Source: Atribacterota bacterium (GTDB lineage Bacteria > Atribacterota > Phoenicimicrobiia > Phoenicimicrobiales > Phoenicimicrobiaceae). Taken from it: a stretch of DNA of 29,692 bases. The notes under the pieces are model-generated. The model made no database searches and had not been told where the DNA came from. It worked only from the letters and a program-made list of their open reading frames with translations. Where the stretch lies: positions 1 through 29,692 of the forward strand of contig JBGPSO010000001.1 in assembly GCA_041490145.1 (NCBI GenBank). Reading direction: 5' to 3'. The position numbers and the translations under genes are program-made. Positions 1-29,692 of the stretch are shown piece by piece; the first letter of the stretch is position 1; the number at the start of each line of letters is the position of its first letter.

Positions 1-363
1 ATTGTAAATGAAATTCTTCCAGCCATAGAAGATGCTGATGGTATAATCTGGTTATGTCCTAATTATAATGATGCTATCTCAGCAAAGCTTATGGCAGTAA
101 TAAATAGAATGACGGTACTCTATAAGAGAGTAAAATTTTGGAACAAAACTCTATTTTCTATTATTGTTTCTGGAAACTCAGGGAGTGATTGTGTAGCTGA
201 ACAGTTATTAGGGGCCTTGAATATTAACAAGGGGTTTAGACTACCCCCTTATTTTGCCTTAATGGCTACCGCTAATGATCCTGGTGCAATAAAGAAAGTT
301 CAAGGAATAGAAAAAAGAGCAAAGGAATTTGCTGAAAATATAATAAAAGAGATTAAAAAATAA
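1..363 (+). CDS. 5'-truncated flavodoxin-fold / NADPH-dependent FMN reductase family protein (C-terminal part)
   Basis: Frame 1 is open from nt 1 (IVNEILPAIEDADGIIWLCPNYNDAISAKLMAVINR...). The 'ADGII..P.Y...S..L...I.R' segment is typical of FMN_red/flavodoxin-like proteins. The ATG at 91 in the ORF track is internal. Confidence 0.7.
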   Translation: MVNEILPAIEDADGIIWLCPNYNDAISAKLMAVINRMTVLYKRVKFWNKTLFSIIVSGNSGSDCVAEQLLGALNINKGFRLPPYFALMATANDPGAIKKVQGIEKRAKEFAENIIKEIKK

Positions 364-386
364 AAGAAAATAGATGGTTTAATAGG

Positions 387-1430
387 ATGCAGAATAAAGA
401 TATTAAAAATTTTACTTTAGATGAATTAGAAGAAGAATTTAAACATTTAGGAGAAAGAAAATATAGAGCTACTCAATTATTTTATTGGCTTTATAAAAAA
501 AATGTGGAAAATTTTGCAGATATGTCCGATTTACCTATAACTTTTAGAGATTTTCTTCAGGATAACTTTCATCTAAGTAATATAAAGTTAGTGAAGTTTA
601 CAAAATCGAAAGATCAAACAGAAAAATATTTATTTAAATTAGAAGATGGGAGTTTAATAGAAAGTGTGCTTATATTTTTCAATAAGAGATTGACTGAATG
701 TATATCATCTCAAATTGGTTGTAAATATAACTGCTTGTTTTGTGAAAGTGGTAAAAAAGGTTTGGTTAGAAACCTTTCCATTAGTGAAATTTTAAATCAA
801 GTTTTATTTGTAAAGAAAAAGATAAAGTCTAATCCCCACAATATTGTATTTATGGGAATCGGAGAACCTTTAGATAATTATGATAATGTTATAAAAGCCA
901 TTGGTATATTAAATTCTAAGGATGCTTTTAATATGGGAGCAAGAAAAATTACTATTTCTACTTGCGGGATAATACCAGCTATAAAAAGATTACAAGAGCG
1001 TAATTGGCAGATAGAATTATCTGTTTCTCTCCATGCCTCGGATAATAAATTAAGATCTTATCTAATGCCAGTAAATAATAAGTATCCTTTATATGATTTG
1101 ATAGAAGCTTGTAAGAATTATACGAAAAAAACAAAAAGACAGGTTACTTTTGAATATGTTTTAATTAAAGGAGTGAATGATTCACTGCATTATGCTGATA
1201 AATTAGCTAAATTAATTATTGGATTTAATTCTAAAGTAAACTTAATAACTTTTAATCCTGTTCCTCATTCTTCGCTTCAACCATCTAAGGTTATTCAGGT
1301 TAAGGACTTTAAAGATAAATTGATTACCAGTGGAATTCCCACTACCATAAGACAATCAAGGGGTAGTGATATATACGCTGCTTGTGGACAATTAAAGAAT
1401 TTATATCAAGGTAAAATTTTAGATTTTTAA
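387..1430 (+). CDS. rlmN: Dual-specificity 23S rRNA (A2503-C2)/tRNA methyltransferase RlmN (radical SAM)
   Basis: CISSQIGCKYNCLFC (CxxxCxxC), MGIGEPLDN, SLHA, C-terminal DIYAACGQL; 347 aa. Confidence 0.95.
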   Translation: MQNKDIKNFTLDELEEEFKHLGERKYRATQLFYWLYKKNVENFADMSDLPITFRDFLQDNFHLSNIKLVKFTKSKDQTEKYLFKLEDGSLIESVLIFFNKRLTECISSQIGCKYNCLFCESGKKGLVRNLSISEILNQVLFVKKKIKSNPHNIVFMGIGEPLDNYDNVIKAIGILNSKDAFNMGARKITISTCGIIPAIKRLQERNWQIELSVSLHASDNKLRSYLMPVNNKYPLYDLIEACKNYTKKTKRQVTFEYVLIKGVNDSLHYADKLAKLIIGFNSKVNLITFNPVPHSSLQPSKVIQVKDFKDKLITSGIPTTIRQSRGSDIYAACGQLKNLYQGKILDF

Positions 1431-1437
1431 TTAATTC

Positions 1438-1465
1438 TTGACTTTATAAGTATATTTGGTATACT
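1438..1465 (+). promoter_or_regulatory. Sigma70-type promoter for the tRNA gene
   Basis: TTGACT (1438-1443), 16-nt spacer, TGG-TATACT (extended -10, TATACT at 1460-1465), 26 nt upstream of the tRNA. Confidence 0.7.
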
Positions 1466-1491
1466 TTTAACGAAGATAATTATTAGAAAAA

Positions 1492-1567
1492 GGGCCCATA
1501 GCTCAGTTGGTAGAGCAACCGGCTCATAACCGGTCGGTCCCTGGTTCGAGTCCAGGTGGGCCCACCA
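1492..1567 (+). tRNA. tRNA with CAT anticodon, most likely tRNA-Ile2 (lysidine-modified CAU)
   Basis: 76-nt cloverleaf: acceptor stem GGGCCCA/TGGGCCC, D arm AGCTCAGTTGGTAGAGC, anticodon arm ACCGG-CTCATAA-CCGGT, GGTTCGAGTCC T arm, A73 and encoded CCA. G1-C72 pair and no GGG/CCC anticodon stem argue against fMet; overall sequence resembles Bacillus/E. coli Ile2 tRNAs. Confidence 0.93.
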
Positions 1568-1658
1568 AAAAACTAATATATTTTTATTAGTAGCAAACCA
1601 AGGTAGTAAAAAATTTTATGAAGAAATGTAAAATTGATAAAAGATTAGAGTTTTTGAG

Positions 1659-1700
1659 AAACCTTACTTCTTATATGTAGGAAGTAAGGTTTTTTTATTT
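1659..1700 (+). terminator. Rho-independent terminator after the tRNA
   Basis: AAACCTTACTTC...GAAGTAAGGTTT perfect 12-bp stem (extendable with a G-U pair), followed by a T run. Confidence 0.8.
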
Positions 1701-1740
1701 TAAAGCACTCTATTGATCTGAAGAGGGGAGGAATAGTTAA

Positions 1741-2454
1741 TTGATAGAGCCATTTGATATTCTATTAGAATTACAAAAAATAGATAATGATATAAATGAA
1801 GAAGAGAAAAAGAAAAGAGAGTTGCCCTCGAGAATAGAAAGAATTAATAAAGAAATTCAAGAATTAAAAAATGATCTAAAGAATAAACATGGAAATTATA
1901 AAGAATTGCAGCTTAAGTTGAAAAGAAAAGAATTAGATTTATCTGAAAAATCTAATAAGATCAAAAAACATCAGGAAGATTTATACGGAGGTAAAATATC
2001 TGATATCAAAGAACTTAAACAATTACAAAGGGTAATAGCTAATTATGAAGAAGAAAAAGATAATATTGAGAACGAACTTTTAAATTTAATGGAAGAAATA
2101 GAAGAACTTAATAAATTAGTTAATAAACTTGAGGAAGATTTAAAAGAGAAAGAAAAGTATTTACAAAAGCGTCAACAGGAAATGGAATTAGTAGCATCCA
2201 GAATAGAAGAGAATATGAATTCTTTAAACATTAAAAGAAAAGAAATGTTAAGTAAATTAACCGATAACCGTCTTCTGAAAGAATATGAACTATTAAAAAA
2301 AGAAAAAGGTGGAAAAGCCATTGTCAAGGTTAATAGTTCTATATGTTCAGGTTGCTATCTCGATCTTCCCAGTGATATTATTTATCAATTGAAAAAAGGT
2401 CAAATACTAATAACTTGCCCTAATTGTAACCGAATTCTGGTTTGGAAAGGGTAA
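1741..2454 (+). CDS. Coiled-coil protein with C-terminal C4 zinc ribbon (DUF164 / HP0958-CdsZ-like)
   Basis: Long heptad-rich helical region, then CSGCYLDL...ILITCPNCNRIL; TTG start with GGGGAGG RBS at 1725-1731. Confidence 0.88.
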   Translation: MIEPFDILLELQKIDNDINEEEKKKRELPSRIERINKEIQELKNDLKNKHGNYKELQLKLKRKELDLSEKSNKIKKHQEDLYGGKISDIKELKQLQRVIANYEEEKDNIENELLNLMEEIEELNKLVNKLEEDLKEKEKYLQKRQQEMELVASRIEENMNSLNIKRKEMLSKLTDNRLLKEYELLKKEKGGKAIVKVNSSICSGCYLDLPSDIIYQLKKGQILITCPNCNRILVWKG

Positions 2455-2464
2455 TTCAAGTCAA

Positions 2465-2493
2465 TTGACTTCTTAAAAATAAAATGGTATTTT
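2465..2493 (+). promoter_or_regulatory. Sigma70-type promoter for rnpB
   Basis: TTGACT (2465-2470), 17 nt, TG-G-TATTTT (-10 at 2488-2493), about 22 nt before the RNA 5' end. Confidence 0.6.
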
Positions 2494-2515
2494 AAAATAG
2501 AAAAAAGAGAATAGT

Positions 2516-2902
2516 TGATAAGTAGATCAGGTAATCGCGGAGGAAAAATATTTTCTTCCGAGGAAAGTCCGAGCTCCGTAGGGCAGAGTGCTGGGTAATC
2601 CCCAGTGAGGGTAACCTCGAGGAAAGTGCTACAGAAAATACACAGCCTAACACTTAAATCTGATACCAGACTTGAGTGTAGGGTAAAGGTGAAAAGGTAG
2701 GGTAAGAGCTTACCAGTTGTTAGGTGACTAACAAGCTTAGCAAACCCCACTTGGAGAAAGACCAAATAGGAAGAGGTGTAGCGGCCCGCTTTAATCTTCG
2801 GGTAGGTCGCAAGAGATGTAAGGTAACTTACATCCAAGATAGATGATTACCGCCCTTATAATTTAATAAGGGAACAAAACTCGGCTTATGATCTACTTAT
2901 CA
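2516..2902 (+). ncRNA. rnpB: RNase P RNA (bacterial type A-like)
   Basis: P1 helix TGATAAGTAGATCA (2516-2529) pairs perfectly with TGATCTACTTATCA (2889-2902). Conserved GAGGAAAGTCCGAGCT, GAAAGTGCTACAGAAA, GCAAACCCC and AACAAAACTCGGCTTAT (P4) motifs are present. Confidence 0.97.
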
Positions 2903-2911
2903 GAATAAAGT

Positions 2912-2964
2912 AAAAAAAGAGATATATGAATAGAAAATAATATCCTATATCTCTTTTTTTTATT
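2912..2964 (+). terminator. Terminator-like inverted repeat after rnpB
   Basis: AAAAAAAGAGATATA (2912-2926) / TATATCTCTTTTTTT (2946-2960), a 15-bp perfect but AT-rich stem with T tail. Confidence 0.6.
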
Positions 2965-3128
2965 TATTCTTCTTCAAATACTCTTCGTAAGTAAATCAAT
3001 TTTAAAAATTATCCATCTATCTTGCTCCAAAATAATAATTAAAATGCTGCTTTTATGGTTAGAAAAACAAGTTAAAACCGTCGAATTTTCCATATTTTAA
3101 AAAAAATAAAATATTTTTTCAAAAAAAG

Positions 3129-3153
3129 AGGATTTTTTAAAAAAATGTAGTAT
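3129..3153 (+). promoter_or_regulatory. Candidate alternative-sigma (SigH-like) promoter of the dcw cluster
   Basis: AGGA-TTT-N11-GTAGTAT resembles the Firmicutes SigH consensus AGGAWWW-N11/12-RNNGAAT. The same geometry recurs at 29635-29659. A TATACT hexamer overlaps at 3151-3156. Confidence 0.45.
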
Positions 3154-3163
3154 ACTATAAATA

Positions 3164-3189
3164 GTGGAGTGAAGTGGAGTGAAGTGGAG
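3164..3189 (+). promoter_or_regulatory. MraZ operator: three GTGGAG direct repeats at 10-bp spacing
   Basis: GTGGAG at 3164, 3174 and 3184, directly upstream of mraZ; matches the known GTGG[A/T]G x3 MraZ boxes. Confidence 0.9.
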
Positions 3190-3211
3190 GATTTAATCTA
3201 AAGGAGCATTT

Positions 3212-3643
3212 ATGTTTTTAGGACAATATGAACATACCATTGATGAGAAAGGGCGGTTAATTGTACCGGCAAAATATCGTGAACCTTTAGGTGATAATTT
3301 TATTATTACCTATGGTCTTGATGTTTGTCTTTTTGTGTACTCTCTTGAAGAATGGAAAACTCTTGCTGAGAAATTAAAGTTACTTCCCTTGGGACAAAGA
3401 GATGCACGAGCATTTAAGAGGATACTATTTTCTCGAGCTACTAATTGCACCATAGATAGTCAAGGTAGAGTAATTATTATGAAATATTTAAGAGACTATG
3501 CTCGGATTGATAAAGAAGTTATGATTATTGGGGTGTCAGATAGGATAGAAATCTGGAGTAAAGATATATGGCAAAAATATTTTGAAAAGATTGAAGGTTC
3601 ATATGAAGATATTGCGGAAAGGGTATATGAAAAAGAAGAATAA
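3212..3643 (+). CDS. mraZ: Division/cell wall cluster transcriptional repressor MraZ
   Basis: MFLGQYEHTIDEKGRLIVP, IDSQGRV, IIGVSDRIEIWS; 143 aa. Confidence 0.97.
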   Translation: MFLGQYEHTIDEKGRLIVPAKYREPLGDNFIITYGLDVCLFVYSLEEWKTLAEKLKLLPLGQRDARAFKRILFSRATNCTIDSQGRVIIMKYLRDYARIDKEVMIIGVSDRIEIWSKDIWQKYFEKIEGSYEDIAERVYEKEE

Positions 3644-3646
3644 TCT

Positions 3647-4573
3647 ATGGTGAATTCTTTTCATAGCCCAGTACTAATAAAAGAAGTTATATATTATTTA
3701 AATTGTAAGAAAGGGGGTATTTATATCGATTGTACTTTAGGAGGTGGAGGACATGCTGAATCAATTTTAGAAAAAATATACCCTGATGGTTTATTGATTG
3801 GTATTGATCAGGATATAGAGGCAATCGAAGCAGCAAGTAGAAAATTAAAAAATTATCTGGATAGAGTGAAATTAGTGAAAGATAATTTTAATAATTTAGA
3901 AGAGATTTTAAATAACTTAAAAATTAAAAAAGTCAGCGGAATATTTTTTGATTTAGGAGTTTCCTCTCACCAATTAGCAGAAAAGGAACGGGGATTTAGC
4001 TTTAAAGAAGACAGTTATTTAGATATGCGGATGGATTTAACCCAAAAATTTAATGCTGATATTCTGATTAATAGTTATTCAGAAAAAGATCTTATAGAAA
4101 TATTCCAGAGATATGGAGAAGAACGATTTTCTAAAAGAATTGCCCATTTAATAGTCATAGAGAGGCAAAAGAAACCTATAACTACTACCAAACAATTAGC
4201 TGATTTGGTGATAAGGGTTCTTCCTAAAACTCAAAAAAAGAGTTGGTGGAGAATTCATCCAGCCACTCGGATTTTTCAGGCTATCAGAATAGAGGTAAAT
4301 CGAGAACTTGAGTTCTTAGAAAAGGGGCTATATCAAGCTATCAAAGTTTTAGATGATAAAGGAAGGGTAGGTGTTATTTCCTACCATTCTTTAGAGGATA
4401 GGATAGTTAAAAATATATTTAAAAAAGCGGAGAAAGAAGGAATGGGACAAAAGGAGTATAACTTAAAGATTATTACTAAAAAACCAATTAGACCTTCTTT
4501 AGAGGAAATAAAGGGAAATCCTAAAGCGAGAAGCGCTAAATTAAGAGTGGCAGAAAAGATAATATCTATATAA
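3647..4573 (+). CDS. rsmH: 16S rRNA m4C1402 methyltransferase RsmH (MraW)
   Basis: HSPVL, DCTLGGGGHA, DLGVSSHQL, HPATRIFQAIRIEVN, SYHSLEDRIVK, NPKARSAKLR. Confidence 0.97.
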   Translation: MVNSFHSPVLIKEVIYYLNCKKGGIYIDCTLGGGGHAESILEKIYPDGLLIGIDQDIEAIEAASRKLKNYLDRVKLVKDNFNNLEEILNNLKIKKVSGIFFDLGVSSHQLAEKERGFSFKEDSYLDMRMDLTQKFNADILINSYSEKDLIEIFQRYGEERFSKRIAHLIVIERQKKPITTTKQLADLVIRVLPKTQKKSWWRIHPATRIFQAIRIEVNRELEFLEKGLYQAIKVLDDKGRVGVISYHSLEDRIVKNIFKKAEKEGMGQKEYNLKIITKKPIRPSLEEIKGNPKARSAKLRVAEKIISI

Positions 4574-4685
4574 TAAATGCATTAGTGGCTCATCTTTTAA
4601 AGAAGTTTTGACTTAATTTTTATAATAAAATTGACGATTTAAATTCCTAGTAATAAAAAATTTCGACGAAAAGTGGCGATAAAAA

Positions 4686-5129
4686 GTGAGAAGTAGTAAT
4701 AATATTATAATTAGTAGTAATTATGAATATAAAAATATGTTGGCTATTTATGGATCATTTTTATTTTTAGTATTTTTTATCACTTCCGTAATTATTTTTT
4801 ATATCTCGAATAATATTATATTAACAGAATTAGGATATAAATTAATAGAGTTAGAAAATACTAAGGTAATGTTAGAAGAACAGAATAGGAAGCTTGACTT
4901 AAATGTAGAGACTCTTTCTGCCTTAGATAGAATTGAAGAAGTTGCTTCTAACCATTTAGGGATGATTAGACCAAAAGAAGTGAAATATATTGTTTTAAAC
5001 CCTACTCCTCAGGTTAGTTCCCGAGAAGATATTGGAGTAATCAGTAATAATTATGAAAAAGAAAAGTACTTTTGGGCTAGTTTTAACCTAAATAAATTAG
5101 ACGACTTGATTTTAGGGCTATTAAAATAA
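4686..5129 (+). CDS. ftsL: Cell division protein FtsL-like (single TM plus coiled coil)
   Basis: Position between rsmH and the PBP gene; N-terminal TM segment, leucine heptads and LSALDRIEEVASNHLGMIRP motif. Confidence 0.75.
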   Translation: MRSSNNIIISSNYEYKNMLAIYGSFLFLVFFITSVIIFYISNNIILTELGYKLIELENTKVMLEEQNRKLDLNVETLSALDRIEEVASNHLGMIRPKEVKYIVLNPTPQVSSREDIGVISNNYEKEKYFWASFNLNKLDDLILGLLK

Positions 5130-5178
5130 TATTACTATCAGTTGTAAAAATATATGCAAAAAAAGGCGGGAATAGTTA

Positions 5179-6861
5179 TTGCTTTCCAAAGAAAAAAAAG
5201 AACGTATTACTTTTTTATTCATATTATTTATAGTTTTTTATTTTTTATTAATTTATAGATTATATAACATTCAAGTTATTCAAAGTAATAAATTTGAAGA
5301 AATTGCCCAACAAGAACACCTTACTTCTTTTTCTATTGAAGGAGAGCGAGGTAATATTTATGATAGAAATTTAAAGAAGTTAGTTGTTAATGTTAATGTT
5401 CAATCCTTATTTGCTATCCCACCTAAAATTGAAAATCCTCGAGAGGCTGCTTTAAAAATATCTTTAATTTTAAATTTAGAAACAAAAGAGGTATTGGATA
5501 AATTAAATCAGAAAAGACCTTTTGTATGGATAAAGAGAAAATTAAATGAAACAGAAGTTGAAGAGATTAAAAAATTAAATTTAGAGGGATTAGATTTTTT
5601 AAAGGAGAGCAAAAGATTTTATCCCAAACAATATTTAGCTTCTAATTTAATGGGATTTGTAGGGATAGATAATCAAGGTTTGGAAGGTTTGGAGTTATTT
5701 TTTGATCAGGAATTAAAAGGATTACCTGGTTTAGTAGTTTTAGAAAGAGATGCTTCGGGAGACGAAATACCACTTAGCATTAAAGAACTAAATACTCATC
5801 GGGACGGAAATTCTATTGTTTTAACTATTGATGAATTTATACAATATATTACTGAAGAAGCTCTAGATAAAGCTTTTCAGAAATACAAAGCTAAAGCCGG
5901 AGTTGCTATTGTAGTAGAACCAAAAACTGGCGAAGTTTTGGCAATAGCAGTAAGACCTTCTTATGATCCAAATTATTTTAATAAATATACTCTTGATCTT
6001 TGGAGGAACCTAGCAATAACTAATACCTATGAGCCGGGATCAACCTTTAAAATCGTTACTATAGCTACCGCATTGGAAGAAGGAGTAGTTAAATTAGATG
6101 ATCAGTTTTATTGTAAAGGATGGACAAATTATAATGGACATATTTTTCACGATATACACCAACATGGCTCACAAAATCTTACCGATATAGTAAAGAATTC
6201 TTGCAATGTAGGTGTAATTCAAGTTGGAACAAGGTTAGAACAAAAGGTTTTTGAAAAATCTATTAGAAGATTCGGATTTGGAACGTTAACTGAAATAAAT
6301 TTACCTGGTGAAGTGAATGGATTAATAAGAAGTTCTAAAGATTGGTCAAAAATATCTTTAGCCTCTATATCTATAGGGCAGGAAATTTCAATAACTCCTA
6401 TCCAATTAATAATGGCTATATCAGCTATAGCTAATCGAGGGACTTTGATGAAACCGTTGATAGTAAAGGAAATTTTAGATTCTAATCAAAATAGCGTTAA
6501 AGTATTTAAGCCAAAGGCAGTGCGGCAAGTAGTATCAGTTGAAACAGCTTTAACTATGACTAAAATATTAGAACAAGTAGTGATTGATGGAACTGGCATG
6601 GAGGCAAAACTTGATGAATACCAGGTAGCAGGGAAGACTGGAACTGGTCAAATATTTGATTTTGCTACTGGTAAATACTCTAATAGTGCTTATGTTTCAT
6701 TATTTGTAGGTTATGTACCAGCTGAAAATCCCAAAATATCTATTTTAATTTTATTAGATCAACCTAAAGGTAGTTATTACGGGGGAACGGTGGCTGCTCC
6801 GGTATTTAAAGAAATTGCTTCCAAAGTCCTCCCTTATTTATCAATTCCACCCAATCAGTGA
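5179..6861 (+). CDS. ftsI: Class B penicillin-binding protein (FtsI/SpoVD family), no PASTA domain
   Basis: N-terminal TM, RGNIYDRN, PBP dimerisation domain, SxxK (GSTFK), SxN (SCN), KTG (GKTGTGQ). TTG start. Confidence 0.9.
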   Translation: MLSKEKKERITFLFILFIVFYFLLIYRLYNIQVIQSNKFEEIAQQEHLTSFSIEGERGNIYDRNLKKLVVNVNVQSLFAIPPKIENPREAALKISLILNLETKEVLDKLNQKRPFVWIKRKLNETEVEEIKKLNLEGLDFLKESKRFYPKQYLASNLMGFVGIDNQGLEGLELFFDQELKGLPGLVVLERDASGDEIPLSIKELNTHRDGNSIVLTIDEFIQYITEEALDKAFQKYKAKAGVAIVVEPKTGEVLAIAVRPSYDPNYFNKYTLDLWRNLAITNTYEPGSTFKIVTIATALEEGVVKLDDQFYCKGWTNYNGHIFHDIHQHGSQNLTDIVKNSCNVGVIQVGTRLEQKVFEKSIRRFGFGTLTEINLPGEVNGLIRSSKDWSKISLASISIGQEISITPIQLIMAISAIANRGTLMKPLIVKEILDSNQNSVKVFKPKAVRQVVSVETALTMTKILEQVVIDGTGMEAKLDEYQVAGKTGTGQIFDFATGKYSNSAYVSLFVGYVPAENPKISILILLDQPKGSYYGGTVAAPVFKEIASKVLPYLSIPPNQ

Positions 6862-7257
6862 GTGTATAGCATCTCGTGAATTGTATCTCGTTTTCTAGCG
6901 TAGAGCGGGTAGCGTTTAATATGTAGGATAATTAGTCAGTTAGTATTTAGTGAATAGTATTTAATAATAAAACGAAAAATTAAAAGCGCAAAATGCAAAA
7001 CTATAACTAAAAATTAAAAATTGAGATAAAAAGTTTTGAGTTTTGAATTATGGTTTTTCGCTTTTAGCTTTACGCTTTTAGCTGTAAAATGATAACTTAA
7101 AATTGAAAAATTGTATTCAAAACCAACGACTTTCACTATCGACTAAATTAACTGGTAAACAGGATAACTGGGTAACTATATACTCGATACGCGATACGTA
7201 ATATACAATACGAGGTTAGATTGAAACACTATACGCAATACGATATACTATATACGA
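6862..7257. repeat. Nested palindromic element A (three bracketed arm pairs plus one orphan octamer arm)
   Basis: Outer TAT(A/C)TCG/TAGCG arms 6862-6915 and 7179-7257. Middle TAGT-heptamer arms 6931-6961 and 7120-7150. Inner A-rich/T-rich heptamer hairpin 6969-7020 / 7034-7082. Unpaired TAACTGGT octamer run 7149-7178. No ORF. Confidence 0.75.
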
Positions 7258-7285
7258 ATCAGGGAAATTAGAGGTAATTTATTCT

Positions 7286-8758
7286 ATGAAGTTAAGCGAA
7301 CTGATAACTAACTTAGAAGTTAAGGAAGTTTTTGGCGATTTAAATTTAGATATTAAAGGAATTTACTATGACTCTCGAAAAATAAAGAGAGATTTTTTAT
7401 TTATATGCATAAGAGGTTTTACTTTCGATGGGCATCATTTTATTGCTGAAGCTATTAATAAAGGTGCTATTGCTCTTGTAGTAGAAAAAGAAATTAACCT
7501 CAGACCCGGTATTACTGTAATCAAGGTAAATGATAGTCGCAAAGCTTTAGCAATTTTAGCTAATCAATTTTATGGTTTTCCTTCCAGTAAATTAAAATTA
7601 ATTGGAGTTACTGGAACAAACGGTAAAACTACAATTACCTATATGTTGAGAATTATCTTGCAGGAAGCAGGTTATAAAACCGGACTTCTTGGTACTGCTC
7701 AAAACATAATTGGTGATAATATTGTCTCTTCTCATATGACTACTATGGAATCAGTCGATCTACAAAAAGCCCTCCAAGAAATGGTAGAAAAAAAGAATAA
7801 CTATGCGGTAATGGAAGTATCTTCACATGCCTTGCAATTATCTCGAGTAGAAGGCTGTAATTTTGATATAGCTATTTTTAGTAATATTAGTAGAGAGCAT
7901 TTCGAAATCCATAAAAACTTTTCTAATTATTTAGAGGCAAAGAAAAAATTATTTTTAAGTTTAAATAAAAGTAAAAAAGAAGCTTCTAAAAAATTTGCGA
8001 TAATTAATATTGACGAAGAGTATAGTAAAAATTTTATAGATTGTAATGAAGTCAATTTAATTACCTATGGAATAAAAAATGAGAGTAATGTTAGGGCTAA
8101 AAATATAGAAATGAATATTAAAAATTCTTCATTTATAGTGGAGACACCTATAGGTGATACTAAGATAGCTCTAAATTTTAGCGGAGTATACAACATATAT
8201 AATGCTTTAGCAGCTATAGCAGCATCTATTTCTCAGGGTATTCCTTTAAATATAATTTCCCAAGCTTTAGATAAGTTTTATGGGGCTCCTGGAAGATATA
8301 AAATGATTGAATATGGTCAGAATTATACTATTATTATAGATTTTGCTCACAATTATCATGGATTAGGGAATATATTACAGAATTTACGTACTTTTACTCC
8401 CCATCATATAATTACCGTATTCGGACATGGAGGAGAAAAATATAATAAGGTAAGAGTTACCATAGGAGAAGTTATAGGAAAATATAGTGATTATGTAGTA
8501 ATAACTGCTGACAACCCTAAAAGTGAGGATCCTAAAAAAATTGCTCAGGAGATTGAAAAAGGGGTTAAAAAAACCAATAAAGAATATATTATAATTACTG
8601 ACCGGGCCGAAGCTATTAAACATGCTTTAGGTAAAGCTAAAGAAGGAGATATAGTTTTGATAGCTGGGAAAGGACCTGAAAATGAACAAATCTATAAAAA
8701 TAAAATTCTTCACTATAATGATGAAGAAGTAGTAAGGAAAATATTAATGGAGAGATAA
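7286..8758 (+). CDS. murE: UDP-MurNAc-dipeptide amino-acid ligase MurE (divergent specificity motifs)
   Basis: GVTGTNGKTT P-loop, HMTTMES, VMEVSSHAL, AGKG. Carries DFAHN, GHGGEK and DNPK where canonical MurE has DYAHT, GCGGDR and DNPR. Confidence 0.88.
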   Translation: MKLSELITNLEVKEVFGDLNLDIKGIYYDSRKIKRDFLFICIRGFTFDGHHFIAEAINKGAIALVVEKEINLRPGITVIKVNDSRKALAILANQFYGFPSSKLKLIGVTGTNGKTTITYMLRIILQEAGYKTGLLGTAQNIIGDNIVSSHMTTMESVDLQKALQEMVEKKNNYAVMEVSSHALQLSRVEGCNFDIAIFSNISREHFEIHKNFSNYLEAKKKLFLSLNKSKKEASKKFAIINIDEEYSKNFIDCNEVNLITYGIKNESNVRAKNIEMNIKNSSFIVETPIGDTKIALNFSGVYNIYNALAAIAASISQGIPLNIISQALDKFYGAPGRYKMIEYGQNYTIIIDFAHNYHGLGNILQNLRTFTPHHIITVFGHGGEKYNKVRVTIGEVIGKYSDYVVITADNPKSEDPKKIAQEIEKGVKKTNKEYIIITDRAEAIKHALGKAKEGDIVLIAGKGPENEQIYKNKILHYNDEEVVRKILMER

Positions 8759-8761
8759 AAA

Positions 8762-10198
8762 TTGGAAGGATATAAAGTTACAGAATTGATAAAAGTTACC
8801 TCAGGAAGGTTAATTCAGGGTGACCAAGATCGCTTAATAAATAGAGTTTCTATAGATAGTAGGAATCTAGCTCCAGGTGATTTATTTTTTGCTATAATTG
8901 GTTCCCGTTTTGATGGACATAATTTTATTGGAGAAGCTCTTAATAAAGGGGCGGTGGGAGTAGTAATTTGTAAAAATATTGGTAATTTGTTACAGAAAGA
9001 AGAGCTAAATAAAGATAAAATTATTATAGAAGTAAAAGATACTCTTTCTGCCCTGCAAGATTGGTCTAAGCATTATAAAAATAAATTTAAAACTTTTAAT
9101 ATCTGCATTACCGGTAGTAACGGAAAGACCACCACCAAAGAGATCATTGCTCATATATTATCTCAAAAATTCTCCCTTTTAAAAACCTCTAGTAATTATA
9201 ACAACGAAATTGGAATCCCTCTTACTTTGTTACAGCTTAATGAATTACATCAGATATTAGTGGTAGAAATGGGGATGAGAGGTTTAGGAGAAATAAAAGT
9301 TCTTACTAATCTTGTCCATCCTGATTTAGCAGTTATTACTAATATTGGAGAAGCCCATATTGGTTTATTAGGATCAAGAGATAATATTTTTAAGGCTAAA
9401 TCAGAATTGTTACAATCATTAAACCAAGATGGTATAGTAATTTTAAATAGAGATGATCCATATTTCTTAAAGATGTTGGGAATGGTTAAAGGCAAGAAAA
9501 TAATTACCTTTGGCCTTGAGAATAAAAGTGATATTATGGCTTGTAATATCAGAATGATCAGTGACAGAGGAATGAAGTTTACCCTTAAAATAAAAGATGT
9601 TGAAGATCGAGAGATATTTTTCCCTTTATTAGGAAGGTATAACATTTATAACGCACTTGCTGCTTCTGCAACTGCTTTTGCTTTGGGAGTAGAAATGGAT
9701 TTAATTGAAAAAAGCTTATCTTCTTTTCAACCATTAGAAATGCATATGTATTTAAAGAATTTTTATGATGATATTAAAATCTTAAATGATTCCTATAATG
9801 CTAGCCCATTATCAGTAAAAAAGGCTTTAGAAACTTTAGTAGAAGTGTCACAAGGAAATAGAAATATAGCTATCTTAGGAGATATGCTTGAATTAGGAGA
9901 AAAGACTAACTTTTATCATCAAGAAATAGGAAGAGAAGTAGCAAAATTATCTATAAATACACTAATTACTGTTGGTAAAGGAGGAAAGATAATTGCTAAA
10001 TCTTCTAAAGATGAGGGAATGTCGGAAAGTAAAATTTTTTCTTTTGAGAAAAGTGAGAAGAAAAAATTGGCTAAAGAACTATTAAATCTAACTAGACCAG
10101 GAGATTTTGTCTTATTAAAAGGTTCTCGAGAAATGAAGATGGAAGAGATCTTAGAATTTTGGCAAAAAGAATATCGAAAAAATAATCTCACAATGTAG
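8762..10198 (+). CDS. murF: UDP-MurNAc-tripeptide--D-Ala-D-Ala ligase MurF
   Basis: SIDSR, ITGSNGKTTTKE, NYNNEIGIPLTL, VEMGM, NDSYNASP, LGDMLELG, LKGSR. Confidence 0.95.
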   Translation: MEGYKVTELIKVTSGRLIQGDQDRLINRVSIDSRNLAPGDLFFAIIGSRFDGHNFIGEALNKGAVGVVICKNIGNLLQKEELNKDKIIIEVKDTLSALQDWSKHYKNKFKTFNICITGSNGKTTTKEIIAHILSQKFSLLKTSSNYNNEIGIPLTLLQLNELHQILVVEMGMRGLGEIKVLTNLVHPDLAVITNIGEAHIGLLGSRDNIFKAKSELLQSLNQDGIVILNRDDPYFLKMLGMVKGKKIITFGLENKSDIMACNIRMISDRGMKFTLKIKDVEDREIFFPLLGRYNIYNALAASATAFALGVEMDLIEKSLSSFQPLEMHMYLKNFYDDIKILNDSYNASPLSVKKALETLVEVSQGNRNIAILGDMLELGEKTNFYHQEIGREVAKLSINTLITVGKGGKIIAKSSKDEGMSESKIFSFEKSEKKKLAKELLNLTRPGDFVLLKGSREMKMEEILEFWQKEYRKNNLTM

Positions 10199-10207
10199 GG
10201 GGGCATA

Positions 10208-11161
10208 ATGACCAATTGGCTATGGATAATTTTAATTTCGTTTATAATTCCAGTTATTACTTTGCCATTTTTTGTAAATTATCTTAAAAAGCATAAAATA
10301 GGACAGAGAATTCGTCAGGAAGGGCCAGATCTTCATCAACATAAAATGGGAATACCCACCATGGGAGGAATAATTGTTCTTCTTACTTTGCTAATAGTAA
10401 TTATACTGCTTGTCCCTTATAATAAATATATTTTATGGTCGTTAATCATTACTGTCGGTTTTGGCCTTATCGGTTTAATTGATGATTTAATAAAATATTT
10501 TAAAAAACGTTCATTAGGCCTTAAAGCTAGCTATAAATTATTTCTTCAAATTATCTTTTCTCTAATAGTTCTATTTTTTATTTATCCAATTGGTGATTTG
10601 GGTACAGAAATTTATCTTCCTTTTTTGAAGAAAAGTCTAGATTTAGGCAGGTTGTTTACACCTTTTGTAGTCTTGGTAATGATTAGCTCGGTAAATGCTT
10701 TAAATTTAACTGATGGTTTAGATGGACTAGCTACCGGATTGATATTTATTGCTATGTTGACTTTTGCTTTAATCGCCTATATTCAAAATATTTTGCCTAT
10801 GAGTCTTTTTTCTCTAATAGTTGCCTTTACTTGCCTCGGATTTTTAGTCTATAATTTTTTCCCGGCTCAAATATTTTTAGGAGATGTAGGTGCTTTTGCT
10901 TTAGGTGGCGCACTTGCATCTATAGCAATTTTTACTAAAACAGAACTATTTTTATTGATCATTGGGGGAGTATTTGCAATTGAAACTTTATCGGTAATCT
11001 TACAGGTAACTTCTGTAAAATTAAGAAAGAAAATTCTTTTTAAGATGAGTCCGATTCATCATCATTTTGAACTTTGTGGATGGCAAGAACCAAAGATTGT
11101 GATCAGGTTTTGGATAGCCGGAGTGATTTTCGCGTTTATTGGAATAGCTAGTTTTTTTTAA
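10208..11161 (+). CDS. mraY: Phospho-MurNAc-pentapeptide transferase MraY
   Basis: Polytopic membrane protein with GIPTMGG, IDD, NLTDGLDGL, FLGDVG and PIHHHFE. Confidence 0.96.
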   Translation: MTNWLWIILISFIIPVITLPFFVNYLKKHKIGQRIRQEGPDLHQHKMGIPTMGGIIVLLTLLIVIILLVPYNKYILWSLIITVGFGLIGLIDDLIKYFKKRSLGLKASYKLFLQIIFSLIVLFFIYPIGDLGTEIYLPFLKKSLDLGRLFTPFVVLVMISSVNALNLTDGLDGLATGLIFIAMLTFALIAYIQNILPMSLFSLIVAFTCLGFLVYNFFPAQIFLGDVGAFALGGALASIAIFTKTELFLLIIGGVFAIETLSVILQVTSVKLRKKILFKMSPIHHHFELCGWQEPKIVIRFWIAGVIFAFIGIASFF

Positions 11162-11180
11162 AAAAATTGCTTGGTGATTT

Positions 11181-11300
11181 GTTAGATAGTTATTTGGTTA
11201 TTTGGTTACTTGGTTAGTTAGTTGGATAATTGGTATAAACTGTATAATTTTGAATTTAATATTAACCAACTAACCAGCTAACTAATTAACCAACTAACTA
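11181..11300. repeat. Palindromic element B (TAAC/TTGGTTA 4-8-mer arms, 30-nt loop) at the usual murD position
   Basis: G/T-rich arm 11181-11230 (TATTTGGT repeats) is complementary to A/C-rich arm 11261-11300 (TAACCAAC repeats). Confidence 0.8.
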
Positions 11301-11322
11301 CAAAATATGGAGTTATAATGAA

Positions 11323-12444
11323 ATGATAATAGAAAAGAAATCTCCTGATCTATGGGTTTTTATAACTGTAATTATTCTAACGGCTATTGGCGTATGTATG
11401 GTCTTTAGTTCAAGCTATGTTATGGGTTATAAGTGGTATGGAGATAGTTATTATTTTTTAAAGAAACAATTATTTTTTAGTATAATAGCTTTAGTAGTAT
11501 TTTTTTTCGCCATATTTACCGACTACCATCACTTTAAAAAATTTGCTTTACCTCTCTTAATTTTATCTATTATTTTGCTATCAATGTTATTTATTCCAAA
11601 CCTTGGGAAATCTGCTGGGGGAGCAAAGAGATGGATTGTGATACCATTTCTTCCTTTCCAACCTCAACCTTCTGAACTGGCTAAATTTGCTTTAATTTTA
11701 TATATGGCAGAATTTTTAACTAGGAAACAATTAAAAGATATAAAAACATTTCTTAAAGGGATATTACCCTCAATAATTATTATGTTAGTTATGTTTTTCT
11801 TGATTTTAGAAGAACCTGATTTTAGTACTTCCTTAATCATTTTAGGTATTTCCTTTATTATGTTATTTATTGGTGGAACTAAGATAATTCAACTTTATTC
11901 GTTGATAATAGCCTCAATTCCTTTCGGGATTTTTATGTTATTAAAAGAAGAATATAGAAAGATAAGATTGCTTTCTTTTTTGAATCCATGGAAAGATCCT
12001 TTAGACAGTGGGTTTCATATAATACAATCTCTATTAGCCTTAGGTAGTGGTAAAATCTTGGGAATTGGATTGGGAGCGAGTAAGCAAAAATATTTTTATC
12101 TTCCTGATCAACATACGGATTTTATCTTTTCCATTATTGGGGAAGAGTTAGGATTTATAGGTACTCTTATAATAATTATTCTGTTTATAATATTACTATG
12201 GCGTGGATTTAGGATAGCTTTGAATTCAGTTGATGAATTTGGTACTTTATTAGCTGCTGGGATTACTTCTATGATAGTTTTTCAGAGTATAATCAATGTA
12301 GGAGTAGTAACTAAGATGATCCCTACTACTGGTATTACTTTACCCTTCATAAGTTTCGGAGGCTCATCTTTAATTATGAATATGTTTTGTGCCGGAATTT
12401 TATTGAATATTTCCCGATATAAAATAAAAGAGGGTGGAGTGTAA
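11323..12444 (+). CDS. ftsW: SEDS-family peptidoglycan polymerase FtsW
   Basis: GAKRWI, QPSELAK, EPDF, GFHIIQS, LPDQHTDFIF, GITLPFISFGGSS; position before murG. Confidence 0.95.
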   Translation: MIIEKKSPDLWVFITVIILTAIGVCMVFSSSYVMGYKWYGDSYYFLKKQLFFSIIALVVFFFAIFTDYHHFKKFALPLLILSIILLSMLFIPNLGKSAGGAKRWIVIPFLPFQPQPSELAKFALILYMAEFLTRKQLKDIKTFLKGILPSIIIMLVMFFLILEEPDFSTSLIILGISFIMLFIGGTKIIQLYSLIIASIPFGIFMLLKEEYRKIRLLSFLNPWKDPLDSGFHIIQSLLALGSGKILGIGLGASKQKYFYLPDQHTDFIFSIIGEELGFIGTLIIIILFIILLWRGFRIALNSVDEFGTLLAAGITSMIVFQSIINVGVVTKMIPTTGITLPFISFGGSSLIMNMFCAGILLNISRYKIKEGGV

Positions 12445-12447
12445 TTA

Positions 12448-13566
12448 ATGTCAATAAAGGCAATCATATCTGGTGGTGGAACAGGCGGACATATATATCC
12501 TGGAATTAGCTTAGCTTATGAAATAAAAGATAGAAATGTAAATAATAAGGTTTTATTTATAGGCACGGAAAGAGGCTTAGAATCAAAACTTATACCTCGG
12601 GAAGGTTTTAAATTTGCGAAAATTTCTGCCCGAGGTATCCAACGAAAAATATGTTTTGAAAATATAGTGGCTATTTTAATTTTTTTTATATCACTATTTC
12701 AATCTTTTAAAATTATAAAAAGATATAAACCAGATTTGGTTATCGGAACCGGTGGCTATGTAAGTGGTTCGGTTGTTTTGATGGCTGCCTTACTAGGCAT
12801 TCCAACTTTTATTCATGAACAGAATGTAGTTCCTGGAGTTACCAATAAATTTTTATCTCCTCTAGCAAGGGCTACATTTTTAAGCTTTGATCAATCGCGA
12901 AAATACTTTAGCCACCAATCAAAATTAACCTTAACTGGCAACCCGATTCGATTTAAAAATTTAGAAAGAAATAAAAGCAAAGATTATAAAAAATTTAATC
13001 TTGATCCCTTGAAAAATACCATATTAGTCTTAGGAGGTAGCAAGGGAGCAGCTTCAATTAATAAAGCAGTAGTGCAAGGAATAAGTATAATAAAGGAGAT
13101 TATTAAAAATAAATGGCAAGTTTTGTTGATTAGTGGGCAAGATGATTATAGTAAAATAATCGAAATAATTGGAGAAGATAATAAAATATTTTTTGTAGAA
13201 CGCTATTTATATGATATAGAAAAAGCATATTCTTTGGCTGATCTAGTGATTTGTCGAGCAGGAGCTACGACATTAGCTGAAATTAGTGCTTATGGGATAC
13301 CTGCAATTTTAATACCTTATCCCTATGCGACTAACCATCACCAAGAAATTAATGCTCGTATTTTAGAAAGAGAGGGAGCTGCGGTAGTAATTTTAGAAGA
13401 AAATTTATCTGGAGAAAAATTAGCAAAGGTTTTAGTTGATTTAATTAAAGATGAAAATAAATTAGAGATAATGGCAAAAAAAAGTAGAGAATTAGATAAG
13501 GTCGATTCAGCTGCAAAAATCATAAATATTATTTTTAATTATATTAGAAAAAAAAATAAAAAATAA
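12448..13566 (+). CDS. murG: Undecaprenyl-PP-MurNAc-pentapeptide GlcNAc transferase MurG
   Basis: GGGTGGH, GTGGYVS, HEQN, GNPIR, LGGSKGA, RAGATTLAE, PYPYA..HQEINA. Confidence 0.97.
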   Translation: MSIKAIISGGGTGGHIYPGISLAYEIKDRNVNNKVLFIGTERGLESKLIPREGFKFAKISARGIQRKICFENIVAILIFFISLFQSFKIIKRYKPDLVIGTGGYVSGSVVLMAALLGIPTFIHEQNVVPGVTNKFLSPLARATFLSFDQSRKYFSHQSKLTLTGNPIRFKNLERNKSKDYKKFNLDPLKNTILVLGGSKGAASINKAVVQGISIIKEIIKNKWQVLLISGQDDYSKIIEIIGEDNKIFFVERYLYDIEKAYSLADLVICRAGATTLAEISAYGIPAILIPYPYATNHHQEINARILEREGAAVVILEENLSGEKLAKVLVDLIKDENKLEIMAKKSRELDKVDSAAKIINIIFNYIRKKNKK

Positions 13567-13623
13567 AAGATATTTTCCAAATAGAGCAGGAAAATTAATA
13601 ATTTTATTGAAATTACAATATAA

Positions 13624-13714
13624 GATATATAGTGTTGCGGATATAGTATATCGTTTTAAAGGTCGTCTTTTATTTTCAACTGTTCGATATACAAAACACG
13701 ATATACGATATACG
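13624..13714. repeat. Palindromic element C (CGATATA heptamer arms, about 31-nt loop)
   Basis: GTATATCG (13646-13653) pairs with CGATATAC (13685-13692). The right arm has tandem CGATATA x2 plus a third copy and ends 6 nt before the murC RBS. Confidence 0.65.
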
Positions 13715-13732
13715 GGAAGAGGAGGGATATTA

Positions 13733-15127
13733 TTGTTAATGAATAAACGAAAATTACATATACATTTTATAGGTATAGGCGGAGCAGGAATGAGTGCTTT
13801 AGCTTTAATACTTCTTGATTTAGGCTATAAAATTAGCGGTTCTGATATTAGATCTTCCAAGATAACTAATAGATTAATTGATAAAGGAGCAATTATTTTT
13901 GAGAATCATAACGAAAGTAATATAGAAGGAGCGGATCTAATAGTAGTTTCATCAGCAATTCCCGAATCTAACCCAGAAATTGAAGCTGCTTTAAAGAAAA
14001 ACATAAAAATAATTAAAAGAGCTAAGATGTTGGCAAATCTTATGGATCATAAATACGGAATAGCCATTGCCGGTACACATGGTAAAACTACTACTACTTC
14101 TATGATAAGTCTATTATTAGAAAAAAGTGGTTTAGACCCTACGGTAGTAATAGGAGGAGAATCAAACAATATTAAAAGTAATGCCAAATTGGGAAGGGGA
14201 AATTATATTGTTGTAGAAGCTGACGAAAGTGATGGCTCTTTTTTAGAATTAAATCCATATATGGCTATAGTCACCAATATAGAAGATGATCATTTAGATC
14301 ATTATAAAAATATAGAAAATGTTCTAAAAGATTTTATGAAATTCATTGATCAAGTTCCTAATGATGGACAGGTGATTTTGTGCAAGGATTGCGATAATGT
14401 GAAGAAATTAATAAAAGAATATGGAAAAAGTTATATTTCTTATGGAATATCTACAGAAGCAGATTTTATGGCTAAAAAAATAGAATTAGATAAATTAAGT
14501 TCTAGATCAGAAATATATTGGCAGGGTGAAAAAATCGGTAATCTTCATTTAAATGTTGCGGGATATCATAATATTTTAAATGCCTTAGCGGCAATTGCTG
14601 TTGCTCGAGAATTGGGAATGAATTTTAATCAAATTGCAGAAATATTAGAAAGCTTTCAGGGAGTACAAAGAAGAATGGAAATAGTTGCCAATATCGATGG
14701 TAAAATATTAATTATGGATGATTATGCTCACCATCCTACCGAAATCAAAGCAACCTTAAGTGCTTTAAGGAATAGCTGGGAAAATAGAAGAATAATTGTC
14801 GTATTTCAGCCTCATAGGTATACCAGAACTAAACTTCTGGCAGAAAAGTTCGGTAAGGTATTTTTTGATGCTGATCAGGTAGTTATCACTGATATTTATT
14901 CAGCCAACGAACCACCAATATCTGGAATTAGTGGAGAAACCATATTTAAGGAGATTAAAAAAGCCAATCATAGTTATGTAAAATATATACCCTCCAAAGA
15001 TAATATTTTAAGTTTTTTATACGAAATTGTTCAACCTGGAGATGTAATAATAACTATGGGAGCGGGAGATATTTGGACTGTTGGTCAGGAATTGGCTAAA
15101 CAATTAAAGAGAACGAAGGTGTCTTAA
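13733..15127 (+). CDS. murC: UDP-N-acetylmuramate--L-alanine ligase MurC
   Basis: HFIGIGGAGMS, GTHGKTTTT, EADESDGSF, DDYAHHPTEI, FQPHRYTR. Start moved from 13607 to the in-frame TTG at 13733 (7 nt after GGAGG); ATG 13739 is the alternative. Confidence 0.95.
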   Translation: MLMNKRKLHIHFIGIGGAGMSALALILLDLGYKISGSDIRSSKITNRLIDKGAIIFENHNESNIEGADLIVVSSAIPESNPEIEAALKKNIKIIKRAKMLANLMDHKYGIAIAGTHGKTTTTSMISLLLEKSGLDPTVVIGGESNNIKSNAKLGRGNYIVVEADESDGSFLELNPYMAIVTNIEDDHLDHYKNIENVLKDFMKFIDQVPNDGQVILCKDCDNVKKLIKEYGKSYISYGISTEADFMAKKIELDKLSSRSEIYWQGEKIGNLHLNVAGYHNILNALAAIAVARELGMNFNQIAEILESFQGVQRRMEIVANIDGKILIMDDYAHHPTEIKATLSALRNSWENRRIIVVFQPHRYTRTKLLAEKFGKVFFDADQVVITDIYSANEPPISGISGETIFKEIKKANHSYVKYIPSKDNILSFLYEIVQPGDVIITMGAGDIWTVGQELAKQLKRTKVS

Positions 15128-15132
15128 TTTAT

Positions 15133-16053
15133 TTGAGAATGAATCTAGAGATTATAAGTAATGAATTAAAAAAAAGAGAAATTAATAAGATAGTTAAATT
15201 TAATGAACCATTAAAGAAGCATACTTCATTGAGAATCGGTGGACCTGTTGACATTTTTTGTACCCCTAATACTATCGAAGAATTAAAAAAAGTTATTTCT
15301 ATTTCCAAAGAATATGATATTCCTTTTTGGGTAATTGGGAACGGAACCAATATATTAATTTTAGATCAAGGGGTAAGAGGGATAGTAATTAAATTAAACC
15401 AAGGTTTTAAAAAAATAATATTTTTTGATAAAATTGTAAAAGTAGGAGCGGGAGTATCTTTAATATATTTAGGTAAAATAGCTTTAAAGAAAGAATTAAG
15501 TGGATTGGAATTTGTCTGTAATATCCCCGGAACTTTAGGTGGAGCAATAATTAATAACGCTAGTTTTAATGGAAATTGCATGGCAAATATAGTGCAAGAT
15601 GTTACTTTTTTAACTGAAGAAAATAATCTAGAGAGCGCATCTAAATCTGATTTAGATTTTAATTATCGGAAATGTAATTTAAAAGGTAGGTCAGCTATAA
15701 TTTTAGAAGCAACCTTACAATTAAAAGAGGGGAATAAAGAAAAAATAGAATCTAAAATAAGAAAAAATAATAAAATCAGGAAAGCTAAACAGCCTATCGA
15801 TAAATTGAGTGCAGGTAGTATATTTAAAAATCCACCAGGTTATTATGCTGCTGAATTAATAGAAAAGGTTGGAGCAAAGGGACTCTCTCAAGGTAAAGCT
15901 GAAGTTTCTTGTAAGCACGCTAATTTCATTATAAATAACGGGAATGCTACCGCAAGGGATGTTTTATATTTAATTGAAGAAATAGAGAAAAGAGTAAAAG
16001 AAGCTTTTAATATTGAATTAAATCGGGAAATACAGATTTTAGGTGAACCGTAA
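15133..16053 (+). CDS. murB: UDP-N-acetylenolpyruvoylglucosamine reductase MurB
   Basis: HTSLRIGG, GNGTNIL, IPGTLGGA, SAGSIFKNP, KHANFIIN. Confidence 0.95.
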   Translation: MRMNLEIISNELKKREINKIVKFNEPLKKHTSLRIGGPVDIFCTPNTIEELKKVISISKEYDIPFWVIGNGTNILILDQGVRGIVIKLNQGFKKIIFFDKIVKVGAGVSLIYLGKIALKKELSGLEFVCNIPGTLGGAIINNASFNGNCMANIVQDVTFLTEENNLESASKSDLDFNYRKCNLKGRSAIILEATLQLKEGNKEKIESKIRKNNKIRKAKQPIDKLSAGSIFKNPPGYYAAELIEKVGAKGLSQGKAEVSCKHANFIINNGNATARDVLYLIEEIEKRVKEAFNIELNREIQILGEP

Positions 16054-16054
16054 A

Positions 16055-16275
16055 AGAAGACAGAAGACAGAAGTCAGAATAATATCGTATCGAGTGTATA
16101 GTATATAGCGAAGAAAGAGGAAGAAAGCGGATATTGAGAAATAGTTAGCTGGTTACCTGGTTAGTTAGTTGAAGATTTAGTATCAAACTAGCTAACTAAT
16201 TAGCCAACTAACTAACTAACCAGCGAACCAAATTGATAAATGATTTATCCTATACGCTAGCCGCTATACGCTATT
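16055..16275. repeat. Nested palindromic element D (CAGAAGA arm, TATAG/TAGCG outer pair, TAAC inner hairpin)
   Basis: CAGAAGA heptamers at 16055-16081 have no local partner. Outer arms are about 16086-16135 and 16249-16275. Inner arms are 16141-16171 and 16185-16230 (GTTAGTTAGTTG/CAACTAACTAAC, 12 bp perfect). Confidence 0.78.
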
Positions 16276-16296
16276 AAAGGGGATTCGGTTATATAA

Positions 16297-17076
16297 GTGA
16301 TAATGAAAATGTTTGCTGAAAGAGAAGAAGACAAAAAACCTCAACCTCTGGGAATAAAAATAAGTAAAATATTGATTTTTTATTTAATAATAGGTTTTCT
16401 AGGCTGGAATTTTTTTAATTTTATGTTTAACTCGAAATTTTGTAATATTGAAGAAGTTATAATTAAAGGAAATAGTTATCTTAGCGAAAATGAAATATTT
16501 GCTAAGTCTCAGATAAAATTAGGTAAAAATATCTTTAAGTTAGATTTAAATAAAGTTATAAACTCTTTAAAGGAAGAACCCTGGATAAGAGAATTAGAAG
16601 TAAAGAGGGTAATACCTAATAAAATAATCATTTCTTTAGAAGAAAGAAAAGCAGCAGCAATTGTATATATCGGAGAAGAATATTTTAGTTCGAGCAAAGA
16701 AGGAATAGTTTTATCTAAAATTGATAAAACCAAGAGAGAATTTAATCTACCTTTAATATTAGGATTAAAAATTACTGAAATAAAAATAGGTAAAAAAATA
16801 GATGAAACTGAGTTTAGGACAGCATTAGAAATTATTAATTCAGCAGAAGTGATATTACCTAAGAAATTTTGTATAATAAAAATATTAGCTCCAGACGATT
16901 TTATGATTTGCAATGAAGATGATACATTGAAAGTTAGAGTAAATAAACCAGAGGAGATTATTAATAAAGAAAAATTATTAAGAGAAGCTTTAGAAAAGAT
17001 TGAAAATGAGAAGTTATTAGTAGAATATATAGATATGAGTTTTAAAGATAGTTTAATAATAAAAGTAAAGAAATAG
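16297..17076 (+). CDS. ftsQ: Cell division protein FtsQ/DivIB
   Basis: TM segment, then POTRA-like region (IEEVIIKGN, GKNIF, PWIRELEVKRVIPNKIII.LEER) and C-terminal YIDM; sits before ftsA. Exact start (16297/16303/16309) is uncertain. Confidence 0.9.
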   Translation: MIMKMFAEREEDKKPQPLGIKISKILIFYLIIGFLGWNFFNFMFNSKFCNIEEVIIKGNSYLSENEIFAKSQIKLGKNIFKLDLNKVINSLKEEPWIRELEVKRVIPNKIIISLEERKAAAIVYIGEEYFSSSKEGIVLSKIDKTKREFNLPLILGLKITEIKIGKKIDETEFRTALEIINSAEVILPKKFCIIKILAPDDFMICNEDDTLKVRVNKPEEIINKEKLLREALEKIENEKLLVEYIDMSFKDSLIIKVKK

Positions 17077-17160
17077 TATTTGTTAAACAAAAGATATCAG
17101 TTATTTACTTTAATTAATCAGTAGTGTATGATATTTAAAAGCAGGCAGGAGGTTATAGAT

Positions 17161-18399
17161 ATGGAAAGAGATGAAATGGTAGTTGGTTTAGATATAGGTA
17201 CTGGAAAAGTATGTACGGTTATAGGTGAATTAGGTGAAGATAACCAAATAGAAATTATTGGCATAGGCACCTCCCCCTCATTAGGAGTAAAAAAGGGAGT
17301 AATTATAGATTTAGATCAAGCTATTCAATCTGTAAAACAATCTATCGAAAGTTCTGAACGTATGGCCGGAACTCGAATTGATTCTGTTTTTGTTTCTATT
17401 GCGGGAAGTCATATAACATCTGTAAATAGTAAAGGGGTTATTGCCATTTCTGAAGCATCTCCAGAAATTACTGAAAGGGATATTGAAAAGGTTATAGAAG
17501 CTGCTAAAGCGGGAATAGTTTCTCCGGAAAAAGAATTAATTCACATTTTAAGTCGCGAATTTGTGGTAGATGGCCAAAGTGGAATAGTGGATCCACTAGG
17601 AATGTCTGGTACACGATTAGAGTGTAAAGTCCATATTATAACTGGTTCGAGTACAGCGGTACAAAATTTGATTAAATGTGTAGAAGGAGCAGGAGTAAAT
17701 ATTGAGGAAATTATTTTTGGAACTTTAGCTTCTAGTAATGCGGTTTTAAGCAGTACTGAGAAAGAGTTGGGAGTTTTATTAATTGATATTGGTGCTGGAA
17801 CTACTGAAATAGCGATTTTTGTTAAAGGTGGATTAGCTTATTCTGCAGTTTTGCCAGTAGGGGGTATTCAGATTACTAATGATTTAGCTATCGGTTTAAG
17901 AACTTCTGTAGAAGAAGCTGAGAAGATAAAAATTAATTATGGAACTGCTATTGAAAATAGTATTTCTCCTGAAAAATTAGTAGAAATTTCCAGTATTAAT
18001 GAAAAAGATAAACAAAATATATCTAAAAAATACCTGGTAGAAATTATTGAACCTCGAGTCAGTGAGATATTTAGTTTAGTAGGGGCTGAAGTTAGAAAAT
18101 CTGGGTATTATGATATGATTCCCGGAGGAGTAGTTATAACTGGAGGTAGTTCTTTACTGCCTGGTATTTCAGAAGTTGCTGAAAAGGTCCTAAATTTACC
18201 TTCTCGATTAGGAAGGCCCCATTACCAAGGGGAGTTAGCAGATATGATAAATGACCCCTCCTATTCTGCAGCAGTTGGATTATTAAGTTATGCTACTGAG
18301 AGATATTCTATCGGGAGGTCTTTTAAATTATCTAGAAAAAAAACAGGATTAAAAAATATTTTTGGAAAAATTTATAGTTGGTTGAGAGATTTTTTTTAG
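17161..18399 (+). CDS. ftsA: Cell division protein FtsA
   Basis: VGLDIGTGK, GVKKGVI, LIDIGAGTT, GVVITGGSS. Start set at ATG 17161, after GGAGG at 17148-17152. Confidence 0.96.
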   Translation: MERDEMVVGLDIGTGKVCTVIGELGEDNQIEIIGIGTSPSLGVKKGVIIDLDQAIQSVKQSIESSERMAGTRIDSVFVSIAGSHITSVNSKGVIAISEASPEITERDIEKVIEAAKAGIVSPEKELIHILSREFVVDGQSGIVDPLGMSGTRLECKVHIITGSSTAVQNLIKCVEGAGVNIEEIIFGTLASSNAVLSSTEKELGVLLIDIGAGTTEIAIFVKGGLAYSAVLPVGGIQITNDLAIGLRTSVEEAEKIKINYGTAIENSISPEKLVEISSINEKDKQNISKKYLVEIIEPRVSEIFSLVGAEVRKSGYYDMIPGGVVITGGSSLLPGISEVAEKVLNLPSRLGRPHYQGELADMINDPSYSAAVGLLSYATERYSIGRSFKLSRKKTGLKNIFGKIYSWLRDFF

Positions 18400-18457
18400 T
18401 TGTTTTCATTATTTTAAGATAAGTTATTATTTTGTTATTTTGTAAGGAGGTTATAAA

Positions 18458-19516
18458 TTGTCTAACCTTAATAATAAAGTAGGACAGTTTGTGGAGATAA
18501 AAGTTATTGGTGTGGGTGGCGGCGGTGGTAATGCGGTTAATAGAATGATTGAAGCGAAATTACAGGGAGTTGAATATATTTCCGCTAATACTGATGCCCA
18601 AGTATTGGCCTTTTCTAATGCAGAACAGAAAATACAAATTGGTAGTAGTATAACTAAGGGATTAGGTAGTGGAGGAAACCCAGAAATTGGTCGTCAAGCT
18701 GCAGAAGAAGATAAAGATAAAATTTTAAACGCCTTAGAAGGAGCAGAAATGGTATTTATCACCGCAGGTATGGGAGGTGGAACTGGAACTGGTGGAGCCC
18801 CAATTATCGCTAAATTATCTAAAACTTTAGGTGCATTAACCGTTGGAGTAGTGACTAAACCTTTTTCTTTTGAAGGCCACATAAGAATGAAACAGGCTGA
18901 AGAAGGGATCAAATTATTAAAAGAATGTGTGGATACTTTAATTGTAATTCCTAATGATAGGTTACTTCAAGTAGTTGATAAAAATACTTCTATCTTAGAG
19001 GCTTTTAAAATTGCCGATGAAGTTCTATTACAAGGGATTCAGGGAATTACAGATATTGTAGTTGAGCCCGGTTTAATAAATGTAGACTTTGCTGATGTAA
19101 AAATGATTATAGCCAATGCTGGTACAGCTATAATGGGAATGGGAAGAGCTAGTGGTGAAAACCGAGCTATAAAAGCAGCAGAGAGAGCTATAAATAGTCC
19201 AATTTTGGAGACAAATATCCAAGGAGCTAAAGGGATATTATTTAACATTAGTGGAAGTTCAAATTTAACTTTATATGAAGTTAATGAAGCTGCTGAAATA
19301 ATTTCTAAAGCGGCTAATCCTGAAGCAAATATAATTTTTGGAGCAGTAATTAATAAAGAATTGAATGATGAAGTGAAGATTACGGTAATTGCTGCCGGAT
19401 TCGATGCCTTAGAGAAAAGAAAAGAAGAATATAAATTTGAAGAGATTGATTTTAATAAAGAGAAGATAAGTTATAACGATTTAGAGATCCCTACCTTTTT
19501 AAGAGAGAAAAAGTAA
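18458..19516 (+). CDS. ftsZ: Cell division protein FtsZ
   Basis: [17 protein letters not shown] tubulin signature, NVDFADV, C-terminal LEIPTFLR tail. TTG start after GGAGG. Confidence 0.98.
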
Positions 19517-19518
19517 AA

Positions 19519-19773
19519 AATAGCGTATAGCAGGTAGCGCTAAGCGTATGATAAGAAAACGAAAAACGACCTGTCTGCGTGCCTGCCTGAGCGAGTACGC
19601 TCGCAGTCAGGCAACGCACAGGCAGAAAAGCTAAAAACCATAATTCAAAATTCAAAATTTTTCTCTTTGTTTTAAGTTTTAAGTTATGGCTTTGCGCTTT
19701 ATACTTTTCATTTTTCACTAATACAATATACGCTATCCGCTAATAATATTCTGTCTTCTGACTTCTGTCTTCT
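19519..19773. repeat. Nested palindromic element E (TAGCG outer pair, A-rich/T-rich inner hairpin, TCTTCTG arm)
   Basis: TAGCGTA arms at 19519-19550 and 19721-19745. Inner arms at 19556-19657 (interrupted) and 19670-19715. TCTTCTG heptamers at 19747-19773 have no local partner. Confidence 0.78.
19570..19625. repeat. GC-rich REP-like hairpin inserted in element E
   Basis: CCTGT/ACAGG, TGCGT/ACGCA, TGCCTGA/TCAGGCA and GCGAG-TACG-CTCGC stems; strikingly GC-rich for this window. Confidence 0.7.
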
Positions 19774-19853
19774 ATTTAAAGGCTACCAGATAAATCCCTT
19801 ATTTAGGCATTGAAATTTTTATTTATATTTTTAAAATATATAGCGATTTCTTC

Positions 19854-19883
19854 TTGACATCACCATATTTAGTGTATTATTAT
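19854..19883 (+). promoter_or_regulatory. Sigma70-type promoter of nrdR-nrdD
   Basis: Consensus TTGACA (19854-19859) with TATTAT at 19878-19883 (18-nt spacer). Confidence 0.7.
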
Positions 19884-19906
19884 AAATATAAACCTACATT
19901 TAGGGG
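19860..19906 (+). promoter_or_regulatory. Tandem NrdR boxes
   Basis: TCACCATATTTAGTGT (19860-19875) and AACCTACATTTAGGGG (19891-19906) compared with consensus acaCwAtATaTwGtgt. Starts are 31 bp apart, the usual tandem spacing. Confidence 0.75.
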
Positions 19907-19913
19907 TATAATA

Positions 19914-20363
19914 ATGAAATGTCCTTTTTGTAGTTATTATGATACCGGAGTAATTGAATCCAGACATATAGAAAACGAACTAGTAATTAGAAGAAGAAGA
20001 ATTTGTAAGAAATGCAAAAAAAGGTTCACCACTTACGAGAGAATAGATTTAATTCCCTTAATGGTAATAAAAAAAGATGATCGCAGAGAAACTTTTTCTC
20101 GAGAAAAAATAGCCAATGGTATTATTAAAGCCTGCGAAAAAAGACCAATAAGTATGGAGACTATAAGTAATTTAGTAAGTGATATAGAAGATACCATAAA
20201 GAATGAAGGAGTAAACGAGGTTAAAAGTAGCGTAATTGGAGAATTAATTATATCAAAATTGCGTATCCTGGACGAAGTAGCTTATGTAAGATTTGCCTCC
20301 GTATATAGACAATTTAAAGATGTAAGTAGTTTTGTAAAAGAGATTAAAAAACTTAGCCAATAA
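19914..20363 (+). CDS. nrdR: Ribonucleotide reductase repressor NrdR
   Basis: MKCPFC, SR, IRRRRICKKC, RFTTYE, ATP-cone, DEVAYVRFASVYRQF. True start is ATG 19914, not 19854. Confidence 0.97.
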   Translation: MKCPFCSYYDTGVIESRHIENELVIRRRRICKKCKKRFTTYERIDLIPLMVIKKDDRRETFSREKIANGIIKACEKRPISMETISNLVSDIEDTIKNEGVNEVKSSVIGELIISKLRILDEVAYVRFASVYRQFKDVSSFVKEIKKLSQ

Positions 20364-20408
20364 AAGACTGATTTAATTTTGTAATTATATTTTACTAGAG
20401 GATTTAAA

Positions 20409-23400
20409 ATGACGAATACCGTTAGAAAAAGAGAAGGTCAGTTAGTAGAATTTGATCGGAAAAAGATAGTTGAAGCTATTTTTGCTGCTATGCAAGTAAT
20501 GGGAGAAGAGAATAAATTCAGATCAGAAAAAATAACTGATCAAGTAATTAAAAAACTAGAAGAAAGATTTAAGGATAAGATTCCTCAGGTGGAAGAAGTT
20601 CAAGATATAGTAGAAGAAACATTGATTAAGGAAGGAATGGTAAAAGTCGCCAAAGCTTATATATTGTATCGAGATAAGAGAAGTAGAATTCGAGAAAGTT
20701 TAAAAGTTAGAAAAAAAATAAAAAATCATAAGAGTATGACCGATCTTTCCTTGTTGGTTTCTACTCCAGCTTCTGAGAATATCTTTCCCTGGGATAGAAA
20801 AAAAATTGTCCATGCTTTAGTTAAAGAAGCAGAACTGCCTTTGAATATTTCTAGGAAGATAGCTAAAGCAGTGGAAGAAAAGATATTCGATTTAGGATTA
20901 ATTGAGATAACTACTTCTTTAATTAGAGAATTGGTTGATAATGAATTATTTGCGAGAGGATACGAGCATAAGTGGAGAAAGCAAAAGATTATCGGAATAC
21001 CTACTTTTGATTTGAAACAATTATTCTTATCTAAGAGTAAAGAGAATAGTAATATTGGAACCAACAATCCAGAGGCGATAAACTTGACTATTGCTGAAAA
21101 TACTATTAAACAATATATGCTACAAGAAATTTTTTCCAAAGAAGTAGCTAATGCCCATTTAAAAGGTTGGATTCACATTCATGATTTAGGCTACCCTCGA
21201 ATTTATTGTTCAGGTCATTCCCTCGAATATTTAAAAAAATATGGTTTGAAATTAGAAAATTTAGATACTTCTTCTGCACCAGCTAAGCATACTAGAACTT
21301 TAACCGGTCATTTAAACACCTTTTTGGCTTCTATGCAAGCCTATTATGCTGGTGCTTTAGGTATTGGTTATTTAAACATCATTTACGCTCCTTTCTTAGT
21401 GAATTTACCTTTTAAAGAAATAAAGCAAGAAGCCCAATACTTAATATTTAGCGGTTCACAAAATGCTTTTTCAAGGGGTGGGCAATCGCTTAGAGGGAAA
21501 GAAAAAATATATGTTTACGATACTCAAGAAAAAGAATTAAAATCAATTCCCATTGAACGATTTTATCATAATTTCAATAAAGATAAAGATAGAGACAGGT
21601 ACTTTACAATAAGTATAGATCGGCTAACAGGAAAACCAGTATTAGGGAAAATATATCAAGCAATTAGACACCAAAGAAAAAATAAACTTGTAGAAATAAA
21701 AACAGGTTTAGGAGGAAAAATATGTGTTACCGATGACCATTCTTTATTTACGCTTAATAAAAATGGAGAAATTATTGAAATAAAGCCAAGCCAGAATCCA
21801 GAAAATATTTTATCTTTATCCTCCTTTCCAATTTATGATAATAAAAAAAATGTTGATGTTACCGATTATCTGTCAGAAGATTTATATGTAAAAATAAACG
21901 ATGAATATATCGATTTAAGATGTAATTCTCATTATCATAACAAATTAAAAATACATATTCCCCTAACTAAAGAGTTTGCTACTTTATTAGGATATTATGT
22001 AGCCGAAGGTAATTGTACCCCAACTTCTGTATTTATTTCTTGCCGGGATGACAAGGAAAAAGAAAATATTGCTCATTTAGTAAAAACAATTTTTGTAGAT
22101 GAAACCACAGTTACTATTTTACAGAAAGGGGTAAGATTTTCTGGTAGTTTATATAGTTCTTTGTTTAAGAAATTGTGCGGGAATGGAGCAATTAATAAAA
22201 AAATTCCTGATTTTATTCTTTTTGGAAAGGATGAAATTATAAAAGCGTTTCTTGCCGGATATCTTTCCGGTGATGGATATATAGAAAATAAAAATAAAAT
22301 TGGATGTAGTACAATTTCAGAAACATTAAAATCTCATCTCTGGTTAGTTTTTACTAAGATTGGATGCTTACCAACAATAAAGGATAAAGACCGGAGCAAA
22401 GAAAAAATTATTATTAAGGGTAATGAAGTAAAGAAAACCCATTTACAATATGTACTTACGATTGGGATAAACTCTTTTGATAAAGTTTATTTTTCTTTAG
22501 AAAGAAAAGAAGAAGAAAGAAAAAAATGTTTAGAAAGGTTTAAAAATAAACCTTCTTATAAACAATATGACCAGCGTAGATACGATTATAACCAATTGAA
22601 ACCTCTGATTAAAAAAATCTTTGGAGCTAAAATTTCTTTAAAATCTTATCCTCTTTCTGTGCAATGGATTGATAAAATAAAAAGAAGGGTAAATAATAGT
22701 CTAATCGGTTTGCCAAATCCTTCTGTGGAGGAAGTTGGTAAAGAAGAAATTCCTTTATTATTTAAAAAACTTTTTATTTTTGATAATGTTCAACCCCATA
22801 GTGATTTGAACTCTTCATCAATGTATTTTGATATGAGAAACATTAACTCTTTTCCTCAGCAAATTTTAGCAAAAAATATTATTAAGAAACAGATAAAAAG
22901 GCTTAAAAATCTAAAAAGTATATTATATAAAGCAAGTGATTTATTACCTGTAGAAGTAATTAATCAGAAAGAAATAAAAGAGCAAGATAGATATGTATAT
23001 GATATTTCTGTAGAAAAATACGAAAACTTTCTAACTACCGATGGTCTCCTTGCTCATAATAGCCTTTTTCTTGATTTTAATGTTCATCTAGGTATCCCTG
23101 AGTACCTTAAAAATGTGCCTGCAATTGGACCTGGAGGAGAATATACCGGGAAAAATTACGGAGAATACGAAATAGAATCTCAATTATTTTTAAAAGCTCT
23201 AATGGAAGTTTGGGAAGAAGGAGATTGTAATAAAAAAGTCTTTGCTTTTCCTAAAATGGATTTACATATTAATAATAGATCTTTCGAAGATCCTGAACAG
23301 AAAAAATTATTAGAATATGCGTGTGAAGTAGCCTCTGAAAATGGTTCGCCCTATTTTATTTTTGATCGAGATGATATAAGTTTAGCCTCCTGTTGCCGAT

Positions 23401-24410
23401 TAAGGACGAGAATAACTGATCAAGAAATGATAACCCATCCAGAAAAATTAAGGTTTGCCGGAATACAAAATGTTACCATCAATCTGCCCCAATGTTCCTA
23501 TAGAGCTTTTTCCAATAGGGGAATTTCCGACTCCTCTTTTAATTATAGTAAGATGGAAAATATAGAATTATTTTTTGAAAAAATTGATCAAGCCCTACAC
23601 TTAGCCATTCAAGCACATTTACAGAAGAAAAAATTTTTAAAAATGATGATGGTAAATTCAGATGGAGCCTTGTGGGAAATAGGTAAAATAGCGGAAGATG
23701 GTAAGCCTTATGTAGATTTAGATCAAGGTACCTATTTAATAGGATTAATAGGTTTAAATGAAGCAGTTCAATATATTTCTGGAGATCAGTTACACGAAAG
23801 TGAAAAGGCTTATAAATTAGGATTAAAAATTGTATCTTTTATGAGTTTAAAATGTGAAGAATATAGCGAAAAGTTTAATTTAAAATTATCCTTAGAAGAA
23901 TCCCCGGCGGAAAGTGCAGCGGGAAGATTGGCTAAAATCGATCTACAAGAATTTCCGGATAGTAAAAAAGTTATAAAGGGAAATCCTGAAAGAGATGAAA
24001 TTTATTACACTAATAGTATCCATTTTGCAGCTTCAGCACCTCTAGATTTAATTACTCGAATAGTCAAACAAAGTAAGTTTCACCCTTTAATAAAGAGTGG
24101 GGCAATAATTCATGCCTTTGTAGGAGAAAATCGACCTTCACCTGAGAGTATCTATAATTTAATAAAAAAAGTTTGGGAGAATACTCAGTGTTCTCAACTT
24201 ACTATTTCACCTGAATTTACTATATGTAATTTATGTAATAAAGTAAGTAGAGGACTGACAGAAAATTGTAATGATTGTGGAAGTAAAGATGTATACGGAG
24301 TAACCAGGATAGTAGGGTATTATAGTAAGATAACTAATTGGAATAAAAATAAAATCGGAGAGTTAAAAGATCGACATTCCGGAAACTATAAAGTCAAAAG
24401 TCAGGTTTAG
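20409..24410 (+). CDS. nrdD: Class III (anaerobic) ribonucleoside-triphosphate reductase, two N-terminal ATP cones, intein-containing precursor (about 808 aa after splicing)
   Basis: ATP cone (VRKREGQLVEFDRKKI...), HIHDL, IYCSGHS, finger-loop SCCRL, TPAE-like SPAES, YYTNS, Zn site CNLC...CNDC, glycyl-radical loop RIVGY. Confidence 0.95.
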   Translation: MTNTVRKREGQLVEFDRKKIVEAIFAAMQVMGEENKFRSEKITDQVIKKLEERFKDKIPQVEEVQDIVEETLIKEGMVKVAKAYILYRDKRSRIRESLKVRKKIKNHKSMTDLSLLVSTPASENIFPWDRKKIVHALVKEAELPLNISRKIAKAVEEKIFDLGLIEITTSLIRELVDNELFARGYEHKWRKQKIIGIPTFDLKQLFLSKSKENSNIGTNNPEAINLTIAENTIKQYMLQEIFSKEVANAHLKGWIHIHDLGYPRIYCSGHSLEYLKKYGLKLENLDTSSAPAKHTRTLTGHLNTFLASMQAYYAGALGIGYLNIIYAPFLVNLPFKEIKQEAQYLIFSGSQNAFSRGGQSLRGKEKIYVYDTQEKELKSIPIERFYHNFNKDKDRDRYFTISIDRLTGKPVLGKIYQAIRHQRKNKLVEIKTGLGGKICVTDDHSLFTLNKNGEIIEIKPSQNPENILSLSSFPIYDNKKNVDVTDYLSEDLYVKINDEYIDLRCNSHYHNKLKIHIPLTKEFATLLGYYVAEGNCTPTSVFISCRDDKEKENIAHLVKTIFVDETTVTILQKGVRFSGSLYSSLFKKLCGNGAINKKIPDFILFGKDEIIKAFLAGYLSGDGYIENKNKIGCSTISETLKSHLWLVFTKIGCLPTIKDKDRSKEKIIIKGNEVKKTHLQYVLTIGINSFDKVYFSLERKEEERKKCLERFKNKPSYKQYDQRRYDYNQLKPLIKKIFGAKISLKSYPLSVQWIDKIKRRVNNSLIGLPNPSVEEVGKEEIPLLFKKLFIFDNVQPHSDLNSSSMYFDMRNINSFPQQILAKNIIKKQIKRLKNLKSILYKASDLLPVEVINQKEIKEQDRYVYDISVEKYENFLTTDGLLAHNSLFLDFNVHLGIPEYLKNVPAIGPGGEYTGKNYGEYEIESQLFLKALMEVWEEGDCNKKVFAFPKMDLHINNRSFEDPEQKKLLEYACEVASENGSPYFIFDRDDISLASCCRLRTRITDQEMITHPEKLRFAGIQNVTINLPQCSYRAFSNRGISDSSFNYSKMENIELFFEKIDQALHLAIQAHLQKKKFLKMMMVNSDGALWEIGKIAEDGKPYVDLDQGTYLIGLIGLNEAVQYISGDQLHESEKAYKLGLKIVSFMSLKCEEYSEKFNLKLSLEESPAESAAGRLAKIDLQEFPDSKKVIKGNPERDEIYYTNSIHFAASAPLDLITRIVKQSKFHPLIKSGAIIHAFVGENRPSPESIYNLIKKVWENTQCSQLTISPEFTICNLCNKVSRGLTENCNDCGSKDVYGVTRIVGYYSKITNWNKNKIGELKDRHSGNYKVKSQV
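21486..23060 (+). mobile_element. Intein with LAGLIDADG homing endonuclease in NrdD (aa 360-884, 525 aa)
   Basis: Junctions RGGQ|SLRGKE and GLLAHN|SLF. Block B TDDHSLF, block C LLGYYVAEGN, block E FLAGYLSGDG, block F YVYDISVE, terminal His-Asn, +1 Ser. Confidence 0.93.
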
Positions 24411-24427
24411 AAAAGAGTAAAAGTATA

Positions 24428-24682
24428 ATGAAAATAAAAATATTCTGGCAAAAAAATTGCCCTAATTGTCCAAAAGCTAATCATATTGGAAAACAATTGG
24501 AAAAAGAGATGACCGTGCAGTATTTTGATGTAAGCACGGTTGATGGTTTGGCGGAAGCAAGTTATTATAATATTGTGTCTACGCCTTCTATGGCAATTGT
24601 GGATAATGATGAGAATGAGATCAAAATATGGAGAGGCAAGACCCCTAATTTAGAGGAGATTAGAGAGGAAGCTGCAATTTGA
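24428..24682 (+). CDS. Small thioredoxin/glutaredoxin-like (NrdH-like) redoxin
   Basis: 84 aa, CPNC active site, 'IVSTPS' cis-Pro motif; located between nrdD and nrdG. Confidence 0.85.
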   Translation: MKIKIFWQKNCPNCPKANHIGKQLEKEMTVQYFDVSTVDGLAEASYYNIVSTPSMAIVDNDENEIKIWRGKTPNLEEIREEAAI

Positions 24683-25389
24683 AGATTACTATAAAGAAGA
24701 TGATCGAAACCTCCTTAATTGATTGGGAGGGGAAAATTGTTTCTACTTTATATCTCCCCAGATGCAATTTTCGGTGTCCTTTTTGTTATAATTGTGATTT
24801 AATTTTATATCCAGACCATTTTAAAAATATACCTTTTGAAGAAATAAATAAATTTCTCTTAGAGAGGAAAGAATTTATCGATGGTATATGTATGAGCGGA
24901 GGAGAACCTACCCTATATGCTGATTTACCTTCGTATTTTAAAGAAATCAAGAATAAAGGTTTTCTAATTAAACTGGATACTAACGGTACTAATCCAAAAT
25001 TATTAGAAGATCTTTTAAAGTTTAGATTAATAGATTATATTGCCATGGATATTAAATCATCATTAGACTTTGATTGCTATTCTAAGGCAGCTGGTATTAA
25101 AGACAAAATATTATTAGAGAGAGTAAAGGATAGTATTACATTAATTATGAACTCTGAAACAGATTATGAATTTCGAACTACTGTAGTACCTGTATTACAT
25201 ACAGAAGAAAACATAATAGAAATTGCTAAATATATTTCAGGAGCAAAAAAATATGTTTTACAGAATTTCTCTCCTTTAGAGATGACCCTTAACCCTTCTT
25301 TCCAAAAAATAAAGCCTTATTCGGTTGAAAAGATACAAGAATTTGTGGAAAAAGTTAAAAAATACATTCCCAATTGTTATTATAGATAA
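24679..25389 (+). CDS. nrdG: Class III RNR activating enzyme (radical SAM)
   Basis: SLIDWEGK, RCNFRCPFCYN, SGGEPTL, KLDTNG, EFRTTVVP. TTG start overlaps the upstream TGA. Confidence 0.92.
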   Translation: MKITIKKMIETSLIDWEGKIVSTLYLPRCNFRCPFCYNCDLILYPDHFKNIPFEEINKFLLERKEFIDGICMSGGEPTLYADLPSYFKEIKNKGFLIKLDTNGTNPKLLEDLLKFRLIDYIAMDIKSSLDFDCYSKAAGIKDKILLERVKDSITLIMNSETDYEFRTTVVPVLHTEENIIEIAKYISGAKKYVLQNFSPLEMTLNPSFQKIKPYSVEKIQEFVEKVKKYIPNCYYR

Positions 25390-25442
25390 GTTGGTCATTT
25401 CCTCCCTCATATTAAAAAATATTATTAAAAAGAAGAGATAAT

Positions 25443-26315
25443 TTGAACCAAGATTTTGAATTAAAAGAACTTGGACCAATAAAATATTTCCAATGTAGAG
25501 AATTAGATAATACCAACTTAGTAGTAAATGCTTTTAGCACGAGATTAGGTGGAGTAAGTAAATCTCCTTTTAATAGCCTTAATCTATCCTATCAGGTAAA
25601 TGATAAAGAAAATTGTGTTTTAGAAAATAGAAAAATAATTTCAGATATTTTGAATATTAACTATCGAAGTATGACCTCTGCCCAGCAGGTACATAAAGAC
25701 AAAATAACTGTCGTAAAAGAAGAAGATAAAGGCAAAGGAGCTTTTACACCTTCTGATGCGATTAAGGAAAGCGATGCTTTAATTACTAACCTCCCTGAAA
25801 TACCACTTTTAATGTGTTATGCTGATTGTGTACCTATTTTTATTTTAGATCCTATTAAAAAGGTTATTGGGTTAATTCATAGTGGAAGAAAGGGAACAGA
25901 ATTGGAATTAACCTTAAAAACATTGTTTAAGATGAAAACAATCTTCGGGACAACCCCCCGCTCCTGCTTAACTGCCATTTTTCCTTCCATTGGTCCCTGC
26001 TGTTATAATATTAAATTTCAAGATGAAACTGCTAATTATTGTTTAAGTGAAGACAATTTTAATAGTAAAGTAGTTTCTAAACGAAATAAAGATAGTTGGT
26101 ATCTTGATTTAAAAAAAGCAAATTATTTGCAATTGGTTAAGGGAGGAGTAGAGGAAAAGAATATTTTTGTTAATGAAATTTGTACTGCCGATCATCCTGA
26201 GCTTTTCTTCTCTTATCGGAGAGACAAGGGTAATACTGGGCGAATGGCGGCAATTTTTATGCTAAAAAAAGGAGGAGAGTATGCGAATAAAAGAGCACCC
26301 TATTCTGGAATTTAG
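25443..26315 (+). CDS. pgeF: PgeF/YfiH-family protein (peptidoglycan editing factor / purine nucleoside phosphorylase)
   Basis: FSTRLGGVS, QVH, DALIT, ADCVPI, HSGRKG, PSIGPCCY, CT..HPELFFSYRR...GRM. Confidence 0.92.
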   Translation: MNQDFELKELGPIKYFQCRELDNTNLVVNAFSTRLGGVSKSPFNSLNLSYQVNDKENCVLENRKIISDILNINYRSMTSAQQVHKDKITVVKEEDKGKGAFTPSDAIKESDALITNLPEIPLLMCYADCVPIFILDPIKKVIGLIHSGRKGTELELTLKTLFKMKTIFGTTPRSCLTAIFPSIGPCCYNIKFQDETANYCLSEDNFNSKVVSKRNKDSWYLDLKKANYLQLVKGGVEEKNIFVNEICTADHPELFFSYRRDKGNTGRMAAIFMLKKGGEYANKRAPYSGI

Positions 26316-26586
26316 TCCAGGTAAAAAAGTTAAATTTACTTTAGACCGGATAGAAATGGAAGGTAAGGAAGGAGAGCCTATTGCTTCTGCCTTGGTTGCT
26401 GCTGGAGTAAAAGTGTTGAGCAGAAGTATTAAGTATCACCGACCCCGGGGATTCTTTTGTGCGATAGGTAAGTGCTCCTCCTGTCTAATGAAAGTAAATG
26501 GCATTCCTAATGTAAGAACTTGTGTAACTAAATTAGAAGAAGGGATGAATATAGAAATCCAAAAAGGAAAAGGTGATTTCAATTGA
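26281..26586 (+). CDS. [2Fe-2S] ferredoxin-like subunit (Fer2_4; HcnA / N-terminus of PDH alpha)
   Basis: GEPIASAL, RGFFCAIGKCSSCLM.VNG.PNVRTC; GGAGGAG RBS at 26271-26277. Confidence 0.85.
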   Translation: MRIKEHPILEFSPGKKVKFTLDRIEMEGKEGEPIASALVAAGVKVLSRSIKYHRPRGFFCAIGKCSSCLMKVNGIPNVRTCVTKLEEGMNIEIQKGKGDFN

Positions 26587-27683
26587 AGAAGACTAACCTA
26601 GCTATAATTGGAGGAGGTCCAGCAGGATTATCAGCAGCAATTTGTGCTGCCTCTTCAGGAGCAAAAATAACCCTTATCGATGATAGTTTAGAATTAGGGG
26701 GGCAATTGATAAAACAAACCCATAAATTTTTTGGTTCTAAGAAACAATTTGCTGGGATTAGGGGCATAGAAATTGCTAGAAATTTACTACAAGAAATTAA
26801 AAAATATAAGAATATTGAACTAATTTGTAATGCCACGGTAACCGGATATTATGAAGATGGTATTCTAACTATTGTCCAGGGTAGTAATGGTGATATATTT
26901 ATTAAATTACTACCTGATAGAATTATCGTAGCCACTGGAGCTTCGGAAAATATGTTGACTTTTGTAAATAATGATCTACCAGGAGTATATGGGGCGGGGG
27001 CAGTGCAAACCTTAATGAATCTTTATGGAGTAGTCCCGGGCAATAATATCTTAATGGTAGGAGCAGGAAATATTGGTTTAATTGTTAGCTATCAACTCCT
27101 GCAAGCAGGTATTAAGGTGGAAGCAATCGTGGAAGCCCTTCCTAAAATAGGTGGATATCTGGTACATGCAGCTAAAATTAGACGTTTAGGAGTTCCAATT
27201 TATACTTCCCATTCCTTAAAAGAGGTCTACGGTAATGATGGTGTAGAAAAAGCGGTAATTAGTGAAATTAATAAAGATTTTGAATTTATTCCGGGAACAG
27301 AAAAAGAACTTAAAGTAGACACTATCTGTTTAGCAGTTGGCTTATCTCCGCTTTCTGATTTACTCTGGCAGGCAGGTTGTCAGATGAAATATATTGCTGA
27401 ACTCGGCGGATATGTGGCTTTAAGAGATGATAATATGAAATCAAGTTTAGATAATATTTATATTGCAGGGGATGTAGCTGGCATTGAAGAAGCCAGTAGT
27501 GCTATGTTAGAGGGAAAAATTGCTGGGTTAAATGCTGCAGTGAGTTTAGGATATAGAGTTGAAAATTTTTTAGAACTAAACAGAAACTTAAGAAAAGAGT
27601 TAAAAGAATTACGAGCTAATCCTTTAAGCGAAAAGGTAAAAATAGGCTTAGAAAAAGCTTTGATTAAGAGGGAAGTGGGTTAA
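26583..27683 (+). CDS. NAD(P)/FAD-dependent oxidoreductase (PDH alpha / HcnB-like core)
   Basis: IGGGPAGLSAA, LGGQLIKQTH, ATGA.E, DLPGVYGAGA, VGAGNIGL, IAGDVAGIEEA. Confidence 0.85.
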   Translation: MKKTNLAIIGGGPAGLSAAICAASSGAKITLIDDSLELGGQLIKQTHKFFGSKKQFAGIRGIEIARNLLQEIKKYKNIELICNATVTGYYEDGILTIVQGSNGDIFIKLLPDRIIVATGASENMLTFVNNDLPGVYGAGAVQTLMNLYGVVPGNNILMVGAGNIGLIVSYQLLQAGIKVEAIVEALPKIGGYLVHAAKIRRLGVPIYTSHSLKEVYGNDGVEKAVISEINKDFEFIPGTEKELKVDTICLAVGLSPLSDLLWQAGCQMKYIAELGGYVALRDDNMKSSLDNIYIAGDVAGIEEASSAMLEGKIAGLNAAVSLGYRVENFLELNRNLRKELKELRANPLSEKVKIGLEKALIKREVG

Positions 27684-27685
27684 TA

Positions 27686-28183
27686 ATGTTAGAAAAAACT
27701 GGTATTCCCACCGATGATGATTTAAAAAAAGTAATTCCGGATAAAGAAAGATTAGCTAAAGGAGCAGTAGTTATCATAGAATGCTTTCAGAAGATACCTT
27801 GTGATCCTTGTGCTATATCGTGCAAGTTTGGAGCAATAAAACCATTTAAAGATATAAATGATTTACCTCAAGTTGATTTTAATAAATGTACTGGTTGTGG
27901 GATTTGTATTAGTGCTTGCCCAGGTTTGGCTATATTTGTAATAGATAATAACTATTTAGAAAATAAAGCCTTAATTAAGTTACCTTATGAAATGCTTCCT
28001 CTGCCCGAAAAAGGGAAAGAGGTTTATGCTTTAGATAGAGCAGGAAAGATAGTGAGTAAAGCAAAAGTAGTGAGAGTCCAAAAGATTAAAAATAAGACCA
28101 ATATAATTTCCATATCAGTTCCCAAAAATATGGCTATGAAGGTTAGAAGTATAAATGTGGAGGACAAAAAGAATGAAGGATGA
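27686..28183 (+). CDS. [4Fe-4S] ferredoxin-domain subunit (PdhF/gamma-like)
   Basis: ECFQKIPCDPCAISC and CTGCGICISACPG, plus C-terminal LPYEMLPLP domain; 165 aa. Confidence 0.82.
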   Translation: MLEKTGIPTDDDLKKVIPDKERLAKGAVVIIECFQKIPCDPCAISCKFGAIKPFKDINDLPQVDFNKCTGCGICISACPGLAIFVIDNNYLENKALIKLPYEMLPLPEKGKEVYALDRAGKIVSKAKVVRVQKIKNKTNIISISVPKNMAMKVRSINVEDKKNEG

Positions 28184-28445
28184 TATCATAATTTGCCGAT
28201 GTGAAGATGTCACCTGGGGAGAAATAAGACAAGCTTTAGAAAAAGGATATACTAGTCTCGATGAAATTAAAAGAATTACTAGAGCCGGAATGGGAAGATG
28301 TCAGGGTAATACTTGTCACCAGATTATCTTAAGAGAAATTGCTAAATTTTGTAATAAAAAAATAGAGGAGTTATCCATATCTACTTTTAGACCTCCTACT
28401 AAACCAATTAAATTAGGAACTCTGGCAGGTGATAATGATGATTAA
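28173..28445 (+). CDS. BFD-like [2Fe-2S] subunit (PdhX/delta-like; HcnB C-terminal domain)
   Basis: IICRCEDVT, KRITRAGMGRCQG.TC, TFRPP.KP. Start set at ATG 28173 after GGAGG (28159-28163). Confidence 0.82.
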   Translation: MKDDIIICRCEDVTWGEIRQALEKGYTSLDEIKRITRAGMGRCQGNTCHQIILREIAKFCNKKIEELSISTFRPPTKPIKLGTLAGDNDD

Positions 28446-29580
28446 AAAAGCAGATATAGTTATTATTGGTGGAGGGGTAGTTGGTTGTAGCATTGCTTAT
28501 AATTTAGCTAAATTGGGAGCTAAAAATATAATATTATTGGAAAAAAATACTCTAGCCAGTGGTGCTACTGGAAGATGTGGAGCAGGGATTAGACAGCAAT
28601 TTGGAACTAAGATGAATTGTATCCTGGCTCGGGAGAGTATAAAAATTTTTGAGAATTTAAGTCAGGAACTGGAATATGATATTGAACTTAATCAAGGTGG
28701 ATATCTTATCTTGGCTTATACCGAAAAAGAGGTGAACCAGTTTAAGAAAAATATAGCCTTGGAACAATCTTTAAATATTAAGGCCAGACTCATAACGGTT
28801 GAGGAAGCAAAAGAGAGTGTCCCCCCTCTAAATACAGAAGGTATATTAGCTGCCACTTTTTGTCCTACCGATGGTCATGCCAATCCTTTTAAAACCAATT
28901 TTGCTTATGCGGAGGCTGCAGAGAGGTTAGGGGTAAAGATATATACCTTTACTGAGGTAAAAGAGATTGAAACAGAAAACCATAAGATAGTTGCCGTTAA
29001 TACAGATAAAGGAAAGGTGTTAACTCCTATGGTAGTAAATGCAGCTGGTGGATATTCGGGAATAATTGGGAAGATGGTAGGTGTTGATTTACCAGTCTAT
29101 TCCCAAAGACATCAAATTTTAATTACTGAACCCCTTGACCCTTTATTTAGGCCGATGTTAATGTCTTTCTCTCGCAATTTTTACTGTCAGCAGACTCCTC
29201 ATGGTAGTATAATAATGGGCTTTGGCGATCCTAATGAACGAAAAGATGGCAATATAGGATCGAGCTGGCAATTTGCTCAGGAAATGGCTCAAAAGATGAC
29301 TGCTGTGCTGCCTTTATTAAAAGAGGTGAGTATGGTTAGACAGTGGGCCGGTTTATATAATATGAGCCCAGATGCTCAGCCAATCTTGGGTGAACACCCC
29401 CAAATTGAAGGTTTTTACATGGCGATAGGATTTAGCGGGCACGGATTTATGTTAGCTCCGATAACTAGTAAGCTAATTGCGGAATTGATATTAAAAGAAA
29501 GAACTTCTTTACCTATAGATGAGTTGGATATAGGAAGATTTGAACGGGGGGAATTAATTATTGAACCTTCAGTAGTATAA
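28438..29580 (+). CDS. FAD-dependent amino-acid dehydrogenase (DAO family; PDH beta / sarcosine oxidase beta-like)
   Basis: IIGGGVVGCSIAY, GATGRCGAGIRQQF, DGHANP, NAAG, QWAGLY..SPDAQP, GFSGHGFMLAP. Start probably ATG 28438 (28429 and 28435 are possible). Confidence 0.88.
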   Translation: MIKKADIVIIGGGVVGCSIAYNLAKLGAKNIILLEKNTLASGATGRCGAGIRQQFGTKMNCILARESIKIFENLSQELEYDIELNQGGYLILAYTEKEVNQFKKNIALEQSLNIKARLITVEEAKESVPPLNTEGILAATFCPTDGHANPFKTNFAYAEAAERLGVKIYTFTEVKEIETENHKIVAVNTDKGKVLTPMVVNAAGGYSGIIGKMVGVDLPVYSQRHQILITEPLDPLFRPMLMSFSRNFYCQQTPHGSIIMGFGDPNERKDGNIGSSWQFAQEMAQKMTAVLPLLKEVSMVRQWAGLYNMSPDAQPILGEHPQIEGFYMAIGFSGHGFMLAPITSKLIAELILKERTSLPIDELDIGRFERGELIIEPSVV

Positions 29581-29634
29581 AAAAGTCGAATAAAAAAATA
29601 ATAAATTAATTTTATAATTTTTCTTAAAAAAAGA

Positions 29635-29659
29635 AGGATTTTTTAAATTTTTGTAGAGT
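29635..29659 (+). promoter_or_regulatory. Candidate SigH-like promoter for the next gene beyond the window
   Basis: AGGA-TTT-N11-GTAGAGT, same geometry as 3129-3153, followed by AAAGGAG (RBS-like) at the window end. Confidence 0.45.
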
Positions 29660-29692
29660 TGTATTCAATAAGCAAGTGCAACAAAGGAGCAA

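Follow-up and report, generated by a model that had tools for sequence, protein, structure and literature searches.

Five junctions of an atribacterial dcw operon are probably filled by decayed, gene-less copies of a selfish cassette family

We asked what fills five long junctions in the dcw cluster of an uncultured sediment bacterium of the Atribacterota, and whether the filling matters as mRNA or as DNA. In the window, by which we mean the whole 29,692-nt stretch analysed, Pfam confirmed the identities of the genes bordering each junction (A–E, Table 1). Repeat detection with TRF found periods of 7, 8 and 4 in all five, with arms that could be placed exactly, bearing out a first-pass annotation that had described inverted arrays of 7-mers or 4/8-mers there. 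The five arm types it had reported at several junctions are all present and all recur: TAGCGTA/TATACGC at A, D and E; GTATCGA/CGATATA at A, C and D; TAAC at A (right arm alone), B and D; the A-rich GCNAAAA/TCAAAAC at A and E; and CAGAAGA at D (left) and E (right). Its statement that most other junctions measure 1–10 nt holds roughly, with five of 3–9 nt but four of 49–112 nt. Our interpretation, with a probability of about 0.72, is that the five fillers all derive from a single family of selfish DNA cassettes, abundant in this Atribacterota family, and are copies that have decayed, lost their gene and in part piled up on one another.

Within the junctions, the arms close like parentheses only in part: several layers are nested, but the brackets of A and D each include an unpaired piece, namely the TAACTGG arm (7150-7177) and the purine leader (16111-16130), respectively. 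Right arms do end just 5' of the next RBS, as seen at murE (~10 nt) and ftsQ. The 58 nt at the start of junction C (13567-13624) lie outside the element and may have a regulatory role, and the palindrome at 19570-19625 in junction E, which lacks 30 nt in one strain, has a word depth ~35x that of its flanks and is therefore multi-copy. A 3.7-kb bracket across ftsQ, ftsA and ftsZ, formed by 16055-16079 and 19749-19773 (23/25), is real as sequence, but we rejected its reading as one element because within a type any arm pairs with any partner, because plain CAGAAGA hairpins with a 17-nt loop occur elsewhere in the same samples, and because the pair is absent from relatives. Profile searches found no S23p/PF05635 ORF in the five junctions, no Rfam family matched them at gathering score (matches in the window being RNase P RNA and one tRNA only), and none of the five contains an intrinsic terminator of a G+C-rich stem followed by a T-run.

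Table 1. Positions of the five filled dcw junctions and of the features placed within them (window coordinates).
Junction	Feature	Position	Strand	Remarks
A	ftsI/murE gap	6862-7285		424 nt
A	Outermost left arm, CGTATCT type	6862..6890	+	Core tctcgtgaatTgtatctcg, 1 mismatch to the family-wide 19-mer
A	TAGCGTA-type left arm	6895..6914	+	
A	TAGT-type left arm	6932..6962	+	tagtgaatagtattt, as in filled cassettes L012 and L017_1
A	Innermost A-rich hairpin	6969..7082	+	Arms 6969-7022 and 7031-7082; type as around the contig C20 four-helix gene
A	TAGT-type right arm	7125..7149	+	aacgactttcactatcgacta
A	TAACTGG-type right arm	7150..7177	+	Left partner not clear
A	Right arms of GTATCGA/CGATACG and TATACGC types	7178..7258	+	End ~10 nt before murE RBS
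B	mraY/ftsW gap	11162-11322		161 nt
B	Single TAAC-type hairpin	11179..11300	+	Arms 11179-11225 and 11262-11300; type as around the contig C149 four-helix gene
C	murG/murC gap	13567-13738		172 nt
C	Non-repeat segment	13567..13624	+	58 nt, conserved in 3 relatives (L001, L005, L009)
C	Weak GTATATC/CGATATA hairpin	13625..13714	+	Arms 13625-13653 and 13685-13714
D	murB/ftsQ gap	16054-16296		243 nt
D	AGAAGAC array directly after the murB stop codon	16055..16079	+	Complementary 23/25 to 19749-19773
D	GTATCGA/TAGCG left arm (16084-16110), then purine-rich cassette leader (16111-16130)	16084..16130	+	
D	Inner TAAC-type hairpin (D2)	16141..16231	+	Loop opens with cassette-leader bases gaagattt
D	TATACGC-type right arm	16249..16273	+	Ends just before ftsQ RBS
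E	ftsZ/nrdR gap	19517-19853		337 nt
E	TAGCGTA-type left arm	19520..19550	+	Such an arm follows the ftsZ stop in 7/7 relatives read
E	A-rich hairpin	19553..19718	+	Left arm 19553-19569 plus 19626-19659, right arm 19666-19718
E	GC-rich palindrome of another kind	19570..19625	+	Nested in, and splits, the A-rich left arm
E	TATACGC-type right arm	19726..19744	+	
E	TTCTGTC array	19749..19773	+	Inverted match of 16055-16079 across ftsQ-ftsA-ftsZ

Evaluating the whole genome, we found 387 period-7 arrays in non-coding versus 95 in coding DNA and 54 versus 4 of period 4, an enrichment above chance given that non-coding DNA makes up only ~18% of the bases. An inverted partner lies within 800 nt of 172 of the 490 non-coding arrays, against 49 with a direct partner and 31 for which a random place scored as well, and eight types cover 431 of the 490. 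These counts uphold the proposal of a non-autonomous, genome-wide family at intergenic sites, in which gene-less arms outnumber filled ones by more than ten to one. For some types, CGTATCT with its 16 core copies among them, the genome no longer has a cognate gene. The 19-mer TCTCGTGAATCGTATCTCG has 16 copies in this genome and from 0 to 94 in 28 of 30 related ones, with a reversed control at ~0, and word depth at junctions A and E is 6-14x that of the flanks. A blastn self-search for inverted repeats (+1/-1) was dropped, real arms being inseparable from a mirror-sequence control below a score of 24. It is very improbable that such arrays arose locally, in the manner of microsatellites, by replication slippage in AT-rich spacers with no copying between loci. 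Whole-unit gains and losses between strains would fit such an origin, but it is contradicted by shared non-repetitive cores. Loci and genomes also have in common the order of units, which is not repetitive, and the sequence of the leader or trailer (e.g., cgtatctcgtatctcgtgaatcgtatctcg followed by taaaggaaa); partners are inverted rather than direct, and the same types recur around one gene family.

That gene family is the TIGR02436-like cargo to which the first-pass annotation had linked such arrays, and the link was borne out: all four PF05635 genes of this genome (78–140 bits, cut-off 33.8) and about 50 in the family lie between inverted arms of the same types, those of this genome being flanked by TAAC, TAGCGTA, A-rich and GTATCGA arms. 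The TAAC-type cassette gene, for example, lies at C149:2671-2982. Most of the family's 30 genomes (27) have a PF05635 gene, and the 54 loci that we read share one layout. An intact cassette begins with three to six tandem 7-nt (or 4/8-nt) units and a purine-rich leader with RBS, continues with a gene of ~120 codons for a PF05635 four-helix bundle, the S23p family of 23S rRNA intervening sequences (IVSs), and ends with a pyrimidine-rich trailer and the same units inverted. It sits in a spacer between two host genes and is co-directional with both, no promoter of its own being seen. A given cassette type recurs at several loci, and a single locus is occupied by different types from one genome to the next. 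In relative L007, a filled TAGCGTA cassette sits at the mraY/ftsW junction. The cargo protein of one TAGT-clade cassette (L012) matches PDB 2GSC with E = 4e-28. In a solved homologue, the four-helix-bundle protein is a pentamer.

The dcw copies appear to be the empty forms of these cassettes, as had been suggested, in that hairpin D2 retains the first bases of a cassette leader, as expected after ORF deletion. Nesting of elements in one another was likewise borne out, layers of different types enclosing each other here and also around intact genes, where two loci (L045, L058) carry an intact CGTATCT cassette inside TAGCGTA arms. The second suggested cargo, GxxExxY, is found nowhere in this genome, but in four of 30 relatives it is flanked by arm types of its own. 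We found no insertion mechanism, transposase or target-site duplication; for the duplication, this comes from boundaries inspected by eye and is weak evidence. The genome has no reverse transcriptase that would place an Avd-like protein in a DGR context, and its 23S gene (C7:254-3284) has no PF05635 match. Y1 transposases were considered as mobilisers and set aside: the family has eight matches, but the four loci inspected all lack heptamer arms.

Comparison with eight relatives revealed that these five junctions, and no others in the cluster, vary in length, from 48 to 1953 nt, with the remaining junctions nearly fixed. The junctions that accept elements are those outside two classes, the translationally coupled ones (3-17 nt) and the conserved spacers (~42-58 nt). 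L009 alone has a ~180-nt insert, bearing a reversed CGTATCT arm, in the conserved 51-nt ftsQ/ftsA spacer. What a junction contains varies among relatives and among strains, the relatives holding other arm types at these junctions, so the elements are not invariant in position. At 17 junctions filled in relatives, the counterpart in the present genome is a different type, a hairpin that lacks a gene, an arm on its own or next to nothing. In a metatranscriptome contig ~98% identical in murB and ftsQ, 235 different letters replace 16054-16261. Close strains also differ by slipped units, with 16 nt missing at 11194 (junction B), one ACGATAT added after 13697 (C) and CGTATAA added at 19530 (E); an exact MurG protein look-up for near-identical strains gave no match. 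Since all relatives share the five hot-spot junctions and every relative read at ftsZ has a TAGCGTA arm behind that gene, some arms are old, and the host may have co-opted them.

The same comparisons bear on whether repeats were simply misjoined in a MAG contig. Junctions A, B, D and E are indeed break points in short-read contigs of other runs, but in independent contigs the flanking genes continue into the arms (X15 over 14349-16079 and 11127-13850, X19 over 18477-19640), and the eight relatives, which come from other studies, have the same layout at the same junctions. Such an artefact is barely credible.

We then weighed the view that the stems serve a function in the dcw mRNA, namely as intercistronic hairpins, cut by RNase III for processing or stabilisation, by which the operon would be divided into parts that differ in stability. 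Phage T7 offers an example of such RNase III-cut sites between genes. Folded whole, three of the five junctions were better than dinucleotide shuffles (B, D and E, z = -4.85, -3.9 and -4.0), with folds of 41–82 kcal/mol (-41.3 kcal/mol at B), but ftsI/murE (z = -1.5) and murG/murC (z = -0.5) were not; z-scores over all spacers are from mononucleotide shuffles. Terminal inverted repeats forming a long stem were found, if weakly for junctions A (folded whole) and C. Also in favour are an RNase III gene in the genome, the cutting by RNase III of the homologous stem of the Coxiella IVS (PMC4990558), the right arms that end just before the next RBS, the orientation of cassettes between co-directional host genes (28 sense, 1 antisense) and the hot spots shared by all relatives. 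Against it stand the two junctions that fold no better than shuffles, the replacement of junction content between relatives and three further results, on a reading for which the first-pass annotation had named a lack of compensatory or G-U-biased changes as a refutation: single mismatches on the sense strand were of the G·U type in 76 and the A·C type in 68 cases (p = 0.56), the arms of a hairpin paired no better with each other than with same-type arms from different hairpins, and the sense strand, composition controlled, had no folding advantage over the antisense when each was compared with shuffles. The available RNA data are assembled contigs from RNA libraries, which may contain DNA and list no molecule ends, and transcription through the elements is suggested by two such contigs, possibly DNA-derived. 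As far as sequences can speak to it, the RNA half of the original reading found no support, and we regard functional mRNA stems as unlikely.

These negative RNA tests move the question from the role of the stems in mRNA to what recognises the units. One tentative, though on balance doubtful, answer is that the units are putative binding sites of the cassette's own four-helix-bundle protein and the arms inverted arrays of such sites rather than a pairing palindrome; the protein would mark or mobilise both the cassette that encodes it and the gene-less copies, a view that adds to the cassette explanation and does not compete with it. Comparable arrays of recognition sites are the subterminal repeats of some transposons. 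Mapping ten arm types on a tree of 47 proteins required 10 changes, versus 30–38 (mean 34) for shuffled labels, and by this comparison each protein clade is shown to carry its own arm unit in a one-to-one match, and the units of related clades are themselves related. Complementarity at the level of the type rather than the individual hairpin, the freely varying number of units, the conservation of the exact 19-mer between genera and the GxxExxY cargo with units of its own would also be consistent with recognition. Core copies number 21–94 in genomes with a typed CGTATCT-clade gene and 0–23 where typed PF05635 genes are all of another type or there are none, but this contrast is confounded by genus, all carriers being in g6. 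Linked DNA is co-inherited, and plain co-inheritance could account for the match of arm type and clade, so that the tree alone is no proof of recognition. One relative with no PF05635 gene (G012) has 23 cores when up to two mismatches are allowed, including at least 12 exact ones, which also counts against binding by that protein. Exact 19-mers common to several genera, and present even in this genome, suggest a constraint for which 'junk' gives no account, a point that tells against the decayed-cassette explanation.

Returning to the decayed-cassette explanation, the elements would spread or be replaced at the DNA level and accumulate where the host tolerates them, later arrivals inserting into earlier ones and gene loss then leaving the bracket-like layers. 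Transcription of the operon through them would yield mRNA with long imperfect A/U-rich stems, which RNase III could cut by analogy with the homologous stems of 23S rRNA IVSs; the sequences give no sign of selection for such cutting. The cassette protein is no known transposase. A stronger composite, in which the 7- or 8-base units are recognition sites of their own four-helix-bundle protein, the two together form a transposase-free self-propagating element of a so far undescribed kind that mobilises gene-less copies, and RNase III-cut stems segment essential operons, dcw among them, strikes us as quite unlikely.

The closest known system is the ORF-bearing IVS of 23S rRNA, found in helix 45 in Coxiella burnetii and also in Leptospira (PMC4990558). 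In Coxiella, the ORF is preceded by purine-rich AGAAGA and by GACAGAT heptamers in tandem, the number of which differs between strains (PMC4990558). Shared with the present cassettes are the S23p/PF05635 cargo family, the gene in the loop of a terminal-inverted-repeat stem, the AGAAGA stretch and heptamers before the ORF, and an element regarded as selfish whose ORF is prone to decay. The present elements, in contrast, lie in protein-operon and rRNA spacers and not in a 23S helix, the five window copies have no ORF, and many arm types are stacked within a genome; moreover, excision by RNase III, established in Coxiella (PMC4990558), would be putative here. New in the present case are the nested gene-less forms in an essential operon, the match of arm and protein, the orientation count and the negative tests of RNA selection.

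Like MITEs, the elements are short, non-coding, intergenic copies with inverted arms, and their ends match those of relatives that carry a gene (hairpins B and D2 with the C149 cassette; layers of junction A with CGTATCT, TAGT and A-rich cassettes); they far outnumber these relatives and persist after loss of the autonomous partner. Unlike in MITEs, that partner has no recognisable transposase but a 120-aa four-helix bundle, the ends are tandem arrays and not unique terminal repeats, and no target-site duplication was seen by eye. REPs, which flank a Y1 transposase (RAYT) gene, and BIMEs are similarly intergenic operon palindromes, often clustered or nested. REPs are G+C-rich, span 20–40 nt and mostly have a GTAG or CGTC head, and the palindromes are thought to influence mRNA stability (PMC3733652). 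The present arms differ as A+T-rich tandem units, and inspection of four Y1_Tnp loci found none of them there. GC-rich hairpins with a GTAG head are also present here, but they make up a distinct class, which is nested. Cyanobacterial STRRs are tandem heptamers. In Beggiatoaceae, intergenic heptamers (TAACTGA) are direct repeats with a proposed regulatory role and one inverted case, in a paper that does not mention intervening sequences or four-helix proteins (PMC4679880). Both resemble the present arrays in being abundant, intergenic-only and often ending just before start codons, whereas ours form inverted pairs tied to a cargo gene.

One explanation may serve two loose ends, namely the function of the widespread S23p/Avd-like four-helix-bundle proteins outside diversity-generating retroelements and the origin of bacterial intergenic tandem heptamers. 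The family offers a rich test bed, with ten co-existing cassette types that each have their own units, hundreds of gene-less relics, and hot-spot junctions inside an essential, conserved operon. The arrays are also the reason why metagenome assemblies of these bacteria break at operon spacers.

The metagenome-assembled genome behind the window (1.76 Mb in 291 contigs, of which the window is C1; 97.6% complete, about 30% G+C) has its closest named relatives in the Atribacterota, Candidatus Sediminicultor among them. Its dcw cluster runs in the Pfam-confirmed order ftsI, murE, a second Mur ligase (murF-like), mraY, ftsW, murG, murC, murB, ftsQ and ftsA, with ftsZ and nrdR placed downstream of ftsA from the first-pass annotation's gene names and the ORF table. 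Evaluating the five long junctions of this cluster, we found arrays of period 7, 8 or 4 in all five with TRF and placed individual arms (tandem arrays of 7-mers or 4/8-mers, named here by their unit) by exact string search, which confirms the earlier observation that short-unit arrays occupy these spacers. The bracket-like nesting described with it stood as an overall picture, but some brackets stay unclosed, as with the TAACTGG arm of the ftsI-murE junction.

Long junctions of the dcw cluster (bounds from the ORF table and the sequence) and other located features; positions are in the window unless another sequence is named
Feature	Position	Content	Fold
tRNA gene	1492-1564
RNase P RNA, bacterial class A	2519-2903	303.7 bits
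Three tandem 10-nt units	3163-3189	AGTGGAGTGA
ftsI-murE junction	6862-7285	Left side: four consecutive left arms (CGTATCT, TAGCGTA, TAGT, left half of A-rich hairpin); right side: right halves in roughly reversed order and one partnerless TAACTGG arm	Folded whole, z = -1.5, not better than dinucleotide shuffles
Interval from mraY to ftsW	10208-12444	murD missing
mraY-ftsW junction	11162-11322	Single clean TAAC-type hairpin	-41.3 kcal/mol, z = -4.85
murG-murC junction	13567-13738	58-nt non-repeat segment, then weak GTATATC/CGATATA hairpin	z = -0.5
Non-repeat segment	13567-13624	murG-proximal
murB-ftsQ junction	16054-16296	AGAAGAC array, GTATCGA/TAGCG left arm, purine-rich leader, TAAC hairpin, closing TATACGC right arm	z = -3.9
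ftsZ-nrdR junction	19517-19853	TAGCGTA/TATACGC arms enclosing A-rich hairpin; TTCTGTC array after	z = -4.0
Nested G+C-rich palindrome	19570-19625	No GTAG head
nrdD	20409-24410	1333 codons
DUF1670 insert	L004: 6929-8881	1.95 kb
Y1 transposase match	C46: 6747-7112
Spacers flanking the 23S-5S rRNA genes	C7: 1-260, 3285-3700

These junction arrays exceed chance and extend genome-wide. Across the whole genome, period-7 arrays numbered 387 in non-coding versus 95 in coding DNA and period-4 arrays 54 versus 4, where non-coding DNA makes up about 18% of bases on a crude ORF map. An inverted match within 800 nt accompanied 172 of the 490 non-coding arrays, as against 49 with a direct match and 31 with an equal score at a random place. 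Eight unit types take in 431 of the 490 (TAAC being the largest, with 131 arrays), and where neighbouring genes are co-directional, about 150 of the 541 spacers outdo their shuffles by 10 kcal/mol or more in folding energy.

The suggested connection of such arrays to four-helix-bundle (TIGR02436-like) genes was borne out, with all four PF05635 genes of the genome lying between inverted arms of dcw-junction types (TAAC on contig C149, TAGCGTA on C166, A-rich on C20, GTATCGA on C178) and with one relative (L007) carrying a filled cassette at the mraY-ftsW junction itself. A PF05635 gene is present in 27 of 30 genomes of the bacterial family, and 54 loci share a common plan of left array, purine-rich leader, gene, pyrimidine-rich trailer and right array, in which the left array begins at the upstream stop codon or a few bases off and the right array stops shortly 5' of the next ribosome-binding site. 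The inner TAAC hairpin of the murB-ftsQ junction and a hairpin at the mraY-ftsW junction of relative L001 retain gaagattt, with which the TAAC cassette leader begins, and the TAGT layer of the ftsI-murE junction retains sequence found after the TAGT arm in filled copies; because of these retained sequences, we read the junction fillers as cassettes whose gene was lost. The cargo protein of one relative's TAGT-clade cassette (L012) matches a solved Xanthomonas protein, 2GSC (E = 4e-28), a pentamer of four-helix bundles (PMC4990558). Among cassettes flanked by two same-strand host genes, 28 lie in sense and 1 in antisense orientation, and promoter-like sites were not in excess when scanned for, with the nrdR promoter alone standing out; the cassette gene therefore seems to rely on host-operon transcription reading through it, or else antisense copies get lost. 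In several filled cassettes (L013, L017, L033; frames by eye), the upstream host gene's stop codon is apparently the first TAG of a TAGT-type arm, which the element would then supply.

We compared arm type (assigned by eye, then with fixed patterns) with a protein tree from which the C-terminal tail, which can extend into the right arm, had been left out. For 47 proteins and 10 arm types, only 10 changes were required on the tree, as compared to at least 30 (mean 34) for shuffled labels, and related clades carry related units such that CGTATCG, GTATATC, GTATCGA and CGTATCT form a group, with the two 4/8-mer types as each other's sister. The tree does show arms and gene to be one unit, although the match alone does not demonstrate recognition because linked DNA is co-inherited. 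The TAGT clade occupies at least four separate loci, and the junction 3' of an lptB-like gene is filled by a TAAC cassette in our genome and G020 but by the TAGT type in G011 and G006, pairs that run across genus assignment; the unit is, on these placements, not bound to one location. The CGTATCT arm contains a non-repetitive core, TCTCGTGAATCGTATCTCG, with 16 copies (two mismatches or fewer) in our genome, one of them in the ftsI-murE junction, despite there being no CGTATCT-clade gene. This core was found in 28 of the 30 family genomes at 0-94 copies, frequently mismatch-free, with a reversed control pattern giving near zero. Copy number is 21-94 in genomes with a typed cognate gene versus 0-23 in those without, a contrast that is only a hint because all carriers belong to one genus, and genome G012 has no PF05635 gene, yet 23 cores at up to two mismatches, including at least 12 exact ones.

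Turnover was seen both between relatives and between strains. Across eight relatives, the five junctions measure anywhere between 48 and 1953 nt, with the short dcw junctions constant at 3-17 nt and the ftsL-ftsI, ftsQ-ftsA and ftsA-ftsZ spacers at 42-58 nt, the sole exception being about 180 extra bases with a reversed CGTATCT arm in the conserved ftsQ-ftsA spacer of L009. For 17 filled junctions of relatives, the counterpart in our genome was a different filled type in 4, gene-less hairpins or mixtures in 9, a lone arm or single residual unit in 2 and doubtful in 2. Contigs from other sediment samples (95-99% match) differ from the window by whole units (16 nt at 11194, an added ACGATAT at 13697, an added CGTATAA at 19530), and in one contig 16054-16261 is replaced by 235 unrelated letters. 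Sediment runs X1-X17 contain this strain at 0.7-0.99 of the words sampled. Word depth at the ftsI-murE and ftsZ-nrdR junctions is 6-14 times that of the flanks.

The proposal of mobile, nested, non-autonomous elements is supported, and we hold the identity of the element to be settled with good confidence. The closest described system is the ORF-bearing 23S rRNA intervening sequence. The Coxiella burnetii version is excised by RNase III and has terminal inverted repeats of 28 bp whose pairing gives a stem with an S23p ORF in its loop; AGAAGA and then two or three tandem, strain-variable GACAGAT heptamers stand 5' of the ORF (PMC4990558). Cargo family, stem, purine-rich leader and variable heptamers are common to both, whereas the Atribacterota cassettes lie in mRNA and rRNA spacers rather than a 23S helix, come in many types per genome, are stacked and leave many gene-less copies. 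Because of these large numbers of gene-less copies they also resemble MITEs, but without a transposase. Our literature search returned no paper on such Atribacterota elements and none describing S23p genes flanked by heptamer arrays outside rRNA, a search miss being no proof of absence.

The first-pass annotation had also proposed that the stems fold out of the mRNA, possibly cut by RNase III, and segment the operon. With spacers oriented by host genes, the sense strand had no folding advantage (-6.3 versus -6.8 kcal/mol antisense, as excess over equal-composition shuffles), and no G·U bias was seen among single mismatches (76 sense-strand G·U versus 68 antisense-only, p = 0.56, in stems predicted with Watson-Crick pairs only). 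In 40 TAAC hairpins, own arms paired no better than arms of different hairpins (-0.81 versus -0.88 kcal/mol per nt), likewise in three other types, and 36 filled cassettes gave -1.4 kcal/mol for cognate minus non-cognate pairing (p = 0.28), with arms of different types pairing clearly worse than same-type arms. All four tests were thus negative, two of the outcomes being ones that the proposal itself had named as counting against it. Since own arms pair no better than foreign same-type arms, complementarity belongs to the unit type rather than to the single hairpin; some fresh-looking copies are exactly mirrored, as in L044, where the 30-nt left arm is answered, odd unit included, by an exact reverse complement on the right. 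Stems could form and be cut all the same, and tandem units will pair in many registers in any order, but RNA processing is not supported by these sequence statistics.

Other cargo and nested elements were also observed. No GxxExxY (PF13366) gene occurs in our genome; 4 of 30 relatives have them, the two intact ones with arms of their own unit types (CGAATTA, CACAGAT). At the mraY-ftsW junction of L004, an insert with two paralogous DUF1670 genes bearing helix-turn-helix motifs has a 16-nt inverted repeat (catatgcccccaggtc / gacctgggggcatatg) at its boundaries, is nested within heptamer arms and looks like a separate small transposon-like element. G+C-rich palindromes are nested in the arms of relatives (L004, L009, L001), many headed GTAGGGG...CCCCTAC like REP elements, and in the window one splits the left arm of the A-rich hairpin at ftsZ-nrdR. 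The Y1 (IS200/RAYT-type) transposase family is represented by eight matches in the genome, with no heptamer arms beside the genes at the four loci inspected; the match on C46 is flanked by short G+C-rich hairpins similar to the nested class. The genome has no reverse transcriptase, so its Avd-like proteins stand outside diversity-generating retroelements. Spacers flanking the 23S-5S rRNA genes (contig C7; L040) likewise contain arrays of the TAGCGTA, TAAC and CCAATT types as well as one G+C-rich hairpin, and the 23S gene on C7 exceeds the Rfam model by about 100 nt.

Within the cluster, the murG-proximal non-repeat segment is kept in three relatives (L001, L005, L009) while the adjoining repeat DNA is not, and may serve murC-murB as an internal promoter or regulatory site. 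In the interval from mraY to ftsW, murD is missing here and in 8 of 8 relatives (L001-L009), and the variable junction stands at its usual position. Directly 5' of the cluster lie the RNase P RNA and tRNA genes, and the 10-nt units immediately 5' of mraZ look like the repeated MraZ operator boxes known from other bacteria. Finally, one-piece alignment of nrdD with L002 and L003 is limited to the last 480 residues, a pattern that fits the intein noted at first pass.

Follow-up and report, generated by a model that had tools for sequence, protein, structure and literature searches.

The MurE of an uncultured, subseafloor, JS1-type Atribacterota bacterium, encoded within a stretch of 29,692 nucleotides (the window), possesses a remodelled amino-acid pocket in which Arg389, Asp390 and Arg416 of the Escherichia coli enzyme are replaced by Lys, Tyr and Lys. 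The triad is fixed in the family to which the bacterium belongs and was seen nowhere else among the sequences compared; an altered wall chemistry in the family is conceivable, with meso-diaminopimelate (meso-DAP) still the likeliest substrate.

MurE is an ATP-dependent ligase that joins the third residue to UDP-MurNAc-L-Ala-D-Glu, and it determines the peptidoglycan chemotype. The rule by which chemotype is read from sequence (DNPR for DAP, DNPA or DNPN for Lys) rests on a handful of assayed enzymes, and the family described here breaks the DNPR rule cleanly, with three family-fixed residues and a sister family that serves as a natural control. The Phoenicimicrobiaceae of JS1 are among the most abundant bacteria in anoxic subseafloor sediment and dominate many deep sediments. 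If they still use DAP, both of the supposedly essential arginines are jointly replaceable, which bears on annotation rules, inhibitor design and the DNPK proteins of plants. If they do not, JS1 walls are chemically unlike what has been assumed, and sediment studies that rely on DAP and muramic acid to trace necromass and biomass would be affected.

The murE gene and its locus

The open reading frame at 7286-8758 is, as judged from its sequence, the full-length, single-copy housekeeping MurE of the dcw cluster, with a predicted ligase role. The host genome (G000) is closest to the named Ca. Infernicultor and Ca. Sediminicultor (Phoenicimicrobiaceae), and the gene order at the locus is mraZ-rsmH-ftsL-PBP-murE-murF-mraY-ftsW-murG-murC-murB. 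The protein scores 489 bits against the MurE profile TIGR01085 (cut-off 257) and contains the Pfam domains Mur_ligase (PF01225), Mur_ligase_M (PF08245) and Mur_ligase_C (PF02875). It passes the DAP-ligase equivalog NF001126 with 550.9 bits (cut-off 373), whereas the Lys-ligase model NF010628 gives 352 bits, under its cut-off of 536, and this supports retention of meso-DAP. Features of the locus and protein are as follows, with residues numbered as in the window's MurE unless E. coli is named.

5179..6861, + strand: class-B PBP (FtsI/SpoVD-like), upstream dcw neighbour of murE
7286..8758, + strand: murE coding sequence, 490 aa, predicted UDP-MurNAc-tripeptide synthetase, the sole one in the genome
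7610..7630, + strand: P-loop TGTNGKT, aa 109-115; G110, T111, G113 and K114 invariant in alignment A1
7886-7912, + strand: ISREHFEIH
7940..7942, + strand: K219, equivalent to the carbamylated Lys224 of E. coli; kept in 73/73 family sequences and invariant in A1
8339-8362, + strand: DFAHNYHG
8438..8443, + strand: K385-Y386, equivalent to E. coli R389-D390 (AAA at 8438-8440, TAT at 8441-8443), in the loop directly before helix 387-400
8510..8521, + strand: DNPK, aa 409-412, equivalent to E. coli D413-N414-P415-R416; the K412 codon, AAA at 8519-8521, encodes the third triad residue
8666-8689, + strand: GKGPENEQ
8666..8680, + strand: GKGPE, aa 461-465; G461 is E. coli G464 and E465 is E468, so that these D-centre contacts are kept
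8762..10198, + strand: murF, downstream dcw neighbour of murE

The window's MurE is the single match above the cut-off in G000, where the remaining Mur-ligase matches are MurF, MurC, MurD and FolC. The preliminary description of this DNA, made from the sequence alone, had considered a specialised paralogue and proposed a search for a second murE. None was found in the genome, and the suggestion fails, since the gene is the sole MurE in G000 and in each genome of the family (at most one copy per genome) and lies in the dcw cluster.

A family-fixed triad in the amino-acid pocket

The window's own family (f1, Ca. Phoenicimicrobiaceae of the JS1 Atribacterota) was represented by 73 MurE sequences. 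These were compared with 53 from other Atribacterota, consisting of 42 from the sister family (f2) and 11 from families f3 to f7, and with the 149 closest representatives of clusters formed at 50% identity, among which the non-fused ones make up 127 diverse representatives. E. coli MurE (L063) was the alignment reference, and its published numbering is the sequence number minus 1.

The string FGHGGEKYNKVR occupies 8420-8455 of the window. It and the other four strings to which the preliminary description had drawn attention were all recovered in the 490-residue reading frame, and its central observation, that both arginines that contact DAP are Lys in a specifically remodelled pocket, is confirmed by alignment. 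Where meso-DAP enzymes are expected to have Arg389 the window has K385, adjoined by Tyr in place of Asp390, and where they are expected to have DNPR with Arg416 it has DNPK, with K412 aligned to the Arg. The change from Asp390 to Tyr, which had escaped the preliminary description, is less conservative than either of the other two.

All 73 family sequences have Lys389, Tyr390 (Phe in one) and Lys416, a combination that was encountered in 0/53 other Atribacterota and 0/127 diverse representatives. The Arg/Asp/Arg state is kept in 42/42 f2 sequences, 11/11 from f3 to f7 and 91-97% of the 127 wide representatives. The MurE of genome G065 has GGERD and DNPR. Among the 149 nearest representatives, column 416 holds 139 Arg and 0 Lys, and column 389 holds 141 Arg and 8 Lys; column 390 is Asp in 97% of the 127 non-fused representatives. 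The departure seen in the window's MurE goes far beyond chance. Over the whole protein only 7 columns are fixed and different between f1 and f2, and 389, 390 and 416 are included. The triad does not vary even among f1 sequences whose overall identity is just 64%, a sign that purifying selection maintains the new residues.

Retained residues and shared motifs

The remainder of the active site is conserved. The ATP-binding, Mg-binding and catalytic set (P-loop GxxGKT, E182, H210, K224, D356 and H359 in E. coli numbering) is present in 73/73 f1 sequences and invariant in A1, and T109, N112 and T115 of the window's P-loop are at least 90% conserved in that alignment. Also retained in f1 are K119, K224, E182, H210, H359 and E468, the aspartates 356, 406, 413, 458 and 482, and the arginines 192, 341, 394 and 443, the last being four other conserved Arg columns (73/73). 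The residues that contact the D-centre of meso-DAP, namely D413, N414, G464 and E468 (PMC9434261), are all present and invariant within f1.

Five odd motifs had been treated in the preliminary description as one remodelling, and this applies to GGEK and DNPK only. DFAHN.HG and GKGPE are found in all Atribacterota families, including those that bear GGERD and DNPR, and the His to Pro change at 464 in GKGPE (His467 of E. coli) is likewise phylum-wide, while IS.EHFEIH is confined to the window's own order and is common to f1 and f2. On this distribution none of the three motifs is linked to the Arg-to-Lys replacements.

Descent and base composition

The Atribacterota MurE sequences form a monophyletic clade (support 0.993) in which f1 plus f2 (1.0) and f1 (0.999) are also recovered, and the window's MurE is vertically inherited. 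Acquisition by horizontal transfer from one of two groups in which DNPK is common, Thermotogota and Bipolaricaulota, was considered and is rejected on the same monophyly of the Atribacterota MurE (0.993) and of f1 (0.999).

The triad could be functionally meaningless if it arose by neutral, composition-driven drift, in which Arg codons of an AT-rich genome decay to Lys codons; each of the three is a single-base substitution that raises the AT content (AGA to AAA, GAT to TAT), and the GC content of G000 is 33%. This is unlikely, however, as f2 is nearly as AT-rich (35.8% GC at the murE locus versus 33.6% in f1) and its MurE is equally rich in Arg (4.0% in each family), but Arg/Asp/Arg is preserved there. 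The four other conserved Arg columns remain Arg in every f1 sequence, and the purifying selection noted above also argues against drift.

Still less probable, to the point of being very improbable, is that the protein is a paralogue with a specialised role, or a MurE-like protein devoid of enzymatic activity, of the kind known from seed plants, where DNPK is common in the MurE-like plastid RNA polymerase subunit PAP11 (for example PDB 8W9Z). PAP11 has long extensions and is an RNA polymerase subunit and putative ligase, in contrast to the compact bacterial dcw enzyme of the window, which is single-copy, lies between a PBP gene and murF, has intact ATP-binding, Mg-binding and carbamyl-Lys residues, and descends vertically inside the monophyletic Atribacterota clade.

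Comparison with characterised MurE enzymes

An AlphaFold model of the window's MurE (pLDDT 94.3) has the MurE fold, with TM scores of 0.89-0.93 against the crystal structures 4C13, 2XJA, 4BUB and 1E8C; its least confident part is the 381-390 loop that carries K385 and Y386 (mean pLDDT 78). The meso-DAP enzymes (EC 6.3.2.13) of E. coli (PDB 1E8C) and Mycobacterium tuberculosis (2WTZ/2XJA) share with it the three-domain fold, the P-loop, the carbamyl-Lys, D413, N414, G464, E468 and the dcw position. Identity to them is about 31%, and the window differs by R389K, D390Y and R416K and, phylum-wide, by His467 to Pro and DYAHTPD to DFAHNYHG. The f2 enzymes (such as P0088) are 53-60% identical to it and have IS.EHFEIH and gene order in common; f2 and f3 to f7 share DFAHN.HG and GKGPE but keep GGERD and DNPR.

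The top PDB sequence match is the Thermotoga maritima MurE (4BUB, 306 bits), which also lacks Arg at 389. It has GGNSDR (Ser389, Asp390, Arg391) and DDPR with Arg416, unlike the Lys389, Tyr390 and Lys416 of the window. In vivo the T. maritima enzyme incorporates both L-Lys and D-Lys. It uses DAP efficiently in vitro (PMC9434261), and with Ser389 in the alignment this suggests that R389 is dispensable elsewhere. The best structural match is the L-Lys-adding MurE of Staphylococcus aureus (4C12/4C13, EC 6.3.2.7; TM 0.92), in which the equivalents of D406 and E460 are present as in the window; it differs in keeping Arg383 and Asp384, in having Ala at 416 and in its acidic pocket. R389 contacts the L-centre carboxylate, which is part of every substrate, and is retained as R383 in this Lys-adding enzyme (PMC9434261). 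It therefore does not discriminate in favour of DAP.

That Lys-adding enzymes alter DNPR also stands, as they have an uncharged residue at 416 and an acidic pocket (PMC3829189). The window has Lys416 and has lost Asp390, an Asp that is conserved in Lys-type enzymes too, and its pocket is predicted to be more basic. With both positive charges kept and one Asp lost, Lys and Orn are argued against, and the altered motif does not point to a Lys-type enzyme here.

Supply of DAP and other wall genes

A lysA-dapA-dapF-dapL operon is conserved in f1 (a same-genus example is G036:C117), which would make meso-DAP available to the family. Among 29 f1 genomes, dapA is found in 27/29, dapF in 18/29 and lysA in 23/29, and a dapL-like gene adjoins dapF. 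In G000 lysA alone was found, broken across contig ends. The want of the rest of the operon counts against retention of meso-DAP, but is best explained by the fragmented assembly (291 contigs, N50 7.3 kb). FemAB bridge enzymes occur in 0/29 f1 genomes, which is weak evidence. MurF is a tolerant enzyme, and that no family-specific change was found at its conserved sites, hence no parallel remodelling, is weak evidence also. OmpA-like DAP-binding domains, indirect witnesses of a DAP wall, number none in G000, an absence that carries no information on the wall type. No alternative diamino-acid pathway gene differs between f1 and f2 among the few families compared, and literature searches for peptidoglycan or wall chemistry in Atribacterota and in Brassicibacter returned nothing.

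Substrate of the remodelled pocket

We consider the chance somewhat better than even that the window's MurE has kept meso-DAP, or a dicarboxylic acid closely similar to it, as its substrate by means of a re-wired clamp. In the stem lineage of f1, three single-base changes (R389K by AGR to AAA, D390Y by GAY to TAT, R416K by AGA or CGN to AAA) would have remodelled the part of the amino-acid pocket that clamps the carboxylates. Two lysines (K385 and K412) would then grip both carboxylates in place of two arginines, perhaps helped by the Tyr386 hydroxyl, while catalysis and the holding of the D-centre of a diamino-dicarboxylic acid by D413, N414, G464 and E468 would be unaltered. The triad may thus represent a co-adapted re-wiring with function unchanged. 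Retention of meso-DAP is supported by the more basic pocket, which is the opposite of the acidic Lys type, and the family DAP operon, the absence of FemAB and the unchanged MurF also count for it. Against it counts the non-conservative loss of D390, which is 97% conserved and present even in Lys-type enzymes, and a concerted triple change inside a substrate pocket is a classic signature of a specificity shift.

It is possible, though we hold it to be doubtful, that the Lys/Tyr/Lys pocket accepts not meso-DAP but a different third residue, so that the chemotype of f1 would be unlike that of its DNPR sister family. Candidates would be LL-DAP, meso-lanthionine, a substituted DAP, or an epsilon-linked D-Lys as in Thermotoga. 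If this were true, R389K/D390Y/R416K would constitute a specificity switch separating the two families. The change is limited to the substrate clamp and fixed family-wide, is beyond an effect of base composition, and includes a Lys416 seen in none of the 149 nearest representatives. A changed specificity is disfavoured by the invariant D-centre contacts, the DAP operon intact in f1, the absence of FemAB, the lack of co-change in MurF and of a differing alternative diamino-acid gene (few families compared), and for cationic Lys or Orn by the positive charge at both sites and the loss of Asp390 (by the logic of PMC3829189).

DNPK outside the family

The preliminary description had also held DNPK to be unusual for DAP enzymes, and it was right in this: every experimentally authenticated DAP-adding MurE has DNPR (PMC3681970), which counts against retention of meso-DAP in f1. 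In the literature searched, neither an assayed MurE with Lys416 (DNPK) nor anything on the role of Asp390 or an R416K mutant was found.

Elsewhere, DNPK appears to be rare yet recurrent. A genome-wide scan gave at least 120 matches, from which prevalence is a rough estimate, and at least seven independent origins of DNPK-type MurE are seen in the tree. Many DNPK enzymes among the matches listed are from Thermotogota and Bipolaricaulota, within the lineage that includes the Lys-adding MurE of T. maritima, which favours a changed specificity, as does a report of L-Lys instead of DAP in angiosperm plastid peptidoglycan (PMC9954125). The other prokaryotic DNPK enzymes (of Athalassotoga saccharophila and Bipolaricaulota, and the paralogues of two Clostridia) differ from that of the window in that none has Tyr390. 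The Brassicibacter enzyme resembles it in Lys416, Lys389 and the loss of Asp390 (GGEKGK). Brassicibacter mesophilus and Clostridium sp. UBA2485 each carry their DNPK enzyme as an extra paralogue, encoded outside the dcw cluster, alongside a canonical DNPR MurE; such coexistence in two Clostridia suggests a different role for K-type pockets there and is a further point for altered specificity. The neighbours of these paralogues (hydrogenase, nrdG and genes of no known role) give no functional hint. In Athalassotoga saccharophila the DNPK enzyme is the only MurE, and both this species and B. mesophilus are culturable holders of the motif.

The murE gene and its copy number

The gene considered here is the following:

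7286-8758, + strand: murE ORF, 490 residues, assigned by MurE profile models, Pfam domains and a structure model

Its product contains the three Mur-ligase Pfam domains and scores 489 bits against the MurE model TIGR01085 (cut-off 257) and 551 bits against the DAP-ligase equivalog NF001126 (cut-off 373); against the L-Lys-ligase model NF010628 it reaches 352 bits, under the cut-off of 536. The AlphaFold model (73 homologues as input) has a mean pLDDT of 94.3 and matches the MurE crystal structures of S. aureus (4C13), M. tuberculosis (2XJA), T. maritima (4BUB) and E. coli (1E8C) with TM values of 0.89-0.93. The nearest named relatives are Ca. Infernicultor (96% identity) and Ca. Sediminicultor, and NCBI places both in the Atribacterota, class Phoenicimicrobiia (JS1).

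The five unusual strings cited in the preliminary description all lie in murE where it had located them. It had also raised the possibility of a specialised paralogue. However, no second MurE was found in the genome (1.76 Mb in 291 contigs, N50 7.3 kb, 97.6% complete), which makes a paralogue or pseudo-enzyme very improbable. Weaker Mur-ligase matches were rejected as extra MurE copies and correspond to MurF, MurC, MurD (contig C245) and FolC (contig C255). The protein is certainly the sole working MurE of this genome, its activity being predicted.

Substitutions confined to the family

MurE was compared among 120 close homologues and 78 of 86 Atribacterota genomes. Of the five odd motifs in the preliminary description, only two proved specific to the window's family, the Phoenicimicrobiaceae. 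DFAHN.HG and GKGPE are present in all families of the phylum, and for IS.EHFEIH matches came from the window's order (its own family and a sister family), the pattern giving none in the other Atribacterota families (f3-f7). Because they are shared beyond the family, these three mark the lineage and have no connection with the Arg-to-Lys swaps. Among the Atribacterota MurEs compared, GGEKY with DNPK is limited to the family (64-100% identity to the query), and GGERD with DNPR is found in the sister family (53-60%) and in f3-f7 (37-45%).

An alignment of 73 MurEs from the family, 42 from the sister family, 11 from f3-f7 and 127 diverse representatives, with E. coli MurE supplying the published numbering, was searched for columns in which the family is fixed for a residue differing from one conserved elsewhere. 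Only four were found: Val to Ile at position 31, R389K, D390Y and R416K. The first is trivial (E. coli itself has Ala there). The other three, here called the triad (K385, Y386 and K412 of the window protein), are among just seven columns with fixed differences from the sister family across the whole protein. The earlier observation that the arginines of DNPR and GGDR are both Lys is thus upheld as R416K and R389K, and D390Y, which had escaped notice, is less conservative than either of them.

Of six universally conserved Arg columns the family retains 192, 341, 394 and 443, altering only the two that touch substrate carboxylates, and D390 is the sole one of seven conserved Asp columns to be altered. 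K119, E182, H210, K224 (the carbamylated Lys), H359, D413, E468 and G464 are unaltered. In the AlphaFold model K385-Y386 lie in a loop directly before helix 387-400, the model's least confident stretch, and a helix-capping role of the usual Asp at 390 would fit this placement.

Origin of the triad

Each triad codon change involves one base (AGR to AAA, GAY to TAT, and AGA or CGN to AAA). Pure drift is nevertheless improbable as an explanation, and base-composition drift was rejected, since the sister family is nearly as AT-rich (locus GC 35.8% vs 33.6% in the family) with equal Arg content in MurE (4.0%), and the triad is invariant in the family while the remaining protein has diverged to 64% identity. 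Horizontal transfer was likewise rejected. In the phylogeny that the preliminary description had proposed, now a tree of 202 MurEs, the window protein falls inside a single Atribacterota clade (support 0.993), within which the two families together (1.0) and the Phoenicimicrobiaceae (0.999) are also clades; this places a single, vertical origin of the triad in the stem of the family.

DNPK outside the family

In the set of the 149 closest cluster representatives at 50% identity (from 1.84 billion proteins), position 416 is Arg in 139 and Lys in none, and position 389 is Arg in 141 and Lys in eight. A scan of 185,579 species genomes with the pattern T.DNPK.E[DNEK]P gave at least 120 matches; among the matches listed at least 88 are MurE, 15 from the family and 73 from elsewhere. 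The latter include many Thermotogota (with the cultured Athalassotoga saccharophila), many Bipolaricaulota/Acetothermia, some Clostridia, and MAGs of Acidobacteria and Bdellovibrionales. As a rough estimate, DNPK may occur in 150-200 species in total, of the order of 0.1%, about half of the family's 30 species being among the matches listed. Lys416 has at least seven origins in the tree of 202 MurEs, and none of the other K416 enzymes examined has Tyr390.

The DNPK enzymes of Thermotogota and Bipolaricaulota, where this combination is widespread among the pattern hits (L065-L183), carry a GG[DE][AS]DR motif (Ser or Ala at 389, Arg at 391); an example is L107 of A. saccharophila, where the DNPK enzyme is the only MurE. 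T. maritima MurE has a similar GG[DE][AS]DR-like pattern, and these bearers may have the wall chemistry of the Thermotoga Lys type. Brassicibacter mesophilus DSM 24659 and Clostridium sp. UBA2485 each have three MurE-family genes, including a DNPK paralogue (L209:1483-3006, GGEKGK with DNPK, and L210:1489-2949, respectively) that lies outside the dcw cluster and accompanies a canonical GGDRD/DNPR MurE, flanked in Brassicibacter by a SpoVD-like PBP gene and mraY. These paralogues are candidate ligases in culturable or near-culturable Clostridia. Published descriptions of DNPK concern only seed-plant MurE-like proteins (putative ligases), and one report gives L-Lys instead of DAP in angiosperm plastid peptidoglycan (PMC9954125).

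Substrate of the enzyme

In E. coli MurE the L-centre carboxylate is bound by R389, both carboxylates by R416, and the D-centre by D413, N414, G464 and E468 (PMC9434261). R389 is not a DAP discriminator, because the Lys-adding S. aureus enzyme has the equivalent R383. The T. maritima enzyme, with Ser at 389 by alignment, is nonetheless efficient at adding DAP in vitro (PMC9434261). Lys-type MurEs have Ala at 416 and an acidic pocket (PMC3829189). Had DNPK been common among verified DAP enzymes, this would have spoken against an unusual pocket, but all authenticated DAP-adding MurEs have DNPR (PMC3681970).

The lysine/DAP operon is kept in the family (dapA in 27 of 29 genomes, dapF, adjoined by a dapL-like aminotransferase gene, in 18 and lysA in 23), at frequencies similar to those in the sister family, and is contiguous in a genome of the same genus (G036). 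The dap/lys genes suggested for inspection were thus recovered in relatives, but in the window's own genome only lysA was seen, split over two contig ends (C260:1282-2430 and C212:5-115); tblastn and HMM searches of the assembly did not find dapA, dapB, dapF or dapL-like genes, most simply an assembly gap given the N50 of 7.3 kb. Across the family's genomes no FemAB-type bridge enzymes were found, and MurF has no family-specific changes at conserved sites. In the window's own genome no OmpA-like DAP-binding domain was found, so this witness is silent. The literature yielded no wall chemical analysis for any Atribacterota.

The pocket keeps all D-centre contacts and both positive charges and loses one negative charge, a pattern that speaks for a substrate with a second carboxylate and makes cationic side chains such as Lys or Orn less likely. 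As DAP is also made, judging by the family operon, we lean towards meso-DAP as the most likely substrate, two Lys, perhaps with the Tyr hydroxyl, standing in for two Arg. A changed third residue (LL-DAP, lanthionine, a substituted DAP, or epsilon-linked D-Lys as in Thermotoga) is a tentative alternative: three linked, clamp-confined changes, fixed in the family and unique to it, resemble a specificity switch, a 97%-conserved Asp390 is lost, and the Clostridia paralogues beside canonical MurE hint at another job for K-type pockets, although the charge balance disfavours Lys and Orn here too. This is a known enzyme in a new variant form, not a new kind of system, in which the DNPR rule is broken in a clean natural experiment, with the sister family as control, in an abundant uncultured lineage.

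Other features of the locus

The window is a division/cell-wall (dcw) cluster with the order rlmN, tRNA, RNase P RNA, mraZ, rsmH, ftsL, class-B PBP, murE, murF, mraY, ftsW, murG, murC, murB, an ORF in the ftsQ position, ftsA, ftsZ, nrdR, nrdD, nrdG and pgeF. Features besides murE are:

1492-1564, + strand: tRNA, just 5′ of mraZ
2519-2903, + strand: RNase P RNA class A, 304 bits, just 5′ of mraZ
6862-7285: spacer of 425 bp from the PBP gene to murE; only ORFs of at most 40 aa, no Rfam match
16297-17076, + strand: ORF in the ftsQ position, 259 aa; no NCBIfam match at E <= 1e-5
20409-24410, + strand: anaerobic ribonucleotide reductase NrdD, 1333 aa, with intein
25443-26315, + strand: PgeF (peptidoglycan editing factor) homologue, 3′ of nrdG, near the dcw cluster
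Contig C245 of the same genome (L005:946-2358): murD, TIGR01087, 387 bits

Within 10208-12444 the usual murD slot between mraY and ftsW lacks that gene, and no ddl was seen in the window between murB and the ftsQ-like ORF. A minus-strand ORF (2400-2837) overlapping the RNase P gene is probably spurious. In NrdD the intein's C-terminal splicing motif spans aa 862-885; between residues 414 and 744 the protein gives matches to archaeal proteins that bear inteins (models of RNA polymerase A'' and V-type ATPase A).
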